From NCBI GenBank assembly GCA_001778495.1, contig MFHE01000010.1, forward strand, positions 1 through 53,291: 53,291 nucleotides of DNA, written 5' to 3'. The position numbers and the translations under genes are program-made. The notes below the pieces were generated by a model, which was given only the letters and a program-made list of their open reading frames with translations, ran no database searches and was not told where the DNA came from. Source of the DNA: Candidatus Giovannonibacteria bacterium RIFCSPHIGHO2_01_FULL_45_24. GTDB taxonomy: Bacteria; Patescibacteriota; Minisyncoccia; UBA11713; 2-01-FULL-45-33. Numbering within the stretch: position 1 is the stretch's first letter; each line of letters opens with the position of its first letter. Shown one piece after another: positions 1-53,291 of this stretch.

Positions 1-91
1 CTTGCGGTTACTTGTGCCAACATTCTCACTTCCAAACGCTCCACTCCGGCTCGCGCCGTGAGCTTCACTGCGATTGGAACGCTCTCCTACC

Positions 92-437
92 AATTGGTGC
101 TTGAATTTTGGAGGGGAACTTTTTTAAGGCTCCCCAAATTACTCCTTTCGTTGCTAATTAATGAAGAAGGCATACGACACAACCTTCCGGGTCACTACAT
201 CCGCCACACCATCGTCGTTTTTTTCCATCGAAGTTTCGTTCGAAAGCGTACGGATTGCCGCTGTTCAACTCTTCACTTTTGCGCATGTGTTCCACGGCCC
301 ACTTCTCGCCTTTTTCCAGAGCTTTCGCAAAATCCCGGTTGAAACGTATCAGGTTCGGAACATCAACAATTTTCTTGGCCATGACTGTTCTCCTTTCCAA
401 AGAACTAAATTTTAAATCCAAAATTCAAGCACCAATT
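92..437 (-). other. Intervening sequence in 23S helix 45: 310-nt insert (110-419) closed by an 18-bp perfect inverted repeat
   Basis: aattggtgcttgaatttt (92-109) is the exact reverse complement of aaaattcaagcaccaatt (420-437). Conserved 23S sequence resumes on both sides. E. coli has only a short hairpin at this position (recalled). Confidence 0.75.
158..382 (-). CDS. 74-aa ORF inside the 23S insertion; C-terminal CxxC-x5-CxxC (WCGGCSDPEGCVVC); no family recognised
   Basis: Track ORF 158..421 trimmed to the ATG at 382, which has AAGGAG (complement of 390-395) 7 nt upstream. Same strand as the rRNA. Confidence 0.45.
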   Translation of the reverse strand: MAKKIVDVPNLIRFNRDFAKALEKGEKWAVEHMRKSEELNSGNPYAFERNFDGKKRRWCGGCSDPEGCVVCLLH

Positions 438-1929
438 CCTCACCTTCGGTACTCTGCTTAGCCCCGATAATTTTCGGCGCGAAGTCTCTTGACGAGTGAG
501 CTGTTACGCACTCTTTAAAGGATGGCTGCTTCTAAGCCAACCTCCTCGCTGTTTAAGAAACTCCACCACCTTCTTTGCACTTAGCAGAAATTTAGGGACC
601 TTAGATTGAGATCTGGGCTGTTTCCCTTTTGACCAATGGAGCTTAGCCCCCATAGTCTGACTAGCCCGTATATACAACTGGCATTCGGAGTTTAGTAGGA
701 TCGTCGAGCTTTCGCCCTATACGAACCTTCTAGTAGCTCTACCTCCAGTATTTTACGGGCCGCTAGCCCTAAAGCTATTTCGGAGAGAACCAGCTATTAC
801 CGAATTCGATTAGCTTTTCACTCCTTGCCACAGCTCATCCGATAGTATTGAACGGCTAAACGGTTCGGGCCTCCCCCCGCCTTTCGGCGGGGTTCACCCT
901 GGCCATGGCAAGCTCATCCGGCTTCGGGTCTATCCAGCACCTTTTTTGATAAATGAATATCAAATTCGCCATTTTAAGACTTGGTTTCCCTTTGCCTCCG
1001 GGCTAGACGCCCTTAGACAAAAGATGCTGGATAAGTCGTTGGCTCATTCTTCAATAGGCACGCCGTCATCCCGCGCCTTTGTAAAAAGGCGCGGGACTCC
1101 GACTCCTTGTAAGCATATGGTTTCAGGTACTATTTCATCGCCCTCACCGGGCTGCTTTTCAACTTTCCCTCACGGTACTGGTTCACTATCGATGATAAAA
1201 GGTATTTAGCCTTACCGGCTCGTGCCGGCAGTTTCCCCCGAACATCACGTTTTTCGGGGTACTCAAGTAAGGTCCAGAGAGTCAAAGGTGACTTTCGCTT
1301 ACGGGGCTATTACCCTCTTTGGCCGGCCTTTCCAGGGCCGTTCTGCTAGACAGACCTTTTTTGATTCAACTCTCCACGAGGATTAACCCTCATACGGACC
1401 AAACTTACTACTGCTCAATTTTCCTAATTAATAAATTAATCAAGAAAAAAGAACTCTGGGCTTTTCCCTTTTCGCTCGCCGCTACTTGGGGAATATACTA
1501 TTGTTTTCTTTTCCTCCGCTTACTGAAATGTTTTACTTCAGCGGGTTCGCCGCTCCGACGCAAGGTCGGAGCTCGTTTTGCTTTCGCAAAACGAGGTTTC
1601 CCCATTCGGAAATCTTGGGATCAAAGGTTGCTAGACACCTCCCCCAAGCTTAACGCAGTCACGCCACGCCCTTCGTCGCCCATTTTATCTCGAGCCATCC
1701 GCCATACGCCCTTTTACCCCCGCTAAGCGGGGGCGTAACCTGCCCCGATGCAAGATCGGGGCCGTCTTGTTAGAAAATGCGCTTACAAATTACACTATCT
1801 TGTCAAGGTGCGCACACGCTATAAACAAAAAATCCGCTCATCAGGAGCGGGGAAACACGCAAAAAACGAGAATCACCCACTTGTTGTTCCTAATGGATTA
1901 AAAATCTTATTCATAGATTATGTAAACCC

Positions 1930-1957
1930 ATTATAATCGCCCCGAAAAACAAGTCAA
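1930..1957 (-). promoter_or_regulatory. Sigma70-type promoter upstream of the 23S rRNA
   Basis: Minus strand reads TTGACT (1952-1957) - 16 nt - TATAAT (1930-1935), about 210 nt upstream of the inferred mature 23S 5' end. Confidence 0.6.
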
Positions 1958-1979
1958 GCCCCCCGCAAGCGGGGGGCTT
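1956..1979 (-). terminator. Intrinsic terminator after the 2005..2694 gene
   Basis: G/C stem gccccccg / cggggggc around a caag loop. On the minus strand it is followed by gacTTGTTTTT, 25 nt after the stop codon. Confidence 0.7.
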
Positions 1980-1987
1980 GTGGATAA
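1979..1987 (-). promoter_or_regulatory. Perfect DnaA-box 9-mer (TTATCCACA on minus strand)
   Basis: Plus strand tgtggataa, directly abutting the terminator hairpin. Confidence 0.35.
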
Positions 1988-2004
1988 TCCGAGATTCAAA
2001 ACAA

Positions 2005-2694
2005 TTACCTATTGTTAGAAATGTCCGAGCGAAGCTTTTCTATATAGCGAGCCGCAGCTTCCTTGCCGCCCAAGCCGAAAGCGAGGCCCCCGGCCAAAGC
2101 AAGCATGGCCACAACCGCCGTAAACAGCGTCTGGACAAACGGACCGGCAATGCCCAATTGGTAAAGCGCCGCCAAAATCGCGAAAATCCAGATAGCCCAT
2201 TTGGCAACCCCGCTCAAGAGTCTGGCGGAGGGCAAATGCGCCGCGCGCGCGCTCCCCTCAACAACATTGCTGACAGTTTCAGCTAGAAGCGCGGCCGCGA
2301 CTAAGATTAATGCGGCCACAATGACTTGCGGAATATAGGCAAGCACCACCGAGCGCAAAAATTCAGTCACCTGCGAAAGGCCGAGCACGTCAACGGCAGC
2401 CAACACAAACACCAGTATTACAAACCACCTCACCAATCCGCCCAAAAACGCTCCGGAGTCAAGCCGCATGCCCGCGCGGGAAACAACCTCGTCTGCCCCA
2501 ACGCTCTTTAGAGCCGTATCAATTTTTATGGCGCGGACAATCTGCTCAACTATCTTGCCCAAAGCTACGGCGATAACCCAGCCGACAATGAACACTATGA
2601 CGGCCACAACCAATTTCGGAACAAAGGCCACAACCCCTCCCCAAAGTTCCTGGAAAGACAGCACAAGGACATCGCCCCATGTTTGTACTAACAT
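2005..2694 (-). CDS. Integral membrane protein with repeated TM-helix modules (resembles the 'conserved TM helix' N-terminal region of MscS-type proteins)
   Basis: Track ORF, 229 aa, about 5 hydrophobic helices with internally similar segments. Confidence 0.7.
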   Translation of the reverse strand: MLVQTWGDVLVLSFQELWGGVVAFVPKLVVAVIVFIVGWVIAVALGKIVEQIVRAIKIDTALKSVGADEVVSRAGMRLDSGAFLGGLVRWFVILVFVLAAVDVLGLSQVTEFLRSVVLAYIPQVIVAALILVAAALLAETVSNVVEGSARAAHLPSARLLSGVAKWAIWIFAILAALYQLGIAGPFVQTLFTAVVAMLALAGGLAFGLGGKEAAARYIEKLRSDISNNR

Positions 2695-2701
2695 AATATT
2701 T

Positions 2702-2728
2702 TAATTTTTAATCTATAATTTTTAATCT
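2702..2728. repeat. 13-mer taatttttaatct repeated with a 14-nt period just upstream of the 2694 start
   Basis: Copies at 2702-2714 and 2716-2728; AT-rich, likely promoter region. Confidence 0.5.
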
Positions 2729-2875
2729 GATAACCCAACCAGGACCCTCGAGAAGCCCTCGTTGACGAGGCCAATAAGCGTTTGTATCGACCATATGCTT
2801 ATTCAAGCCGCATTTAGCTTTATAGCTTTATTTTAACATAAAACAGGCCTCCGCCAGCCGGCGGATTGGTGGGGG

Positions 2876-2884
2876 TGTGGATAA
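2876..2884 (-). promoter_or_regulatory. Perfect DnaA-box 9-mer
   Basis: Plus strand tgtggataa, 16 nt downstream (minus sense) of tRNA-Val. Confidence 0.35.
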
Positions 2885-2899
2885 AAATAAGCTCAATTT

Positions 2900-2971
2900 T
2901 GGGCGGCAGAGGATTCGAACCTCTAACCCCTGCAATGTGAATGCAGTGCTCTGCCATTGAGCTAGCCGCCC
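2900..2971 (-). tRNA. tRNA-Val (anticodon CAC), no encoded CCA
   Basis: Minus strand GGGCGGC-UA-GCUC-AAUGGCA-GAGC-A-CUGCA-UUCACAU-UGCAG-GGGUU-AGAGG-UUCGAAU-CCUCU-GCCGCCC-A folds as a canonical cloverleaf with a GGUUCGAAUCC T-arm. Confidence 0.93.
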
Positions 2972-2975
2972 AACC

Positions 2976-3614
2976 CTAGTCCACTCCCAATTTATTTATT
3001 AAAAATTCGTGCGGGTAGTCAAAGAGGTCGCGCAGAAGCTTGTCGTGCATGGCAAGCCGACGCTCAAATTCCGGAGCGCTCATCAAGGTCCAATTAAGCT
3101 CTTTGCCGACTTCAGCTTCAACCTTTTTTATAAATTTTTCCGCAGCGGCGCGCCTTACCTCTCCGATCACAAGCAAGTCCAGGTACTCCGCACCTTCCGG
3201 CCAGCCGTTTGAAAAACCTCCGGCGAATATTCCTCCGAGAGCAAGCAGTTTGATTTTGCCGCGGTTTTTAAAAAATTTAAGCATCCTTTCGCGAGACGCA
3301 GGCGAAGCGTCAACCAACAGATTTTTCAAAGCCAAAAGGCAAGGGAAGGTTTGCGAAAGCTGGACGCCTTTCACGCGCTTTTTTACGATTTTGGATTTCT
3401 TTCCGGCTTTTTTAATAAAAGCGTCCGTGCGGCTTGCCCTTTTCAAAAAGCCGACCGAGAGCAAAAATCTGGCTTCTTTTGCAGCCGCACCCGGAGAAAC
3501 GCGCAAAATCCTTGCCGCCTCCTTCGGTTCAAAAACTTTTTCCGGAGAAAGCAGGAAAAACCTTAAGAGTTTGAGTCTCGCCACGCCCCCAAAAAGTTTT
3601 TCTAAGATGTTCAT
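2976..3614 (-). CDS. Hypothetical protein, N-terminal winged-helix-like segment
   Basis: Track ORF, 212 aa. No catalytic motif recognised. Confidence 0.6.
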   Translation of the reverse strand: MNILEKLFGGVARLKLLRFFLLSPEKVFEPKEAARILRVSPGAAAKEARFLLSVGFLKRASRTDAFIKKAGKKSKIVKKRVKGVQLSQTFPCLLALKNLLVDASPASRERMLKFFKNRGKIKLLALGGIFAGGFSNGWPEGAEYLDLLVIGEVRRAAAEKFIKKVEAEVGKELNWTLMSAPEFERRLAMHDKLLRDLFDYPHEFLINKLGVD

Positions 3615-3623
3615 CGTTTTGAG

Positions 3624-3676
3624 AAAACTAAGTAATTTTTACGGTTGGCTTCTTTTAGTAAAAATTACTTAGTTTT
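3624..3676 (-). terminator. 19-bp perfect AT-rich inverted repeat between rplL and the next gene (terminator/attenuator-like)
   Basis: aaaactaagtaatttttac (3624-3642) pairs exactly with gtaaaaattacttagtttt (3658-3676), with a 15-nt loop. Confidence 0.55.
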
Positions 3677-3681
3677 TGAAA

Positions 3682-4056
3682 TTATTTCAATTCCACCGTC
3701 GCACCGGCTTCTTCCAGTTTCTTTTTAAGCTCCTCGGCTGCGGCCTTGTCCATCTCTTCTTTTACCACCTTAGGCGCTGCGTCCGCGGCCGCCTTGGCGT
3801 CAGCCAGGCCCATACCCAAAGCTTCGCGCAAAACCTTGATTACCGCAATCTTCGTGCCTCCGGCTGATTTCAACTCCACATTGAAAGTGGATTTCTCCTC
3901 TTTGGCTTCCTCACCCGCTCCCGCGCTGGCTGAAGCCGCCATAACTGGCATCGCGGCAGAAACCCCGAATTTTTCCTCAATCTTTTTGACCAAATCGGAA
4001 AGTTCAAGCGCAGAAAGCCTTGAAACTTCTTCCACTATTTTTTCTAAATCTGCCAT
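3682..4056 (-). CDS. rplL: Ribosomal protein L7/L12
   Basis: 124 aa with an Ala-rich hinge and a conserved C-terminal domain (KIAVIKVLREALGMGLADAK...). Confidence 0.97.
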   Translation of the reverse strand: MADLEKIVEEVSRLSALELSDLVKKIEEKFGVSAAMPVMAASASAGAGEEAKEEKSTFNVELKSAGGTKIAVIKVLREALGMGLADAKAAADAAPKVVKEEMDKAAAEELKKKLEEAGATVELK

Positions 4057-4058
4057 AT

Positions 4059-4090
4059 TACTAATTACTAATTTTTACTAATATACTAAT
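4059..4090. repeat. Heptamer TACTAAT x4 filling the rplJ-rplL spacer
   Basis: Copies at 4059-4065, 4066-4072, 4076-4082 and 4084-4090. mRNA sense is AUUAGUA x4, ending 2 nt before the rplL ATG. Confidence 0.8.
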
Positions 4091-4097
4091 CGACCGT

Positions 4098-4592
4098 TTA
4101 CTTTTGTTTTTTACCAATTTCATTTAACGCTCTGGCGAAACTCGCCATTGGCTGACTAAGCACAAACGCAAGCTGGGTAAGCAAAACCTCGCGCGTTGGG
4201 ATCGCCGCTAATCTTTTGATCTCATCGGCGCCGATCCATACTTTTTTCCAAAATCCCCCGATAATCTTCAACATCTCTTTATTTTTTCTGGCGAAATTCA
4301 CAACTTCCTTTGAGGATGCCAGCGCCTCGTCTTCGCCTTCGGCAAAAACCGCCCCGATCTCGCCTTCCAACTTCTCACGGCTCATTTCCAACCCCGCTTC
4401 CTTGGCCGCAACTCCCAAGAGTGTCTTTTTTGAAACCAAATAATCTCCGCCAGCTTTTTTGAGCGCCCGTCTCAATTCCTGCGCCTTTGCCACCGAAAGC
4501 CCGTGAAAGTTTAACAAAGCAATAAAACCAGAAACGCTCAATTTCTCTTTGAGCTTTTTAACCGCCTCTTCTTTTTGTTTTCTTGTAATCAT
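4098..4592 (-). CDS. rplJ: Ribosomal protein L10
   Basis: 164 aa, immediately upstream of rplL, with L10-like sequence. Confidence 0.93.
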   Translation of the reverse strand: MITRKQKEEAVKKLKEKLSVSGFIALLNFHGLSVAKAQELRRALKKAGGDYLVSKKTLLGVAAKEAGLEMSREKLEGEIGAVFAEGEDEALASSKEVVNFARKNKEMLKIIGGFWKKVWIGADEIKRLAAIPTREVLLTQLAFVLSQPMASFARALNEIGKKQK

Positions 4593-4707
4593 AAAACAAT
4601 TTTAGCGGCCCAAAAGCCGCTTTCGCACCTAGTGAGGTCTTAAAGTATCCCCGCCCCACTTCTACGGCAATGAACCGAGCATAGCAAACCCCAGAATCTA
4701 TGCAATA

Positions 4708-4736
4708 TTGACAAATAAAGTATAACATGCTAACAT
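4708..4736 (+). promoter_or_regulatory. Promoter: TTGACA - 17 nt (ending TGC) - TAACAT
   Basis: TTGACA 4708-4713 and TAACAT 4731-4736. Same architecture as the promoters at 9085 and 14849. Confidence 0.55.
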
Positions 4737-4772
4737 TATAAGCGGGGCGAATTTAAGCACAGGAGGTGCTCC

Positions 4773-5156
4773 TTGGCAAAAATAGTGAAATTGAGCGCGC
4801 TTACTCCAGAGGCGATAAGGCAGATCGTAAACATTTACCACAATACCTTGGGTGGAGAAATGGGGAAACTATACCACGAAAAATATCTGCTGGAAGGAAT
4901 CAAAAGAGATCTTCAGCATATCTCTACTTCAAAGTGGAGATTTGGATCTAGATTCTCTGAGCATTCCAAATTACTGGTGCAAAAGGTTTACGATTCCCCA
5001 TTCAGCAATTTCGAAAATCCGGTCGTGAAATTCGAATTTTACGCAGGAGAACGTAATCGCGAAGGCCGACTTATTGATTCAGATGCAGAAAGGTTTAGCG
5101 AGGCTTTTGAAAACGCAGTGGATCAATACCTGACAAACATTGGTCTCGCGCTTTAA
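4773..5156 (+). CDS. Hypothetical protein (127 aa), TTG start
   Basis: AGGAGG at 4761-4766, 6 nt before the TTG at 4773. Confidence 0.7.
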   Translation: MAKIVKLSALTPEAIRQIVNIYHNTLGGEMGKLYHEKYLLEGIKRDLQHISTSKWRFGSRFSEHSKLLVQKVYDSPFSNFENPVVKFEFYAGERNREGRLIDSDAERFSEAFENAVDQYLTNIGLAL

Positions 5157-5172
5157 AAACAAGGCCTAAAAT

Positions 5173-5225
5173 AGCGGTGAGGGATAACCACGTAAAACGT
5201 GTCCGTCCCAATACCCGCTTTTTTA
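5173..5225 (+). terminator. Imperfect hairpin followed by a T6 run
   Basis: agcgg..ggga / tccc..ccgct arms, then tttttt at 5219-5224. Confidence 0.4.
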
Positions 5226-5270
5226 TTTTCCAACGCCAATTAAAACCCATCACAATTCTATACTATATTC

Positions 5271-5312
5271 TATACTATCTATCACCAACGATCGTTGAAT
5301 ATAGATACTATG
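5271..5312. promoter_or_regulatory. 42-bp imperfect palindrome with a perfect 12-bp core CAACGATCGTTG (5286-5297), overlapping the stop of the PaaX-like gene
   Basis: Arms tatactatctat / atagatactatg match 10 of 12. The left arm is tandemly duplicated (attctatactat x2, 5256-5279). Confidence 0.6.
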
Positions 5313-5967
5313 CATGTTTGCGCAAAATATCTTTAAAATAATATAATACTTTCCCGCTCTTTAAATCGTTTGTCGTAAAAATCTCAACGAAAGGATGGAT
5401 ATTAAATATATCGCACAAAAATTTAATTTCGTGCTCGCATGGAAAAGGGTGAACCCATACGCTTCTCTGAAGCGGATAGAATCCTAAATTTTTTAGCTGA
5501 TTCCATAATGCATACCTGGATTTTTTAAATTTTTCCGGGATGTCAAAAATTACAACTCGCCATTTTTTATCCCATTTTGCCGGAGATTTTATTTCCAATG
5601 TTTCAAGTAATAATGTTTTAGTCAGTGCGCGCCCCTTGTCAGTAAATCTATAAACCAATCCGCCATCCTTGCTTTCGCCTACACATTCAAACACATTGCG
5701 CTTTTTTAAAGCGTGAAATCTTGCCCAAAGTTTTTGATACCGCTCCTGTTTGTCTTTCTTGGCTCTAGCCAAACCCTTACCAGCAATGGCGGCAATACCA
5801 GGCGCTACAACGGCAACGGTAAGTACCCCACCTAAAATGGCCGTGGCAAACAATGCCTTAATTGTCGATGAAGCAATTGGATGTTTAGCAACAAATTCTT
5901 TTACGCGATCTTTAATTTCGTCCGATATTTTCGGATCAGCAAAGTAAATTGGCTTATGTTTTGGCAT
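5308..5967 (-). CDS. PaaX-like (Cas2-fold C-terminal domain) putative regulator with an N-terminal TM segment
   Basis: 219 aa. WRVVIFDIPEKFKKSRYALWNQLKNLGFYPLQRSVWVHP matches the recalled PaaX-type signature. Confidence 0.6.
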   Translation of the reverse strand: MPKHKPIYFADPKISDEIKDRVKEFVAKHPIASSTIKALFATAILGGVLTVAVVAPGIAAIAGKGLARAKKDKQERYQKLWARFHALKKRNVFECVGESKDGGLVYRFTDKGRALTKTLLLETLEIKSPAKWDKKWRVVIFDIPEKFKKSRYALWNQLKNLGFYPLQRSVWVHPFPCEHEIKFLCDIFNIHPFVEIFTTNDLKSGKVLYYFKDILRKHA

Positions 5968-5970
5968 AAT

Positions 5971-6018
5971 CTATATACTATCTTTAAACAACGATCGTTG
6001 TAAATACATAGTATAGAG
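5971..6018. promoter_or_regulatory. 48-bp imperfect palindrome with the same core CAACGATCGTTG (5989-6000), 4-51 nt upstream of the PaaX-like start
   Basis: Shares tatactatct-N5-caacgatcgttg exactly with the 5271 site. Minus strand gives TTTACA-18-TAGTAT, then 7 nt to the ATG. Confidence 0.6.
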
Positions 6019-6031
6019 CACGGTAAGAAAG

Positions 6032-6739
6032 TTATCCCCAGAGCAGGGTGTATGCCGCAACGACGGAGGCGGTTTCGGAGCGCAATGTCAGACGACCCAA
6101 GGATATAATTTCAAAATTTGCGCGCCCTGCGGCGAAAATTTCGCGCTCTTCCCAGCCGCCTTCCGGGCCAACAAAAAGATTCATCTGCCTGTCACCCGCG
6201 CCGCGCATCATATTTTCTTTCTCGGAAACTGCTGCAAAATAAGTTTTTGCTCCCGAGAGCCCCGCTTGACCTACCGCCCGCTCAAAAAAAACAACCGGAT
6301 GCAATTTTGGGATTACCGCCCGCCCCGACTGCTCCGCGGCTTCTTTTAAAATCGCGGCACACCGCTCCGTATTTAAGCTTTTCTTTTCGGATCTGGCGGA
6401 TATTACCGGCGCGATCTCCGAAACCCCAATTTCTGTGGCTTTCTCCAAAACCCATTCAAACTTATCTTTTTTAACCAGCGATTGGTATAGAATCAATTTC
6501 TTTGATGGTTCACGGGTGTTTTCAAGTTTTTCCCTAAGCATAAGAGCTGCGGAGCCGGCTTCAATATTTTTGAGCTCAAAGACAAAATCAAAGCCGAGAT
6601 ACTCCGGAGCGCCGCTGAAAAACACGGCTTGTTCTCCTTTTCGAATTTTTAAAACGTCTCTAATCTGGTGAATTACCGAGCGGTCTCTCACCACCAAAAT
6701 TTCTTTATTTAATTCTTGCGGCAGATAAAACCTGTGCAT
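6032..6739 (-). CDS. rsmE: 16S rRNA (uracil1498-N3)-methyltransferase
   Basis: 235 aa, MHRFYLP... N-terminus and C-terminal GPEGGW..E motif. Confidence 0.88.
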   Translation of the reverse strand: MHRFYLPQELNKEILVVRDRSVIHQIRDVLKIRKGEQAVFFSGAPEYLGFDFVFELKNIEAGSAALMLREKLENTREPSKKLILYQSLVKKDKFEWVLEKATEIGVSEIAPVISARSEKKSLNTERCAAILKEAAEQSGRAVIPKLHPVVFFERAVGQAGLSGAKTYFAAVSEKENMMRGAGDRQMNLFVGPEGGWEEREIFAAGRANFEIISLGRLTLRSETASVVAAYTLLWG

Positions 6740-7419
6740 TATTTCGTATCAATAATTATAGTAAATTCTCCTCTTTGGCGCTCGCCCGTGAAGTGTTTTT
6801 GGGCTTCGGATAATTTGCCCCTGAAAATTTCTTCGTGAAGCTTTGTCAGCTCCCTGCCGATGTTTACATATCTATCGCCATTGGCCACTTCCAGCTCACG
6901 CAGAGTTTTTTGTACGCGGTGGGGCGACTCAAAAATAATTACCGGCATATTTATCTTGGCAACACGCCCGAAAAATGTCTGCCGGCCTTTTTTGCGCGGA
7001 GGGAAACCCAAAAAAATAAAATTACTTAAATCGATGTCGCTGGCGGACACTATAGCTGAAAGCGCCGAGGGCCCCGGGATCGGTATCACGGAAGCCGAGC
7101 TTCCACTTGGAAGTTCGGCTTCCAAGTAAGCGATGAGTTTGCGGCCCGGGTCGGAAATGCCCGGAGTTCCTGCGTCAGTGACTAGCGCCAAATTTTTGTT
7201 TTCTTTGATTAAATTTAGAATTTTTTCTAAAATTTTTGGAGATGAATGCTCTCGAAAAGAAATCGTCGGCTTGGAAATCCCGAGATGCGCCAGCAATTTT
7301 CTGGTTACTCTTGTGTCTTCAGCTAAAACAACATCAACTGATTTTAACGTTTCTATCGCGCGGAGCGTGACGTCTTTTAAATTCCCGATGGGCGTGGCTA
7401 CGATAAAGAGCTTTGGCAT
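6739..7419 (-). CDS. rsmI: 16S rRNA 2'-O-ribose C1402 methyltransferase (tetrapyrrole-methylase fold)
   Basis: Track ORF 6739..7539 trimmed to MPKLFIVATPIGNLKDVTLRA (ATG at 7419). DAGTPGISDPG and PGPSA motifs present. Confidence 0.88.
   Translation of the reverse strand: MPKLFIVATPIGNLKDVTLRAIETLKSVDVVLAEDTRVTRKLLAHLGISKPTISFREHSSPKILEKILNLIKENKNLALVTDAGTPGISDPGRKLIAYLEAELPSGSSASVIPIPGPSALSAIVSASDIDLSNFIFLGFPPRKKGRQTFFGRVAKINMPVIIFESPHRVQKTLRELEVANGDRYVNIGRELTKLHEEIFRGKLSEAQKHFTGERQRGEFTIIIDTK
7090..7127. repeat. REP-like palindromic element, about 1.5 copies, in-frame inside rsmI
   Basis: GGAAGCCGAGCTTCC (7090-7104) plus ACTTGGAAG-TTCGG-CTTCCAAGT (7105-7127). Translated in rsmI as LEAELPSGSSAS. 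Confidence 0.8.
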
Positions 7420-7450
7420 AAAAACATAGTAAACAAAAAACGCGGGTTTG

Positions 7451-8299
7451 TTAAGCACCGCGTTCGCGGAAGTAGTTGTCGCTGTATTTCCAAAAGAGCT
7501 TCTGAAGTTTTGAGGTAAGGGTATCCGGCCCGACCTCAAACGCGCGATAGATGATTTGCTTTATAGGCGTGATACCGCGAGTAGTGGAGGTAAAAAATGC
7601 CTCCCGGCAAAGTTTCAGAAGATCAATGCCAATTTCATACTCGGAGACTCTTTTGAAAAGTTCCGACCGCTGCGCCAAATCCAGAACAATTTTGCGCGTC
7701 ACACCTGCAAGCGCCCTGTTATGAGTATATGGCGTGATCAACCAATCGTCGGTAGTAATAAAAAACACGTTCTCATACGGCCCTTCCAAAATTCCGTCTA
7801 TGTGGTCGTAATAAAGAAAACTATCGTATCCCATCCCCTGTATTCTTTGTATATTTCTGTTAACCGTCCCGTAGTCGCATGCCAGTTTCAAATTCGGAAC
7901 CTTGCGTCGCTCCACTACAGTCATCAGACGCAGAGGTTTGGATTCGCTCTCTGTGAGCGGCCTGACATCCAAGGAAAGCTTGGGCGAGCCCGAGGGAGTT
8001 TTCATGTCATCCGAGTCCCCCGGCGTGACGAGTATACGAACCACCGAACGGTCATTGCCGTCTTTTTTCAAAAGGCACTCCGCTTTCGCCTTTATCTCCT
8101 GCCCGGAAGGCAGTTTCTCCCGCGGAATATATCCGTCGCAGCCCGCCATCAGGCGGCTCCAATGGTCATACCAATGGAAGAGAACCGCGCCCCGAGCGGC
8201 TAAAACTTCTATGACTCCGTCCGCCCGTTGCAGCCCCAAGTCATTCTGCCAAGAAATTTTTTCCCGCCAATCCCCTTCGCACCAGATAAGATTCTGCAT
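7451..8299 (-). CDS. Class IV (branched-chain/D-amino-acid/ADC-lyase type) aminotransferase
   Basis: Track ORF trimmed to MQNLIW (ATG at 8299), preceded by AAGGAGG 5 nt upstream. Confidence 0.78.
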   Translation of the reverse strand: MQNLIWCEGDWREKISWQNDLGLQRADGVIEVLAARGAVLFHWYDHWSRLMAGCDGYIPREKLPSGQEIKAKAECLLKKDGNDRSVVRILVTPGDSDDMKTPSGSPKLSLDVRPLTESESKPLRLMTVVERRKVPNLKLACDYGTVNRNIQRIQGMGYDSFLYYDHIDGILEGPYENVFFITTDDWLITPYTHNRALAGVTRKIVLDLAQRSELFKRVSEYEIGIDLLKLCREAFFTSTTRGITPIKQIIYRAFEVGPDTLTSKLQKLFWKYSDNYFRERGA

Positions 8300-8362
8300 C
8301 TCTGCCTCCTTTTCTCTCAAAAGAGCATAGCACAGGATATTAAATTGGGGAAGCAGGCCCGC

Positions 8363-9043
8363 CTAGACCGGCGAGGTCGGGCAGATGTCCAAAAGATGAA
8401 TTTTAGATTTGGCTTTCTCGCGGTTTTGTCGGCTTCTCATTTCTCGATTAAAATCAATTATTTTGTAAGTTAGCCCGAACCAATCTTTTTTGGAAAACCA
8501 CTTCATTAAATCCTGCTCAATTTTTTTGGGGTCGTGCTCAAACGAAAGCGCGCAGTAATTGGCGAACTGGCGCACGTGCGTGTCCACCGCGATACCCTCA
8601 ACGACGCCGTAGACGTTGCCCAAAACAATGTTCGCGGTTTTGCGCGCGACTCCGCGGAGCTTCAGCATATCGGCCATAGTGCGCGGCAATTTTCCGCCAA
8701 AATCTTTTTTGATAATTTTAGCGGAAGTGATAACGCTTTTGGCCTTGGCGCGGTAAAATCCGGTTGATTTTATTTCCTGTTCAAATGTTTTTAAATTCGC
8801 GTTCGCGAAATCATCAACGCTTCTGTATTTCCTGAAAAGTTTTTCCGTCACTTCGTTTACTTTTTTATCCGTGCATTGAGCGGACAAAATCACCGCGACC
8901 AAAAGCTGGATATTGTTTCCGTATTTGAGAGCAATATTTGCTTTGGGATACGCCTTTCTTAAGCGCCTCAAAATCTCCGCCGCCCTTTTCTGGCGCGCTT
9001 CAAAACTCTCTTTTTTGGCATCCTCCATAGTAAAACTCCGCAT
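8363..9043 (-). CDS. nth: Endonuclease III-family HhH-GPD DNA glycosylase lacking the C-terminal Cys cluster
   Basis: LRGVARKTANIVLG (Lys) and AVDTHV (Asp) are present. No C-x6-C-x2-C-x5-C. Alternative start at 9028 (MEDAKK) has a GGAG upstream. Confidence 0.82.
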   Translation of the reverse strand: MRSFTMEDAKKESFEARQKRAAEILRRLRKAYPKANIALKYGNNIQLLVAVILSAQCTDKKVNEVTEKLFRKYRSVDDFANANLKTFEQEIKSTGFYRAKAKSVITSAKIIKKDFGGKLPRTMADMLKLRGVARKTANIVLGNVYGVVEGIAVDTHVRQFANYCALSFEHDPKKIEQDLMKWFSKKDWFGLTYKIIDFNREMRSRQNREKAKSKIHLLDICPTSPV

Positions 9044-9084
9044 TAGACATATTTTAAGCTAAATTTGTTTAATTAAAATAGTGC

Positions 9085-9113
9085 TTGACAAAAATTTAAA
9101 ATTATGCTAGCTT
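9085..9113 (+). promoter_or_regulatory. Promoter: TTGACA - 17 nt (ending TGC) - TAGCTT
   Basis: TTGACA 9085-9090 and TAGCTT 9108-9113. AGGAGG SD follows at 9121-9126. Confidence 0.55.
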
Positions 9114-9131
9114 CGCATCAGGAGGTGTGAA

Positions 9132-9875
9132 ATGAAGAAAACCGCATCGGTTCTGATAGCACTTTTATTGCTGATTGGTTCTGTTGCTTCGGCTGCGGAG
9201 GCCGGAGATTTTGAGACATCTATCAATTTTACTTGGTATTCGCAGTATGTCGGGGGTGGTGGGTTTCGGCCGCACAAGCATCCCGTCCTGCAGGAAGAGG
9301 CCCTGGTTCGACACTTGCCGACCGGGTACTACGCCGGCATCTGGCTCTCGCAGAGTCCGAACGGCAGAATCGATTTTGGCGAGGAGGAAAACTACTATTT
9401 CGGTAAGGTTTTCCGCATCCATAAAGTAGAGTTTGACCTCCAAGCCAATTTTATAGAGGTCTCCAAGCTCGGCGATCTGATCGATTTCACCGTGCGAATT
9501 TCCGCGCCGGAGGTGACGCCCTTATATTGGAAAACCGAATACCTCGTTGGGACCTCCAAAAGAAGCCCGGAGGGCGGGTTTTTCCATAAACTGGGCGCCG
9601 CAAAGACATATTCCCTACCGTTCGGATTCCACGAGCAACCCGTGGTTCTTGACGCTTTCATTGGCGCCACTAATGGCGCCGTGGGAATAAACCATGGCAT
9701 AACCCATACTGCCGTAAGCGCTGCGTTCCCGATTGAGCTTGGGAAGGGCATATCCCTGACCCCGAAGTTCACTTACCAGTACACATTCGGGGGATTCAAT
9801 GATGGGAAAGCCGGACACCTCAACAACCAGCCCCATATGAAGTGGGGCGGGGTAACTCTAACATACCGTTTTTGA
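9132..9875 (+). CDS. Secreted protein with outer-membrane beta-barrel-like features
   Basis: Signal peptide MKKTASVLIALLLLIGSVASA, alternating hydrophobic pattern, C-terminal ...GVTLTYRF. Confidence 0.6.
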   Translation: MKKTASVLIALLLLIGSVASAAEAGDFETSINFTWYSQYVGGGGFRPHKHPVLQEEALVRHLPTGYYAGIWLSQSPNGRIDFGEEENYYFGKVFRIHKVEFDLQANFIEVSKLGDLIDFTVRISAPEVTPLYWKTEYLVGTSKRSPEGGFFHKLGAAKTYSLPFGFHEQPVVLDAFIGATNGAVGINHGITHTAVSAAFPIELGKGISLTPKFTYQYTFGGFNDGKAGHLNNQPHMKWGGVTLTYRF

Positions 9876-9888
9876 CCCCGGCAAGTTC

Positions 9889-9918
9889 TCGGGCTGTCCT
9901 CTGGCAGCCCGATTTTTT
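9889..9918 (+). terminator. Intrinsic terminator
   Basis: tcgggctg / cagcccga stem (9889-9912) followed by tttttt (9913-9918). Confidence 0.8.
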
Positions 9919-9930
9919 ATCTTTTAGGGT

Positions 9931-10158
9931 TTACTGCGCGAGTTCTTTTTCTATGTCCGAAAGCTCGGCGTCAAGGTTATTCAAATCAGTGGCGTTGAGG
10001 TCCGCCTCTATGGATTGGGTCGTGTCCGACGGCGGAAAAATTCCGTAATCGCCTGTTTCCACAGGAGCGTAGCTTAAGTAGTAAACCAAAAACGCGGCGA
10101 CAACCAAAACTGCTATGATTCCCGCTACCCACCAGCCCAAATGTCTATTTTCTTCCAT
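9931..10158 (-). CDS. Small membrane-anchored acidic protein (75 aa)
   Basis: Track ORF with one TM helix (WWVAGIIAVLVVAAFLVYYL). Confidence 0.6.
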   Translation of the reverse strand: MEENRHLGWWVAGIIAVLVVAAFLVYYLSYAPVETGDYGIFPPSDTTQSIEADLNATDLNNLDAELSDIEKELAQ

Positions 10159-10170
10159 ATGCTTTAAATT

Positions 10171-10788
10171 TTATCTTGAAGAAGTTGAAGTGGCCTCGTT
10201 GCCGAGCCGCAATCCTTTAATTGAATTTACCACGCCAACCAACGCCCGGTGCGCTTCTTTTATTTTTTGCGCCACGCCCTGCACTAAAGTTTTTACTTGC
10301 CTGAACGATTCTTTGGGGTTTTGGCTGTTAGTCATCTCTTTAAACTTCGCTTTCGCGTCGCTTAACGCCGTTTCAGCGGCGGAGATTTTATCCCGCGCGG
10401 ATTTCAACTGGTCTTTTATTTTGGAAACATCGTGGCCCGCCTCTTCCGATTTTTGGAGGCGCGACTCAATTCGGTCAGCCAAGCCGTTTAGGCGGTCAAT
10501 GGCGTTTTCAAACTTCCGAACCATCTGATTGAAAAATTGCTCAATCCTTTTTGCTCTTTCCTCGCCGACTCTTTTTTTCAGGGCGTTTATTCTTTGCTCT
10601 GCTTCTTTTTTGAAAGTTTCGCGCTTTGTTTTGGCCTCAAGCATCTGGGTCTGCCGCTTTTGTTGGGCTTCCTGCTTAATATTTTGGCGCTCCACGCGCA
10701 CATTTGCGTTTTCTTCCGCAAAAACCAAAATTGGCGCTATCAGCATAGCCCCGGTTATTAAAACGTGTTTTAAGTGCGGTTTAGCCAT
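10171..10788 (-). CDS. Secreted coiled-coil protein (205 aa)
   Basis: N-terminal signal/TM segment, then Lys/Glu/Gln-rich heptad-like sequence. Confidence 0.7.
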   Translation of the reverse strand: MAKPHLKHVLITGAMLIAPILVFAEENANVRVERQNIKQEAQQKRQTQMLEAKTKRETFKKEAEQRINALKKRVGEERAKRIEQFFNQMVRKFENAIDRLNGLADRIESRLQKSEEAGHDVSKIKDQLKSARDKISAAETALSDAKAKFKEMTNSQNPKESFRQVKTLVQGVAQKIKEAHRALVGVVNSIKGLRLGNEATSTSSR

Positions 10789-10806
10789 ATTTTGAGTGGT
10801 CTATTA

Positions 10807-10815
10807 ATTATAGCA
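10807..10815 (-). promoter_or_regulatory. Extended -10 (TGCTATAAT) 18 nt upstream of the 10788 start
   Basis: Plus strand attatagca at 10807-10815. Confidence 0.5.
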
Positions 10816-10855
10816 TATCTTTAAAAAATAAAAGGGGGCATCTGTGGAAAACCAC

Positions 10856-12073
10856 TTATTCATACCTCAATGCTTCTATCGGATTAAGCGAGGCGGCGCG
10901 GCGAGCGGGGTAATATCCGAAAATAATTCCGATGGCCGCCGACACCCCAAAGGCCAAAACGATTGATGAAAAAGAAACTTGCGTGACAATCCCGGCGAAT
11001 TGCGAAACGGCCAAAGCAATAAGCCACCCGAGAACGACTCCGAAAAAACCTCCCAAAAAAGTCAATGCGACCGCCTCGGCTAAAAATTGCATGTTGATAT
11101 CGCGCGACTTCGCGCCTATGGCTTTTCGGAGCCCGATTTCCCGCGTCCGCTCGGTAACCGTAGTCAGCATCATATTCATAATGCCGATACCGCCGACGAC
11201 CAAAGAAATCCCAGCGATGGAAGCCAGAAAAATAGTGAAAGTGTCCGTAACCTCCGTGAGCGCGCCCAAAATATCCGCCTGCGAAACGATTGAAAAATCC
11301 GGCGCCTCGGGGTCCACTCTGTGCTTCAGAGAAAGCCGATAGGCCGCTTCGTCCTGCGCCTGCTGCATTTCGTCTTTATTCCTGACGCTTACCGCGATGG
11401 TGGAAAGGTAATCCACACCGGCGAGAATTTTTTGCATGGTGGAAAGCGGAACGAATATAGTATCGTCGGGGTTGAAAAACCCGGCGCTGCCCTTCGTTTC
11501 TAAAACCCCAATAACGCGGAAGTTGGCTTTGTTCACGCGGATCGGCTTGCCAACGGGGTCTTCTTCCCCGAAAAGGTCTTTAGCCACCGTCGGACCAAGC
11601 GCGGCCACGCGCCCGAGGTTTCTTAACTGCGCTTCGGTTATAAACGAGCCGCTCCGGAGCGCGATGTTTCGAACAACTAGATATTCCGGAGTCGTGCCGA
11701 TGACGGTGGAGTTGGTATTGTTTCCGGAGGGCGAGGTTATCTGGAATCTTCTGTTAAACTCCGGCGCGACCTCGGCGACGCCCGGCATTTCCCGCAATAC
11801 TTCAATGTCTTCGTTTTTTAAAGTCTGCGCCGCGCCCCGGCCGGAGGAAACTATGCCGCGCCCCGGCTGGATGAAACCCGGAATTATGGTGAGCAGGTTG
11901 GAACCCAAGCCCTCAATGCTCGTTTGAATCGTCCCCTGCGCACCCTGGCCGATAGAAACCATGGCGATAACCGAACCGATTCCTATGACAATCCCAAGCA
12001 TAGTGAGCCCGGACCTCGCTTTGTTCGCGGAAAGCGCCGTGTATGTTTCCTGGAATAAATCTTTGGCGGTCAT
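10856..12073 (-). CDS. MacB/FtsX-family ABC transporter permease
   Basis: 405 aa with an N-terminal TM, a large extracytoplasmic domain and a C-terminal FtsX-type 3-TM bundle. Confidence 0.88.
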   Translation of the reverse strand: MTAKDLFQETYTALSANKARSGLTMLGIVIGIGSVIAMVSIGQGAQGTIQTSIEGLGSNLLTIIPGFIQPGRGIVSSGRGAAQTLKNEDIEVLREMPGVAEVAPEFNRRFQITSPSGNNTNSTVIGTTPEYLVVRNIALRSGSFITEAQLRNLGRVAALGPTVAKDLFGEEDPVGKPIRVNKANFRVIGVLETKGSAGFFNPDDTIFVPLSTMQKILAGVDYLSTIAVSVRNKDEMQQAQDEAAYRLSLKHRVDPEAPDFSIVSQADILGALTEVTDTFTIFLASIAGISLVVGGIGIMNMMLTTVTERTREIGLRKAIGAKSRDINMQFLAEAVALTFLGGFFGVVLGWLIALAVSQFAGIVTQVSFSSIVLAFGVSAAIGIIFGYYPARRAASLNPIEALRYE

Positions 12074-12798
12074 TGGGAAATGGCGCTGCTAACAATGCGG
12101 CGATTGCTATTTTCGCTGTCTGAAACCACCTCGCCGTCTTTAATGCTGATAATCCGCCCGGCGTGCTCGGCAACGTATGATTCGTGGGTGATAAGAATTA
12201 TCGTGCGGCCCTCTCCGGAATACAGTTTTTGAAAAGTTGCCAGAATAATTTCGCCGGTTTTAGTGTCAAGATTGCCGGTCGGCTCATCCGCCAAAATAAG
12301 CGAGGGGTTATTTACAAGCGCCCGTGCGATGGCCACTCTTTGCATCATTCCGCCGGAAAGCTGGTTGGAACGGTGCTGCCAGAAACTTTCAGGAAAAGCG
12401 GCGGCCAAAAGCGCCTCCTTGGCGCGGCTTTCCCTTTCGGCCTTTTTCACCCCGGCGTAAACAAGAGGCAGAGAAACGTTTCTTAAAACGGTCGCCCTGG
12501 GGAGCAAATTAAACGCTTGGAAAACAAAGCCAATTTTCTCCCGCCTAATATCGGCAAGTTCGTTGTCCGACAATTCCGAGATATCTTTCTGGTCCAAAAA
12601 ATATTTTCCGTCGGAAGGAGTATCCAAACAGCCAATAATATGCATCAAAGTGGATTTGCCGGAACCGGAAGGGCCGGTAATCGCGACAAACTCTCCGTCT
12701 TTTATGGAAAACGAAATATTTTTCAGCGCTTCTGTTTCCGCTCCGCCGACAAGCGGGCCGCTTTTGTAGATTTTACTGATATTTTTAAGCTCAATCAT
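12070..12798 (-). CDS. ABC transporter ATP-binding protein (MacB/LolD type)
   Basis: Walker [10 protein letters not shown], signature [15 protein letters not shown], Walker [16 protein letters not shown] overlap with the permease gene. Confidence 0.95.
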
Positions 12799-12799
12799 A

Positions 12800-14485
12800 T
12801 CAGCGCTGAATACGGACGCCGCCTCCTCCCTGGCCCGGGAGGCCGGGGATACGGAAACTGGAATTTTGCCTTGCGGTTTCCGTTTCTGAAACGCCGGACG
12901 TTACTACGCGCGTCACAACGGCGTCGCTATCGTTCAGTCCGCTTATTATTTCCGTATCGCTGTCGTTTGAGAGTCCCACCTCAACATTTTGCCGCCGCGG
13001 CGCTGCTGCTCCCCAGGACATAATTTCAACATACGACGCTCCGCCCTCCTGTTTGACGGCTGAATTTGGGACAATAAGCGCGCCTGATTTAACATCGGTG
13101 ATAATCGCCGCGGACACGCTCATTGACGGCTTAATTCTTTCGTCCCCGCCCGCCGGACGGGCAGGCTCGCCGTCAAAAGCGATTTTTACCATATAGGTAA
13201 CAACGCCCTGCGAAATTTCGCCCACGGAATCAATGGACGCGACCTCGCCGGCGATGGCCAGCCCCGGAACGGCGTCAAAAGTCAGCGTCGCTTTCTGGCC
13301 GACTTTGATTTTCGCCATGTCAACCTCGTTTAAAGAAATCTCTGCAACTTTCTGGCGCGTAATCAAAGTTGCCGCAACGAGCGAAGGCGAGACAGCATCG
13401 CCTTTTTTAACATTGACCTTGGCGACAAGTCCCGCAAACGGCGCGCTGACAAAATAGTCCGAAAGTTTTTCCTTGGCGTCCAGCAAAGCGTTTTCGCGCT
13501 GCCTGACCGCGAGTTCCTGCGTTTTTACGTCCAAATCGGCGTTTGACACAGCGTCTTTGTAATTTTTTATCTGGTTTTTTATGTTAAGCAGAGCTGCTAT
13601 GTGGGTATTGGTTTTATCGGTGTAGGCGTCCAGTTGCGAGAGATGCGTGTCCGCCAAAGAATTGGGCTTTAAGTCTCTTTCAGTAAGCCGGTCTTTGTAA
13701 AATTGAATAAAGTTGTTGGCAAATTTTACGGCGTCCGATAAATTAATCGCCGCGCCGTAAGTCTCGTCTATCAGCGTCTCAATTTCCGCCCGCTTCGCTT
13801 CGCGGCCGGACACGCGGTAATCGTCAAAATTTTTGTCGTAGGCGGCTCTGGCTTTTTGGTAGCTGGCGTTGGCTGAATCCTTGTAATCCAGCGAGCGCAA
13901 ATCGTAATTTTTTACCGCGTCGGCGTAGTAGTTCATGTTACTCTGGCTGCCTGAAAAATGCATTCCGAAAAGGACTTCTTTAAGGCCGGTTATCGCGGCC
14001 GGCAAATCCAAAAAGGCGTTAGACACGGCCGTAAAGCCATCGTCATACGCTTTTTTCAGGTCATCCTCGGCGTTTTGCTTGTTCCGCGGCACAGCCGCGC
14101 CGGCGGGGCCGCGCAGTTTTTCCAAGGCGATTCTCGCGCTCTCTAAATTAACTCCGGCGTCGCGCACGGCTTTTTCGGCATCTCTTGCGTCAAGTTGTAT
14201 AATCAGCGCGCTCGCGCCAATCTCCCTCCCTTCAACCGGCGCGACGTAAACCGCATCCCCCGAAACTTTTGATTTCACATCCAACTGATTGGAAGCGGAA
14301 ACCTGCCCGGAGCCGCTGACGGAGACGGTAATCATCCCGCGCTTTACTGCCTCCGTCACATAAGCAGTTTCGCCTCCGCCGCCGGAAAAATACCGATAGC
14401 CAAAATAGCCCGCAACCATCAGTGCGAGCGCGGCGATGCCAGCCCAAAGTTTTCTCTTTGCGATTTTTTTAAAAAAATTTCGCAT
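12800..14485 (-). CDS. HlyD/MacA-type membrane-fusion (periplasmic adaptor) protein with a long helical insert
   Basis: Track ORF trimmed to MRNFFKKIAKRK (ATG at 14485). Has an N-terminal TM, coiled-coil region and C-terminal beta-barrel-like segments. Confidence 0.82.
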   Translation of the reverse strand: MRNFFKKIAKRKLWAGIAALALMVAGYFGYRYFSGGGGETAYVTEAVKRGMITVSVSGSGQVSASNQLDVKSKVSGDAVYVAPVEGREIGASALIIQLDARDAEKAVRDAGVNLESARIALEKLRGPAGAAVPRNKQNAEDDLKKAYDDGFTAVSNAFLDLPAAITGLKEVLFGMHFSGSQSNMNYYADAVKNYDLRSLDYKDSANASYQKARAAYDKNFDDYRVSGREAKRAEIETLIDETYGAAINLSDAVKFANNFIQFYKDRLTERDLKPNSLADTHLSQLDAYTDKTNTHIAALLNIKNQIKNYKDAVSNADLDVKTQELAVRQRENALLDAKEKLSDYFVSAPFAGLVAKVNVKKGDAVSPSLVAATLITRQKVAEISLNEVDMAKIKVGQKATLTFDAVPGLAIAGEVASIDSVGEISQGVVTYMVKIAFDGEPARPAGGDERIKPSMSVSAAIITDVKSGALIVPNSAVKQEGGASYVEIMSWGAAAPRRQNVEVGLSNDSDTEIISGLNDSDAVVTRVVTSGVSETETARQNSSFRIPGLPGQGGGGVRIQR

Positions 14486-14518
14486 AATGCTCCGTTCAGC
14501 ATAGCCCAAGCCGGTTTT

Positions 14519-14845
14519 TTATTCAAATCTCCGCCATTCGGTTTTCTTGCCCCGGCGCAGGTCATCAGCCATCGCAAGCTCGTCATAAATCCCGTCAATC
14601 AGCGCGTAATTTTTTGCTTCTTCTAAACTTACCCACGCAAATTCATCACATTCTGTTTCTTGAAGCTTAACCTCGCCGGATTTCCAATCCGCCATACAGG
14701 AAATCACAAGCCTGCCGCCCGGAACCGTCCATAAGTTCGGCCAGCGCTTTTTATTCGGAGAGCGTTTGGTAATCAGATATTTCCCGTTTTTCACGATGAT
14801 CGCGGTGATTGCAACTTCATGAAGATATTGGTTTTGTGAGTCCAT
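14519..14845 (-). CDS. NUDIX-fold remnant lacking the Nudix box
   Basis: 108 aa. N-terminal ...KRSPNKKRWPNLWTVPGGRL joins directly to C-terminal-type sequence (SGEVKLQETECDEFAWVSLEEA). No GX5EX7REUXEEXGU motif. Confidence 0.55.
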   Translation of the reverse strand: MDSQNQYLHEVAITAIIVKNGKYLITKRSPNKKRWPNLWTVPGGRLVISCMADWKSGEVKLQETECDEFAWVSLEEAKNYALIDGIYDELAMADDLRRGKKTEWRRFE

Positions 14846-14848
14846 ATA

Positions 14849-14877
14849 TTGACATTATATCAAATAATTGCTAGCAT
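14849..14877 (+). promoter_or_regulatory. Promoter: TTGACA - 17 nt (ending TGC) - TAGCAT
   Basis: TTGACA 14849-14854 and TAGCAT 14872-14877. Overlaps a divergent minus-strand TATAAT (14854-14859). Confidence 0.55.
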
Positions 14878-14911
14878 CAGAATAGTCTAGTTTTTGAGGA
14901 GGGAACAAAAA

Positions 14912-15097
14912 ATGGCAGGATGTGACGTAGATCCGTACGGCATTGTTGGCGCGCAGCGAAAAAGTGAACATTGCTCGGACGGGACTGAAACCGCTATAGG
15001 GCACAATCTCCCAAAATCAATAAAATGGGAATGCAGTTGCGGCAAGATTATAGAAGAAGAAATTAATAAGCCCCCAGATTTACCACCGGCCGCCTAG
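14912..15097 (+). CDS. Small Cys-containing protein (61 aa)
   Basis: Track ORF trimmed to the ATG at 14912, 8 nt after GAGGAGGG (14896-14903). Confidence 0.55.
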   Translation: MAGCDVDPYGIVGAQRKSEHCSDGTETAIGHNLPKSIKWECSCGKIIEEEINKPPDLPPAA

Positions 15098-15120
15098 ACC
15101 AACCTAGAGCGGTTTTTTTA

Positions 15121-15138
15121 TTTCCCATGACACTTTTT
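15121..15138 (-). repeat. Conserved 3'-flank motif, copy 1 (minus sense AAAAGUGUCAUGGGAAA)
   Basis: Plus strand tttcccatgacacttttt, overlapping the stop codon of 15137..15472. Confidence 0.6.
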
Positions 15139-15472
15139 ATATTTTCATTCGGGAGGCGGAGGCGAATTGTAGGAAGTATTTTTCCAAATCCTCAAGCGAA
15201 CTTTTGTATTCCCGACCGCCCGAGATCGCGTCGCAAAAAACTTCTCTAGCCCGGGCAATTTCTATAAGCCGGCCGCGCCAGCGTTTATCCTCCAGCGTTA
15301 AATCAAAAAGCTCAAGCGCCCGTTCCACTGCACCATCATACAATTTTTTATCTTTTGCCTGCCAATTGTCCGCCCGCGACACCTCGCTGCCGATATTTCC
15401 CAGCTGCTCCGCGAGCGAAAACCGCGACCATCCGCCGCTCGCGAGTTCTTTATGATAAATAAAATTTCTCAT
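15137..15472 (-). CDS. Hypothetical all-helical protein (111 aa)
   Basis: Track ORF with ATGA overlap to the upstream gene. Weak resemblance to MazG-like 4-helix proteins without the acidic motifs. Confidence 0.6.
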   Translation of the reverse strand: MRNFIYHKELASGGWSRFSLAEQLGNIGSEVSRADNWQAKDKKLYDGAVERALELFDLTLEDKRWRGRLIEIARAREVFCDAISGGREYKSSLEDLEKYFLQFASASRMKI

Positions 15473-15819
15473 GGCTTAATCAATTTATGCACAATCGTCG
15501 TGATTTGCTCCCGAACGGCCAGATTCTCAACTTCCCGGGAGCGGTTCCCGAAAGCCGGCTTTATATTAACCATGGAGTTAAACTCAATAAACTCATCGCC
15601 GGATTTTTCCGTGTATAAGTTTATTCCCCAAGTGTTTTCGCGCTCCGAACCCTCATGCTCTACGAGCGATACTTCTTCGTCCGCGTGCAGCTCTCCGCCG
15701 ACTGCCATGACTCCAAACCGAATATCAACCACTGCTTTCACAACATTTCCGAACCCCGCTTTGGCAATTTCTCTAAGCTCGTCCTTGTTTATTGGTTCTT
15801 TAACTATCTTTATATCCAT
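15469..15819 (-). CDS. Hypothetical protein, DUF5674-like (116 aa)
   Basis: Track ORF; family assignment from memory only. Confidence 0.6.
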   Translation of the reverse strand: MDIKIVKEPINKDELREIAKAGFGNVVKAVVDIRFGVMAVGGELHADEEVSLVEHEGSERENTWGINLYTEKSGDEFIEFNSMVNIKPAFGNRSREVENLAVREQITTIVHKLIKP

Positions 15820-15843
15820 AATTTTAAATTATAACAAAATTCA

Positions 15844-15860
15844 CTTCCCATGGCATTTTT
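15844..15860 (-). repeat. Conserved 3'-flank motif, copy 2
   Basis: Plus strand cttcccatggcattttt, 7 nt after the stop of 15867..16421. Confidence 0.6.
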
Positions 15861-15866
15861 TATACT

Positions 15867-16421
15867 TTATTCACTAGCCCACGGGGCTATTTTCAATTTC
15901 GGCCATTTTTCCAGCCACTTCTTATACTTCACCCTTTCCTTCACCTTACTAATATCAGCAAATTTCGGACTGGGGCGGATAATTAAATTAACCAAATCAC
16001 TAATGCCATAAGGGGCAACCAACTTTAACTTTCCATTCTTTAATCTAACCCCGATAGCTGTAACTGTTTCCGGCCACTGGGATAGTGCGTCCTCGGTAGA
16101 TTTGTATGGGGGTAAATTATTCCATTTATGCGCATAGGCCTCATTCACTACTTCCCATTCAATCCCAGTTTCTTTCTTTAGCCTTTCTGACAATTCCTCA
16201 TCTGCTTTTTGATCGTTACCATTTGGGTCGTAATAAACTAAATCTATATCGGCCGTATCAACTTTCGGTTTATTATATCCGTGCAAATGATCCCAAACCT
16301 TATTCCTTACAAATCCCGCACCCACGATCCAATCCGGCAAATCAAGCTTTTTGGCAATATACAGAATTTTCATCATCCATTTATCCTTGCTTATTAGGTT
16401 AAGAATGTCTTGCTCGGTCAT
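15867..16421 (-). CDS. Nucleotidyltransferase-family protein (NTP_transf_6/DUF925-like)
   Basis: 184 aa. GAGFVRNKVWD...DIDLVYYD resembles the minimal NTase G-x-G/DxD pattern. Confidence 0.7.
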   Translation of the reverse strand: MTEQDILNLISKDKWMMKILYIAKKLDLPDWIVGAGFVRNKVWDHLHGYNKPKVDTADIDLVYYDPNGNDQKADEELSERLKKETGIEWEVVNEAYAHKWNNLPPYKSTEDALSQWPETVTAIGVRLKNGKLKLVAPYGISDLVNLIIRPSPKFADISKVKERVKYKKWLEKWPKLKIAPWASE

Positions 16422-16435
16422 ATAATTTTGCCTTC

Positions 16436-16454
16436 ATTGCCCATGACACCTTTT
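16436..16454 (-). repeat. Conserved 3'-flank motif, copy 3
   Basis: Plus strand attgcccatgacacctttt, 7 nt after the stop of 16461..16883. Confidence 0.6.
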
Positions 16455-16460
16455 GATGCG

Positions 16461-16883
16461 CTATATAAATAGGAAAGCCGTGATTAATCCAATAATAGCC
16501 CCTGTAGCAATTTCAAAAAGAGTATGACCACTGAATTCATAAAGTTTTCGATCAATTACTATTTTTCTTAACTCATCGTCTTTGCTTTTAATTATGTATG
16601 ATTCCCATACTCCTTGCCGTTTTTTATCTTCCAAAAGACCATAAACTAAAATCAACGAAACAATAAATGCAAAGCCAAAAATTGCATTAAATCCGCTATT
16701 CAGCCATACAAGATACAACGAGCTCGCAATAAGAGCGCTATGACTACTGGGAAATTTTGCTACCCAAAAACCTTCCCATAAAATACTGCCCTTCGCCAAT
16801 TTTCCGCCATGCCAAAAATAAATGATAAATTTTATTACTTGGCACACCGCAACGGATAGTAATGGAATTAAAACAAACTTCAT
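16461..16883 (-). CDS. Divergent PAP2-family membrane protein (DUF212-like)
   Basis: 140 aa with FPSSHSA and SGHT motifs and 3-4 TM helices. Confidence 0.72.
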   Translation of the reverse strand: MKFVLIPLLSVAVCQVIKFIIYFWHGGKLAKGSILWEGFWVAKFPSSHSALIASSLYLVWLNSGFNAIFGFAFIVSLILVYGLLEDKKRQGVWESYIIKSKDDELRKIVIDRKLYEFSGHTLFEIATGAIIGLITAFLFI

Positions 16884-16884
16884 T

Positions 16885-19536
16885 TTATTTCTTCTCTAAA
16901 TTTTTGCGGTGCTCCCCCGTTCCTAACAAGCCACAACGTTTATACTTCTTTCCAGAACCGCACCAGCAGGGGTCATTGCGGCCCAGTTCGTCCTTTTTGT
17001 CAAAAGTTGAACTTCTGACATTTTGTTTAAATTCATTCGCAGGAGCGGGGCCGATTTTAAAAATCAAATTAGCGATGTAGGCGTTGATATGCCCTTCCAG
17101 CTGCTGGAACATTTTTGCGCCCTCGTTTTTGTATTCTACCAAAGCAACCCTTTGGCCGTAAACGCGAAGTTGTACGCTGGAACGCATGTATTCCATCGCC
17201 TCCAGATGCTCCATCCAAAGAGCGTCAATCGCCTGGAGCATGATTACGCGAAGCGCGTCGGCAAACCCCGCAACCTCCTTTTTTTGCTTGACGAATGCCG
17301 TTTCAATTTCTTTCTCCGCGAGCTCGGCCAGCTCTTCCATGCTTTCCATTTTCCCAACTCGCTCGCGGATATTAGAGAAATCTCCGCCGCCCAAAATGCT
17401 CGCCAAATTCTCCCCAATCTCTTTTTTGTTCCATTCTTCCGGCGAGCCCATGGTGTGTGCCTGGATAATCCTGCTCGCCACTTCTTTAAGCAAAGCCAAC
17501 GCCTCCTCCTCTATTTCTTCGGGCTTCGCGAAAAGCAGTTTTTTTCTCCGTGAATAAATCGCCGCCCTCTGCTTATTCATCACGTCGTCATACTCCAAAA
17601 CATGCTTTCTAGTGTCAAAGTTAAATCCCTCAATTTTCCCCTGCGCGGACTCAATCGCCCCCGACACCATTTTGTTTTCCACTGGCTCGTCTTCCGGAAT
17701 GCCGAGCTTGCCCATTAAATTTTTCACCCTCTCCGGCGCGAAAATTCGCATAAGGTCATCCTCCAAAGAAACAAAAAATTGCGTCCCGCCCGGGTCGCCC
17801 TGCCTGCCGGCTCTGCCCCGAAGCTGGTCGTCTATGCGGCGCGCTTCGTGCCGCTCCGTGCCGATGACAAGCAATCCGCCCACACTCCTGACTCTCTCGG
17901 CGTCTTCGGAAACCGCCGGGTTTCCTCCGAGAATTATGTCCACTCCCCGGCCGGCCATGTTGGTCGCGACGGTCACGGCCCTGAATCTCCCCGCCTGCGC
18001 GATAATCGCTCCTTCCTCCTCGTGATTTTTAGCGTTCAGCACTTTGTGTTCTACGCCTTCGCGCGAGAGGAGCGCGGAAAGTTTTTCATTTTTTTCAATT
18101 GAAACAGTGCCAATAAGCACGGGCTGGCCTTTTTCGTTTCTTGCTTTTATTTCGCGCGAGAGAGCTTGCCATTTCCCTTTTTCCGTCTGGAAAACTTTGT
18201 CCGGCAAATCGTTTCTTACCATGGGCTTATTCGTCGGGATCTCGGTGACATCCAAATTATATACTTTGTGGAATTCCTCGGCGGAAGTTTGCGCCGTGCC
18301 CGTCATCCCGGCCAGCTTTTTATACATCCTGAAATAATTTTGGAAAGTAATTGTCGCAAGCGTGCGGGATTCCTGCTGGACCCGCGCGCCTTCTTTGGCC
18401 TCAATGGCCTGGTGGAGCCCGTCCGACCACCTTCGCCCGGGCATCAAGCGACCGGTAAATTCATCAACAATGGTTACTTCCCCATTTTTTACGACATAAT
18501 CTTTGTCGCGCTGAAAAAGAGCGTGGGCGCGAAGCGCCTGCTCCAGATGATGCACATATCTCATCCCGCGCTCGGTGTAGATGTCTTTAAGCCCGAGCAT
18601 CTGCTCCACTTTTTCAATTCCGGATTCGGTCACGAGCGCCGTTTTCATTTTCTCATCAATATTATAATCCTCGTTTTCTTTAAGCCGCAGGACGATTCTT
18701 GAAAAAACTTTGTAAAGCTCGGCGGATTCGGCATCAGGAGTTGAGATAATCAACGGCGTCCGCGCTTCATCAATTAAAATTGAATCAACCTCGTCAACAA
18801 TCGCGAAATTGTGGCCGCGCTGGGCCATCTGGCTCGGAGCGTAAACCATATTGTCGCGCAGATAATCAAACCCGTACTCGTTGTTCGTCCCATAAGTGAC
18901 GTCGGCGGCGTATGCTTCGCGCCGGGGGCAGGGACGCAAAAATTCGTGAACAACTTTAAAAGCGCCCAATGTGTCGCGGGCTTGGTCTTTGGCGGTTAAA
19001 CCGCCATTTGGCGGTTTAACCGCCAAGTTCGCATCATATAAGTAACTTGCTTCATGATTCAAAACCCCCACGGATAACCCCAGCGCATTATATATCTGCC
19101 CCATCCAAACGGCGTCCCTCCGCGACAGATAGTCGTTGACCGTCACAATATGAACGCCTCCACCAGCTGGCGGGGCCGGAAGCGCGTTGATATAAGCCGG
19201 CAAAGTCGCAACTAAAGTTTTCCCTTCTCCGGTCTTCATCTCCGCGATTCCTCCTCTGTGGAGCACAATCCCGCCCATAAGCTGGGCGTCAAAATGCCTC
19301 TGGCCCAAAGTTCTTTTGGCGGCATCTCTTACGACGGCAAATGCTTCGGGAAGAATTTCATCAAGCCACGCGCCGTCCTCCAACCGTTTTCTGAATTCCG
19401 CTGTTTTATTTTTTAGTTCCTCATCAGAAAGTTTTTGGACTCCATTTTCCAGATTGTTTATTTCTTCAACAATCGGCCGGAGCTCGTCTACGGCTCTTTC
19501 ATTTGAGCCCCCAAAAATTTTCCCAAAAAATGACAT
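16885..19536 (-). CDS. secA: Preprotein translocase ATPase SecA
   Basis: 883 aa. MKTGEGKTLV Walker A, VDEVDSILIDEARTPLIIS DEAD-like motif, C-terminal zinc motif CWCGSGKKYKRC. Confidence 0.98.
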   Translation of the reverse strand: MSFFGKIFGGSNERAVDELRPIVEEINNLENGVQKLSDEELKNKTAEFRKRLEDGAWLDEILPEAFAVVRDAAKRTLGQRHFDAQLMGGIVLHRGGIAEMKTGEGKTLVATLPAYINALPAPPAGGGVHIVTVNDYLSRRDAVWMGQIYNALGLSVGVLNHEASYLYDANLAVKPPNGGLTAKDQARDTLGAFKVVHEFLRPCPRREAYAADVTYGTNNEYGFDYLRDNMVYAPSQMAQRGHNFAIVDEVDSILIDEARTPLIISTPDAESAELYKVFSRIVLRLKENEDYNIDEKMKTALVTESGIEKVEQMLGLKDIYTERGMRYVHHLEQALRAHALFQRDKDYVVKNGEVTIVDEFTGRLMPGRRWSDGLHQAIEAKEGARVQQESRTLATITFQNYFRMYKKLAGMTGTAQTSAEEFHKVYNLDVTEIPTNKPMVRNDLPDKVFQTEKGKWQALSREIKARNEKGQPVLIGTVSIEKNEKLSALLSREGVEHKVLNAKNHEEEGAIIAQAGRFRAVTVATNMAGRGVDIILGGNPAVSEDAERVRSVGGLLVIGTERHEARRIDDQLRGRAGRQGDPGGTQFFVSLEDDLMRIFAPERVKNLMGKLGIPEDEPVENKMVSGAIESAQGKIEGFNFDTRKHVLEYDDVMNKQRAAIYSRRKKLLFAKPEEIEEEALALLKEVASRIIQAHTMGSPEEWNKKEIGENLASILGGGDFSNIRERVGKMESMEELAELAEKEIETAFVKQKKEVAGFADALRVIMLQAIDALWMEHLEAMEYMRSSVQLRVYGQRVALVEYKNEGAKMFQQLEGHINAYIANLIFKIGPAPANEFKQNVRSSTFDKKDELGRNDPCWCGSGKKYKRCGLLGTGEHRKNLEKK
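18989..19026. repeat. 38-bp nested palindrome inside secA
   Basis: ttggcggttaaaccgcca-tt-tggcggtttaaccgccaa gives 18 perfect mirror pairs. Each half also contains GGCGG-N5-CCGCC. Translated as LAVKPPNGGLTAK. Confidence 0.85.
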
Positions 19537-19609
19537 TGCCTTATTTTAATCCAAAAACCGCGAAAAGTCACTATGCTCACTTTCGTCCGATCGTGAGATT
19601 TTGAGTATA

Positions 19610-19960
19610 CTATTCTCTTTTGAGTTTGCGGGCGCCCTTGAGCATCAAGGAACGTTTACGTTCTTTGAATTTTTTGATTTCGCGCTCAAGCTCTTCTTCC
19701 AGCAAATCAATCGCCTCGTTTAAGGTTTCGCCCAAGGCGTCGGCGCGGAGAAGTTTTTTGCCGACGGATAAATTCGCCTCCGCCCTAAAATACGGCCCGG
19801 TTTTGTGGTGCTTTGTTGTTTTGCCGACTTCTATATCCAAGCCGATTGACTCGCCGTCCCGCGCAAGAAACTTTTCGGTCATTTTTACCAGCTTTCTATC
19901 CACATATTCGCGCGTGGATGCCAACAAAGCCAAATTCGTGCCTTTTAGCGAAACTCTCAT
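19610..19960 (-). CDS. hpf: Ribosome hibernation promoting factor (short HPF/RaiA type)
   Basis: 116 aa with sigma54-modulation/S30EA-like sequence (REYVDRKL..., ...[15 protein letters not shown]). Confidence 0.88.
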
Positions 19961-20532
19961 GCTGTTTTTGGCTCTACATTATTATCATGGTCTTCCGCGA
20001 ACACGGCAGCCGCAAAAACCGTCGTCCAAAGGCCGTCTTTGTTGCCAATAGCCGATTGGGTGACGTTTGAGGTGCGCACAATCTTGCCGGACATTTTAAA
20101 AAGCTGCTCTCTCTCGTCCCAGGCGGTGTCTGAATTAAACTCAATGCCCAAAGTCGTGGCCAGCATGCTTGCCGCCAAATCCTCGGCGTATTCTCCGGCT
20201 TTCTCTTCGGTCTCTCCGTAAGCGTGGTGCTCGGAAAGATAGCCGTGCTGTTCTGGGTCTGCCGGAATAGCCAACCCCACGGAGGCCGCGATTAGTCGGT
20301 TGGGCTCATTGGTGGACTCGCGGTCGTAGACGCAAAAAACTATCTCGCCAGGCCTTATTGATTTTACCCCTTCTTCCTTGGAAATTTTTTTGACTCCGGG
20401 AGGATAGATACTGGAAACTAAAATCAAATTGCAGTGGGCAATGCCGGCGTCGCGCAAAGCAAGCTCAAAAGACGCCAGTTTTTCTTTGTGCACGCCGACT
20501 CCTTTCGTAAAAAATATTTTCTTGGGAACCAT
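19957..20532 (-). CDS. pdaD: Pyruvoyl-dependent arginine decarboxylase
   Basis: Track ORF trimmed to [31 protein letters not shown]...[11 protein letters not shown] (ATG at 20532). ATGA overlap with hpf. Confidence 0.88.
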
Positions 20533-20542
20533 CCGTAATTTA

Positions 20543-20570
20543 ATATTAAGCGATACGGTGCTAATATCAA
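20543..20570 (-). promoter_or_regulatory. Promoter TTGATA-16-TAATAT, 10 nt upstream of the pdaD ATG
   Basis: Complements of tatcaa (20565-20570) and atatta (20543-20548). Confidence 0.5.
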
Positions 20571-20572
20571 TA

Positions 20573-20581
20573 TGTGGATAA
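20573..20581 (-). promoter_or_regulatory. Perfect DnaA-box 9-mer, 2 nt upstream of the pdaD -35
   Basis: Plus strand tgtggataa. Confidence 0.4.
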
Positions 20582-20590
20582 TCGGCTTTT

Positions 20591-20669
20591 GCGCTTTTGG
20601 GGGTTACGGAGCCGGCACTCACATAAATGACATAGAAGGAGTACAACCCTCCGTAGCCCCCTCAAGCGC
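20591..20669 (-). other. 79-nt long hairpin (21-position stem: 18 WC, 1 GU, 2 mismatches; 37-nt loop)
   Basis: gcgcttttgggggttacggag (20591-20611) pairs with ctccgtagccccctcaagcgc (20649-20669). Confidence 0.6.
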
Positions 20670-20751
20670 AAAACAACACAAAGCCCTGGAAATTCCAGGG
20701 CTTTGTGCAGACATAGATTGCAGTCCCGCCGAGGCGGGACAACACTCACAT
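20668..20751 (-). ncRNA. Candidate ~85-nt sRNA or attenuator leader: two hairpins, the second terminator-like
   Basis: Hairpin gtcccgcc-gag-gcgggac (20723-20740). Hairpin aaagccctggaa/ttccagggcttt (20680-20704) is followed on the minus strand by GUGUUGUUUU. Sits directly downstream of the 20758-20785 promoter. Confidence 0.4.
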
Positions 20752-20757
20752 GCGCCT

Positions 20758-20785
20758 ATCTTAGCAAATCCATTACATTTGTCAA
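20758..20785 (-). promoter_or_regulatory. Promoter TTGACA-16 (ending TGC)-TAAGAT immediately after the epimerase stop
   Basis: Complements of tgtcaa (20780-20785) and atctta (20758-20763). Confidence 0.5.
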
Positions 20786-20786
20786 G

Positions 20787-21794
20787 TTATTTATCCACAA
20801 AGCGGCTGTAGTAGCCCCTGTCCGCTTTAAGCGCCTCGCGGCCGGTGTATTGGTACTTAAATCCATAGTTTGTAATTTTTGAGCCGTCAACGATAATCGG
20901 GTAAGTGTAAGAATTGATGCCCGCCGGGACCGTTGGAATCCTCCCCCGCGAAAGGTGCCACAGCGCGCCGAAACAGAGTTTCCCCAGCCGCATCGGCACT
21001 CTTATTGAGAGCTTGCCGATTTCTTTCGCCATATCTTTCAGCAAAAAGAAGTCGGCTGGGGCGATGTTGAATATCTCGTATTTTGAAGATGCACCTCCGC
21101 CGGCCATAAACCGGACGGCATCCCAAATATCGTCTTCGTGAACAAACTGCCTCGCGGAATCCGGCCCGGTGACGGGCACAACCGGGAGGCCGAATTTCAT
21201 CGCACGCAGAAGCCCGAAGCGCTTGAACGCAAACTGACCCCGTGGACCCGTGATGGCGCAGGGGCGGAACACCAAAACCTGCGTCGCGGAAAACGCATAA
21301 AACGCGGCTTTTAGTTTTTCTTCAATTATTTTCTTATCCACGCCGTAAAGATACTTCTCCTCGCGGAAAGAGTCTGATTCTTTGAATTTATAGTTCGTGG
21401 AATTCTCGGGAAGCGCGCCATAAGAAGCAACGGTTGAAAAATGTATGAGCCGCGGTATTTTGTTTTTTGAAACAAAATCAAAAACCCTCTCCGCCGCCGT
21501 AACATTAGATTTTATCTGCCATGCCCTTTTTTTGCCGTAGCCCTCGCGGATGACATAAGCGCAGTGTATCACCAAATCCGGCCTGCCCTCGGCCAAAACT
21601 TTTTCTTCCCAGCCGGGGTCGCCAAGATTGTGCTGTACAAAAGCAATCCGATTGCTACTTAGCAATCGGATTGCTAAGTTGGATGGAGCCTTCATATCCA
21701 AAGCGATTATTTTTTCAACTTCCGGATTTTCATCAAAGCGGTCAGCGAGCATCCCGCCTATGTATCCCGACGTTCCGGTTATAAAAATTTTCAT
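20787..21794 (-). CDS. NAD-dependent epimerase/dehydratase (SDR) family protein
   Basis: 335 aa with MKIFITGTSGYIGG Rossmann motif. Confidence 0.85.
   Translation of the reverse strand: MKIFITGTSGYIGGMLADRFDENPEVEKIIALDMKAPSNLAIRLLSSNRIAFVQHNLGDPGWEEKVLAEGRPDLVIHCAYVIREGYGKKRAWQIKSNVTAAERVFDFVSKNKIPRLIHFSTVASYGALPENSTNYKFKESDSFREEKYLYGVDKKIIEEKLKAAFYAFSATQVLVFRPCAITGPRGQFAFKRFGLLRAMKFGLPVVPVTGPDSARQFVHEDDIWDAVRFMAGGGASSKYEIFNIAPADFFLLKDMAKEIGKLSIRVPMRLGKLCFGALWHLSRGRIPTVPAGINSYTYPIIVDGSKITNYGFKYQYTGREALKADRGYYSRFVDK
20791..20799 (+). promoter_or_regulatory. Perfect DnaA-box 9-mer (TTATCCACA on plus strand) within the last codons of the epimerase gene
   Basis: Read directly from the sequence. 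Confidence 0.3.
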
Positions 21795-21804
21795 GATTAC
21801 GATT

Positions 21805-23217
21805 TTACTTGAAAAATCCTATTCTGGACAAGACCAGATGGAGTGTCTTTAAAATTATCGCCAAATCCAAAAGAAACGACCTGTTTTTGATGTAGTAAAG
21901 GTCATACGCCAGACGCTCCTTGGTTTCTTCCACCGAGCTGGGGTTCTCTCCTTTGACTTTTTGGGAAACCTGCGCCCAACCGGTAAGCCCGGGCTTAATC
22001 AGCGTGCGCACTTTGTAGTAAGGAATTTTTTGTTCCAGCTCCCGCGCGAAATCCGCCACGTCCGGCCGCGGGCCCACCAAGCTTATGTCGCCCAAAAAAA
22101 CGTTCCAAAGCTGGGGCAGCTCGTCCAAAGACGTCTTCCGCAAAAATCTGCCCGCGCGGGTGACCCGGGGGTCATCTTTTTCAAACCAGCTCACGGGCGC
22201 CCCCACTTTCATTGTGCGAAATTTAAAGGGCCTGAACTTCCTGCCGTTCTGTCCGATCCTCTCCGGCACGTAAAAAACCGGCCCGCCGTCGTCCAGTTTT
22301 ATGACCAAAATTATAAACGGATAAAATATCAAAGAAATCATTCCGGCGGACAATGAAATAATTATGTCAACAAACCTCTTCGCCAAATCATAAATAGCGC
22401 TGGAGGGAGAAGATATATTTTCCAAAAGCCACGCCTCGTCAACCAAAGACGCCGGGGCCTTGTGGAAAACGGATTCATAAAATTTCTGAAAACTGAAAAA
22501 CTGCACGCCCCTAAATATCGGCTCGTAAAACTTTCTTACAATGGCTTCGTTATGTTGATAGGGCGCTCCGATGGAGGTCGGCGAAACCACGGCTGCGAAC
22601 CCGCCGACGGAGGCGGCGCGCTCAAGCGCGGAAAGATCTATATCCGAGGCAGATTTTATTTCTTCGGCGCGCTTCGCGCCGACCACCCTTATGTTGCTAT
22701 AATAAGGATTATGCGAAAAGGCCGCAACGAGCTCCCGGAGCTCCGGTCCCGGCCCGATAAAATACAGAGCGCCGCCGCCGAAAGCGTTTTTTAAAAATGG
22801 CATATTCCACGCTCTCCATAAAAACAAAAGCGCGAAAGAAAAAATAAGGTATAAGATTAAATTCGCTTTCGGCGCCAGAAAAAAATACGGCAGGAAAACA
22901 TAAAAGAAAACAACCGCTATCACGCTGTTTATAATATGGACCCTGACCAGGGCCTGCGCCAGAGAAAGCCGATAGCCGATGACGAGAGTGCTGTAAAACC
23001 CCGCGAGATACAAGACCAAAATCCACATCAAAAATATCAAGCTGAATGGCAATAAGTGGTCTTCCAAAAAAACTCTGTATGACCAAAGATAGCTCCCATA
23101 CGGCAGAAAAAAAAAGCGGACTGTTAAGGACGCCCAAAGGGCCAAGATAAAAGACAGCAAATCACCCAAAAGCAGGACTAGGACAAGAAACTTTGATTTG
23201 ACGTTCCAATTATACAT
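21805..23217 (-). CDS. Polyprenyl-phosphate sugar-phosphate transferase (WbaP/bacterial sugar transferase family), glycan-priming enzyme
   Basis: C-terminal domain ...PRVTRAGRFLRKTSLDELPQLWNVFLGDISLVGPRP. Track start is a TTG at 23262; the ATG at 23217 (MYNWNV) is preferred, alternative retained. Confidence 0.88.
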   Translation of the reverse strand: MYNWNVKSKFLVLVLLLGDLLSFILALWASLTVRFFFLPYGSYLWSYRVFLEDHLLPFSLIFLMWILVLYLAGFYSTLVIGYRLSLAQALVRVHIINSVIAVVFFYVFLPYFFLAPKANLILYLIFSFALLFLWRAWNMPFLKNAFGGGALYFIGPGPELRELVAAFSHNPYYSNIRVVGAKRAEEIKSASDIDLSALERAASVGGFAAVVSPTSIGAPYQHNEAIVRKFYEPIFRGVQFFSFQKFYESVFHKAPASLVDEAWLLENISSPSSAIYDLAKRFVDIIISLSAGMISLIFYPFIILVIKLDDGGPVFYVPERIGQNGRKFRPFKFRTMKVGAPVSWFEKDDPRVTRAGRFLRKTSLDELPQLWNVFLGDISLVGPRPDVADFARELEQKIPYYKVRTLIKPGLTGWAQVSQKVKGENPSSVEETKERLAYDLYYIKNRSFLLDLAIILKTLHLVLSRIGFFK

Positions 23218-24388
23218 GCCTGATTTAAATAAAAAGACGAAAATTTTATACGTAATTACCAAGTCAAACTGGGGCGGAGCCCAAAGATACGTTTATGATA
23301 TCGCAACCTCTCTGAATAAAGAAATGTTTGGCGTTGCGGTTGCCGCCGGCGGAGAGGGCATTTTAGCGGAAAAATTGAACCGAGCTGGCATACGCACCAT
23401 GCCGATTCCCTTTTTGCAGCGCGACGTCAGCGTCATAAAAGAATTTTTATCCCTATTTGCGCTGGTTAAAATTTTCAACCGCGAGCGCCCGGACATCATA
23501 CATTTAAACAGCAGCAAAACGGGTGGTCTCGGGGCAGTAGCCGCAAGAATCTCGTCACTCGTCACTCGTCGCTCGTCACTCATAGTTTTCACCGCCCACG
23601 GCTGGGGGTTTAACGAAGATAGGCCCTATGTCGCGCGGCTTATTATTTTCCTTGCGCAATGGATTACGGTTATCTTCTGCCACAAAATCATTACGCTTTC
23701 CAAAGCCGTGCACAGCCAAGCGATGTACTTCCCGTTCTCCAGAAAAAAAATTTTTTTTACTGAACAGGGGCTGCAGCCCATAGAATTGCTGCCGAGGGAA
23801 GAAGCCAAAAAAGAACTTATAAGCGTTTTCAATAAAACAAACCCGAGTCATAAAGAGTTTCCGGGCTTGTGGGTCGGATGCGTCGCGGAGCTCACTAAAA
23901 ATAAGGGGGTTATTTATTTAGTTGAAGCCGCAAGCAAATTGACCGGTTGCGATTCCCGGCTTTTAATTCTTGGCGATGGCGAAGACCGAGACAAACTTGA
24001 ACTTCAGATATCTAGACTCGGCCTCCAAAACAAAGTTTTTCTTTCGGGCTTCGTGCCGGACGCGGCCAAGTATTTTAAATCCTTTGATATTTTTGTTTTG
24101 CCGTCTGTCACCGAAGCGCTCGGATACGCGCTGATTGAAGCCGGGCAAGCCGGCCTTCCGGTCGTCGCGACCAAAGTCGGCGGGATACCGTGGATAATCA
24201 AAGACGGCGAATCAGGTATTTTAGTTCCGCCAAAAAACCCGGAAGCGCTTGCCGGGGCCCTAAAAAAACTCTTAGACGACAATGGTCTCCGCCAACAAAT
24301 GGGGCGGAAAAATTACGAACTCATTTCCCAAAAATTCTCATTTGAGAAGATGTTGAAAGAGACTATTGACATTTATAATAAGGCGTGA
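23216..24388 (+). CDS. Family 4 (GT-B) glycosyltransferase
   Basis: EX7E-type C-terminal region (PSVTEALGYALIEAGQAGLPVVATKVGG). Track start is a TTG at 23198; ATG at 23216. Confidence 0.88.
   Translation: MPDLNKKTKILYVITKSNWGGAQRYVYDIATSLNKEMFGVAVAAGGEGILAEKLNRAGIRTMPIPFLQRDVSVIKEFLSLFALVKIFNRERPDIIHLNSSKTGGLGAVAARISSLVTRRSSLIVFTAHGWGFNEDRPYVARLIIFLAQWITVIFCHKIITLSKAVHSQAMYFPFSRKKIFFTEQGLQPIELLPREEAKKELISVFNKTNPSHKEFPGLWVGCVAELTKNKGVIYLVEAASKLTGCDSRLLILGDGEDRDKLELQISRLGLQNKVFLSGFVPDAAKYFKSFDIFVLPSVTEALGYALIEAGQAGLPVVATKVGGIPWIIKDGESGILVPPKNPEALAGALKKLLDDNGLRQQMGRKNYELISQKFSFEKMLKETIDIYNKA
23551..23581 (+). repeat. Heptanucleotide tandem repeat CTCGTCA x4 (third unit CTCGTCG) plus a partial unit, inside the GT4 gene
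   Basis: Units at 23551-57, 58-64, 65-71 and 72-78, then ctc. Translated as SSLVTRRSSL. Confidence 0.85.
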
Positions 24389-24478
24389 TAAGCTGGGAGT
24401 AGAAGGAGGTGTTGCTATTTGCAATATCAAGATTCTGTTAAACCCCGCCCCGCCGGTTACAATTATTTTCATAATAAC

Positions 24479-24506
24479 AAAACCACCCCGCTCGCTGGGT
24501 GGTTTT
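24479..24506. terminator. Bidirectional terminator between convergent genes
   Basis: aaaaccaccc-cgctcgct-gggtggtttt: 10-bp stem with A/T runs on both sides. Confidence 0.75.
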
Positions 24507-24522
24507 GAAAATCAGTTTCGGA

Positions 24523-25650
24523 TTATCGGGGTTTTGGAGCGGACTGCAGCTGCAGGAACCATGGGACTTCGTCTGAAGAGGTCGTCGGAGCTGGCGCGGG
24601 CGTAGGAGCTGGGGCAGGAGTCGGAGCAGGAGCTGGTGCCGGTGTTGCTCCGCTCATAAGTTCCTGAAGCTTCTTGAGGGTTGCCGGGCCCACGCGGCCG
24701 ACTTGCGAGATGCCATATTTGGCCTGAAAACGTTTGACTGCGGCTGTAGTTAAAGGCCCGTAATAACCCGTTACCGAACCATCGGGATAAACATCTTTAT
24801 CTTTTGCCAAAAATTCCTGAAGCGCCATAACATCGTCGCTTCTTGCGCCGGGGTCGAGTTCCCTTGTAAAGCCAGGTGCTGAAGGCGCGGCCGGAGTTGG
24901 CGCGGCCGCTGACGGAGCTCCGGCTCCGAATACCTCAGCCAGTTTCGCGCGCGTTGCCGGACCGACCCTGCCGACTTGTGAAATGTCGTATTTTGCTTGG
25001 AAGCGTTTTACGGCCTGCGCAGTCAAACTCCCAAAATAACCGCTCACGGTCCCTTCAGGGTAAATACTTTTATCTTGAGCCAGTAATTGCTGGAGTCGCG
25101 TCACGTCACTGCCCCTTGAGCCGAGAGCCAAGTCGCTGTTAAAAACCGGACTGACGGCTTGGGCCGCTGCGGATGGTTGGGCGACTGTTGCGGCCGGAAC
25201 CTGCGACACAACTGGAACAGTTGGCGCGTAAGAGCCTCCGCCGCCACCGCCGCCTCCGCCTCCGCCTCCGCCTCCGCCGGTGCTGCAAGTAGTGGTGTTA
25301 CCGGTAACGGAAAAGGTTGCGGTTACGCCGCCGGATGGATTGGTTATTGTGTAAGTGCTATCTGAAGAAGTACAAGCCAAGCTGGATTGTATTGAGGCAG
25401 TTTCTGGAACAGTTAGAGTCACTCTGTCTGTAGAATTCAGCTTGATGGTCTGGCCTGCGGACATAGTCACGGAAAAATCGGCCTCGTTGACCGTTATAGA
25501 ATCCACAACAAACGCGTTTCCTGAAACAGTCCAATTTTTGCCATTTAAAGTAATTACGACGCCCGGGTGCAGAGTTGCGTCTCCCACAGCCGAGGCAAAA
25601 GCAAAAGGAACTGACATTAAGATGGCGAAAATTTTAAAGTAAATTTTCAT
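24523..25650 (-). CDS. Secreted protein with two peptidoglycan-binding (PG_binding_1-like) repeats, a Gly15 tract and a Pro/Ala-rich tail
   Basis: Signal peptide, and two copies of ...GSRGSDV..LQ..LA.DK..YP.G.V.GY.G.LT..AVKRFQAKY.ISQVGRVGPAT. Confidence 0.8.
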   Translation of the reverse strand: MKIYFKIFAILMSVPFAFASAVGDATLHPGVVITLNGKNWTVSGNAFVVDSITVNEADFSVTMSAGQTIKLNSTDRVTLTVPETASIQSSLACTSSDSTYTITNPSGGVTATFSVTGNTTTCSTGGGGGGGGGGGGGGGSYAPTVPVVSQVPAATVAQPSAAAQAVSPVFNSDLALGSRGSDVTRLQQLLAQDKSIYPEGTVSGYFGSLTAQAVKRFQAKYDISQVGRVGPATRAKLAEVFGAGAPSAAAPTPAAPSAPGFTRELDPGARSDDVMALQEFLAKDKDVYPDGSVTGYYGPLTTAAVKRFQAKYGISQVGRVGPATLKKLQELMSGATPAPAPAPTPAPAPTPAPAPTTSSDEVPWFLQLQSAPKPR

Positions 25651-25682
25651 AAGTAATTTTTGTAATTATTTACTTGTCAAAT

Positions 25683-26525
25683 TTACTTGCAAGAGCCGGC
25701 CTCAACCTGCAAAACCGTTGTGTTAAAGTTATTTAACGTTGTCGTGCCGACATAAAGTCTAAATACAGTGCCATCTGTTGACCGCACAAGCTCAATACAA
25801 CTACCCTTTTTTGTTCCGCTAGTATCTAGATATAAGGTTGTGGTAGCGGCACTAGTGGCGGATAATTCAGCCGCCGGAGTAGATGTCCCGCCCGCGCCGA
25901 TGAATCCTTGTGTCGCGAATTGGCCGGAGGACCCCGTAGTTGTAGCCGTGCCGGACACCATAAGAGAGTTGGCTCCGGTTGAAATAGAAATGCCGGATGA
26001 GGAAGCAAAACCGAGAGTAGTGAGACCGGTCACTCCTAAAGTGCTGCTTAGGGTAGTTGCGCCTGTTACCGCAAGCGTGCCGGTAGCAGTGATATTGGAA
26101 ACATTCACCAAAGCGCCGGAAATGTAAGCGCTGCCCTGAACCGCCAAACTATTTCCAACCAAAGCAAAGGGAGTGGAAGTTGAAACTCCCAAAGTGCTGC
26201 CCGTAGTTATGGCTCCGGTCAATGTTGAGGCGCCTGTGACTGAAAGCGTTCCTGTTGCGGTGATATTGGAAACATTCATCAAATTGCCTGCGATATAAAC
26301 ATTGCCCTGGACTGAAATCATGGCGGTGTCAGACGGCGTGGAAGACGCGACCGCAACGGCTCCCGTAAGAGTGGACGCGCCGGAAACCGTGAGCGTCCCT
26401 CCGGTGTTTACATTAGTGCTAATAGTGGTTGCGGAATAAACAATCCCCGCGACCATTAGTACAGAAACAAGTCCAGACGCCGCCACGGTGATGGACTGTT
26501 TCTTTGAGAGAAGAAAATTCTTCAT
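25683..26525 (-). CDS. Secreted/anchored Thr-Gly-Ser-rich repeat protein with a C-terminal Cys pair
   Basis: N-terminal TM. 57-aa tandem repeat (NVSNITATGTL.VTGA.TL...). C-terminus GSCIEL...EAGSCK. Confidence 0.7.
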   Translation of the reverse strand: MKNFLLSKKQSITVAASGLVSVLMVAGIVYSATTISTNVNTGGTLTVSGASTLTGAVAVASSTPSDTAMISVQGNVYIAGNLMNVSNITATGTLSVTGASTLTGAITTGSTLGVSTSTPFALVGNSLAVQGSAYISGALVNVSNITATGTLAVTGATTLSSTLGVTGLTTLGFASSSGISISTGANSLMVSGTATTTGSSGQFATQGFIGAGGTSTPAAELSATSAATTTLYLDTSGTKKGSCIELVRSTDGTVFRLYVGTTTLNNFNTTVLQVEAGSCK

Positions 26526-26583
26526 AAAAATTTTAATGCTAATAAAAACGAATAATTAAAGTTCGACGCTTTAAGCTGTTTTT

Positions 26584-26592
26584 ATTATAGCA
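26584..26592 (-). promoter_or_regulatory. Extended -10 (TGCTATAAT) upstream of 25683..26525
   Basis: Plus strand attatagca. Confidence 0.45.
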
Positions 26593-26612
26593 TTATGCAC
26601 CAATAGGCCGGT

Positions 26613-26621
26613 TGTGGATAA
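26613..26621 (-). promoter_or_regulatory. Perfect DnaA-box 9-mer, 1 nt after the stop of 26623..28881
   Basis: Plus strand tgtggataa. Confidence 0.35.
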
Positions 26622-26622
26622 C

Positions 26623-28881
26623 TTATCGAGGATTTCTCCCCGCCCTTACTTCCTCTATAAAATACTCCCCTTGCTCCTTAAATTGAGGATTGAGCTCTAT
26701 GGCCTTTTGAAGCTCTTTTATGGCATTTTGACGCTCTCCCAGCTGCATATAAGTTGCCGCCAGATTCACGCGGTATTGGGCGTTTCCGGGTTCCTGTTTT
26801 ATATAAAGCAGCCAGATATCGCGTACTTTTTTATAGTTCCCCACTCTGGCGTAAGCGGTAAGCAGGTTTTGGTCGGCGACTATCCCGTTTTTAAAAACTT
26901 TAGATAAAATTTCTTCAGCGTATCCTTCGTTTTTATTGAGTATGGCAACCAAAGCCAGGTTTTTCACGGATTCCCCGTAAGTCGGGTCAAGGTCGTAGGC
27001 CTCCTGCAAAATTTCCAGCGCTTTGTTGTTGTCCCCTTTCGTGATATTCGCGTCAGCCAGTAAAAAATAAATTTGCTGTTTTTGGGGCGACAATTCACGC
27101 GCCTTTGTGAGGGTTTTCAGCGCGTCGTCAATCCGCCCGATTTTCAAATAAAGCGCCGAAAGAAAAAGATGTGCTCTTGCGTCTTTTGGATTCTCCGCGG
27201 CCTGACGCTCCATTTCAACAATGGCTTTCTGCGCCGCCTTAACTTTGAGCTCCATCGGGACGTTAAATCCTGCGATTTTGTTTGCGTAGCCGGCGAGCTG
27301 TTCTCTGGCTTCCCCGTTGCCAAAAGTCTTAAGCTCAAACACCCTGTCAAAATCCGCTAAAACTTTGTCAACGTTTCCGGAATCCGTCGCCATGCCCTTC
27401 AGCGCATCAAGCAACCTTTGGTTTGCAAAAAGCGGTTTAAAATTCAGGAAGTAGAGAGAAAACAAAACCGCGATAAAAATAAAAATTACGGCGACGTATT
27501 TAGCAAAAAAAACTTCCGCGCCTGAACGGTTGCCCAGCTCTTTGAAACCGGGTTTTGAGACTTCCAAAAAACCCGGTTTCTTGCCGCTGGGCGAAGCCAA
27601 AAATTGGACGAACCCCAAAACGGAGAAAAAAATGAAATAGGAAGTAAGGTTGTCAAAAACAAAAAGATTGTGAAAAAAATAAGCGGCGAAAAGCGAGGTG
27701 AAAGCGGCTGTGGCAAATTTATCCGATTGATTTTTCCAAAGCGTGTAAATCGCCGCGGCGAAAATCCCCAGATAAGCAATCAGCCCAAGCGCCCCGCCCT
27801 GCGCCAGCCAGTCAAAAAATACGTTGTGGGCTCTGTCAAACCACGGCTCCTGTGGCCACAACCTGGCCTTATAGTACTTATTGAAGACAAGATTAAAATT
27901 TTCAAGTCCTACTCCCAAAACAGGATGTTCCTTGAACCCATCCAGCGCCATACCCCAGATGGTAAGGCGCGATTTCACGGTCTGCTCCTGGGGGGAGATG
28001 TCTGCAAATCTCTTAAGCACGTAGTTTTTGTCTACAAAACTTGTATTTTTGAGGGCAAAAAACACGCCCGCCAAAATCACAACGACCCCGATTACGCCAA
28101 ACGCTAAAATTTTTGATTTGCGGCTTCTTTCAATAAAAGCCAATAAAAGACCGAAGAGCGCCGTGCCTCCCATAAGGCCGATGATTGCCCCGCGCGTAGC
28201 GGTTAAAAATACGATTGGCACTTCCATAATAAGCACGAACGCCAAAATGCTCCGTATCCAAATTCTTTCTTCCCCGAAAAAGTAATAGGCGAGCAGAAAA
28301 AGATGAAATACTAGGTAAATGGCAAGATAAGTAGAATTGCCGAGCGTCGCGTCCAGCCGGACATCGGATTGGTGGATTTCCAATCTCCCCATAAACTGCA
28401 GGTATGAATAAGCCGTGATTATGAAACTCACCGCGATGCCCGAATAAAAAAATCTCCGCCAGTCCGTTTGCGATTTAAAAACGCCGATGAGCATTATAAA
28501 ATACGCAAAAAGGTGAAGATGCCCCAGAAGCCCTTCCATGCGCTCGTAGTTTGACCAAAAGCTGCGGTAAGGATTTGCTCCCAAAACCGTGGACAAAATC
28601 AAAACGGACATAGTAGCCGCAACCGCCCAAAAAATTGGAGATGGCCTGGGGCGATATTTTTTATCAAAAATGGCCGCAGTTGCCCAAAGGGCGAATAAAA
28701 TCTCAACCGCCATTCTGAAAAAAAAGTTTTTTCCGGTGATGAACGGGAAAAATAAATCACCGACTCCAGGAAGCAAAACATTGGCAAAAAAATTTCCGCC
28801 CACAATCAGCGTAGCTGCCGGCAAAACGCAAAGCCCGACTTTGATTATTCTAACAATGATGTCTATTGTTTTTTGCGACAT
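26623..28881 (-). CDS. O-antigen ligase/polymerase-like (Wzy_C) membrane protein fused to C-terminal TPR repeats
   Basis: 752 aa, about 12 TM helices, then about 7 TPR-like repeats (...ALELNPQF...). Confidence 0.78.
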   Translation of the reverse strand: MSQKTIDIIVRIIKVGLCVLPAATLIVGGNFFANVLLPGVGDLFFPFITGKNFFFRMAVEILFALWATAAIFDKKYRPRPSPIFWAVAATMSVLILSTVLGANPYRSFWSNYERMEGLLGHLHLFAYFIMLIGVFKSQTDWRRFFYSGIAVSFIITAYSYLQFMGRLEIHQSDVRLDATLGNSTYLAIYLVFHLFLLAYYFFGEERIWIRSILAFVLIMEVPIVFLTATRGAIIGLMGGTALFGLLLAFIERSRKSKILAFGVIGVVVILAGVFFALKNTSFVDKNYVLKRFADISPQEQTVKSRLTIWGMALDGFKEHPVLGVGLENFNLVFNKYYKARLWPQEPWFDRAHNVFFDWLAQGGALGLIAYLGIFAAAIYTLWKNQSDKFATAAFTSLFAAYFFHNLFVFDNLTSYFIFFSVLGFVQFLASPSGKKPGFLEVSKPGFKELGNRSGAEVFFAKYVAVIFIFIAVLFSLYFLNFKPLFANQRLLDALKGMATDSGNVDKVLADFDRVFELKTFGNGEAREQLAGYANKIAGFNVPMELKVKAAQKAIVEMERQAAENPKDARAHLFLSALYLKIGRIDDALKTLTKARELSPQKQQIYFLLADANITKGDNNKALEILQEAYDLDPTYGESVKNLALVAILNKNEGYAEEILSKVFKNGIVADQNLLTAYARVGNYKKVRDIWLLYIKQEPGNAQYRVNLAATYMQLGERQNAIKELQKAIELNPQFKEQGEYFIEEVRAGRNPR

Positions 28882-29049
28882 GGTTTAAATAATAACAAAA
28901 GCAAAACCCAAGGCAAGGGAAAAGAAAAAGGCCCGGGGTTGAGAGATTCGTCGCGTAGTTAGTCCGTCTGTCCAGCTTGGATCTGGTTTTTCTGTTTTTG
29001 CTGGCTCCTCGATTTTTGTCAAGCGCGCGTGGTAATGCTCTGCCCGGCA

Positions 29050-29076
29050 GCACTTGGAAGCCGGACTTCCAAGTGC
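29050..29076 (+). repeat. REP-like perfect hairpin, left flank
   Basis: GCACTTGGAAG-CCGGA-CTTCCAAGTGC: 11-bp arms and a 5-nt loop. Confidence 0.9.
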
Positions 29077-29088
29077 TAATATGGCAAT

Positions 29089-29733
29089 ATGAGAAAAGAA
29101 GTATTTGCCGTTGGCAAATTTTATCATATCTACAACCGCGGGACTGATAAGCGAAAGATTTTCCTAGATAAATACGACTTTGAGCGATTCCTGCAAAGCA
29201 TGCAAGAATTTAATACGCTAGAACCAATAGGTAGTATTTATGAAAATTCTTTCGTAAAAGATCAACTTGGGAGTTCGGCTTCCAAGCAACGCAAATTAGT
29301 AAATTGCGTGGCTTATTGCCTTAATCCAAATCACTATCATTTTATTCTTCAGCAAACCAAAGAAAGAGGCGTAGAAAAATTTATGCAAAGACTCGGCACT
29401 GGTTTTACAAACTATTTTAATAATAAATACCACCGCAGTGGAGTATTGTTTCAGGGCAAATTTAAATCTCGCCATATTGACTCCAATGAGTATCTTTTAC
29501 ATATAAGCGCTTATGTAAATTTAAACGACCGCATCCACCGATTTGGGAGTTCGGCTTCCAAGTCGAGTTGGATAGAGTATGTAGAAAAACAAAAAGGGAT
29601 TTGTGAGAAAAAAATAATCCTAGATCAATTTGGAAACGTTGCGGAGTATAAAGCTTTTGCGGAAAGCTCGCTCAAAGACATATTGGCACGCAAACAACTT
29701 TACAAAGAGCTGGAAATATTACTGTTTGATTAA
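29089..29733 (+). CDS. HUH/Y1 single-strand DNA transposase, IS200-like / REP-associated (RAYT-like)
   Basis: 214 aa. N-terminal FYHIYNRG, HUH motif NPNHYHFIL, C-terminal Tyr region (EYLLHISAYVNLN). Confidence 0.78.
   Translation: MRKEVFAVGKFYHIYNRGTDKRKIFLDKYDFERFLQSMQEFNTLEPIGSIYENSFVKDQLGSSASKQRKLVNCVAYCLNPNHYHFILQQTKERGVEKFMQRLGTGFTNYFNNKYHRSGVLFQGKFKSRHIDSNEYLLHISAYVNLNDRIHRFGSSASKSSWIEYVEKQKGICEKKIILDQFGNVAEYKAFAESSLKDILARKQLYKELEILLFD
29266..29286 (+). repeat. REP-like hairpin copy inside the transposase ORF (internal copy 1)
   Basis: CTTGGGAG-TTCGG-CTTCCAAG, translated as LGSSASK. Confidence 0.85.
29543..29563 (+). repeat. REP-like hairpin copy inside the transposase ORF (internal copy 2)
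   Basis: TTGGGAG-TTCGG-CTTCCAAGT; 29542-29562 matches copy 1 at 20 of 21 positions. Translated as FGSSASK. Confidence 0.85.
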
Positions 29734-29772
29734 CTTGGAAGCCGGACTTCCAAGTGCATCTTCCAAGTGCAT
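29733..29772 (+). repeat. REP-like hairpin, right flank, plus a 13-nt tandem duplication
   Basis: ACTTGGAAG-CCGGA-CTTCCAAGTGC (29733-29757) starts in the TAA stop codon. CTTCCAAGTGCAT occurs twice (29747-29759, 29760-29772). Confidence 0.9.
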
Positions 29773-31520
29773 TATAGTTCGTATTCTATGACAATCGTAT
29801 CGTTTTGCTTCGGATGAAAGACACGAGTTTTTTTGCCGAGTCCCATCCCAACCCACGCAAGACAGCGGGGAGGCCGCTTAACCCCCACTTGATCGCGGAC
29901 GGAAACTGTATCTTCTCCGAACGTGTATTTTCTTTTCAAAATAAAATCGTCGCGCCGTTCTCCGTCGCGCGCCGCCGGCGCTACTTTGTAGGATGCCTCG
30001 CGCGGAGAAACGTCGGCGGTCACTTCCCCGCTCCACTCCGTGGAAATCAGAGGCGAAAACGCAGACAAAATGCGCCTTAAAAAATGCCCCGCGAAGAGAT
30101 GCCAAAACGCCCGAATATTTCCGGCGCGAAGTTCAACAAGCATGTAAAACACATGGCTTTTCAGTTCTTGCCGCTCATTTCTAAGAATCCTCAACGCGCG
30201 CCTAACTCGCATCAAAAACGAATGTGACAGCGGCACAGCCACCCAGCTGCCGTAGCCCATGCCGCTTTCTACCTCCCCATGGCGCGCGGGGAGTTGATTG
30301 GCGAATCCTTGCGATTTTTTGCCAAAATAAAGTATATTGCCTCCGCCGTATCCGGAGCCCCAGCTCATTGTCGGCGCGGACGTTTTCCCGCGCAGAGTTA
30401 CAAGATATGATGGCTTCCCAACGCGCAGAATGTCGGCGTTGGGGAAGTAAGCGTATTCGTCTTGCGGCATATTTGTTTTTTGCGGAACAAGATTCCGCAC
30501 GCGCGCAAGCCAGGCAACTTGGCAGGTCCAGAAAATTTTACATTGAAAATTTTCTCCGGTCTTGGAAGCGGTAATCCAGCCTCCCTCTTTCTGCTCACTC
30601 TCCAAGCGCTCCCACATAAGCCGCGCGTATTGCGTTGCTAATTCATCTCCGGCGCGTTCGCCCCACGCCAAAAGAGCGTAGAGGTCAAAAGAATAGCTGG
30701 CCACTTCGTAGAAAGAGTGCCAATACCAGCGTTTTGTTTCCGCCCGGATGCTTTTTAGCCCGTCTCTGCCGATTAGCGCGATCAGCGCCCGAATCCCCTT
30801 GCTTAAATTTGCTTCGTGCGAGCGCCAATCAACTCCAAGCCGGTCAAGAGAATATAATATAAAACCGATGTGCCGGGAATGATAAAAAGAAGTGATGTCG
30901 CGCGCGGAGCCCGGCATGCACGACTTCTCCGGAGAAGGATGGTACGAAAAAAACCCGTCCGCCAACTGCTCCCGAAAAGCGCGCTCAATTCCTTTTAAAA
31001 CGGCGTCTTTCCATTTTTTTTCATGAAATAAAGCGTAGGCGGCGGCGAGCCCGGTCCCCGCCCACAATCTCTGGTTGGTAATCGGCTTTTCTGACGCCGC
31101 TTCCGCAAGATAACTGGAAGAAACTTTCCATACGGCGTCGCGATATTTTTTTATTGTTTCCTCCGAAAGGCCGCTCTCTGGATGAAGCAGAAGAGAGGAA
31201 AGCGCGTCAATTCCGGAGCCCGCGTCCAAACTTGAATTGGACATATTGTATCTTGAGTAATTTCCGGGCCACACTATCCAATATTTTCCCGAGGGGTCCG
31301 GTTTTATTTTAGAATACACGAACTCCGCGTAGAGCTTCGCGCGTTCCAAATATTCAGCTCCCCCGGTCGCGTCAAAAAGCTCCAAATTCAATATCGCCGC
31401 GTAGGCGATTTTTCCGGTATGTTCAACTCTGTGTTTCGCGCAAAAAATATTTCCGTTCCTCTCCGAAGCGCCCAAAAGCGCGCCGGACGCTTTTTTAAGA
31501 AATTCCAGAGGGGCGTCCAT
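29772..31520 (-). CDS. Hypothetical protein, possibly (alpha/alpha)-toroid polysaccharide lyase/epimerase-like
   Basis: 582 aa with a helical-repeat N-terminal half. Assignment is weak. Confidence 0.5.
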   Translation of the reverse strand: MDAPLEFLKKASGALLGASERNGNIFCAKHRVEHTGKIAYAAILNLELFDATGGAEYLERAKLYAEFVYSKIKPDPSGKYWIVWPGNYSRYNMSNSSLDAGSGIDALSSLLLHPESGLSEETIKKYRDAVWKVSSSYLAEAASEKPITNQRLWAGTGLAAAYALFHEKKWKDAVLKGIERAFREQLADGFFSYHPSPEKSCMPGSARDITSFYHSRHIGFILYSLDRLGVDWRSHEANLSKGIRALIALIGRDGLKSIRAETKRWYWHSFYEVASYSFDLYALLAWGERAGDELATQYARLMWERLESEQKEGGWITASKTGENFQCKIFWTCQVAWLARVRNLVPQKTNMPQDEYAYFPNADILRVGKPSYLVTLRGKTSAPTMSWGSGYGGGNILYFGKKSQGFANQLPARHGEVESGMGYGSWVAVPLSHSFLMRVRRALRILRNERQELKSHVFYMLVELRAGNIRAFWHLFAGHFLRRILSAFSPLISTEWSGEVTADVSPREASYKVAPAARDGERRDDFILKRKYTFGEDTVSVRDQVGVKRPPRCLAWVGMGLGKKTRVFHPKQNDTIVIEYEL

Positions 31521-32847
31521 TTTCTTCCTTTCTCAAGAAAAATAATTGTATCTTCGCGTATTTTCTCCAAATTAGCCGCGGCATCACTTTAGAAAACAGC
31601 TTTGTAGCTTTGACGAACAATATAAAAAATAGCGGCGGGGACTTGCTGTAATAAGGCGTCAGCTCCTCAATGGCCGGGAAAAGAAACAAGCATTCCCGCA
31701 CTTTTAAACTGAACCCGGATTTTTTTAATATACCCAAAGCCCACTCCGGGTCAACAGGATTGAAAGGCGCCACCATCTGCGGCGTCATCACCGGAAAACG
31801 AATTTCTTTTTTGCGGCGCGCCTTGAAACGATGCAAGGGCAAAAAATAAGAAAATTTGTTGCAAATTCCTAAAATCAGCGTTCCGCCCGGTTTTACCAAA
31901 GACGACAAATCTTCCAGCATTTTTTCATGCAAATTTGTTGGATACGCCTCCAAACGAAAAAGACAGGAAACCGCATCGGCTTTACCCTCCGCGCCCGCGA
32001 AATTGTAATTGGCATAACCAATAGAGTTTTCCGGCTTGCCCACGCCGCCGACTCTTTCTATTGAAAAACGCGCCAGTTGGTCCGCGATTTCCAAAATTTT
32101 AAATCTGGCGCGCGGAAAAAGCTTGACCAAGCCCTCCAAATACGCGCCCGTTGACGGCAAAAAATCAATCCATTCCTTCGCGTCCCGCGGCGCGTGAGTT
32201 TTGATTGAATTAAGAACCGCGGCGAATTCTTCGTTAAGATACGGGCGGTATTTCGCGCCGCTCCAGACCCGGAATTCCTGAAATGCCTTTAACTGCTCAA
32301 TCGGCCAATCATCCGGATCCCCGGAAAGCGGCAGGTCGCGGCTGCCGTCGTAGAAATTATTATGCACAAACTCCGCGGGCGATCTGCGCCTGGGAGGAGG
32401 CGGTTTTTTGTCCGGCCAGCCGAACATAACCAAAGCAAGAATCTCGCGCCTTTCCGGTATCTTAAAAATGCTCCGCACAATTTTTTCTTTCCCAACGCTC
32501 GCCGCCCAATAAGCCCCGAGACCGAGACTTTCCGCCGCAAGGACCATATTTTGAATCGCCGCCGCGCCGGATTGGATGTTGGAATGGTATTCCTGGCTGA
32601 ATCGTTTATCGTAAGTAGCCACAAAAAGCACCGGGGCTCTCGCGGCCTCGCCGGCGGATTTGGCCTCATAAACAAGCTTTTGGCGGAGCGCGTGGTCGGT
32701 TACGCGAATCAGCCCCAGAAGCTGCATATTGCAGGAGCTCGGCGCCCAGCTGGCGGCTTCAAGAATTTTTTCAACATATTCCTCCGGCACGGGCTTATCG
32801 GAAAAATGCCGCTGGGTGCGCCGCGATTTAATAATGTCCAAAATCAT
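31495..32847 (-). CDS. Nitroreductase-domain / class I methyltransferase-like fusion protein
   Basis: N-terminus: SRRTQRHFSDKPVP...APSSCNMQ (nitroreductase family). C-terminal half has methyltransferase-like spacing (…KILEIAD…, …GGTLILG…). Confidence 0.65.
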   Translation of the reverse strand: MILDIIKSRRTQRHFSDKPVPEEYVEKILEAASWAPSSCNMQLLGLIRVTDHALRQKLVYEAKSAGEAARAPVLFVATYDKRFSQEYHSNIQSGAAAIQNMVLAAESLGLGAYWAASVGKEKIVRSIFKIPERREILALVMFGWPDKKPPPPRRRSPAEFVHNNFYDGSRDLPLSGDPDDWPIEQLKAFQEFRVWSGAKYRPYLNEEFAAVLNSIKTHAPRDAKEWIDFLPSTGAYLEGLVKLFPRARFKILEIADQLARFSIERVGGVGKPENSIGYANYNFAGAEGKADAVSCLFRLEAYPTNLHEKMLEDLSSLVKPGGTLILGICNKFSYFLPLHRFKARRKKEIRFPVMTPQMVAPFNPVDPEWALGILKKSGFSLKVRECLFLFPAIEELTPYYSKSPPLFFILFVKATKLFSKVMPRLIWRKYAKIQLFFLRKEENGRPSGIS

Positions 32848-34439
32848 TTTAATTTAGAATAGATGTCGTTTCTTAAAAAAAGCAGTTGGTGGTTGATTGC
32901 CGGATAACGGTAAGCAAACGGCGATGGGTACTTTCGGGCAAGCGCGTAGCCCCGAAAGCGCGGGTCACCGGCAATCGCCATGGCCTCTTTGTCAGACTCC
33001 ACCCTCTCTAAAGAAGAACTGGTAATAAAAATCGCCGCCGGATTTTTAGAGTAAAAATAATCTATGCGCTCTTTGGACGATAGCTTGCCGCGCGCCAAAA
33101 CAGGGTCGTTTAGCGCGCCGAAATCAACGGCTTTTATTTTAGAAAAATACGGCACCGCGCCCGCATCCAAATAAATCACCACCCAATCTGTCGGTAATAG
33201 ATTTTTTTGAAGAAACTCGCCAGCTAAATAATGCTGACTCTCTTTTTCGGTTTTTTCATCATTGGCAAAAGTTATTTCATTTTTCAGTTTCGCCGCATTG
33301 AACAAAATTTGATATGAACTTAAGACAAAGAACAAAAATATTGCCAACTTATAACCAAGTTTTTTATTGACTTTAATATAATTAAGAACCGTAAAACCAA
33401 AATTAAATGCGAAAACCAATCCCAGCCACATTGCCGGCATCAGCGAAGTATAAAAACGCTCGGAGAAATTCGTAGTAAGGTGAGAGCGCGCATAAAACAG
33501 CATAAGTAAAGCCGCGAAAGCCGCAATGGGCAGAAAAACGTATAAAATATTGGATTCCCAAAATCCGCCCTCGCGCCTTTTTAGGCGCGCGGAAAACCAG
33601 TCTATTTCCGGCAATACAAGCGCTATGCCTGCCAAAATTGGGAGCGCAAAGTTTCCGCGCAGAAACCTGAACATATCAATTAAAATGTCCACGCTAAACC
33701 CGACGTCGCTTTTTGCGTAATAAGTATTCGGCAAGAAGGCATGATAATAATTTAATCGCCACAAAAAATACACGAGTGCCAGCAGAAAATAAAAAACAGC
33801 GAAACTGCCTATAAAACTTTTTAAGTTCTCGCGCCGCTGTTTAAATTCATAAAGCGCCGCGGCAACTGTAAAAAATCCGGCAAGCGCAACACCCTCCGGC
33901 CGCACCAAACTTGTAAAAAGCAGGGATAAAAACAAAGGCGCGCCTCCCCCGCGCAATAAAAACCGCAATAAGAAATACGACGACGCTAAAATAGAAGCGA
34001 CAAAGAGCATTGTTTCCAGCCCAGAAGAAGCGTGAGTAAATAAAATCGGCGCCGTGCTGTAAAGCAGCAATATAATGCCGAAGACAAATTTGTCAGATTT
34101 CAGCAGTTTCAGCGATAAAAAAAGCATAAGCCACCCTAAAAAGAAAGAAAAAACGCCGATGGCGCGGCTTACATTTATCGGGTCAAAACCGAATCTCATA
34201 AAAACAGCGAGCGCCGCAGGCAAAAATACTCCCGTATATCCCTCAATCGGCGGCTCGCCCACATTCCAGGTAAATTCACTGAACTTCGCTAAATTTTCTG
34301 CGTACCTGAAAGTGATGAAAGCGTCGTCTATGACCCATTTTGGAAAAATCACGAAAACAAAAATCGGGTAAACAACCGAAGCCAGTATTAGAAACGAGGA
34401 AACGACCCTGATAAGCCGGTTCATATTATAACTGTTCAT
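32844..34439 (-). CDS. GT-C-type polytopic membrane glycosyltransferase
   Basis: 531 aa, about 12 TM helices, N-terminal DDAFITFRYAENL motif in the first loop. Confidence 0.68.
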   Translation of the reverse strand: MNSYNMNRLIRVVSSFLILASVVYPIFVFVIFPKWVIDDAFITFRYAENLAKFSEFTWNVGEPPIEGYTGVFLPAALAVFMRFGFDPINVSRAIGVFSFFLGWLMLFLSLKLLKSDKFVFGIILLLYSTAPILFTHASSGLETMLFVASILASSYFLLRFLLRGGGAPLFLSLLFTSLVRPEGVALAGFFTVAAALYEFKQRRENLKSFIGSFAVFYFLLALVYFLWRLNYYHAFLPNTYYAKSDVGFSVDILIDMFRFLRGNFALPILAGIALVLPEIDWFSARLKRREGGFWESNILYVFLPIAAFAALLMLFYARSHLTTNFSERFYTSLMPAMWLGLVFAFNFGFTVLNYIKVNKKLGYKLAIFLFFVLSSYQILFNAAKLKNEITFANDEKTEKESQHYLAGEFLQKNLLPTDWVVIYLDAGAVPYFSKIKAVDFGALNDPVLARGKLSSKERIDYFYSKNPAAIFITSSSLERVESDKEAMAIAGDPRFRGYALARKYPSPFAYRYPAINHQLLFLRNDIYSKLK

Positions 34440-35880
34440 ATATGACGCGCAAAAAATTACTTATATTGTCTTCTCTGCTCAAATCGCTGCATGCTGCGTA
34501 TTCCTGGTCAGTATAACCGCGAAAACTGGCTTTATCAAAGGCAACTAAAAACTTGATTAATTCAGTTTCATCAAATCCGCGCCAAGCTTCAATTTCAGCA
34601 AAAGCCCGGCGGCAAGATTCAGCGCTATCCACCCGGAAAACCCCTGGGCTATTTTGGAACCAAACATGCCCGAAAAGCAAAGCAGGTTTTGACCTCATTA
34701 CTGCTTCCCACGCGGCGGTTCCGGTAACTGCGGCCACCGTTTTAGCATAATGAATCAGCTCAAACGTGTTCGTTCCAATCGGCATTATTCTAGCGTTTTT
34801 CAGGGCAACAATAGATTTATAATAACCCCGCGGGCGATCGTTAAAAAATGCCGGGCCGCGCGGCAACCACTGAAAGGGGTGTTCCTTGACATAAATTAGC
34901 CAATCTTTCGGCAAAGCAGCCGCTAAAATTTCCAGCATTAAAAGCTGGTCTACAAAAACGTCTCCCTGGGTGACAGTGTTCTGCTCTGGTTGTGTGTGAA
35001 GCGGAACATAAACAAAATTCCTGCTGAAATCCGGAGAAGACTGAACTGATAAATATTCTTTTTTCATGTTGGGGCCAATCCTGTTGATAAAAAAACTTAT
35101 GGCTTTTTTGGGCAAAGAAAGGTCTTTGGCGCTACTTGCAATCAGCCGCATCCGTTCTCTAAAAGTATGGGCGGCGCTAAATCTTCCTTCCAAAAAAACA
35201 TTAATTTCCTTATATGTTGCTTCTCTAAAATCCGAAATGTCCTCGGGGCCTTGAGACAACTTTCTGTGTTTAGAATAGTAATCCCGCAAGTCCTCGCTTA
35301 AATTCGCAACACTAAATTTACCCGATTGGTTTTTCCAAGCCTGCGGTTTAAGCAACGGATGTCCCTCTTTAAAATCTTCATAGAGCAGCAGCCGGTCGTT
35401 TACTACCGAAACCTCGACTACCAGCGTTTTAACGTTTCTGCTTTTAGCCAGCGCGTAAATAACGTAATCATAAATGGCGTGCGGCGCGGAAAGAAAAAGA
35501 ATCGCATCCGGGTTATATTTGTCAAATACTCCGCGCCAATACTGCACAATATGATAATATAAATGTTTCCTCTCGTTGATCGCCAAATGGCCGAGCCGCT
35601 TGTTCATCATAGTTAAAACAACCGACTCGGTGCCGTAAAATTGCTGGATTACATCACGTCCGACCGAAGGAAATTCTTCGGCATTAACGCCATGAGCCGG
35701 CTTGCCCGCTATTGCTTCGTAGTGATCGTGAAAAATCGTGCCGGGAAAAGTTTTATAATCCGCTTCTTTGCCAAAATCACAAACCCAATAAACTATCTCG
35801 TGGCCGCTTTCCTGAAGCCGCTTTGCGATTTCTATCATCCCGATTTCCTTACCTGACCATGATATTAAAAATAAACGCAT
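34426..35880 (-). CDS. Capsule-biosynthesis (KpsS/KpsC-like) or sialyltransferase-like GT-B protein; candidate nonulosonate transferase
   Basis: 484 aa with VYVPLHTQPE and VKEHP motifs. Family call is tentative. Confidence 0.5.
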   Translation of the reverse strand: MRLFLISWSGKEIGMIEIAKRLQESGHEIVYWVCDFGKEADYKTFPGTIFHDHYEAIAGKPAHGVNAEEFPSVGRDVIQQFYGTESVVLTMMNKRLGHLAINERKHLYYHIVQYWRGVFDKYNPDAILFLSAPHAIYDYVIYALAKSRNVKTLVVEVSVVNDRLLLYEDFKEGHPLLKPQAWKNQSGKFSVANLSEDLRDYYSKHRKLSQGPEDISDFREATYKEINVFLEGRFSAAHTFRERMRLIASSAKDLSLPKKAISFFINRIGPNMKKEYLSVQSSPDFSRNFVYVPLHTQPEQNTVTQGDVFVDQLLMLEILAAALPKDWLIYVKEHPFQWLPRGPAFFNDRPRGYYKSIVALKNARIMPIGTNTFELIHYAKTVAAVTGTAAWEAVMRSKPALLFGHVWFQNSPGVFRVDSAESCRRAFAEIEAWRGFDETELIKFLVAFDKASFRGYTDQEYAACSDLSREDNISNFLRVIYEQL

Positions 35881-35884
35881 ACCG

Positions 35885-37687
35885 TTATTTTTTAGCGTGA
35901 TAAACTCTAAAAAAATAAGAATTCTGATTCGCTAAAAGCTCGCGGGGGCTCCCCTCTTCCAAAATCCTGCCATTATCTAAAACTATAAGCCTATCGGCTG
36001 AAACAACTGTAGAGAGTCTGTGGGCTATAGTAAAAACCGTAACCCGCCCCCGCAAATTTTCAATGGCCTTTTGAATTAAAATTTCGGACTCGTTATCTAA
36101 AGAACTGGTAGCCTCATCCAAGAGTAAAATTTCAGGATGCCTAGCCAAAACTCTGGCCAAAACTACGCGCTGACGCTGACCCACCGAAAGCTGAATGCCA
36201 CGCTCGCCCACCAATGTTTTGAACTTTTCTGGCAAAGACTCAATAAAATCAAAAATATTGGCCATGCGAGCGGCTTCTATCATATCGGCATCAGTCACGC
36301 TCTCGCCGTAAAATTTTATATTATTTTCAATAGTGCCATTCATTAAAAAAATGTCTTGGGAAACATAGCCAATATTGGTTCGCCATTCCCTAAGCTTAAT
36401 GTTATAAATATCAACTCCGTCCAAAGTAATCGTGCCTCTTTGCGGGTCCAGAAGGCGCAACATAAGGTCAACAATAGTTGTTTTGCCAACGCCCGAAGGT
36501 CCGATAAGCCCCGTCGTCTCCCCTTTTTTAATGAAAAAATTGACTCTCTTAAGTACTGGTCCGTAAGAGGCGCCGTAAGCAAAATGCACATTGTTAAACC
36601 GCAAACAATCCCGGAAATTAAAATTGCGCTTGCCTAAATCCTTTTCTTTGCGCCCCAATATTTCATTCTCATATTGCATCGCCCCCCGCAAATAAGGTTC
36701 GTAAGAAATTACGGAGTGAAAAAAAGATTGCCCCTGCTGCGCTTGGGTAAAAATTTTATTAATAGCATAGACAATGACCGCAAACGAAGCCATATTAAAA
36801 CTTTGATCCGATCTGTAAAAATAAAGGAACGCTGCCATTATAAAAAAAAGACCAATGGGCTGAATAAGCGTATTGGTTAATATAGACGCCAAAGTAATTC
36901 TCACATTAAGCTCTTTCAGCCGATCGAAGTAGCTGTTGGCGCGCTCTACAATTTTATCTTTGACTTCAATGGATTTAATTGTTTTGACGCCCAAAAGGCT
37001 CTCGTTTACAAAATGCGCCACATCCTTAAAAACCACGCTCATCTCTGAAGATGCGGCTTCATTTTTTTTAAAAAAGGGCTTAAAAACATAAAAAGACGAT
37101 AGTGCCAAAACAAATGCCGCAAAAGCAATAATGGCGGATATATTGACAGCCAAAATAATGTAAATCAAAAGATTAGCGGTCACAATAATCAAACTGCTGA
37201 CATGAGAGAAAAGAGCGGAGCTGTTATTGATATAAGTTGTTAAAATCTGATCCAAGTAACCCAGTTTATGTTTCGTAAGATACGGCCAGTCTGCAAAAAA
37301 AGTTTGACTAAAAAGTAAGTTGCGCTTTCTGCGGGCAAATTCCGAGACTGTTTTTGCCGCAATGAAACTGGCCATGAAAAAAACGATGGTTTTTATCACA
37401 AAAATTGTTATAATAAACAAAATCAAATACTGCAAATTAAACGGCAGAATAAAATAATTAAAAAATTTCTCAATCATTCGTGAAACAATATCGGCGCCCT
37501 GTGCTCCATTTTTAAGAAAAGAAAAAAGAGGAATAACGGCATTTATGCCGATGCCCTCCAAAACACTGCTTAAAAAACTCAAAAGCGTGAAAGCGACAAC
37601 AGCCCACTTAAATTCGCCGAAGGCTTCGCCGAATAATCTGAATAAACCGAAAATCTTTTTACCGGCACTTTGCATTACAACCATCAA
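35885..37687 (-). CDS. ABC exporter, fused TMD-NBD (MsbA/lipid or glycan flippase type)
   Basis: 600 aa. Six-TM domain, Walker A GPSGVGKTT, signature LSVGQRQRVVLAR, Walker B LLLDEATSSLD. Confidence 0.9.
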   Translation of the reverse strand: MMVVMQSAGKKIFGLFRLFGEAFGEFKWAVVAFTLLSFLSSVLEGIGINAVIPLFSFLKNGAQGADIVSRMIEKFFNYFILPFNLQYLILFIITIFVIKTIVFFMASFIAAKTVSEFARRKRNLLFSQTFFADWPYLTKHKLGYLDQILTTYINNSSALFSHVSSLIIVTANLLIYIILAVNISAIIAFAAFVLALSSFYVFKPFFKKNEAASSEMSVVFKDVAHFVNESLLGVKTIKSIEVKDKIVERANSYFDRLKELNVRITLASILTNTLIQPIGLFFIMAAFLYFYRSDQSFNMASFAVIVYAINKIFTQAQQGQSFFHSVISYEPYLRGAMQYENEILGRKEKDLGKRNFNFRDCLRFNNVHFAYGASYGPVLKRVNFFIKKGETTGLIGPSGVGKTTIVDLMLRLLDPQRGTITLDGVDIYNIKLREWRTNIGYVSQDIFLMNGTIENNIKFYGESVTDADMIEAARMANIFDFIESLPEKFKTLVGERGIQLSVGQRQRVVLARVLARHPEILLLDEATSSLDNESEILIQKAIENLRGRVTVFTIAHRLSTVVSADRLIVLDNGRILEEGSPRELLANQNSYFFRVYHAKK

Positions 37688-38727
37688 ATTTGGTGTGAAT
37701 CTGCTTCTTTGATCAGCGCCGAAAGGCGATCCTCGGAAAGTTTGGGCGCAAATTCCGAAGAAAAACTTTTATTCCCTGCGGCTATCAACTTTGCCGGATA
37801 CTTTTCTTTGTATTCTTCCCCCACAACCTTTTCGTGCGGAGTCAAAATATACATATCCTTGGTCTCAAACGCCCGCGGCAGTTCATGGTCGGCCAGCAAT
37901 TTTTCATGTATTTTCTCGCCGGCTCTTCTGCCGACTATTTTAATTTTAATTTCCGAAGATTTTTTCCCGAACATGGGCGCGTAATGCTTCACGGCAGCTT
38001 TTGCCAAATCGGCCAAGCGCACAGCTGGCATCTTTAAAACAAAAACTTCCTGCCCGCGCATTAGGTTCGTCGCGGAGAGCACCAAGCTTGCCGCCTGCGG
38101 TATGGTCATCACAAACCTTGTCATTTTAGGATTAGTAATAGAAACGGCGCCGTTATTTTTAATCTGTTTTTTAAAAAGCGGCAAGATGCTCCCCCGGCTG
38201 CCCAAAACGTTGCCGAAGCGCACGCAAGCAAATTTTGTTTTCCGGTCACCTTTGTAATAAAAAGAGGATAAAAATAATTTCTCCGCCATAAGTTTGGAAA
38301 CGCCCAGGATGCCTTCCGGCTCGGCAACTTTGTCGGTGGAAATGCCGACCACTTTTCCTATATTTAAGTCCCGCGCGACGTCTATGACGTTCTGCGTGCC
38401 CACGATGTTCGTTTTCACGACTTCAAAAGGGTTGTATTCGCACATCTCAACCTGCTTGAGCGCGGCGGCGTGAAAAACAATGTCCACTCCTTCCATGGCC
38501 ATGCGCAAGCGGTCTTTATCGCGAATATCTCCGATAACGAATCTTAAGTGGTCGTTTTCGTGGTTGTACCCCAGATCATTCATTAAAGTGTAATGCCTGT
38601 CTTCGTGGCGCGCGAAAACGCGGATGCTTCTCGGGCTGAAATTCAAAAGCTGGCGGACGATTTCTGAACCAATTGAGCCTGTGCCGCCCGTGACCAAAAT
38701 ATTTTTATTTTTAAATTCGCTCTGCAT
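37684..38727 (-). CDS. UDP-GlcNAc 4,6-dehydratase family (PseB/LegB/CapD, Polysacc_synt_2)
   Basis: VTGGTGSIGSE, ISTDKVAEPEGILGVSKLMAEK, RFGNVLGSRGSILPLF. Confidence 0.85.
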   Translation of the reverse strand: MQSEFKNKNILVTGGTGSIGSEIVRQLLNFSPRSIRVFARHEDRHYTLMNDLGYNHENDHLRFVIGDIRDKDRLRMAMEGVDIVFHAAALKQVEMCEYNPFEVVKTNIVGTQNVIDVARDLNIGKVVGISTDKVAEPEGILGVSKLMAEKLFLSSFYYKGDRKTKFACVRFGNVLGSRGSILPLFKKQIKNNGAVSITNPKMTRFVMTIPQAASLVLSATNLMRGQEVFVLKMPAVRLADLAKAAVKHYAPMFGKKSSEIKIKIVGRRAGEKIHEKLLADHELPRAFETKDMYILTPHEKVVGEEYKEKYPAKLIAAGNKSFSSEFAPKLSEDRLSALIKEADSHQI

Positions 38728-39670
38728 TTTTTAAATATTGGCCATTAGAATAAATGGCGTTTTTTGGGTCGCGAACCCTGCCGGCCGTGATAAGCTGGTA
38801 AATTTCCCGCACGCCGTCTTCCAAACTATATCGCGGCTTCCATCCGTATGACATAAACTTTGCCGAAGAAACTTTATAATTTCTCAAGTCTTCAAATGTG
38901 ACATTATCGTGTTCAACTTTTGCATCGGGGATTATCTTTTTTATTGTATCCGCGATTTCAGAAACCTTGTAGTTCTTAGCGCTTAAATTAAATAGGCCGT
39001 TCAGGTTATTTTTTATTCCAAACAATATTCCATCCGCAGCGTCTTTGACGTGCATGAGCGGCCTCCATTGCTCGCCGCCGAAAACCGTCAAAATCTCATT
39101 AGCGGCAGCTCTTTGGGTCAGCAGATTAACGGCGAGATCAAATCTCAACCGCGCGTGCCTGTCTCCTGCGCCAAAAAGAGTGCCGAGCCGGAATATGAGA
39201 TAGTCGTTCGAACGTGCCATAATTTCTTTTTCTGCTTTCAGCTTGGTTACAGCGTAATGCGACAATGGCTTGACCTCCGACGATTCATCCAGTAAGCCGT
39301 CGTTTTTCCCGTAAACAGAGCAGGTAGAAGTATAAACTATTTTGCCCTTATAATTTCTGGTAAACCACTGAACGGCGGAGAGATTAATTTCTCTGGCAGC
39401 AGTAGGATTAATTGCGCACGCCTCATCCCCGACTATCGCCGCCAGCCAAATGACAATGTCAAAGTTGTTTATAATCCGGCCCAATTTTTCTTTATCGCGG
39501 ATATCGCCATAAATAAAATTTATATTTTTTAAGTAGCGATCTTCGTAGATAAGATTATCATAAATGGCAACGTCGCATCCTTTTTCCATAAGCAAATCGG
39601 CGAGATGTCCGCCAACATAGCCCGCACCACCGCAAATCAGCACTTTAGTTGTATTTTTTGACGGCATCAA
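38711..39670 (-). CDS. NAD-dependent sugar epimerase/dehydratase (SDR)
   Basis: VLICGGAGYVGGHL Rossmann motif and YAVTKLKAE catalytic YxxxK. Confidence 0.82.
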   Translation of the reverse strand: MMPSKNTTKVLICGGAGYVGGHLADLLMEKGCDVAIYDNLIYEDRYLKNINFIYGDIRDKEKLGRIINNFDIVIWLAAIVGDEACAINPTAAREINLSAVQWFTRNYKGKIVYTSTCSVYGKNDGLLDESSEVKPLSHYAVTKLKAEKEIMARSNDYLIFRLGTLFGAGDRHARLRFDLAVNLLTQRAAANEILTVFGGEQWRPLMHVKDAADGILFGIKNNLNGLFNLSAKNYKVSEIADTIKKIIPDAKVEHDNVTFEDLRNYKVSSAKFMSYGWKPRYSLEDGVREIYQLITAGRVRDPKNAIYSNGQYLKNAERI

Positions 39671-40763
39671 TAACTTTATTAGATATATATTTAATGTCCG
39701 GCCTCTTAAGCCCGACGTAAAACGGCAGGGCCAGCGTGCTTGCGCTCACGGTTTCAGAGATCGGATAGTCGCCGGGTTTAAATCCAAACCTGCTTCTGTA
39801 AAAACTGAAAAGGTGGATTGAAGGCAGATACGGCTTTGTCGCGATGCCCTGTTTTTGAAGGTCAAGCATGACTCTGTCGCGGTTGATATTTCTATTTTTG
39901 ATGCGGACAACGTAAACCTGCCATGTGTGGGTGTTGTGCGGATGAGTTTGAGGAGTTTGAATCAAATCTCCGTGCGGAGCCAAAAATTCATGATACCAGT
40001 CGGCAATGCTGCGCTCGCGCAAAAGAAAATCAATATTTTCAATCTGCGCAAGGCCGACGGCCGCGCTCATCTCATCCATCCGGTAGTTATAACCAAGGCG
40101 ATTATGGTCCAGCCACTGCATATTTTCGGCTCTGCCCTGATTGCGCAAACTCCTGCAAAGCCCGTAAATCCTTTTATTGCTGGTCACGATAACTCCGCCT
40201 TCGCCGGTAGTCATCTGCTTGTTCGCGTAAAAAGCGAAAACCGCCGACTCGCCGAATGTGCCCGCCATGCGGCCTTTATAGGTCGCACCCAGCGATTCGC
40301 AGGCGTCTTCTATTATTTTCAAATTGTATTTTCTGGCGATTTTTAAAATAGGAGCCATTTCCGCCGGCTGGCCGAAGATATGCACGACCAAAATCGCCTT
40401 TGTTCTTTTGGTTATCGCGCGCTCAATTTTTTGGGGGTCAATATTGTAAGTTAAAGGGTCAATATCTGCAAAAATCGGTTTTGCGCCGACATACAAAATC
40501 GCGTTAGCGGAAGCCACAAAGGAAAACGGCGTGGTTATCACTTCGTCGCCAGGGCCAATGCCAGCCGCAATCATAGCGAGATGCAGCCCCGCCGTGCCGG
40601 AGGAAACCGCGCAGGCGTATTTCGCTCCGATAAACTTCGCAAACTTATTTTCAAAGCGCTCCTGCTTTTTGCCCAAGCTTAAAATGCCGGAATTTAAAAC
40701 TTCCAGCACGTATTTCTTCTCCCGATCCGTAATATAAGGCTTGGCGCTAGGATAGCGTTTCAC
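39645..40763 (-). CDS. DegT/DnrJ/EryC1-type PLP sugar aminotransferase (PseC/LegC-like)
   Basis: 372 aa with ...FYANKQMTTGEGG... Lys motif. Confidence 0.9.
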   Translation of the reverse strand: MKRYPSAKPYITDREKKYVLEVLNSGILSLGKKQERFENKFAKFIGAKYACAVSSGTAGLHLAMIAAGIGPGDEVITTPFSFVASANAILYVGAKPIFADIDPLTYNIDPQKIERAITKRTKAILVVHIFGQPAEMAPILKIARKYNLKIIEDACESLGATYKGRMAGTFGESAVFAFYANKQMTTGEGGVIVTSNKRIYGLCRSLRNQGRAENMQWLDHNRLGYNYRMDEMSAAVGLAQIENIDFLLRERSIADWYHEFLAPHGDLIQTPQTHPHNTHTWQVYVVRIKNRNINRDRVMLDLQKQGIATKPYLPSIHLFSFYRSRFGFKPGDYPISETVSASTLALPFYVGLKRPDIKYISNKVIDAVKKYN

Positions 40764-40782
40764 TAAATATAAAACCCCCAGG

Positions 40783-41205
40783 TTAGTCTCGGGGTTTCTT
40801 GGGCAATTTTCTCAAAACCCTTGCGGGAACGCCGGCGGCAATTACATTGGACGGCAAGTTCTTATTTACAAAGCTGTGCGCGCCGACAATGGTATTTTCT
40901 CCGATTGTCACTCCGGGCATCACGGAGCTGTGGGTTCCGATGCGGCAGTTTTTTTTAAGAACGATTTTCCCTTTTTTATTGTCAATCGTAGAGTAAGAAT
41001 ACAAAGAGCAATGCGACCCTATCTGTACTTCATCTTCTATTTCCACGCCGTGCTTTGCCACTATTAAAGTGTACGCGCCGATGTCAGTGTTTTTGCCGAG
41101 TTTCAAACCTTCCGGATAGAGCACATTCCAATTATATTTAGTGGGCTTCCCGTGCACAATTTTCGGCGCCTTCCAATTTTTGAATCTTGCTTTAGTTCTA
41201 GACAT
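40783..41205 (-). CDS. Left-handed beta-helix (hexapeptide) acetyltransferase
   Basis: 140 aa with hexapeptide repeats (IGSHCSL..., IGTHSSV..., IGENTIVGAHSFV). Confidence 0.8.
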   Translation of the reverse strand: MSRTKARFKNWKAPKIVHGKPTKYNWNVLYPEGLKLGKNTDIGAYTLIVAKHGVEIEDEVQIGSHCSLYSYSTIDNKKGKIVLKKNCRIGTHSSVMPGVTIGENTIVGAHSFVNKNLPSNVIAAGVPARVLRKLPKKPRD

Positions 41206-41225
41206 ATCGTCCTCATTAGCTAACC

Positions 41226-42281
41226 CTAGTTAGAAAACATTTCCTCGCTAATCAGAGTTTCGGCTGGGATGTCTGACTTAGCCGTTTTGCCGATAATTTT
41301 ATTGAGATATTTTGGCAGCATGCCGGTTCCCGGGCGCTTGATGTCCAGATTTTCGCTGGTGAATTTTTCGCCCTTTTTAATGTCACGGGCGGCCACAATG
41401 CTTTTTCTCGCAACCGTCACGTATTGGCGCTCGGCCGGAAGAAGCTCTTTTGTGCCGCTGCCCATCATTAGCGGCACCTGCTTTACCATCGCAACCATTT
41501 CTTTAAATTCTTTTGGTTCAGTGGAGGCAATATGGTCAGGCCCATTCATTTTTCTATCCAAAGTAAAGTGCTTTTCTATCATGCAGGCGCCAAGGGCAAC
41601 TGCCGCAATGGCGGCTTGCGGCCCTACGGTATGGTCGGAATACCCCACAAGCGCGCCGAGTTCTTTCATCAAGGTCTGCATCGCGCTCAAGTTTACATTC
41701 TCCGGCGCAAGCGGATAATCGGTCGTGCAATGAAAAACCAATATCTGGTCGTTGCCTGCGCCTTTTATCGTCTCAACTGCTTCTTTTGTTTCCTCTAAAT
41801 TGGACATACCGGTTGATATAAGCATTGGTTTCCCGAACTTCGCCGCGTATTCCAAAAGCGGCAAATTGGTGAGGTCGCCCGAGCCGAATTTAAACGCGGG
41901 GACGTTGTAGGACTGAAGCAAGTCAACGGATTCCTTGCCGCCGTGCGGCGTGGAAATAAAAATTATATTTTTTTCTTTGGCCAGTTTAATCAGCGCCTGG
42001 TACCAGTCCTCTTTTAACTCCAATTTCCTCAACATCTCCAGCTGGCTTTCTTCGGCGCCAATGTTCTTTTTCTGATAATCAGCCATCTTGCCCGCTCCAG
42101 TCACAACCTGCTCGGCGCGGAAAGTCTGGAATTTCACCGCGTCCGCGCCCGCGTTTGACGCGGCGTCAATCAGCTTTATCGCCAAATCAAAATCGCCGCT
42201 GTGATTTACTCCGGCTTCGGCGATAACAAACGGCGGATTGCCGTAATTTACTTTATAGCCGCCGATAACCAGGTCTTTCAT
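41226..42281 (-). CDS. neuB: Nonulosonic acid synthase (NeuB/LegI/PseI family) with C-terminal SAF domain
   Basis: 351 aa. PPFVIAEAGVNHSGD, ADAVKFQTF, MISTGMS, HCTTDYP. Confidence 0.9.
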   Translation of the reverse strand: MKDLVIGGYKVNYGNPPFVIAEAGVNHSGDFDLAIKLIDAASNAGADAVKFQTFRAEQVVTGAGKMADYQKKNIGAEESQLEMLRKLELKEDWYQALIKLAKEKNIIFISTPHGGKESVDLLQSYNVPAFKFGSGDLTNLPLLEYAAKFGKPMLISTGMSNLEETKEAVETIKGAGNDQILVFHCTTDYPLAPENVNLSAMQTLMKELGALVGYSDHTVGPQAAIAAVALGACMIEKHFTLDRKMNGPDHIASTEPKEFKEMVAMVKQVPLMMGSGTKELLPAERQYVTVARKSIVAARDIKKGEKFTSENLDIKRPGTGMLPKYLNKIIGKTAKSDIPAETLISEEMFSN

Positions 42282-42283
42282 TT

Positions 42284-43426
42284 TTAGTAAGCGATTTGCT
42301 TAGTCAATAATTTCTGGTTAATTTCCAAATCCTCCAAAATCTTGGCGACTCGCTGGCCGGTTTTGCCGTCTCCCCAAGGGTTTTTTATTTTTTTAAACCC
42401 GGCAAGATACTTTTTATCGTACAAAGATTTTGCTATTGCTTTTTTGATTTCAGCGCGGCTGTAGCCAACATCTATAACATTGCCCCCGCGCTGGCGGCCC
42501 CGTTGTCGCGCGCCTATATTTACCACCGGCGTCTTAAAAGAAGATGACTCGATCATTGCGGCGCTTGAATTCCCAACCCAGACCGCAGCTTCCCGCTCCA
42601 GCGCCAGAAAATCTTTATGCCCCAAGCCTTTAAATATCCTGAATAGCGGATTTTTCCTTTCTTTCTCAATGACTTTAATAATTTCTCTGCCGCCGGGGTC
42701 GGCATTCGGGTAAATCGCCACAACGGACAACCCGAAAGATTTTACCGCGGCCAGAGTTTCTTTTATCTGCCTGCCAGCGTCATTAAACTCCTCGTTAACC
42801 GAGTACTGGGTTATCAAAATAATTTTTTCTTCAGGATTAAGCCCCAGCTTTTTAAAAAGTTCCGCGCGGGTCGGCAATTTCTCGTTTAAAATCACGTCCA
42901 GCGCCGGAGCGCCGACAATATGTGTTCTACATGGCTCCTCACCCATTTTTCTGATTCGCTCCGCTGATTCTTTTGTGGCCGCAAAATGTATATGCGCAAT
43001 TTTGGTAATAGCATGCCTCGCGACTTCGTCCACAGTTAAAGTTTTTTCTCCGCCGTGGATATGAGCTACTGGAACGCCGAGATAAAGCGCCGCGGCTGCC
43101 GTAAGCAGCATCTCAACCCTGTCTCCCAAAATCAAAACGATGTCGGGCATCCGTTTTTCAAAAATCGCCGCGATTTTCTTTAAAAAATCTCCGGCAAATC
43201 GTGCCATGCCAGTTCGGTCGTCTGAACTGAAAATCGCCGGAACGGCGAGCGCGGCCGGAAATTGTTTTTTGACTTCGTCAAAAGTCCTGCCGAATCTCGG
43301 CATCAAATGCATGCCGGTTGCGTAGAGCTCCAGCTTCAATTTTCTGCTTTTTTGAATGGCGCGCAAAACCGGCGTCATCAGCCCGAAGTCCGCCCGCGTC
43401 CCGGAAACATAGGCGATTTTTCTCAT
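42284..43426 (-). CDS. neuC: Hydrolysing UDP-N-acetylhexosamine 2-epimerase (NeuC/LegG family)
   Basis: 380 aa. MRKIAYVSGTRADFGLM, VLILGDRVE, AHIHGGE. Confidence 0.88.
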   Translation of the reverse strand: MRKIAYVSGTRADFGLMTPVLRAIQKSRKLKLELYATGMHLMPRFGRTFDEVKKQFPAALAVPAIFSSDDRTGMARFAGDFLKKIAAIFEKRMPDIVLILGDRVEMLLTAAAALYLGVPVAHIHGGEKTLTVDEVARHAITKIAHIHFAATKESAERIRKMGEEPCRTHIVGAPALDVILNEKLPTRAELFKKLGLNPEEKIILITQYSVNEEFNDAGRQIKETLAAVKSFGLSVVAIYPNADPGGREIIKVIEKERKNPLFRIFKGLGHKDFLALEREAAVWVGNSSAAMIESSSFKTPVVNIGARQRGRQRGGNVIDVGYSRAEIKKAIAKSLYDKKYLAGFKKIKNPWGDGKTGQRVAKILEDLEINQKLLTKQIAY

Positions 43427-43485
43427 TAATATTTAAACGAACGGCGCTTGCATTAAGTTTTCTGTGCATTTATAATAATTGAGAA

Positions 43486-44280
43486 ATGAAAATAACCGTA
43501 TTCACAAGCAATCAAGCGCGCCACATCTCCTTAATAGAAGATTTGGCGAAAATTGCCGACGAGGTTTACGCAGTAATAGAGTCCTTTACCGTTTTCACAG
43601 GCGAGGTAGCCGATTTTTATAATAAAACGGAAATAATGCAAAAATATTTTAGGAGTGCGGTTATTGAACCGGAAAGGCAAATTTTCGACGCGCCAAGGTT
43701 TTTACCAAAAAATGTGCGGGCGATGGTTCTCAAAGCCAGTGATTTAAGTTTATTGCCAATGGAGTTTTTGAAAGATGCACTGTATTCGGACAGATATATT
43801 GTCTTTGGATCAAGCTACATAAAAGGTCCGCTGGTTGAGTTTTTAGTCAAAAACAGAACGTACAATATACACATTGGAACCTCGCCTTATTACCGAGGAA
43901 ACTCCTGCAATTTTTGGGCTGCATATCATGGAAACTTTGATTACGTTGGCGCAACAATTCATCTTTTAAGCCGTGGCTTAGACTCGGGGGATATGCTTTT
44001 TCACGCATTCCCGGAGCAGATCGGCGATCCTCTTTTGCTCGGCATGAAAGCGGTAAAAGCCGCCCACAAAGGTTTAATTGAAAACATCAAAAACGGCAAG
44101 ATTGATAAAATGACACCCGTGCCGCAGGATAAATCTTCGCAGATAAAATATTCAAGAGGCGCGGATTTCACCGATGAGGTGGCGCGGGACTATCTGGAGA
44201 ATTTGCCCGCGCCAGAAACGGTTTTGGAAAAATTAAAAAACCGCGACCTCTCCAAATTTTTAAATCCGTATATTGGATAA
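43486..44280 (+). CDS. Formyltransferase-family protein (PurN/Fmt N-terminal-domain type)
   Basis: 264 aa. YNIHIGTSPYYRGNS (N-x-H...RG) and LDSGDMLF (Asp). Confidence 0.6.
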   Translation: MKITVFTSNQARHISLIEDLAKIADEVYAVIESFTVFTGEVADFYNKTEIMQKYFRSAVIEPERQIFDAPRFLPKNVRAMVLKASDLSLLPMEFLKDALYSDRYIVFGSSYIKGPLVEFLVKNRTYNIHIGTSPYYRGNSCNFWAAYHGNFDYVGATIHLLSRGLDSGDMLFHAFPEQIGDPLLLGMKAVKAAHKGLIENIKNGKIDKMTPVPQDKSSQIKYSRGADFTDEVARDYLENLPAPETVLEKLKNRDLSKFLNPYIG

Positions 44281-44284
44281 AAAT

Positions 44285-44308
44285 AGCGCAGTAATGAGTT
44301 ACTGCGCT
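44285..44308. terminator. Perfect 10-bp hairpin between convergent genes
   Basis: agcgcagtaa-tgag-ttactgcgct. No clear U-run. Confidence 0.5.
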
Positions 44309-44493
44309 TGCACTAAGGCCATATCTAAAATATTTTTTGCCGAATTAAAATCCGGAGCAAGACGCGGCTTGGCCTGCGACCGCGTCACAAAATCGGCTAA
44401 AATATCCCCCAAACTCACCGGCGTATCGGCTATGGTAAAAGGGAGCGCGCCGGATTTGAAAATTAAATTCTTTGAAACGCTGGCGCTCCCAAA

Positions 44494-45438
44494 TCACATT
44501 TCCATCATCTTTACAATATTGGCGTGGTCTTCTCTAGCCATTTCAAAAGCGTTGGCGTTAATCGCCCCCATTTTTGTTTTTGGAAACATATTTGAACGAA
44601 AACCGCAAATAACCCCGAGCTTTCTCAAAATCTTCAACGTGTTCTTATTATAAGAATTCACCGGATGCGCTACGGCAGCCGGGTTTTGGCCGGTGGCTCG
44701 TTTTATATGCGAGTAATTTTTTTTATACTCGTCAAATTGCTCTTTAAAAGACAAATCCGCAAGCGACGTTGGATGAGAATAAGAATGCAGCCCTATAACG
44801 TGTCCGCTGTCGTTAAGATATTTTAAATCTTTATTGGACATCCATAAGCTCTTTGACATCTCTTTTTTATTCAGACCACGGTCCTTTAAAATGGCATCCA
44901 TTATTTTTTCATAATTATCTTTCCTTAAGACCTTATCGCGCAAAAAACGGAATCGGACATCGTTTGCGGAATAAAACGGGAAGTCTGCCAGCATTTTCTT
45001 CTCAACTTCCGGGTCTGCCTCCGTGGCAATTCCGAATTCAGAAACTTTTTTAAAAAATAATTGATAAAAATCATCTATGTTATCAAAATATTTTACCCGG
45101 AAAAATCTATAGAGCTCCAAATTCTCCAGTCTTCCTTCAAAAACGCCGGAGTAGACAAACCAGAAAGCTTTAAGGCCGTATTTCTCCAGCACAGGCAAAG
45201 CGATCTCTGTTTGGCATAAAAGCGCGTCGTCGAAAGTCAGGCAAACATCCCCGTTCTTTAATTTATTTTCTTTCAACCTTTTTAACCACTCGAGCGGCGG
45301 CAAAATTCTTTCGAGACCGATGTAATGCAATAGATCATTGAGGTCGTCGGCGGAAATGGCGCCTTGCCCCCATGGATGCGCTTCATTGTAAAAGTGATGG
45401 AACATAATTCCATGCGGAATTTTTTTTGGATACGCCAT
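44494..45438 (-). CDS. Polysaccharide deacetylase (NodB-homology) family protein
   Basis: Track ORF trimmed to MAYPKKIP (ATG at 45438). CLTFDDAL and GLHSYSHP motifs present. Confidence 0.8.
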   Translation of the reverse strand: MAYPKKIPHGIMFHHFYNEAHPWGQGAISADDLNDLLHYIGLERILPPLEWLKRLKENKLKNGDVCLTFDDALLCQTEIALPVLEKYGLKAFWFVYSGVFEGRLENLELYRFFRVKYFDNIDDFYQLFFKKVSEFGIATEADPEVEKKMLADFPFYSANDVRFRFLRDKVLRKDNYEKIMDAILKDRGLNKKEMSKSLWMSNKDLKYLNDSGHVIGLHSYSHPTSLADLSFKEQFDEYKKNYSHIKRATGQNPAAVAHPVNSYNKNTLKILRKLGVICGFRSNMFPKTKMGAINANAFEMAREDHANIVKMMEM

Positions 45439-45443
45439 AGATT

Positions 45444-46577
45444 TTAACCAAAATAGCTTTCCAGCTTGCTTTCTCTGACCGTGTCCAGTGTGCTGCAATG
45501 GATGCCGCCCATGTAATAAGAATGCCTGAATCGAATAGGGACCGGGGTAATTTTATGTTTTTTTAAAAGATTAATTAAAGGAACCTGCCACTCATCAACA
45601 ATTACCGTATTCAGATCCACCGAAAGTATGTTCATGCCAATCCAATCCGATGCCATAGAATCAAGACTAGATTGAATGCCCAGAGACGCAAGCTCTTTGT
45701 GAACCTTTTTGCGAACGTCTTTGTGAAATTTTACGGTTGATTCCGGCGCAGGAACAATATCCGTGAAATAAATTTTCTCCCATGAATTTAAAACCGAGGG
45801 ACAAGTCTCCGGCGACACCCTTGTTGCATTAAGCAAAACCAGCCCAGGGCGAAGAGCCAAAACGGTTGAGTCAATATGGCTTGAGCGGTAAATTTTTTCA
45901 GTCGTATGAACCCGATATTCATTGCCCAGAACGCTTTGAAGCCATTTTGCGCCGAGATTATTGCCGGATCTGGATACAAGATAAAGCAAATCTTTGCCCA
46001 TTCTCACTGTATTGGCGGCCTCAAAAAGGATTTCGTCTTCGGTTAATTTTATAAATTTCTGCCCGTCTTCATACTCATTTTTTTCGCCATCATAGTAAAT
46101 AATCATGTGATTACCGGCAAGTCTCGGCTTCGGCCCGGCAATCCAGCGAAACCCTTCTTTGAAATATTCATACCAAATATCATACAGACCAAAAGCCTCA
46201 AAATATCTGTGCTTTTCTTGAGACGGCGACTCAATAACGGTATTTCCGACCACAAGATGAAGATCTCTCATATTGTAACAATAGTCGCCCGCAGCCCGGA
46301 AATAAGGCGTGGCAAAAAAACTGTTTACATGCGATGTTTCCGGCCGATATACTTTTATACCAAATGATTTGAGCGTGTTGCTCAACCCCTCTAAATCTTC
46401 ATTTATTTCATCAATCAACCATTTAGGCGACGCTTCGCGCGCCAAGCGGTTTGCTTTTTTCAAGAGATCCTCCGAAATCTGTCCGGGCGCCGTAAACAAA
46501 AGCGGCGCTTGTCCCTCCCCGCGGCCCACAACAATTTCCCGAAGCTTGTCCCATTCATTATGGCTGTTAATTTTCAT
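45444..46577 (-). CDS. Amidinotransferase-family protein (glycine/inosamine amidinotransferase-like)
   Basis: Track ORF trimmed to MKINSHNEWDKLREIVVG (ATG at 46577). SSHIDST and C-terminal GGIHCSTLD catalytic-Cys motif present. Confidence 0.75.
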   Translation of the reverse strand: MKINSHNEWDKLREIVVGRGEGQAPLLFTAPGQISEDLLKKANRLAREASPKWLIDEINEDLEGLSNTLKSFGIKVYRPETSHVNSFFATPYFRAAGDYCYNMRDLHLVVGNTVIESPSQEKHRYFEAFGLYDIWYEYFKEGFRWIAGPKPRLAGNHMIIYYDGEKNEYEDGQKFIKLTEDEILFEAANTVRMGKDLLYLVSRSGNNLGAKWLQSVLGNEYRVHTTEKIYRSSHIDSTVLALRPGLVLLNATRVSPETCPSVLNSWEKIYFTDIVPAPESTVKFHKDVRKKVHKELASLGIQSSLDSMASDWIGMNILSVDLNTVIVDEWQVPLINLLKKHKITPVPIRFRHSYYMGGIHCSTLDTVRESKLESYFG

Positions 46578-46585
46578 ATTATTTT

Positions 46586-47818
46586 TTAACGATTCTCTAT
46601 TGGTTTGTAAGCGATGAAATCCGCGTGGCGCACGCCGCAAGCGCCCTTAAAAAGAACTTCTGTTTTTTCGATAAACTTGCGCAGTTTCTTCAAGTCAGAT
46701 GTATAAACCAAGCTAACAAATTCGTCGGCTTCCCCAAGAGCTCGCAGGAGTTTCTCGCGAAGGGGCTGGAGAAAATTCAGCGCGTCGGACGACTTTGCCA
46801 ACGCGCGCGATAATTCTTGAAAACGGCCGGCATCGAGCTTGGTATTTTTATTGAAGTTCGCCACATATGATGTAATGTTTGCAAGCGCCGCCGCAAGCGG
46901 ATTCAGCCCGCTCATGAATTTGGGGAAGGCCTTGCTATCCGATTCTGTCTGCAACATCCATACCAATTCAGTAAGCGCGCCAAGATTAGCCAGATTAGAT
47001 ACCGATGCCGCATCAAACTTTGGCTGGTGATGCTGCGAATCCCCGCGAAGCGGCACGGCAAATAGAGGATATGACGAATACAAGCGCAAACCGCCACTCT
47101 TCATCCAACCCACAACTTCCGCAACCGAAGAGTCGTCCTGGGATTGAATCACCCATCTGTCAAAAATGATGGCGCGGCGCGTGCGAGGAATAAACTTCTC
47201 ACTGCGGTCAATGTCTTCTTTAAAAAGAAATTCGCAAACTTTCACCATTTCGTCTGGTGTTGAAGCAAAATGATAGACGGCGAAACGCTGCAGCATGTTC
47301 TGGAATCCCCCAGCTTTATTCGGGTCTCCGAAAATCAAAAATCCGCCCGGTTTGACCATCCTCGCGATTTTTTGGAAAGCAGCTTCCTTTGCCGCGGTAT
47401 GCGAGAGAACAGCCCTGCAATGAACAATGTCGTACAGCTTGCCGCTCTCCGGGCTATAATCAAAGATTGATGAACAAATAAAAGTGTGGTCGTCAAAATT
47501 CCGCGCGTATTTTTTAAACACCTCTTTTGAGATGCTCTGCGCTTTGGGATTCATTTCAACAAGCGTGCATTTGGCGCCCCAGCTTGCAAGATACACGGTA
47601 TTTTCCCCCGTTCCCGCCCCGAAGTCTATGAGTTCCGCGCCGCGAAACATTTGCGGAGGGAATTTGAACAGCTCTCTGTAAACAAATTCGGCGTTCCTTA
47701 CATAATCCCTATACGCGGCTTTATTTTTGTGGGAAAAGTATTGCGAAGGAATTTCTTCCTGAAAAGTCTTGAGGGTCTCGCTTTCTGTTTTCTTAATCTT
47801 GCCTTTATTGAGAATCAT
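46586..47818 (-). CDS. Class I SAM-dependent methyltransferase with a long C-terminal helical extension
   Basis: LIDFGAGTGENT motif I. Confidence 0.75.
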   Translation of the reverse strand: MILNKGKIKKTESETLKTFQEEIPSQYFSHKNKAAYRDYVRNAEFVYRELFKFPPQMFRGAELIDFGAGTGENTVYLASWGAKCTLVEMNPKAQSISKEVFKKYARNFDDHTFICSSIFDYSPESGKLYDIVHCRAVLSHTAAKEAAFQKIARMVKPGGFLIFGDPNKAGGFQNMLQRFAVYHFASTPDEMVKVCEFLFKEDIDRSEKFIPRTRRAIIFDRWVIQSQDDSSVAEVVGWMKSGGLRLYSSYPLFAVPLRGDSQHHQPKFDAASVSNLANLGALTELVWMLQTESDSKAFPKFMSGLNPLAAALANITSYVANFNKNTKLDAGRFQELSRALAKSSDALNFLQPLREKLLRALGEADEFVSLVYTSDLKKLRKFIEKTEVLFKGACGVRHADFIAYKPIENR

Positions 47819-48555
47819 TTTTGGCCGGGAGTAATCTCTAAAAAGTAGAACTGGTGGAGTATTTGCGTTCCGTTGATGATGGCGCGTTCGCCGTTTTCAA
47901 GCTTAAAAGTCCATGATCGCAGGGGGTCGTCCTTATGCCGCGGAATATCGATTCCTATAACGAAGCGATGAAAGGCGCCCTTCGCGCCTCGTTTGCGCAA
48001 ATGTTCAAGTACTGTTTTCTGCGAAAACACATTCCATCCGCGCTGATAGCGCGAACCGGGCTTTGCATAACGCACGCGCATAACCACATCAACATCCTCG
48101 GGATTGAAAAGCCCATCGACAAATATATGGCCATTGGGTTTTACCAATCGAAGTAAATTATCTAACCAAGAGCCAACATCATCAAATATGCTATGCACAG
48201 CCAGAAGAAATACCGCGTCAAATTTACTTTTTGGCAGTCCTTTCCCCGTATAAATATCGCCGCGTATATAACTTGCCTGCAGCACCTCGCGTTTTGCCAG
48301 TTTCAAAAGCGCGGGCACAACATCCAATCCGGTAAGCGAGGCATTTGGATAGAGCGCGCGCAGATAGTGGAGAAAGTCGCCGGACGCGCAGCCGACATCC
48401 AATATTTCGGGGCGCGTAAGTGTCCGCAAATGACGATCCGCAATCCGCATTATTGACTTAAACTTCTCCTTAACTTTAAGCTTGCGATTTTCGCTTAAAT
48501 ATAATTTATCGTGCTCTCGAACAACTTTTTTAGTAAACGGGTTTCGCGTACTCAT
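47815..48555 (-). CDS. Class I SAM-dependent methyltransferase
   Basis: ILDVGCASGDF motif I. ATGA-type overlap with the downstream gene. Confidence 0.8.
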   Translation of the reverse strand: MSTRNPFTKKVVREHDKLYLSENRKLKVKEKFKSIMRIADRHLRTLTRPEILDVGCASGDFLHYLRALYPNASLTGLDVVPALLKLAKREVLQASYIRGDIYTGKGLPKSKFDAVFLLAVHSIFDDVGSWLDNLLRLVKPNGHIFVDGLFNPEDVDVVMRVRYAKPGSRYQRGWNVFSQKTVLEHLRKRGAKGAFHRFVIGIDIPRHKDDPLRSWTFKLENGERAIINGTQILHQFYFLEITPGQK

Positions 48556-48557
48556 AT

Positions 48558-49550
48558 TTATTTCTCAAGTTTATATAGAGCCCGTAAATTTTGCAAGTCT
48601 TCTTTAAAGGTGTAGGGATACGGCGCGCGGCCGTAAATTGCGTCAACAAACGCTTTTATTTCATCGTTATACATCTCCTCGGCGGCTAAATAGCCGGTCT
48701 CCGGATTTCCTTTCGGAACCTCAATGGTCTCCGTCTGCTTTGTTTTTGCGTCATAAATTTTAATCCAATTTTCCAGCCACTCCCACTCCAATACACCATC
48801 GCTTCCTAAAATACGCAGCGTCCGGAAGGGCTTGCGCGAAATTATATCAATCAAGAGACTGCCTAAAATTTTATTTTGATATTTTAAGTAAGCCCAAGTA
48901 ATATCTTTGGCGCCAATCTCTAACTCCAGGTCTGAAATTTTATCCGTAAAACCGAAAACGACGTCGGCCTGACGCCCGAAAAGCCAATTCAGCCAGCTAA
49001 GTTCAAATAAAAACATTGTGCGGAAAGCGCCGGTTTCTTTTTTGGCGAAATAAATTTGGCGATAGTCCTCCCACGAGTGCCATTCCGGCAGATATTGGCC
49101 TGCATGATGATGAAAAGCCAAAACTTTTCCAATACGCCCATCTCCAATATATTTTTTCATCATTTTAATCGGCAGAAAAAAACGAAACGAGCAGGACGGC
49201 GCCATTACGATGCCTAAATTTTTATCCGCCAGCCGGCGGATTTCTTCATAACCGTCGTCTGTCGTCGCGAGCTCAACAAAAAAATGTTTTTTATTGGCAA
49301 GCGCCCAGCGGATATAATCGCCGTGCTTGTCTGGGGGCGTGGAGATGCTCACAGCGTCAATATCTTCCGCGCCAAGTGCATCTAAATTATCAATCGTTCG
49401 TATATTGTATTTTTCTTCGGCCTCGTGTCTGCGTTCAGCGGAAAAGTCCATGCCAATGACATTATTTTCGCCGCAAGCCGCCAAATTACGGATTCGGCGC
49501 TTGCCCATTGACCCCAAGCCGATTTGCAAAAATTTAAGTTTATCCGCCAT
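48558..49550 (-). CDS. Gfo/Idh/MocA-family NAD(P)-dependent oxidoreductase
   Basis: LKFLQIGLGSMGKRR Rossmann N-terminus. Confidence 0.8.
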   Translation of the reverse strand: MADKLKFLQIGLGSMGKRRIRNLAACGENNVIGMDFSAERRHEAEEKYNIRTIDNLDALGAEDIDAVSISTPPDKHGDYIRWALANKKHFFVELATTDDGYEEIRRLADKNLGIVMAPSCSFRFFLPIKMMKKYIGDGRIGKVLAFHHHAGQYLPEWHSWEDYRQIYFAKKETGAFRTMFLFELSWLNWLFGRQADVVFGFTDKISDLELEIGAKDITWAYLKYQNKILGSLLIDIISRKPFRTLRILGSDGVLEWEWLENWIKIYDAKTKQTETIEVPKGNPETGYLAAEEMYNDEIKAFVDAIYGRAPYPYTFKEDLQNLRALYKLEK

Positions 49551-50433
49551 ATTTTTTCAAATACTCTATATTTCTAACATCCCGAACGGCTTCATCCCAA
49601 TTAGAAAAATACTTGCCGCTTCTTATTAAACCGACGAAAAAATTAATTTCTCTGTGATACATCCTGCCGCGGTCTTCGGCGTCTGAAGAATCCCAGATTA
49701 AACTGCCTTCAGAACCCATGATTTCCAGAAACCTTCTGCTGGGAATTCTTAAATAATCTTGGTGCACGGATACAATGGCTCCGGTTTTTTTGCCGACAAA
49801 AATGCTTTCAGCAAAGTCTTCTGTATCTATTTTAAGATTAGATAGTTTTCTGACATACGATCGCTGCGGCATCAAAGCATCATCCAAAAGCCAAGCCGGA
49901 TAATTAATATCGTGCACCAAATCCAGCAAGACCCCTCCGCCCATCTTATTTTTGGCGGAATAAATTTTTCTATAATCTCGCCCCGGGCGCCACTCTCGTA
50001 AATCTTGGCCAACGGAAACGCGCATATAGTAGATTCTGCCGAATTTGCCGCTTTTTATATTTTTTTTAATTTTAATAAATGGGGCAAAAAAATGAAAATT
50101 GTATCCAACCCAAACGCTGATTTTTTTTCGTTTTAACGTTCTGCCAAGCGCTATTAAGCCACGAGAACTGTGGGCCAGCGGCTTTTCTACAAAAATAACT
50201 TTCGGTCTTAACGCAATACATTTTTTGATCGTTGCCGCATGCTTATACGTTTCATTCGCGACAACGATGCCTTCATAAGGACCGCCGTTGGCAAAATCGC
50301 GCCAATGTTTAACTTGGCGCGACAAATCAACGTCGTCTCTTTTAGAAAACACTACGACATTTTTTTTATATTTATTCAAATTTTTATAATGTCTTTGGCC
50401 TATTGAGCCAAAGCCGATTATGCCAATTTTCAT
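49540..50433 (-). CDS. Gfo/Idh/MocA-family oxidoreductase
   Basis: MKIGIIGFGSIGQRH, and ...VFVEKPLA. Confidence 0.8.
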   Translation of the reverse strand: MKIGIIGFGSIGQRHYKNLNKYKKNVVVFSKRDDVDLSRQVKHWRDFANGGPYEGIVVANETYKHAATIKKCIALRPKVIFVEKPLAHSSRGLIALGRTLKRKKISVWVGYNFHFFAPFIKIKKNIKSGKFGRIYYMRVSVGQDLREWRPGRDYRKIYSAKNKMGGGVLLDLVHDINYPAWLLDDALMPQRSYVRKLSNLKIDTEDFAESIFVGKKTGAIVSVHQDYLRIPSRRFLEIMGSEGSLIWDSSDAEDRGRMYHREINFFVGLIRSGKYFSNWDEAVRDVRNIEYLKKYGG

Positions 50434-51638
50434 TGTTTTATTATAAAAGTAACTTCGCCAGAAAGTAAATATTTGCCGTTCTCCGGTTGATGATTCGCGG
50501 AGAGTTTAATGTTTTTTAAAATTGCCTTGTTTTCGCCCCAACGATCAGCCAAAACCGCGAACTTCTCGTCTTTAAATCTCCGATAATCACGTTCCCGAAT
50601 ACCAAAATAGATTGAATTAGCCGGACCAATTTTAGTCAGAGTATTATCATCAACTCTTATGAATTTCAGTCCGGCGGCTTCGGCATTAAAAAATAATCTG
50701 CCGATATAAGGATTTTCGGGCCTCAAAACAAAATCAACGTATGCCTTGATAACTTTTTTAGCTGTGTATTTAAATAAGTTGTTTATAGGGGCGAGGACTG
50801 GTTTTAGATAAAACATTTTTTTAAATCTTGCGAAGCAATATTCTCCAATAGAACTTCTTGCGGAATTTATAGAAGAATTGTAGTTAAAATACTCGCACCC
50901 CGGAGCAATAGCTTTCATAATTTCTTGCTTGTAGGGACTTTTTGTAAAAAGTTTCCGCACAGGATAATAGTTATCGTCTTTAGCTCCGGGAATCTTAACT
51001 GCCCGCTCAAAATAGGCAGAGTCGTTTATGCCCAAAAAGTTAAACATCTTGGAGATAGAATTTCCGGCATCGTAAACGATATTTTCGTACCGGGTTAGAG
51101 TCCAATTCTCGTTTTTATATTTTAAATAAAGATCAATGCACTCCTTCCAAGAATGTGCCGCACGTAGCAGTAGATCGTCCGGCAGCGAAAGGACTGTCTT
51201 TGTAAACAAAAGATATGTCTCGGTGCCGCCCAAAGTCATAGATTGAAAATTGTGCCAAGGATTGCGCACAATAAACACAAAAAGCGCATCAGGAAACATT
51301 TCTTTAAAAAACGGCACGCGAGCGATATGATCTGGCGACTTAATAACCAATCGCTTGCCGCCCGCCAACGAGAGATAGATGCGTCTTACGCGCTCTATGG
51401 CATTTTTATCAAAAATCGGAACTGCGAGTTGCGGATCGCCTTTTGCATCCCATTTTTCAAAATCAAAATTATCCCACCAGATTTGCGTGTCAGTGGTATT
51501 TGATTTATCTTCAGGCACAACCCCGCCTTTAACCTTATGATCAGTAATTAAAAAGTGGCCGTTCTTGCCCCCAAGAATCCTAGCCAACATGCTTGTCCCA
51601 GAATTGGCGCAACCCAAGATAATGATGGGCGGCTTCAT
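50430..51638 (-). CDS. Sulfotransferase-family protein
   Basis: 5'-PSB-like IIILGCANSGTSML and 3'-PB-like VRNPWHNFQS. Confidence 0.62.
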   Translation of the reverse strand: MKPPIIILGCANSGTSMLARILGGKNGHFLITDHKVKGGVVPEDKSNTTDTQIWWDNFDFEKWDAKGDPQLAVPIFDKNAIERVRRIYLSLAGGKRLVIKSPDHIARVPFFKEMFPDALFVFIVRNPWHNFQSMTLGGTETYLLFTKTVLSLPDDLLLRAAHSWKECIDLYLKYKNENWTLTRYENIVYDAGNSISKMFNFLGINDSAYFERAVKIPGAKDDNYYPVRKLFTKSPYKQEIMKAIAPGCEYFNYNSSINSARSSIGEYCFARFKKMFYLKPVLAPINNLFKYTAKKVIKAYVDFVLRPENPYIGRLFFNAEAAGLKFIRVDDNTLTKIGPANSIYFGIRERDYRRFKDEKFAVLADRWGENKAILKNIKLSANHQPENGKYLLSGEVTFIIKQ

Positions 51639-52364
51639 TTATTTAAAACTTTTGATTTCTTTAGTCAGTTTGTCTTTGTGTTTATAAAGATATTCTGCCA
51701 AAACCCAGTCTTCCGGAGTATCTAAATCAACCGACCGCCACTTGTCGCAAATCACGGCTCTTGTATCGCTGGTAAAAATGTCTTTTTCTTTAAGCAACGC
51801 GGACGTTTTTACAATATATACGAAACAGCCGTTTAAAATGTACGCCTTGCGCCATTGCTGGACGTTAGACGGCAACTTGCCTCCGGGACTGTTAGCCAAA
51901 ATGATTTTATTCTGCGCGTCCAGATAATAAAGGCGCGGATGCGTAGAACACACGGTAAGAACGGTCGTGGCGCCGCTTTCTTTTATAAATTCCCAGCATT
52001 CATTAATGTCCTTTTGTTCGCGGAGCGGCGAGGTTGTGTGTAAAAATATTACGTATTCCGGTTCGCATCCTTCTTCTTTTTTTAATCTCTTTAAAAAATA
52101 AACGGCCGAATCATTCACGCTGGCTTTGTCCGCAGCCAAACGCTTGGGGCGCAAAAATGGCGCTTCCGCTCCGTATTTTTTCGCAATCGCCGCAATTTTA
52201 GGGGAATCCGTGTCCACAACCACTCTGTCAATAAAAGAATTTTCTTTTGCCTGCAAAATCGTATGCGCAATCAAAGGTTTGCCAAAAAAATTCCTGATGT
52301 TTTTATTGGGAATGCGTTTAGACCCCCCCCTCGCGGGAATAATAGCCAAGAGTTTTTCTTTCAC
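51639..52364 (-). CDS. neuA: CMP-nonulosonic acid synthetase (acylneuraminate cytidylyltransferase family)
   Basis: LAIIPARGGSKRIPNKNI N-terminal motif. Confidence 0.9.
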   Translation of the reverse strand: MKEKLLAIIPARGGSKRIPNKNIRNFFGKPLIAHTILQAKENSFIDRVVVDTDSPKIAAIAKKYGAEAPFLRPKRLAADKASVNDSAVYFLKRLKKEEGCEPEYVIFLHTTSPLREQKDINECWEFIKESGATTVLTVCSTHPRLYYLDAQNKIILANSPGGKLPSNVQQWRKAYILNGCFVYIVKTSALLKEKDIFTSDTRAVICDKWRSVDLDTPEDWVLAEYLYKHKDKLTKEIKSFK

Positions 52365-52379
52365 GCTTTTAAAACTTTT

Positions 52380-53291
52380 TTAACTGACTTGATGTTTCAA
52401 TTTCCACTCTCCGTCCGGCAGACGCTTCCATAAATGCGGCGACTTAAATTCGTCGGCTAATTTCATAAAATATTCTCTGTTCATCACAGGGTAATCAAAC
52501 ATTTTAACGACCTTTGGCGAAAAATCCTTTTCCGTAATGCTTAAATACCGAAAAAGTTCGTCCTCAAATCTTGCGGGATATTCTCCGTCAAATCTTCTCA
52601 CAAGCGATACCCCCTCATCACGCGTTATATCGCCAGATCTTATTTCCTGCGCCGCATCCCAAGTCGCGCGTCCTATGCCAAATTTTATGAACATTGTGTA
52701 AAAATTCAAGTCGTCCATTTTATCATCAATGCTGGTATATTTTCCGTATGTTCCCGGGCTTCGTTCCGGGGCAGCCTGAAAGCCGCCGTGTTCTACCGCG
52801 TAATAATAACAGGATTGCGGATGCCACTTTAAATAATATCCCAGATAATGCACCTCCAAAGCGATTTTTTCCATTCTTGCCGGATCGGCTGGAAAATACG
52901 GCTGAAGATCGTTATCTGAAATATCATAGCGCTGTTTAAAATCTGCTACGGATACGCCGCCTAAATAAATTTTAGATTGATCTTTTGCCGTGAAATAAGA
53001 TCGGTCGCGTTTGGCAGTGGACATATCTGCAATTGGATTGCCGTATTCAGCTTCGTTCTCGCCGTAAAAAACCAAGGGGATATTAAAAGATACGGCTAAT
53101 TTTGGCGGGAGGGATTTTTGGCCCAAAATAAAAGGCTGAAACGGATGAAACAGTTTTTCAAGAGCCAAACGGGTAAGCAGGCGATGCGCGCGGCCGTTTG
53201 GAGTATGCAGATAATTGTCAAAACCGGCGTGGAGCCATGCTTGAAAATTTTTCCATCCCCAATCGGTATAAAGATGCGGCGCCCAAGTTAC
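52380..53291 (-). CDS. N-acetyl sugar amidotransferase (WbpG/PseA/PtmG family), 5'-truncated by the window end
   Basis: The frame stays open from 53168 to 53291 (…VTWAPHLYTDWGWKNFQAWLHAGF…). C-terminal region HYLGYYLKWHPQ…IDDKMDDLNFYT…GDITRDEG is family-typical (recalled). Confidence 0.78.
   Translation of the reverse strand, partial: VTWAPHLYTDWGWKNFQAWLHAGFDNYLHTPNGRAHRLLTRLALEKLFHPFQPFILGQKSLPPKLAVSFNIPLVFYGENEAEYGNPIADMSTAKRDRSYFTAKDQSKIYLGGVSVADFKQRYDISDNDLQPYFPADPARMEKIALEVHYLGYYLKWHPQSCYYYAVEHGGFQAAPERSPGTYGKYTSIDDKMDDLNFYTMFIKFGIGRATWDAAQEIRSGDITRDEGVSLVRRFDGEYPARFEDELFRYLSITEKDFSPKVVKMFDYPVMNREYFMKLADEFKSPHLWKRLPDGEWKLKHQVS

Follow-up and report, generated by a model that had tools for sequence, protein, structure and literature searches.

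Cognate hairpins at two in-frame sites within a RAYT-like Y1 transposase gene family of Patescibacteria

Introduction

Palindromic repeats inside the reading frame of a transposase have been described before: tnpAREP genes of subclass 2.4, which corresponds to RAYT group 4 of Bertels et al (2017), carry in-frame REP insertions (Quentin et al, 2018; PMC6006769). The preliminary description of the locus presented here had held that no REP/RAYT system with the substrate inside the transposase ORF was known, a claim that this precedent shows to be wrong. The Patescibacteria family to which the locus belongs is a variant of these already reported insertions and is set beside subclass 2.4 by description. 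Both have a Y1/HUH gene with cognate palindromes on its flanks as well as inside the ORF, the frame being kept, and both have the inserts in peripheral loops, where they are read as tolerated (PMC6006769). In subclass 2.4, however, the inserts lie between HuH and Y, the distance between the two motifs is enlarged and variable (median 88 aa), and a C-terminal extension is missing, whereas here two fixed sites lie outside this interval (one before HuH, the other behind the Tyr helix), HuH and Y are 60 aa apart, and 72 residues, including a long helix (184-213) in the AF2 model, follow the catalytic-type tyrosine. The hosts also differ (Cyanobacteria/Bacteroidetes versus Patescibacteria), and the palindromes of the present family are, unlike those of subclass 2.4, minimal (21-23 nt), perfect and without a 5' GT[AG]G foot. 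No mention of a four-way co-variation between internal copies and flanks was found in Quentin et al (2018; PMC6006769).

TnpAREP and IS200-type enzymes bind and cut such hairpins (PMC3479197). With the TnpAREP/REPtron of Escherichia coli (4ER8; Messing et al, 2012, PMC3479197; Ton-Hoang et al, 2012), the locus has in common the HUH and Tyr motifs, cognate flanking hairpins, a single gene copy and, apparently, vertical inheritance and purifying selection, despite weak sequence similarity. In E. coli, hundreds of extragenic REPs occur, with a bulged stem and a 5' GTAG that is essential, whereas here stems are perfect, the foot is CCAC...GTGG, and the hairpins, many of them intragenic, occur about once per 25 kb. 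IS200/IS605 TnpA elements (IS608, ISDra2, IS200) share with the locus the Y1 HUH fold, a unit of ~0.7 kb and subterminal hairpins by both ORF ends. In contrast to these, no identical multi-copy elements exist here; co-resident paralogues have diverged (76% identity in the closest pair) and have hairpins of their own, and the locus is syntenic between genomes at a dS of 0.41. Moreover, distinct LE and RE structures on the same strand characterize IS200/IS605, whereas the same palindrome, in random relative orientation, stands on both sides here.

Two further systems resemble the copies found in other genes. Like REPINs (Bertels and Rainey, 2011, PMC3116915), inverted doublets in host genes (RsmI, SecA, an epimerase, LepA) fold as one hairpin, and there is one transposase per repeat type; REPINs are, however, extragenic and abundant, whereas the present repeats are low in copy number, often coding, and singlets at and inside the transposase gene. 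Like Rickettsia palindromic elements and intragenic REPs (Di Nocera et al, 2013, PMC3733652), they sit in frame in housekeeping loops, are often dimers and are missing from orthologues, but the units are shorter (singlets of 21-23 nt, doublets of ~40 nt), are tied to the Y1 transposase family that hosts them, and occur in ultra-small Patescibacteria genomes.

Results

The window, that is, the whole stretch of DNA analysed, comprises 53,291 nt of Candidatus Giovannonibacteria bacterium RIFCSPHIGHO2_01_FULL_45_24 (GCA_001778495.1, MFHE01000010.1, positions 1 to 53,291, forward strand); its relevant features are compiled in Table 1. The Y1_Tnp domain of the encoded transposase (Pfam PF01797) was recognized with 28.3 bits against a cutoff of 23 (E 2e-6). 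The AF2 model (pLDDT 81.8) matched 4ER8, IS608 TnpA and ISDra2 TnpA, the best fold match in the PDB being 4ER8, the E. coli TnpAREP-REP complex (Foldseek E 5e-6, TM 0.64 on target). It was this fold search alone that gave the link to solved structures, as a profile search against PDB sequences returned no match. With its HUH motif and a single tyrosine on the following helix of an RRM-like fold, H82, H84 and Y142 being invariant across 36 aligned sequences, the protein is a member of the Y1 HUH superfamily. The NCBIfam model REP_Tyr_transpos scored 33.7 bits, which is below its curated cutoff of 80; relative to RAYT/TnpAREP, the transposase belongs to a divergent clade. As in RAYT systems, the gene lies between cognate palindromes of its own, with one repeat type per gene, and it is single-copy, with vertical, housekeeping-like evolution in the one genome pair compared. 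The RAYT-type 5' GT[AG]G foot is absent; the flanks conform to a consensus of CCACTTGG...CCAAGTG(G), in which GTGG stands on the 3' side and pairs with CCAC.

Table 1. Positions of the transposase gene, its hairpins and related features in the window.
Feature	Position	Strand	Remarks
RsmI-gene hairpin, REPIN-like doublet GGAAGCCGAGCTTCC.actt.GGAAGTTCGGCTTCC	7090..7126	-	in frame as LEAELPSGSSAS, variable loop
Fifth hairpin match in the window	7106-7126		
Upstream flank hairpin AGCACTTGGAAG.ccgga.CTTCCAAGTGCT	29049..29077	.	12-bp perfect stem
Flank hairpin unit CTTGGAAGCCGGACTTCCAAG	29053-29073 and 29734-29754		
Promoter-like layout on upstream hairpin	29054..29082	+	-35-like TTGGAA 29054-59, 17-nt spacer, TG 29074-75, -10 TAATAT 29077-82
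Y1/HUH transposase gene (RAYT-like)	29089..29733	+	214 aa, Pfam Y1_Tnp
Internal copy 1 CTTGGGAGTTCGGCTTCCAAG	29266-29286	+	LGSSASK, residues 60-66; site 1 of the family
HUH motif H82-Y-H84	29332..29340	+	N81, H82 and H84 invariant columns
Catalytic-type tyrosine Y142 (SAYVNLN)	29512..29514	+	Y142, N144 and N146 invariant; helix 133-149
Internal copy 2 TTTGGGAGTTCGGCTTCCAAG	29542-29562	+	FGSSASK, residues 152-158; site 2 of the family
Downstream flank hairpin ACTTGGAAG.ccgga.CTTCCAAGT	29733..29755	.	starts on last base of TAA stop codon
13-nt tandem duplication (CTTCCAAGTGCAT x2)	29747..29772	+	downstream hairpin right arm plus 5 nt

Perfect hairpins stand on both sides of the gene. Folded as single-stranded DNA, the upstream one reached -13.5 kcal/mol (z -7.0) and the downstream one -9.1 kcal/mol (z -5.4). 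The position of the latter, right behind the stop codon, is the modal one in the family, and so is the distance of 26 nt between the centre of the upstream hairpin and the ATG. The start codon begins 6 nt past the -10 TAATAT, and the transposase mRNA is probably leaderless; among the family's loci with equal spacing (n=21), the consensus was CCAAGTGnTAnnAT-6 nt-ATG. As read from the family logo, the upstream hairpin may constitute the -35/spacer/TG part of the transposase promoter. Run over the window, a generic sigma-70 scanner returned no promoter call at this position (8/12 hexamer matches).

The locus is syntenic in the complete genome CP066687. In this one genome pair, the transposase gene and its orthologue differed by a dS of 0.41, similar to that of a neighbouring gene, which points to vertical inheritance of the locus, and the dN/dS of 0.09 indicates strong purifying selection on the gene. 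The upstream hairpin was unchanged in CP066687, whereas the remaining upstream spacer could not be aligned, and the 13-nt duplication at the downstream hairpin was not present there. Internal copy 1 was identical in the orthologue, including all synonymous sites, despite the dS of 0.41. Internal copy 2 differed at 6/21 nt, as one patch (CTTGGAAGCCGAGCTTCCAAG), and the DNA around it was ~92% identical (mean column identity of the alignment).

The positions and sequences given for the two internal copies in the preliminary description, and their translation in one frame as (L/F)GSSASK, could be confirmed. The copies agree with each other at 20/21 positions, are spaced 276 nt (92 codons) apart, and each has two mismatches to the reverse complement of the flank hairpin, one of which makes a G.T pair on the + strand. 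Such matches were found five times in the window and not once across 100 dinucleotide-preserving shuffles of it; the other 52 kb of the window held one hairpin locus. The internal copies of the window are imperfect, and their single-strand folds are weak, at -4.9 kcal/mol (z -1.6) and -6.0 kcal/mol (z -2.2). Copy 1 precedes the HUH motif (H82, H84), and copy 2 follows the catalytic-type Tyr142, as had been stated before. In the AF2 model, copy 1 falls in a long loop leading from helix 28-40 to strand 71-78 (pLDDT <50 at residues 52-65), and copy 2 in the loop directly past the Tyr helix (pLDDT about 65); both encoded segments are thus predicted to be surface loops, modelled with low confidence.

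The internal hairpins are a family-wide, positionally fixed feature. In 64/72 homologous loci from Patescibacteria (89%), a palindrome was present at site 1 and/or site 2. Matches to the flank hairpin within the gene were confined to codons ~57-72 and ~146-161, and the codon phase was constant in 45/48 and 42/42 cases at the two sites. That the segments might be lineage-specific inserts, which had been suggested as a check on the two 7-aa segments, is ruled out by the family alignments. Irrespective of which hairpin a locus carried, the internal copies followed its flanks: among 101 distinct cores, the internal core equalled that of the own flank (at most one mismatch) in 69/87 cases, as opposed to 24/1637 (1.5%) in comparisons with other loci. 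This held even for radically different hairpins (L070, L031, L063, L075), and where paralogues shared one genome, each had its own hairpin type and the internal copies followed their own flanks. Upstream and downstream hairpins were equal in 37/55 loci. The outer stems of the internal copies differ systematically from those of the flanks (CAACTTGG..CCAAGTTG versus CACTTGG..CCAAGTG), so the internal copies are not simple pasted copies. The family comprises 260 clusters (50% identity, E<1e-30), and the internal copies persist across more than 50% protein divergence; the best reading is that the two permissive loops are ancestral and that a hairpin has been carried since early in the Patescibacteria family. 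Eight loci lacked any internal hairpin and 36 lacked one, with intact genes in either case and with the flanks mostly retained.

A few loci suggested that one reading frame was common to all four hairpins and the ORF, but this fails in the whole set, where the downstream copy had no clear phase preference; the phase bias of the upstream hairpin results from its fixed 26-nt promoter spacing. Among 150 diverse representatives, no hairpin-to-hairpin deletion variant (e.g., loss of the 276-nt core) was detected, and the breakpoints of truncated proteins lay elsewhere than at the hairpins.

If the palindromy were an accident of an ancestral peptide, homologues should carry the same residues encoded by non-palindromic codons, as the preliminary description had pointed out. 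They carry different residues and different palindromes instead, each palindrome matching its own flanks: where the hairpin differs, the encoded peptide is not conserved (LGSSASK versus NSRHRMSTI, CGGPTAT or NGHPVSI). Internal hairpins contained 10.6 pairs, compared with 3.8 after synonymous codon resampling (89/91 at p<0.05), and ~72% of stems were perfect. Lysine was encoded by AAG in 70% of cases inside hairpins versus 27.5% elsewhere. The palindromy at nucleotide level, derived from the repeat, is therefore well supported; chance or codon bias is ruled out by the shuffles, by the permutation against other loci and by the synonymous resampling. Loop orientation was random (upstream versus downstream, 20 same and 20 inverted) save for a coding filter by which stop codons and hydrophobic residues are avoided, as is evident from the in-frame loop triplets (TCA 11 : TGA 0; TTA 9 : TAA 0; GAA 7 : TTC 1).

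Hairpins of this kind are not restricted to the transposase gene. Within the window, they occur in frame in the genes for RsmI, SecA, an epimerase and a Wzy-type protein, and another was found in LigA; in metagenomes, they were present in LepA, TsaD, QueA and an aaRS. The SecA and epimerase copies are inverted doublets, and host-gene copies are often doublets, whereas singlets are found beside the transposase gene and within it. The RsmI doublet folds as one long hairpin (-15.6 kcal/mol, z -6.6). Its insert is missing from the orthologue P0123 of CP066687, and that of the Wzy gene from the same genome. An exact 23-mer was carried by 19 contigs, 16 of which were not RAYT loci. The hairpin variants in the LepA loop differ from lineage to lineage; just a few percent of LepA homologues are occupied, most having no insert, and identical 41-nt doublets exist in LepA of different organisms in which the flanks are ~75% identical. 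In 204 kb of DNA flanking the transposase loci, 8 family-like hairpins were counted, or about one per 25 kb, so that the repeats are dispersed yet sparse. This density, the locus-specific variants and the tie to a Y1 transposase gene rule out a DNA-uptake sequence.

Several loci bear signs of copying between hairpins. The cores of L018 and L019 are wholly different amid conserved DNA, L027 and L029 differ by a compensated G:C to C:G change in the upstream and site 2 copies alike, the orthologue in CP066687 has the 6/21-nt patch at internal copy 2, and the two internal copies of the window have the same G.T defect and the same loop. These sequences are best read as indicating that the hairpins of one locus are homogenized through copy-replacement (concerted evolution), not through parallel mutation.

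Discussion

The explanation that we favour, with moderate confidence, is that cognate hairpins reside in two loops of the transposase, are homogenized by copy-replacement and are most likely tolerated passengers. The gene encodes a RAYT-like Y1/HUH single-strand DNA transposase within a minimal "REPtron", with an upstream cognate hairpin that probably doubles as a promoter part and a second one directly past the stop codon; the two internal segments are further cognate copies, in frame and in surface loops. Upon a switch of hairpin type, flanks and internal copies change together. For the copying, the enzyme may cleave and rejoin DNA at the feet of the hairpins, or strands may switch on a hairpin template in replication or repair. 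Selection at the protein level would only filter which orientation and frame survive (no stops, small or hydrophilic residues favoured). The same hairpin-propagating activity would seed hairpins, often as doublets, in frame into housekeeping loops of these gene-dense genomes. The sequences themselves show the anatomy of the locus, the co-variation throughout the family, the palindromy at nucleotide level, the location in loops, the spread into other genes and the vertical inheritance; binding or cleavage of the hairpins by the enzyme, the copying mechanism and the neutrality of the copies are what we infer. Most likely, the internal copies are tolerated by-products of the element's own activity. 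Of the three possibilities put forward in the preliminary description, that of self-insertions tolerated as flexible Gly/Ser linkers agrees best with the low-confidence loops of the AF2 model and with the in-frame hairpins in housekeeping loops.

Some observations do not sit easily with mere tolerance. Occupancy in the transposase gene (89%) is far above that in host genes such as LepA, the same two sites and codon phase are always used, the internal copies are singlets and deviate from the flanks in their outer stems, and copy 1 is unchanged at all synonymous sites between the orthologues. Persistence across such protein divergence could mean that the internal copies are selected.

It is possible, if rather unlikely, that homogenization requires no enzyme at all, but results from template switching (quasi-palindrome correction) among nearby hairpins that share outer stems during replication, which would keep stems perfect, flip loops and copy cores across the four close sites. 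In favour of this process, replaced tracts end at the outer stem that the hairpins have in common (TTGG...CCAA), the outer sequence specific to each site being retained, and the random loop orientation, the proportion of perfect stems, the slippage-type duplication at the downstream hairpin and the locus-local homogenization in genomes where other hairpin types coexist are all in line with it. Template switching does not, however, explain the long persistence at exactly two coding sites, nor the presence of wholly different hairpins, outer stems included, at all sites of L070, L031 and L063, and the identical LepA doublets suggest active spread beyond local correction.

Somewhat more doubtful is a selected self-regulation, in which the enzyme would bind, or cut and reseal, the hairpins of its own gene when replication or transcription exposes these as single strands. 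In combination with the hairpin embedded in the promoter, this would establish negative feedback or self-limitation, and selection would match all four sites to the specificity of the enzyme. The very high occupancy at constant position and phase, the retention of hairpins in a family of 260 clusters and the fact that the internal type tracks its own flanks even with a paralogue of another type in the genome favour this notion. So do the low dN/dS and the conservation of hairpins between orthologues (100% as counted here, with copy 2 differing at the 6 nt mentioned). At an upstream hairpin lying on a conserved, putative extended -10 promoter, a protein that binds hairpins could repress the transcription of its own gene, and the E. 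coli TnpAREP is described as auto-inhibited and down-regulated (PMC3479197). On the other hand, genes are intact, and most flanks kept, in the loci without one or both internal hairpins, orientation is random, and the internal copies of the window are degraded and barely fold; moreover, persistence of a site with variant hairpins is also seen in LepA, where self-regulation cannot be the cause.

That the internal hairpins are functional substrates, the transposase recognizing and possibly excising or replacing 23-nt cassettes at fixed "sockets" in its own ORF and promoter, we consider unlikely. If it were true, the specificity of the enzyme, the promoter and two stretches of its own coding sequence would co-evolve as a self-limiting, self-referential unit, and the family would offer, for the first time, a natural record of how a RAYT replaces one REP by another (cassette conversion).

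A role of mRNA structure in slowing translation, which had also been put forward at the outset, or in setting the stability of the transposase mRNA, is very improbable. Whichever way they are oriented, the 10-18-bp stems of the ORF would also form in the mRNA, and the window copies retain a G.U-compatible pair on the sense strand. Yet across the family there was no bias for G.U over A.C on that strand (at site 1, 4 G.T against 5 A.C mismatches; at site 2, 2 against 1), orientation is random, the palindromy is symmetric at the DNA level, and an Rfam search returned no match to a known RNA family; the internal sequence also follows DNA copies that are non-transcribed or flanking, which an RNA function would not need. 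Finally, functional 7-aa peptides, for instance DNA-contacting loops to which the palindromy is secondary, are scarcely credible, since their sequence varies with the hairpin, base pairing dictates codon choice, both loops are of low confidence in the AF2 model, and eight loci dispense with them, even though site 1 lies past helix alphaB and site 2 past the Tyr helix, and E. coli TnpAREP makes its contacts to the REP hairpin and foot through alphaB/alphaC and the C-terminal segment (PMC3479197).

For the questions of how REPs and REPINs are copied by RAYTs, and of how repeats and enzymes stay matched, the Patescibacteria family is an unusually clean natural experiment, comprising hundreds of loci with three to four minimal perfect hairpins at alignable positions. 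About 100 hairpin variants are swapped in concert at fixed positions, namely at the promoter, in two coding loops and by the stop codon, so that the pace at which repeats are replaced and the borders of the replaced tracts become directly measurable, and the loci supply defined oligonucleotide substrates for biochemistry. In the gene-dense, ultra-small genomes of these organisms, the repeats survive largely in frame in housekeeping proteins (SecA, LepA, RsmI, LigA, TsaD, QueA), which bears on annotation and on protein evolution in the Candidate Phyla Radiation. Three mosaic loci (L005, L007, L018) suggest, in addition, that modules may be shuffled between paralogues at the hairpins.

Hairpins inside the transposase gene match those that flank it

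The transposase ORF (motifs YHIYNRG, HYH as the HUH motif at residues 82-84, and SAYVNLN around Tyr142) is bracketed by two strongly folding hairpins, whereas the two copies inside it have imperfect pairing and form weak single-strand folds (see the table). According to the preliminary description, the internal 21-mers match each other at 20 of 21 positions, share one reading frame and each depart at two positions from the flank hairpin's reverse complement; coordinates, translations and sequence comparison bear this out, and no such match arose in 100 dinucleotide-preserving shuffles. In its anatomy the locus is a minimal REPtron (a transposase gene bracketed by its own cognate REP hairpins) whose transposase ORF itself belongs to the repeat array.

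Features of the window (flanks, hairpins bracketing the transposase gene; doublet, two hairpin units in inverted arrangement)
Feature	Position	Strand	Details
Y1/HUH transposase ORF	29089-29733	+	214 aa; Pfam Y1_Tnp match
Upstream flank hairpin	29049-29077		AGCACTTGGAAG.ccgga.CTTCCAAGTGCT; perfect stem
Internal copy 1 (site 1)	29266-29286		21-mer; LGSSASK, residues 60-66
Internal copy 2 (site 2)	29542-29562		21-mer; FGSSASK, residues 152-158; frame as copy 1
Downstream flank hairpin	29733-29755		ACTTGGAAG.ccgga.CTTCCAAGT; perfect stem; first base is last base of stop codon
13-nt tandem duplication	29747-29772		CTTCCAAGTGCAT x2
RsmI doublet	7090-7126	-	variable loop; absent from CP066687 orthologue
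SecA doublet	18989-19026 (gene 16885..19536)	-	TTGGCGGTTAAACCGCC.attt.GGCGGTTTAACCGCCAA; 17-bp arms
NAD-dependent epimerase doublet	21642-21675 (gene 20787..21794)	-	AGCAATCCGATTGCT.actt.AGCAATCGGATTGCT; in frame; 15-bp arms
Wzy_C/TPR palindrome	27544-27580 (gene 26623..28881)	-	GAACCGGGTTTT-type: GAAACCGGGTTTT, 11-nt spacer, AAAACCCGGTTTC
23S rRNA gene, 5' part	1-1725	-	1,725 nt for model positions 1-1316
tRNA-Val(CAC)	2899-2972	-	near 23S rRNA gene
Perfect 14-bp palindrome	20677-20707		CACAAAGCCCTGGA.aat.TCCAGGGCTTTGTG; short spacer downstream of epimerase gene

A word-indexed search returned 3,791 relatives of the transposase (E<=1e-5) and an exhaustive one 260 clusters at 50% identity (E<1e-30); the named relatives are all Patescibacteria (e.g., Giovannonibacteria, Moranbacteria, Paceibacterota). 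The idea that the internal segments are lineage-specific inserts did not hold: both are a family trait, reading 'LGxxxSK' in a 36-member alignment in which their variable residues co-vary per protein (GHRVSK/GHRVSK, GGKASK/GGKASK, RGSTSK/RGSTSK).

From reference genomes, 80 homologous loci were taken with their flanks, and hairpins were sought at the two aligned sites and within 110 nt on each side of every gene. Palindromes occupied both sites in 28 of 72 loci, only site 1 in 20, only site 2 in 16, and neither in 8. With the core defined as 5 nt, loop and 5 nt, and a match as at most one mismatch, the internal core matched the flank core of its own locus in 69 of 87 cases, compared with 24 of 1,637 for the flanks of random other loci. 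There were 101 distinct cores, and the own flank core, when searched for within each gene, matched only near codons 57-72 and 146-161. In locus L070, the hairpin ATAGTAGACAT.ccg.ATGTCTACTAT stands at four positions; this matching is also true of quite different stems (L070, L031, L063, L075, L069), and paralogues within one assembly each have their own hairpin type (L009/L033, L027/L029, L003/L066).

Six distant relatives (proteins P0312, P0313, P0328, P0331, P0336 and P0352) carry low-complexity, internally repetitive expansions of 30-50 aa at site 1, possibly a pile-up of decayed repeat insertions; at site 2 they have the canonical RAYT motif W.WSSY.

The palindrome signal resides in DNA

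The signal resides neither in the peptide nor in RNA. Compared with synonymous codon resampling under the family's own usage, paired bases numbered 10.6 instead of a mean of 3.8, with p<0.05 for 89 of 91 hairpins. Codon choice follows base pairing, as judged from codon shares inside hairpins and elsewhere (Lys AAG, 70% versus 27.5%; Leu CTT, 57% versus 21%; Ser TCC, 27% versus 6%). Where homologous loci differ in hairpin type, the peptide is wholly different, in agreement with a repeat-derived palindromy.

On the sense strand, G.T and A.C mismatches were equally frequent. Loop orientation was random relative to both gene and flanks, except that inside the ORF orientations yielding stop codons or bulky hydrophobic residues were absent or rare (TCA 11 versus TGA 0; TTA 9 versus TAA 0; GAA 7 versus TTC 1). 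The palindrome centre coincided with the second codon position in 45 of 48 cases at site 1 and in all 42 at site 2, which speaks for continuity at both sites and against repeated random insertion. Structure prediction placed both segments in loops (AF2 model, pLDDT 81.8), site 1 in a long loop after helix 28-40 (pLDDT <50) and site 2 right after the Tyr helix.

Evidence for concerted evolution by copying between hairpins

The DNA around both sites is almost the same in loci L018 and L019, whose proteins are 79% identical, but the 11-nt cores enclosed by TTGG and CCAA are wholly unlike. Between L027 and L029, from one MAG, a compensated G:C to C:G change affects the upstream and site-2 copies alike. 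The complete genome CP066687 (Ca. Giovannonibacteria, 651 kb) contains a syntenic orthologue with flanks and copy 1 identical to those of the window; in its copy 2, a single patch accounts for 6 differences in 21 positions, the DNA around it being ∼92% identical (mean column identity of the DNA alignment, A2), and this variant, GGAAGCCGAGCTTCC, is the palindrome found in the window's RsmI gene. In the window, both internal copies carry one common G.T defect and one common loop, which suggests that one arose as a copy of the other. The internal copies have the outer sequence CAACTTGG..CCAAGTTG, in many cases extended to VHQLG..SKLV with stems of up to 18 bp, and the flanks have CCACTTGG..CCAAGTGG; as the internal copies retain their own, it is the inner unit that is exchanged and not a whole element that is pasted in. 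Hairpin-mediated template switching fits as an alternative to copying by the enzyme, the random loop orientation and the exchanged tracts ending at the common outer stem being compatible with both alike.

In the 13-nt tandem duplication, which the orthologue lacks, the right arm of the downstream flank hairpin is repeated; the duplication may be a footprint of slippage or aberrant joining.

The same hairpins occur in other genes

The hairpins are mobile, and many lie in coding sequence. Outside transposase genes, only eight family-like hairpins were found in 204 kb of flanking DNA; compared with the hairpins of their loci, five were of the adjoining transposase's own type, and three lay within ORFs of at least 200 aa. 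In L032, LigA carries the hairpin of the neighbouring transposase, translated LGSSTPK. In the window, four genes contain in-frame palindromic doublets (REPIN-like, with an ACTT or ATTT centre) or related inserts. That of RsmI adds 6 aa compared with solved RsmI structures and the CP066687 orthologue, and homologues P0122, P0124 and P0125 have related but diverged inserts at the same place. The SecA doublet is in frame, translated LAVKPPNGGLTAK, inside the DEAD-like domain; its hairpin type, GGCGGT.taa.ACCGCC, flanks transposase genes of other genomes (L007, L029), which suggests a second hairpin family here and perhaps another transposase elsewhere in this genome. The epimerase doublet is of a third type, resembling the L017 flank hairpin, and the Wzy_C/TPR palindrome encodes part of a 15-aa insert, KKPGFLEVSKPGFKE, that the CP066687 orthologue lacks.

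The exact 23-mer of the window flank was present on 19 metagenome contigs, only 3 of them transposase loci; on the others it lay mostly within long ORFs (including LepA, a class-I aaRS, TsaD, QueA and a large surface protein), often as a doublet encoding LEAGLPSGSPAS. Two LepA genes from two metagenomes (L088, 1539-1579; L095, 1975-2015) share an identical 41-nt doublet between flanks ∼75% identical, in the loop after the 'IPPP' motif (proteins P0455, P0394). Most LepA homologues carry none and others have doublets of other hairpin variants in that loop, which repeats the pattern of the transposase gene, a persistent site with a changing hairpin.

Promoter, constraint and relation to known systems

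The upstream consensus, CCAAGTGnTAnnAT, is followed by 6 nt and ATG (21 loci with modal spacing). Judged from this arrangement, the upstream hairpin appears to be built into the promoter, in which a putative extended -10 directly follows the right arm and, 17 nt before it, the left arm (TTGGnn) supplies a -35-like hexamer; the mRNA is probably leaderless. A generic promoter scanner made no call for the upstream promoter in the window.

Compared with the CP066687 orthologue, the hairpins and promoter are fully conserved, whereas the remaining upstream spacer is unalignable. The transposase gives dS 0.41 and dN/dS 0.09 (neighbouring genes, 0.75 and 0.44, and 0.14 and 0.18, respectively); the gene is, in the one genome pair compared, vertically inherited and under housekeeping-like constraint. 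Amino acid identity to the orthologous locus (L081; 29089-29733 versus 10001-10645) is 93% for the transposase, 81% and 86% for its neighbours, and 80% for RsmI. A fold search returned first E. coli TnpAREP bound to its REP (4ER8) and then TnpA of IS608/ISDra2; the match to the NCBIfam RAYT model was far below cutoff.

The preliminary description was incorrect in regarding a substrate inside the transposase ORF as undescribed: in-frame REP insertions occur in tnpAREP subclass 2.4, where they were read as tolerated (Quentin et al, 2018; PMC6006769), and intragenic REPs have been catalogued (Di Nocera et al, 2013; PMC3733652). Unlike subclass 2.4, the Patescibacteria family has its hairpin sites outside the HuH-Y interval, a normal HuH-Y distance (60 aa) and a C-terminal extension, and so differs from it in these three tested features. 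The GT[AG]G foot is missing too, and the survey of Quentin et al (2018) contains none of the family's phyla. Four-way co-variation, promoter-hairpin fusion and fixed 'sockets' were not found in the papers searched.

The best-supported reading of the internal segments is that they are tolerated cognate hairpins kept matched by copy-replacement. They would occupy two ancestral permissive loops and be held in step with the flanks, selection on the protein acting as a filter on frame and orientation only; they would largely be passengers, and the activity that carries them would also place hairpins in the coding loops of host genes. The subclass 2.4 insertions were read in this way (Quentin et al, 2018), and the reading is also consistent with the intragenic REPs of Di Nocera et al (2013). 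That the internal hairpins are more than passengers, namely selected for self-regulation, is rather unlikely; it keeps a minor share of the probability on account of the 89% occupancy of transposase loci, the constant site and phase, the persistence over deep divergence, and the upstream copy embedded in the putative promoter.

Elsewhere in the window, the 23S rRNA gene fragment exceeds its span on the model, which implies ∼400 nt of insertions, and the 14-bp palindrome in the spacer behind the epimerase gene shows no sequence relationship with the transposase hairpin.

Follow-up and report, generated by a model that had tools for sequence, protein, structure and literature searches.

Gene content of a glycan locus in a Candidatus Giovannonibacteria genome points to a probable legionaminic-acid-type core pathway surrounded by unusual tailoring genes

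Which nonulosonic acid (NulO) would be produced by a run of sugar-biosynthesis genes found in a tiny CPR genome, and by what route? The DNA considered here, the ‘window’, is 53,291 nucleotides long, i.e., positions 1-53,291 of contig MFHE01000010.1 from Candidatus Giovannonibacteria bacterium RIFCSPHIGHO2_01_FULL_45_24 (GCA_001778495.1). That assembly consists of 14 contigs, 531,142 bp in total and 89.8% complete, and a same-genus genome exists as a single 651,549-bp contig whose NeuB is 89% identical to that of the window, which confirms the CPR setting supposed in the original prediction. Six consecutive minus-strand genes (37684-43426) are present with boundaries exactly as had been claimed. 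Pfam and NCBIfam agree as well with the identities given to them, that is, a dehydratase, an extended SDR, a DegT aminotransferase, a hexapeptide acetyltransferase, a NeuB with SAF domain, and a hydrolysing NeuC, and the claimed CMP-synthetase at 51639-52364 is indeed a CTP_transf_3 cytidylyltransferase. From NeuC down to a 582-aa ORF at 29772 intergenic spacing is -26 to +20 bp (overlaps, or gaps of at most 20 bp), which reads as a single co-directional block of closely packed genes. An approximately 35-kb glycan locus has the six genes at its core.

Legionaminic acid, a sialic-acid-like sugar of nine carbons, is a 5,7-diamino-3,5,7,9-tetradeoxy nonulosonic acid, and the six genes, together with the cytidylyltransferase, probably encode a UDP-type pathway to CMP-legionaminic acid. 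The chemistry of this pathway, including its nucleotide carrier, stereochemistry, and glycan target, we infer as follows. An NDP-GlcNAc would be converted by the SpsM/CapE-like dehydratase (37684-38727) to an NDP-4-keto-6-deoxy-HexNAc, which would gain a 4-amino group from the DegT aminotransferase, with that amino group then N-acetylated, presumably, by the short hexapeptide transferase. NeuC would remove the nucleotide and epimerize C2, NeuB would condense the 2,4-diacetamido-2,4,6-trideoxy-hexose with phosphoenolpyruvate, and the cytidylyltransferase (51639-52364) would activate the product with CTP. N-acyl tailoring would come about, probably, through a WbuX/HisH/HisF trio, a deacetylase-amidinotransferase-methyltransferase cassette, a formyltransferase-like gene, and a sulfotransferase. 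Assembly into a lipid-linked surface glycan would follow, by way of Bac_transf, glycosyltransferases, KpsC/S-like proteins, an ABC exporter, and Wzy_C-TPR.

The dehydratase (37684-38727, minus strand, 347 aa) is an NDP-GlcNAc 4,6-dehydratase of the short Polysacc_synt_2 kind (SpsM/CapE/Pen type), as based on Pfam (Polysacc_synt_2, E 4.6e-102), NCBIfam, PDB, and motif. On the PseB model it reaches 318 bits against a cut-off of 407.75. Its motif is T131-D132-K133...L141...K145, that is, with Leu where PseB has its catalytic Tyr141. Tyr is found at that position in H. pylori PseB and in the A. baumannii Pse-locus enzyme, whereas Met or Leu occupies it in 44 of the Polysacc_synt_2-type dehydratases of NeuC-containing loci, and Tyr in two. 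In SpsM of B. subtilis the residue is Met; this enzyme feeds legionaminic acid, and PglF can complement it but PseB cannot (PMC7439481). The UDP-linked B. subtilis CMP-legionaminic pathway as a whole (SpsM/SpsC/SpsD/SpsG/SpsE/SpsF; PMC7439481) shares all six enzyme types with the window, its dehydratase too being short, CapE/PseB-like, and with a non-Tyr residue in T-x9-[M/L]-x3-K, and SpsE is the best solved relative of the window synthase (221 bits, with N. meningitidis NeuB at 213 and PseI at 189). The window differs in having Leu rather than the Met of SpsM, in adding a Cj1427-like SDR, in an acetyltransferase that is reduced to the beta-helix, and in carrying these genes in one operon with tailoring and export genes. 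Judged by its family, the dehydratase points to UDP, rather than GDP, as the carrier.

The same genes might instead lead to another stereoisomer of 5,7-diamino nonulosonic acid, e.g., 8-epi-legionaminic acid or another epimer, which we consider rather unlikely. This could occur were a PseB/Pen-like dehydratase to invert C5, or were the Cj1427-like SDR to re-oxidize or epimerize an intermediate ahead of NeuC and NeuB. The dehydratase is closer in PDB comparisons to Pen (6BWC, 277 bits) and to the inverting PseB (2GN4, 235) than to the retaining PglF (173), Pen and Pal jointly yield two 4-keto products (PMC7439481), and, counting against a legionaminic reading, the C5 outcome of this step is not readable from sequence. 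The Tyr-to-Leu/Met signature nevertheless fits SpsM, an enzyme feeding legionaminic acid that is replaceable by retaining PglF and not by PseB. As for the SDR (38711-39670, minus strand, 319 aa; Epimerase family, with GGAGYVG and Y139-x3-K), this is an extended SDR and predicted nucleotide-sugar C4 oxidoreductase, its nearest solved relative being the C4-dehydrogenase Cj1427 (6VO6, 171.5 bits, versus 67 for Pal). It could alter the product, which also counts against legionaminic acid, and its gene, intact and strongly conserved (95% identical in the sister genome G419), overlaps its neighbours on either side, those for the dehydratase and the aminotransferase. Related clusters, however, possess a 72-77% identical dehydratase without any SDR, and in two other genera (G412, G414) the clusters, syntenic in other respects, do not contain the gene. 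Apart from a 57% homologue within a different NulO cluster (G279), it is seen in NulO clusters of this genus only and is a lineage-specific accessory. Given those two SDR-free genera and the kinship to Cj1427, the original inclusion of an ‘SDR epimerase’ in the core pathway does not stand.

Alternatively, two pathways could occupy the one operon, though improbably so. NeuC, NeuB, and the cytidylyltransferase would then make CMP-Neu5Ac from UDP-GlcNAc, and the dehydratase, SDR, aminotransferase, and acetyltransferase would make a di-N-acetyl-bacillosamine-type or 6-deoxy-hexosamine sugar, to be used as first sugar by the Bac_transf initiating transferase. A PglC-like Bac_transf gene does lie 15 kb away, and the SDR might serve as a 4-reductase branch. 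In addition, the NeuB-family nonulosonic acid synthase, with its C-terminal SAF domain (41226-42281, minus strand, 351 aa), exceeds the NeuB_NnaB equivalog cut-off (TIGR03569, 437.7 versus 399.65 bits) and shares 44% identity with the NeuB of E. coli K1, from which it is not cleanly separated in a tree whose references are one experimentally defined Neu5Ac and one Pse enzyme only. Legionaminic acid synthases, however, are covered by TIGR03569 as well, and NeuC (42284-43426, minus strand, 380 aa; Epimerase_2) argues against two pathways. This is a hydrolysing nucleotide-sugar 2-epimerase of NeuC/LegG type, scoring 392.7 bits on the TIGR03568 NeuC model (cut-off 235.9). Among solved structures it matches best the GDP/UDP-diNAc-bacillosamine hydrolysing 2-epimerase of A. 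baumannii (5ZLR, 205 bits; human GNE, 172), and it is 32% identical to K1 NeuC versus 54-85% to CPR homologues. In a 90-sequence tree it falls into a CPR-only clade of 23 (SH-aLRT 100), most of whose loci have the dehydratase and the aminotransferase too, and homologues without these neighbours form a separate clade. Of the 80 NeuC homologues nearest to that of the window, 73 have a NeuB, 63 the aminotransferase, and 40 the dehydratase no more than 10 kb away, and co-location of dehydratase and aminotransferase with NeuC of the window's clade extends across many unrelated lineages.

Pseudaminic acid as the product is very improbable, as the dehydratase, aminotransferase, and cytidylyltransferase, while scoring best on PseB, PseC, and PseF models, all fall below the curated cut-offs, the catalytic Tyr of PseB is missing from the dehydratase, NeuB (304.9 bits) is under the PseI cut-off of 340.25 as well as over that for NeuB, and PseG was not found in the host genome or in a closed sister genome, with a hydrolysing 2-epimerase in its place. 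A NeuC-type rather than PseG-type enzyme was also what had been noted originally. Along with the diNAcBac epimerase as best solved relative of NeuC, and with dehydratase and aminotransferase at most homologue loci, this supports the original suggestion that the product is legionaminic-like (di-N-acyl), and not Neu5Ac or pseudaminic acid. It counts against legionaminic acid, on the other hand, that the dehydratase, aminotransferase, and cytidylyltransferase are below equivalog cut-offs for PseB, PseC, LegC, and PseF.

The aminotransferase (39645-40763, minus strand, 372 aa) is a DegT-family PLP sugar 4-aminotransferase (DegT_DnrJ_EryC1, PF01041, E 8.4e-121), with 310 bits on the PseC and 296 on the LegC model. 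Its best solved relative is GDP-perosamine synthetase (287 bits) rather than PglE (185) or PseC (170), which counts against the reading preferred here and makes its nucleotide carrier tentative. The acetyltransferase (40783-41205, minus strand, 140 aa; Hexapep) is a minimal left-handed beta-helix N-acetyltransferase, covering only positions 86-202 of the 202 of the NeuD/PglB/VioB model and without the N-terminal domain found in PglD and NeuD; of the 80 NeuC loci, 38 contain a homologue at 57-72% identity.

NeuB-family genes are seen in 17 of the 20 species of the bacterial family and, among 401 genomes sampled across the phylum, in 52. Three further genera of that family preserve the order of the core genes, and so do three loci from CPR genomes outside it. 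For this lineage the pathway is not, that is, the exceptional or heavy investment that had been envisaged. As such genes are near-universal in the family, the core pathway adds one more, ordinary example, with the unusual part being the surrounding tailoring genes. The accompanying suggestion of surface or pilus mimicry in an episymbiotic lifestyle would be speculative and gains no direct backing from these genes. Counting against the proposed pathway, the suggested check of GlcNAc supply came up empty: searches of the genus recovered neither GlmS nor a full GlmU, and also no enolase, PPDK, or PEP synthase, which leaves the precursors without an evident source.

The cytidylyltransferase, or CMP-nonulosonate synthetase (51639-52364, minus strand, 241 aa; CTP_transf_3, E 1.9e-26; PseF model, 173 bits against a 205.7 cut-off), adjoins Gfo/Idh/MocA genes in relatives too. 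In the window these are two oxidoreductases of 330 and 297 aa (48558-50433, minus strand; Pfam and conserved linkage), in a position that recalls PtmF of Leg loci, a 326-aa oxidoreductase adjoining LegF in Plesiomonas (PMC4481668); a Halorussus locus has the same arrangement. With the Leg loci of C. jejuni, P. shigelloides, and A. baumannii (LegB/C/H/G/I/F, PtmA/E/F; lgaA-F) the window shares this adjoining of an approximately 330-aa oxidoreductase, the NeuC-type hydrolysing 2-epimerase, and the NeuB-type synthase. It differs in that a LegB-type dehydratase was not found in the cluster (TIGR04180, only 52-75 bits), nor was a PtmE nucleotidyltransferase or PtmA-like short-chain dehydrogenase seen there.

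Tailoring genes were missed by the original prediction, including an acetamidino trio from 52380 and an amidinotransferase (45444-46577). The trio, running off the window's end, consists of a WbuX-family N-acetyl sugar amidotransferase (52380-53291, minus strand; TIGR03573, 388.4 bits, cut-off 203.2), of which the C-terminal 303 codons of 424 aa are in the window and which extends to contig position 53654, preceded by HisH-like (HisH, 199 bits) and HisF/WbuZ-like (HisF, 300; WbuZ, 274) genes; hisD was not found in the genus. It resembles acetamidino systems (WbuX/WbuY/WbuZ; PseA; Leg5Am7Ac of Legionella pneumophila) in its above-cut-off amidotransferase and in these partners, here directly upstream of the cytidylyltransferase gene, but coexists with a second, predicted arginine-dependent amidino-transfer enzyme. 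The latter, a StrB1/AGAT-type amidinotransferase of 377-398 aa (45444 to 46577 or 46640, minus strand; Pfam, PDB, profile), aligns over its full length with StrB1 (1BWD, 233.7 bits, E 2.8e-68) and scores 433 bits in a profile comparison with SxtG, with the catalytic His and the GG-x-HC-x-TLD Cys motif kept. Unlike StrB1, AGAT, and SxtG, it is found inside a nonulosonic acid cluster, between a polysaccharide deacetylase (44494-45498) and a 410-aa methyltransferase (46586-47818), both minus strand and identified by Pfam. These three genes recur together in NulO loci L069, L082, L145, and G419, and a literature search found no paper tying amidinotransferases to nonulosonic acids. Also present are a second, 246-aa SAM methyltransferase (47815-48555, minus strand; Pfam; 94% identical in G419) and, between the cytidylyltransferase and a Gfo/Idh/MocA gene, a sulfotransferase (Sulfotransfer_3 by Pfam; 50430-51638, minus strand; local GC 0.40), which by synteny is absent from G419. 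A formyltransferase-like gene (43486-44280, plus strand), 91% identical in G419, diverges 59 bp from the NeuC start; its Formyl_trans_N score is 24.7 bits (cut-off 26.1), and formyltransferase genes adjoin neuB in Halorussus and Azospirillum loci.

Downstream of the core is an ABC exporter or flippase (35885-37687, minus strand; ABC_membrane plus ABC_tran), a half-transporter of MsbA/PglK/HepA type with all scores below cut-offs (HepA family, 339 bits; MsbA, 309; PglK, 214). A KpsC/KpsS-like gene (34426-35880, minus strand; Capsule_synth, PF05159, 23.6 bits, cut-off 20), kept after the ABC gene in G412, G414, G415, and L082, is a candidate nonulosonate transferase and weakly matches the BFO_1060 glycosyltransferase (18 bits). 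The general protein O-glycosylation system of Tannerella forsythia, whose glycans end in Pse or Leg derivatives (PMC5420450), likewise combines a nonulosonic acid module with glycosyltransferases, methyltransferases, and a flippase; to its BFO_1060 nonulosonate transferase family, window matches are weak (18-27 bits, far below the 200 cut-off). Three more genes of the core's block (29772-34439, minus strand), conserved in G419 and G412, encode proteins of 531 aa (weak LA_3751/2 glycosyltransferase match), 450 aa (nitroreductase domain), and 582 aa (no family). Pfam places an SDR epimerase, a Bac_transf initiating transferase, a GT4 glycosyltransferase, and a Wzy_C-TPR protein of ligase, polymerase, or O-oligosaccharyltransferase type at 20787-28881. 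G415 and G419 likewise have these glycan-assembly genes close to the cluster.

Candidate phyla radiation (CPR) bacteria, i.e., the Patescibacteria, have very small genomes and a presumed lifestyle of attachment to host cells, and their surface chemistry is little known. Here a Giovannonibacteria lineage, with a genome of only about 0.6 Mb, is predicted to devote about 35 kb to a surface glycan that is sialic-acid-like. The core pathway involved is a known, indeed textbook, pathway which is common in this lineage, and what is unusual instead are the genes which would tailor its product. Interest thereby lies with these tailoring genes along with the part that the sugar plays on the CPR cell surface. 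Though the core is known, its CPR link nevertheless seems worth stating, since a literature search returned nothing linking nonulosonic, legionaminic, or pseudaminic acid with either Patescibacteria or the candidate phyla radiation, and the literature joining sialic acid with Patescibacteria, among the matches listed, was on unrelated topics.

The original prediction described six adjacent minus-strand genes spanning 37684-43426, and the open reading frame list agrees exactly as to their boundaries. As assigned using Pfam and NCBIfam profile cut-offs, these genes begin with a Polysacc_synt_2 4,6-dehydratase (37684-38727, 347 aa; E 4.6e-102), which scores 318 bits against the PseB model versus a cut-off of 407.75. 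Then come an extended SDR of the Epimerase family (38711-39670, 319 aa) and a DegT aminotransferase (39645-40763, 372 aa; E 8.4e-121), the latter at 310 bits for PseC and 296 bits for LegC, both below cut-offs. A hexapeptide acyltransferase (40783-41205, 140 aa) aligns with positions 86-202 only, i.e., the C-terminal half, of the NeuD/PglB/VioB model. Next is a NeuB-family synthase carrying a SAF domain (41226-42281, 351 aa; TIGR03569, 437.7 bits versus a cut-off of 399.65), and last the hydrolysing 2-epimerase NeuC (42284-43426, 380 aa; TIGR03568, 392.7 bits versus a cut-off of 235.9). The CMP-synthetase that had been placed at 51639-52364, also on the minus strand, is indeed found there as a CTP_transf_3 cytidylyltransferase of 241 aa, though at 173 bits it is below the PseF equivalog cut-off of 205.7. 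Each enzyme type of the legionaminic pathway, that is, dehydratase, 4-aminotransferase, N-acetyltransferase, hydrolysing 2-epimerase, NeuB-family synthase, and CMP-nonulosonate synthetase, thus is found by sequence. From NeuC to the open reading frame at 29772, eleven genes either overlap or are separated from their neighbors by no more than 20 bp, and the six core genes therefore are the upstream half of a single co-directional block.

The window covers the opening 53 kb of a contig 154 kb long, from an assembly of 531 kb in 14 contigs that is 89.8% complete with 0.62% contamination. A closed sister genome of the same genus (G419; a single contig of 651,549 bp) possesses the same cluster in identical gene order, with proteins 75-95% identical to those of the window, and the locus therefore is native rather than an artefact of binning. 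Counting the window’s own genome, 17 of the family’s 20 species genomes carry NeuB-family genes. Orthologous NeuB proteins (67-89% identity) are present in 6 of the other 19, and many carry a second, more distant paralogue. As nearly every species of the family has a nonulosonic acid synthase, acidic nine-carbon sugars probably are a standard part of the envelope in this family. When the phylum is sampled evenly, a NeuB-family gene turns up in 52 of 401 genomes, and in none of them does identity exceed 50%. NCBI annotation of the relatives is as N-acetylneuraminate synthase.

Which nonulosonic acid is made may be considered especially from the perspective of NeuC. A legionaminic-type product is the best-supported reading and a rather probable one, as also had been the original prediction in preference to Neu5Ac or pseudaminic acid; it is favored by the relatives of NeuC, by the gene context of the NeuC clade, and by the failure to find PseG. 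Among solved structures, NeuC is closest to the A. baumannii GDP/UDP-N,N'-diacetylbacillosamine hydrolysing 2-epimerase (5ZLR), at 205 bits versus 172 for the epimerase domain of human GNE, and the E. coli K1 NeuC (sequence from UTI89) is 32% identical to that of the window. An alignment of NeuC was scanned as well against 185,579 species genomes, with the best 80 relatives taken. The closest of these, at 54-66% identity, are from other CPR (Yanofsky-, Davies-, Falkow-, Roizman-, and Peregrinibacteria), followed in ranking by archaea, Clostridium, Bacteroidia, and Dehalococcoidia. Of the 80 NeuC genes, 73 have NeuB no more than 10 kb away, 63 a DegT aminotransferase, and 40 a Polysacc_synt_2 dehydratase, with several loci that lack the last of these possessing instead a more distant SDR along with a LegC-like aminotransferase.

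Phylogenetic placement, in trees which employ gene-context labels in place of characterised LegI, LegG, and PseI and whose relatives are mainly from CPR, archaea, and Clostridium, favors legionaminic acid as regards NeuC. The window’s NeuC, that is, sits within a clade consisting solely of CPR sequences (n=23; SH-aLRT 100), most of whose loci include both dehydratase and aminotransferase, and the K1 NeuC is a distant long branch. The corresponding placement of NeuB is less informative, its tree being poorly resolved and giving long-branch warnings; the K1 NeuB is 44% and the A. baumannii pseudaminic-locus synthase 35% identical to that of the window.

One alternative is an independent Neu5Ac pathway, one in which NeuC, NeuB, and NeuA would act without either the dehydratase or the aminotransferase. 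Rhodospirillaceae NeuC sequences form a separate clade whose loci have neither gene. For the window, tight operon linkage and conserved co-location of these genes would argue against this pathway. A search for distant DNA matches to the NeuB-NeuC stretch among E. coli genomes gave none. A pseudaminic pathway, with PseG plus a PseI-type synthase, fares worse still, as no PseG (TIGR03590) match was found in either the window’s own genome or the closed sister genome, consistent with the claim of a NeuC-type rather than PseG-type enzyme, and the synthase scores 304.9 bits against PseI versus a cut-off of 340.25.

The legionaminic-type reading may be extended to the first enzyme. Among solved relatives the dehydratase is closest to Pen (6BWC, 277 bits), then to H. 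pylori PseB (235 bits), and then to PglF (173 bits). It retains T131-D132-K133 but, by alignment, has a Leu in place of the catalytic Tyr141 of PseB, thus displaying a T-x9-L-x3-K motif like that of SpsM. In B. subtilis a UDP-linked route to legionaminic acid starts with SpsM, whose own copy of the motif has a Met; a spsM deletion can be made good by the retaining PglF or by Pen together with Pal, and PseB does not substitute (PMC7439481). Because of this motif, shared with an enzyme whose loss is complemented by PglF but not by PseB, an SpsM-like role would be more likely for the dehydratase than a PseB-like one.

More generally, at the Tyr141 position the Polysacc_synt_2 dehydratases of NeuC-containing loci (homologous loci L044-L149) have Met or Leu in 44 cases and Tyr in 2, and the dehydratase of the A. 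baumannii pseudaminic locus has Tyr. Met or Leu versus Tyr may possibly serve as a sequence marker distinguishing legionaminic-type from pseudaminic-type first enzymes.

The SDR is an addition to this core. Its best solved relative is the C. jejuni GDP-heptose C4-dehydrogenase Cj1427 (6VO6; 171.5 bits over a full-length alignment, with Y-x3-K kept), and we conclude from such similarity that it is a putative nucleotide-sugar C4 oxidoreductase, one recruited as an accessory. A role instead as the Pal-like partner of a Pen-like dehydratase is not favored, Pal scoring 67 bits versus 171 for Cj1427. That role is further weakened by two more genera of the family (G412 and G414), whose clusters keep the synteny and a dehydratase with the Leu but lack the SDR. 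Between the two genomes of the genus, in turn, no protein of the cluster is better conserved than the SDR, at 95% identity. The best homologue within a 400-genome sample of the phylum (57% identity) is found in one other genome, G279, within a different nonulosonic acid cluster (G279:C2:107791-118385; L171). There it is accompanied by a 135-aa open reading frame, an acetyltransferase (63%), an aminotransferase (65%), a NeuB-like gene, two cytidylyltransferase-like genes, and BFO_1060-like glycosyltransferases, with both a Polysacc_synt_2 dehydratase and NeuC absent from that cluster. More distant SDR homologues have a small RmlC-like cupin next in order.

Of the tailoring genes, which the original prediction had not included, three center on a WbuX-family N-acetyl sugar amidotransferase (52380-53291, minus strand, running past the window’s end; 424 aa, 388 bits versus a cut-off of 203). 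This gene adjoins the cytidylyltransferase gene and is preceded by HisH-like and HisF/WbuZ-like genes, the three extending on the same contig to 55004 (L063:1381-4005). As no hisD was found in the genus, the three are read, from their sequences, as an acetamidino-forming trio. Histidine biosynthesis is rejected as an explanation of HisH and HisF given this lack of hisD as well as their location directly upstream of WbuX.

A second group, at 44494-47818 on the minus strand, is a cassette in which a polysaccharide deacetylase and a 410-aa methyltransferase flank an amidinotransferase (45444-46577); a second methyltransferase is found next after the first. The amidinotransferase has no Pfam or NCBIfam match and was identified via ESM Atlas and PDB searches, in which it aligns over its full length with StrB1 (233.7 bits, E 2.8e-68), including at the HIDST and GGIHCSTLD motifs. 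The catalytic residues C361, H234, and D236 do not vary among 38 homologues, and the profile of those homologues scores 433 bits against SxtG, such that the gene is assigned, by homology, as a predicted StrB1/AGAT/SxtG-type amidinotransferase. The three-gene cassette recurs in the closed sister genome and inside nonulosonic acid loci of other CPR genomes (L069, L082, and L145). The amidinotransferase is otherwise rare, with a single occurrence among 400 other genomes sampled from the phylum. No link between amidinotransferases and nonulosonic acids was found in a literature search.

Tentatively, and as a reading that we consider rather unlikely though worth raising, the cassette could produce a guanidino group, possibly N-methylated, from one N-acetyl of a legionaminic-type sugar, with the trio producing an acetamidino group at the other nitrogen, giving rise to a cationic nonulosonic acid derivative. 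Such a derivative was not found described in the literature searched. On this same reading, the genus-specific, Cj1427-like SDR might contribute yet another variant.

Other candidate tailoring genes are found close by. Two Gfo/Idh/MocA oxidoreductases adjoin the cytidylyltransferase, just as PtmF adjoins LegF in legionaminic acid loci. Exactly between the cytidylyltransferase and a Gfo/Idh/MocA gene is a Sulfotransfer_3 gene (50430-51638, minus strand). This gene is missing from the sister genome, collinear in other respects, has a local GC of about 0.40, and looks like a recent gain. Divergent from NeuC, and 59 bp from it, is a formyltransferase-like gene (43486-44280, plus strand) for which Formyl_trans_N is just below cut-off; annotated formyltransferase genes are located beside neuB in Halorussus and Azospirillum plasmid loci as well (L148 and L149). 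The arginine-dependent amidinotransferase, acetamidino trio, sulfotransferase, and formyltransferase-like protein together represent concrete predictions for mass spectrometry surveys of nonulosonic acids in groundwater or enrichments.

The supply of precursors is a different matter. Both genomes of the genus encode MurA, and UDP-GlcNAc and PEP therefore would be consumed. UDP-GlcNAc supply was to be sought in glmU, but no full-length GlmU was found, including in the closed sister genome, with only a nucleotidyltransferase of 228-257 aa seen. GlmM was not found above cut-off in the window’s own genome, and searches for enolase, PPDK, and PEP synthase came up empty, the closed 651-kb genome included. 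GlmS, though two other genera of the family have it, likewise was not found in the genus, its closed genome included; along with the missing hisD, this is consistent with the minimal biosynthesis that had been supposed. That the genus appears to be without GlmS, enolase, PPDK, and PEP synthase yet needs UDP-GlcNAc and PEP raises the question of uptake from a host.

For assembly and export there is an ABC exporter and then a KpsC/S-like protein, the latter with weak similarity to BFO_1060 transferases. The operon ends with three conserved genes (29772-34439, minus strand), encoding proteins of 531 aa (a weak LA_3751/2 glycosyltransferase match), 450 aa (a nitroreductase domain), and 582 aa (no family match). 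Further along are a Wzy_C-TPR protein, a GT4 glycosyltransferase, and a Bac_transf initiating transferase. The Wzy_C protein (26623-28881, minus strand; 752 aa), which is fused to TPR repeats, is of the O-antigen ligase, polymerase, or O-oligosaccharyltransferase type, stays close to the cluster in relatives, and could join the glycan to its target. The glycan locus extends as well past the window, over 55613-62119 of the same contig (L002:2614-9038), with a second Capsule_synth/BFO_1060-like protein, an FkbM methyltransferase, a GT4 glycosyltransferase, two more hexapeptide transferases, a NUDIX-GNAT fusion, and a C-methyltransferase.

Follow-up and report, generated by a model that had tools for sequence, protein, structure and literature searches.

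A StrB1/AGAT-family amidinotransferase in a legionaminic-type nonulosonic acid locus of Giovannonibacteria and its possible role in forming a guanidino sugar

The Locus and Its Genes

The window, that is, the whole stretch of 53,291 nucleotides that was analyzed, contains an amidinotransferase operon from a 531-kb Giovannonibacteria genome, surrounded by genes for nonulosonic acid (NulO) biosynthesis. Its relevant features are the following.

37684..43426, minus strand: core legionaminic-type NulO pathway (profile searches)
40783-41205, minus strand: hexapeptide acetyltransferase, within the NulO core
43486..44280, plus strand: sugar N-formyltransferase-like gene (profile and PDB relatives)
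44285..44308, minus strand: terminator-like hairpin following the deacetylase gene, with a 10-bp stem and a T tail
44494..45438, minus strand: NodB/CE4-type de-N-acetylase, 314 aa (PF01522 E 3e-19, motifs, fold matches)
45444..46577, minus strand: amidinotransferase (P0001), 377 aa (ORF, PDB alignments, conservation, model and fold search, tree)
46586..47818, minus strand: class-I SAM methyltransferase MT410, 410 aa (profile matches; recurrence beside the amidinotransferase)
47815..48555, minus strand: second SAM methyltransferase, 246 aa (profile matches)
51639..52364, minus strand: CMP-nonulosonate cytidylyltransferase (profile search)
52380..53291, minus strand: WbuX/WbpG/PseA-type N-acetyl sugar amidotransferase, of the kind that forms acetamidino groups, truncated where the window ends (TIGR03573 E 8e-54)

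The amidinotransferase ORF runs from the ATG at 46577 to the TAA at 45444. Longer, TTG-started versions exist both for this gene (to 46640, overlapping the upstream gene) and for the deacetylase (to 45498), and both were rejected because the homologues begin at the ATGs. In order of transcription, the tailoring operon consists of MT410, whose stop lies 8 nt ahead of the amidinotransferase start, the amidinotransferase, the deacetylase, whose ATG lies 5 nt past the amidinotransferase TAA, and the hairpin, which is the probable end of the operon. The original prediction placed the amidinotransferase gene directly after a deacetylase; the neighbor is indeed a deacetylase by its PF01522 match and the two genes are adjacent, but their order is the reverse, the amidinotransferase being transcribed ahead of its partner.

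The core genes comprise a PseB-like 4,6-dehydratase, an SDR, a DegT aminotransferase, the hexapeptide acetyltransferase, NeuB, and a NeuC-type hydrolysing 2-epimerase. NeuB (TIGR03569, 437.7 bits; cut-off 399.65) and NeuC (TIGR03568, 392.7 bits; cut-off 235.9) both score above their thresholds, and PF02348, PF02719, and PF01041 are also matched in the locus. Judged by its gene content, the locus is one of legionaminic-type NulO biosynthesis with all the expected core functions, and the stereoisomer could be Leg, 8-epi-Leg, or another. The NulO context and the WbpG-type enzyme recognized from the first reading of the DNA are both borne out by these profile matches, and the latter gene is followed on the contig by HisH and HisF.

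Family, Fold, and Active Site of the Amidinotransferase

The three motifs from which the arginine-type amidinotransferase family had been predicted are all present, with NEWDKLREIVVG at residues 7-18, SSHIDST at 232-238, and GGIHCSTLD at 357-365. Full-length matches in the PDB (phmmer) are headed by StrB1, the L-arginine:inosamine-phosphate amidinotransferase of streptomycin biosynthesis (PDB 1bwd; E 2.8e-68, with an identity of roughly 45% as read off the alignment rather than reported by the tool), followed by SxtG (1.1e-54), HsvA (7e-45), and AGAT (4e-44). The AlphaFold model (pLDDT 95.2, pTM 0.93), together with Foldseek, indicates the five-fold pseudosymmetric beta/alpha propeller of StrB1/AGAT. 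In the Foldseek search of the PDB, ranks 1-7 are all occupied by these same four amidinotransferases (E 6e-38 to 1e-30, TM 0.76-0.87), StrB1 being the best fold match (E 6e-38, TM 0.80/0.87), whereas DDAH and arginine deiminase appear only at about 1e-11 with a TM of about 0.5, 20 orders of magnitude below. Thus, the fold that had been proposed for checking is confirmed, and sequence and fold agree in placing the enzyme with the transferases and not in the arginine deiminase/DDAH-like branch. Pfam and NCBIfam scans gave zero matches, even at E 10, which is a gap in the libraries and no evidence against the assignment, the family being settled by searching the PDB by sequence and by fold. Judged by sequence and modeled fold, the gene product is a genuine StrB1/AGAT-family (arginine-type) amidinotransferase of the guanidino-group-modifying enzyme superfamily (EC 2.1.4.x), for which arginine-dependent transfer itself is predicted.

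The nucleophile Cys361, part of GGIHCSTLD, is aligned to C332 of StrB1 and C407 of AGAT, and the catalytic His234 occupies the position of AGAT H303; both residues are invariant in 120/120 close homologues. The predicted Cys-His-Asp triad therefore holds for its first two members but not for the acid, as the position of AGAT D254 is taken by Glu186 (FEAAN), where StrB1, SxtG, HsvA, and AGAT all have Asp (FDAA[ND]), so that the triad reads Cys361-His234-Glu186. Glu186 is kept in all 120 close homologues, and Asp is found in 83 of the 97 distant representatives. In the alignments this is a conservative change, a variant rather than the loss of the acidic partner; nevertheless, Glu186 departs from the triad acid of every characterized amidinotransferase, which is counted against our best reading. 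In the tree, an Asp/Asn subclade is nested within the amidinotransferase clade, and its Asp members imply that the triad acid can switch inside one functional clade. The substrate-binding positions are likewise invariant in 120/120 close homologues: Asp105 and Asp236 align with AGAT D170 and D305, the guanidinium-binding Asp pair, and Arg253 and Ser310 correspond to AGAT R322 and S355, the binders of the donor carboxylate and amine.

Partners in the Operon

In the deacetylase, the TFDD motif (catalytic base and metal Asp) and the HSYSH motif (metal His pair) are intact, and all of the 31 homologues keep D70, D71, H218, and H222. Its best fold matches (Foldseek) are the de-N-acetylases PplD, PgaB, IcaB, and BpsB, as fits the deformed (beta/alpha) barrel of the NodB/CE4 family, and it carries a helical insert at about residues 97-195. 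On reading, the N-terminus has neither an apparent signal peptide nor an apparent membrane anchor. CE4 enzymes with solved structures mostly use polymers or lipid-linked glycans, not free or CMP-linked monosaccharides, and this too is counted against our best reading.

MT410 has an uncharacterized C-terminal half and no detectable relation to GAMT. The second methyltransferase (246 aa) lies outside the conserved cassette, being present in 3/47 of the related loci described below. The formyltransferase-like gene, convergent with the deacetylase, has TDP-3-aminoquinovose N-formyltransferase, PseJ, and WlaRD as its best PDB relatives and is rare (about 1-3/47 related loci). Its product is a possible second user of the amine exposed by the deacetylase, a further point against our best reading.

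Related Loci Across Phyla

The comparison set consists of 47 GTDB loci with related amidinotransferases, 43 of them Glu-type, from hosts that include CPR, DPANN, SAR11, Prochlorococcus, Acidobacteriota, and others. A PF01522 deacetylase is found near the Glu-type enzyme in 40/43 loci (adjacent in 33, and in another 7 no farther away than one gene or 2.4 kb) and the pair occurs in both gene orders. The same association is seen from the side of the deacetylase, as 3/3 of its sampled homologues adjoin an amidinotransferase, and in one of these three cases a PglD-like acetyltransferase immediately precedes. MT410 adjoins the Glu-type enzyme, or is separated from it by the deacetylase alone, in 26/43 loci and is absent in 17/43, an absence that is counted against our best reading. 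Co-occurrence with NeuB-family genes, suggested earlier as a check, was strong across phyla, with a NeuB/LegI-like synthase and NeuC in 26 of the 27 typed Glu-type loci; in 16 of the 43, NeuB was not found within the fetched 10-kb flanks. Three Glu-type loci have no deacetylase (two from Acidobacteriota and one from SAR11), and the two from Acidobacteriota lie outside a NulO context; both facts are counted against our best reading.

Members of the Asp/Asn subclade are encoded between PseI and PseF in 7/7 independent Pse-type loci. In the stretches read, these loci show no NodB deacetylase and no acetyltransferase, and for PseH the statement refers to precomputed Pfam labels and the fetched stretches only. 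Two fusions add to this picture. One is a natural AmT::methyltransferase fusion encoded directly after NeuB, in a locus that uses another deacetylase family, PIG-L; the other joins an ATP-grasp ligase to a related enzyme (P0271) in a Pse locus, with Asn at the triad acid position. One Acidobacteriota homologue adjoins an ornithine carbamoyltransferase, which fits a turnover of arginine to ornithine. Locus L014, possibly of a pure Neu5Ac type, has a PglF-like dehydratase and no aminotransferase within 21 kb. In a single-protein scan of viral contigs, only two distant relatives (32-34% identity) were found, none from the clade. Our best reading is that the enzyme belongs to a distinct, horizontally mobile amidinotransferase clade dedicated to NulO pathways.

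Proposed Pathway

Because the amidinotransferase travels with a deacetylase and a methyltransferase in NulO clusters, it probably serves to swap an N-acetyl group for a cationic (methyl)guanidino group. The cytoplasmic NodB-type deacetylase would most likely strip one N-acetyl from the legionaminic-type sugar, probably after the NeuB condensation and on the free or CMP-activated sugar, since the acetyltransferase, the NeuC-type epimerase, and the NeuB-type synthase all depend on that acetyl. Cys361 would then take up the amidino group from arginine, with release of ornithine, and hand it on to the exposed amine to give an N-guanidino nonulosonate, which MT410 may methylate on the guanidino group. 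The target of MT410 could be N or O. Such a methylation may resemble, by analogy, that of PtmH on acetamidino and of GAMT on guanidinoacetate. We consider this sequence of deacetylation, amidination from arginine, and possibly methylation somewhat favored overall, the acceptor, the position, and the stage being deduced from the gene context. For the modified nitrogen, N7 is modestly favored, given that the sister clade with Asp is found in Pse loci and that PseH was unseen in the stretches read.

Taking both types of locus together, the Glu-type enzyme with its NodB deacetylase would operate in Leg/Neu-type loci, where the acetyl is removed first, and the Asp-type enzyme in Pse-type loci, where it would stand in for the PseH acetyltransferase. 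On this broader proposal, an N-guanidino (and N-methylguanidino) nonulosonate would be a natural and widespread surface sugar of uncultured microbes (among them CPR bacteria, DPANN archaea, SAR11, and Prochlorococcus), made by a dedicated amidinotransferase clade whose catalytic acid tracks the pathway; we judge the chances of it being right to be evenly balanced.

Comparison with Known Systems

StrB1 shares with the amidinotransferase the Cys, the His, the guanidinium-binding Asp pair, and the donor-binding Arg and Ser, and both have small residues ahead of the catalytic His, where AGAT has an Asn-Pro-Met flap. Its acceptor is the ring amine of an aminocyclitol phosphate, a carbocycle that is both polyhydroxylated and anionic. 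StrB1 differs in having Asp179 in place of Glu186, in lacking the 32-aa helical insert found at residues 276-307 of the amidinotransferase, and in its setting, an actinomycete aminoglycoside antibiotic pathway that lacks both a deacetylase partner and a NulO context. AGAT, SxtG, and HsvA belong to the same fold and covalent Cys-amidino mechanism family, but their acceptors are glycine, a saxitoxin intermediate, and polyamines, respectively, and their triad acid is Asp. In creatine biosynthesis, AGAT is followed by the SAM methyltransferase GAMT, the same logic as proposed for the amidinotransferase and MT410.

A functional analogue is provided by PseA/WbpG/WbuX/PtmG with PtmH, which turn an acetamido group on a NulO into an amidine-type cation and then N-methylate it. 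These enzymes have an unrelated fold, are ATP- and glutamine-dependent, and act on the intact acetyl, with no deacetylation, so that their product is an acetamidino group (a C-methyl amidine) and not a guanidino group. A WbuX-type gene with HisH and HisF occurs in the same locus as the amidinotransferase cassette.

Another parallel comes from Ca. Kuenenia stuttgartiensis, whose CMP-NulOs have one free and one formylated amine and whose leg cluster has genes for both a deacetylase and a formyltransferase (SugarBase preprint, bioRxiv 10.64898/2026.04.20.719630). These sugars are experimental evidence that an amine can be free in a CMP-linked NulO and that the acetyl can give way to a different N-substituent. 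The window, too, pairs a deacetylase with a PseJ-like formyltransferase, but no amidinotransferase is reported for the Ca. Kuenenia leg cluster. The name Ca. Kuenenia was not found among the top 120 deacetylase matches, and predicted masses of guanidino products were not found in the preprint text.

Alternative Explanations

The cassette could instead act on another amino sugar of the same surface glycan (GlcNAc or a hexosamine, whether free, nucleotide-linked, lipid-linked, or polymerized) and yield a guanidino hexosamine. This would suit the fold relatives PplD, PgaB, IcaB, and BpsB, which de-N-acetylate GlcNAc residues in glycans, the 16 Glu-type loci with no NeuB found in their flanks, and the other amino-sugar genes in some loci. 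It is unlikely in view of the apparent lack of a signal peptide or anchor in the deacetylase, of the Asp-type enzyme directly between PseI and PseF, of the fusion directly after NeuB, and of the NeuB and CMP-transferase genes that co-occur in most loci with enough flank. A different acceptor again would be a small amino acid or a sugar-attached aminoacyl side chain (glycyl or alanyl), the deacetylase merely freeing the nitrogen for the acyl group. Leg and Pse are known to carry amino-acyl N-substituents, AGAT-type enzymes usually use small amino acids, and P0271, the relative fused to an ATP-grasp ligase, could be read in this way; yet that fusion comes from the other subclade and has Asn as the triad acid, no conserved ligase or acyltransferase accompanies the Glu-type cassette, and StrB1, the closest characterized relative, uses the ring amine of an aminocyclitol phosphate, which makes amidination of an amino acid or aminoacyl group quite improbable.

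The deacetylase might also serve the formyltransferase in an acetyl-to-formyl swap like that proposed for Ca. Kuenenia, in which case the amidinotransferase would merely be carried along on a mobile glycan island, with no functional tie to its neighbor. In favor of this, the formyltransferase-like gene is immediately next to the deacetylase gene, and the Ca. Kuenenia cluster has a deacetylase-formyltransferase pair. We hold it to be very improbable, because the formyltransferase-like gene occurs in so few of the 47 loci against 40/43 Glu-type loci for the deacetylase, in varying gene order, and because translation of the deacetylase is coupled to that of the amidinotransferase, the formyltransferase being encoded on the opposite strand. 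Finally, the Glu variant could signify a changed chemistry, with the enzyme acting as a hydrolase or deiminase on a guanidino or amidino group, for example by trimming an acetamidino or guanidino substituent. Superfamily hydrolases such as arginine deiminase and DDAH use Cys-His-Glu, and Glu stands where all four structurally characterized amidinotransferases have Asp. This is scarcely credible, however, as sequence and fold lie firmly with the transferases, the residues for the carboxylate and amino group of arginine/ornithine are invariant, and the nested Asp subclade shows acid switching within one functional clade.

Significance of a Guanidino Nonulosonate

Many microbial surfaces have nonulosonic acids as their outermost, charge-bearing sugars, which govern phage, grazer, and immune recognition. 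A guanidino substituent would make such an anionic sugar permanently zwitterionic, since a guanidinium group keeps its proton throughout the physiological pH range. If true, guanidino would be a new kind of N-substituent beside the acetyl, formyl, acetamidino, and acyl groups, and the sugar would be conceptually near zanamivir, a synthetic 4-guanidino sialic acid analogue. The literature search found no paper tying amidinotransferases or guanidino groups to nonulosonic acids, in line with the earlier remark that no report of this substituent on Leg/Pse-type sugars was known to its author. Since guanidino is almost isobaric with acetyl (a difference of 0.0112 Da), low-resolution surveys could have missed a guanidino NulO. 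The predicted product C12H22N4O7 would have a mass of 334.1488 Da, against 334.1376 Da for Leg5Ac7Ac, and the second predicted species, C13H24N4O7, one of 348.1645 Da. As the cassette is found in SAR11 and Prochlorococcus, the most abundant marine bacteria, and in tiny episymbionts, it could matter globally for phage-host and cell-cell interactions. Furthermore, the switch between Glu and Asp is an experiment made by nature from which the function of the triad acid in amidinotransferases could be learned.

Amidinotransferase Family and Active Site

The amidinotransferase (AmT, P0001) is 377 aa long, encoded by a minus-strand ORF (46577-45444), and contains all three motifs quoted in the original prediction. 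Pfam and NCBIfam profile searches did not recognize it; full-length matches among the PDB sequences were obtained with phmmer to StrB1 (E 2.8e-68), SxtG (1.1e-54), HsvA (7e-45), and AGAT (4e-44). The AlphaFold2 model, with 64 homologues as input, has a pLDDT of 95.2 and a pTM of 0.93, and its top seven Foldseek matches in the PDB are amidinotransferases only (E 6e-38 to 1e-30, TM 0.76-0.87). DDAH and arginine deiminase, which are hydrolases of the same superfamily, match far more weakly (about 1e-11, TM about 0.5), and therefore the protein falls within the proposed family and not in a non-transferase branch. Compared with StrB1, it has a 32-aa insert (residues 276-307), modeled as a long helix and a short strand.

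Sequence alignments pair Cys361 with C332 of StrB1 and C407 of AGAT, and His234 with H227 and H303, respectively. Asp105 and Asp236 align with AGAT D170 and D305, the guanidinium binders, and Arg253 and Ser310 align with R322 and S355, which hold the carboxylate and amine of the donor. Each of these six residues is kept in 120/120 close homologues. The predicted Cys-His-Asp triad stands for Cys and His but not for Asp, as the triad acid is Glu186 (FEAAN motif), whereas the four solved amidinotransferases, StrB1, SxtG, HsvA, and AGAT, have Asp at this position (FDAA[ND]). Glu is found in all 120 close homologues, and Asp in 83 of 97 distant cluster representatives.

Genomic Context

The gene is part of a legionaminic-type nonulosonic acid (NulO) locus, with the following genes:

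Minus strand, 1: WbuX-type amidotransferase
Minus strand, 2: CMP-transferase
Minus strand, 3: sulfotransferase
Minus strand, 4 and 5: two Gfo/Idh/MocA oxidoreductases
Minus strand, 6: 246-aa methyltransferase
Minus strand, 7: 410-aa methyltransferase (MT410)
45444-46577, minus strand, 8: AmT
44494-45438, minus strand, 9: NodB deacetylase
43486-44280, plus strand: PseJ/WlaRD-like sugar N-formyltransferase, convergent to the deacetylase
Downstream, core pathway: NeuC, NeuB, hexapeptide acetyltransferase, DegT, SDR, PseB-like dehydratase

The first of these is the WbpG-type enzyme noted in the original prediction. Only 8 nt separate the MT410 stop codon from the AmT start and 5 nt the AmT stop from the deacetylase ATG; a hairpin with a 10-bp stem and a T tail lies 3' of the deacetylase. 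NeuB and NeuC exceed their NCBIfam cut-offs. The source genome, a 531-kb, 14-contig Giovannonibacteria MAG (GCA_001780675.1) about 90% complete, has a single copy of the AmT gene and gives well over 25 kb to the NulO cluster and its tailoring genes.

The deacetylase retains the catalytic and metal motifs of NodB, with D70, D71, H218, and H222 invariant, and inspection of its N-terminal sequence showed no signal peptide. The structure model (pLDDT 90.3) is closest to the de-N-acetylases PplD, PgaB, IcaB, and BpsB, from which it differs by an additional helical insert. MT410, a class-I SAM methyltransferase, weakly resembles N- as well as O-methyltransferases and could be of either kind.

Related Loci and Phylogeny

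A pattern scan with one genome per GTDB species gave 47 related loci, typed by tblastn with the window proteins and Pfam checks. They are spread over CPR phyla, one DPANN archaeon, SAR11, Prochlorococcus, Acidobacteriota, Planctomycetota, Chloroflexota, Spirochaetota, and others. The AmT has Glu at the triad-acid position (Glu-type) in 43 of them; a PF01522 deacetylase accompanies 40 of these 43, as the immediate neighbor in 33 and no more than one gene or 2.4 kb away in seven, in either gene order, and MT410 occurs in 26. Seen from the partner gene, each of the three deacetylase homologues sampled adjoins an AmT, one of them sitting directly after a PglD-like acetyltransferase. The co-occurrence with NeuB-family genes was also borne out: where a synthase was found in Glu-type loci, it was NeuB/LegI-like with NeuC alongside in 26 of 27.

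Two Acidobacteriota loci (L026:9968-12254 and L028:9968-11176) have Glu-type AmTs, 57-58% identical, with no NulO context. In L026, an ornithine carbamoyltransferase gene follows and large Ig-repeat surface proteins lie on the flanks, which suggests another acceptor or ornithine recycling.

In the maximum-likelihood tree, every NulO-linked AmT falls in one 55-row clade with a long stem (SH-aLRT 100). The tree disagrees with the organismal phylogeny, which indicates that AmT has moved horizontally with glycan islands. The clade contains a nested eight-row subclade (SH-aLRT 100) with Asp at the acid position, or Asn in one; all seven of the subclade's independent loci are Pse-type. Here AmT is beside PseI, mostly in the order PseI-AmT-PseF, with PseB, PseC, and a PseG-like gene close by; neither a NodB deacetylase nor an acetyltransferase was seen in the stretches read. 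The division into Glu and Asp enzymes thus parallels that into Leg and Pse contexts. In one such locus (L048:8450-9528), two separate ORFs of 222 and 133 aa encode the PseI-like synthase, which may reflect a frameshift or an assembly error.

There are also two natural fusion proteins. P0272 (L052:3081-8606) is an AmT::methyltransferase directly 3' of NeuB, in a locus with a formyltransferase, a B12 radical-SAM enzyme, and a PIG-L/LmbE-family deacetylase, which appears to be a non-orthologous replacement of the NodB enzyme. P0271 (L053:10001-12163) is an ATP-grasp::AmT that immediately follows PseI in a Pse-type locus; because it has Asn in place of the triad acid, it may be catalytically altered.

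Proposed Chemistry

The invariant donor-binding residues, together with the Acidobacteriota homologue adjoining ornithine carbamoyltransferase, fit arginine as the donor and ornithine as the by-product. As for the acceptor, the simplest reading is that AmT would require a free amine on a di-amino sugar. Where the locus is Pse-type, the amine that PseC makes, the one reportedly formylated by the formyltransferase PseJ, may stay unacetylated and open to AmT; in Leg-type loci, the NeuC and NeuB steps would require the amine in acetylated form, and the deacetylase would uncover it afterwards. This comparison modestly favors N7 as the target. If N5 were the target, the modification would more likely take place on a C2-locked form, because free 5-amino NulOs are chemically unstable while their keto group is open.

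According to a 2026 preprint (bioRxiv 10.64898/2026.04.20.719630), Ca. Kuenenia contains CMP-NulOs with one free and one formylated amine, and its leg cluster encodes a deacetylase and a formyltransferase; de-N-acetylated NulOs therefore exist at the CMP-sugar level. The formyltransferase and deacetylase of the window form the same enzyme pair as that proposed for these sugars.

The literature search found no paper linking an amidinotransferase with nonulosonic acids, and those that mention guanidin* together with a legionaminic, pseudaminic, or nonulosonic term concern other topics, judging by their titles and abstracts. Overall, the observation behind the original prediction is confirmed and its interpretation supported, with acceptor and product as predictions: an AmT of a known enzyme family predicts a sugar decoration not yet described.

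Other Observations

The Sulfotransfer_3-family gene of the tailoring operon (50430-51638, minus strand), whose product might give a sulfated sugar, recurs in 0/47 related loci; a sulfotransferase is also present at the end of locus L064. A putative viral contig from IMG/VR (L061:185-3897) has a distant AmT (34% identity) with a PIG-L-type deacetylase about 2 kb away. In a Pirellulales locus (L014:4181-16002), a PglF-like membrane dehydratase is present and an aminotransferase is absent within 21 kb; genes for a CMP-transferase, a Wzx-like flippase, a polysialyltransferase-like protein, and GT4 glycosyltransferases come after the cassette, an arrangement which suggests that the modified sugar enters a polymer.
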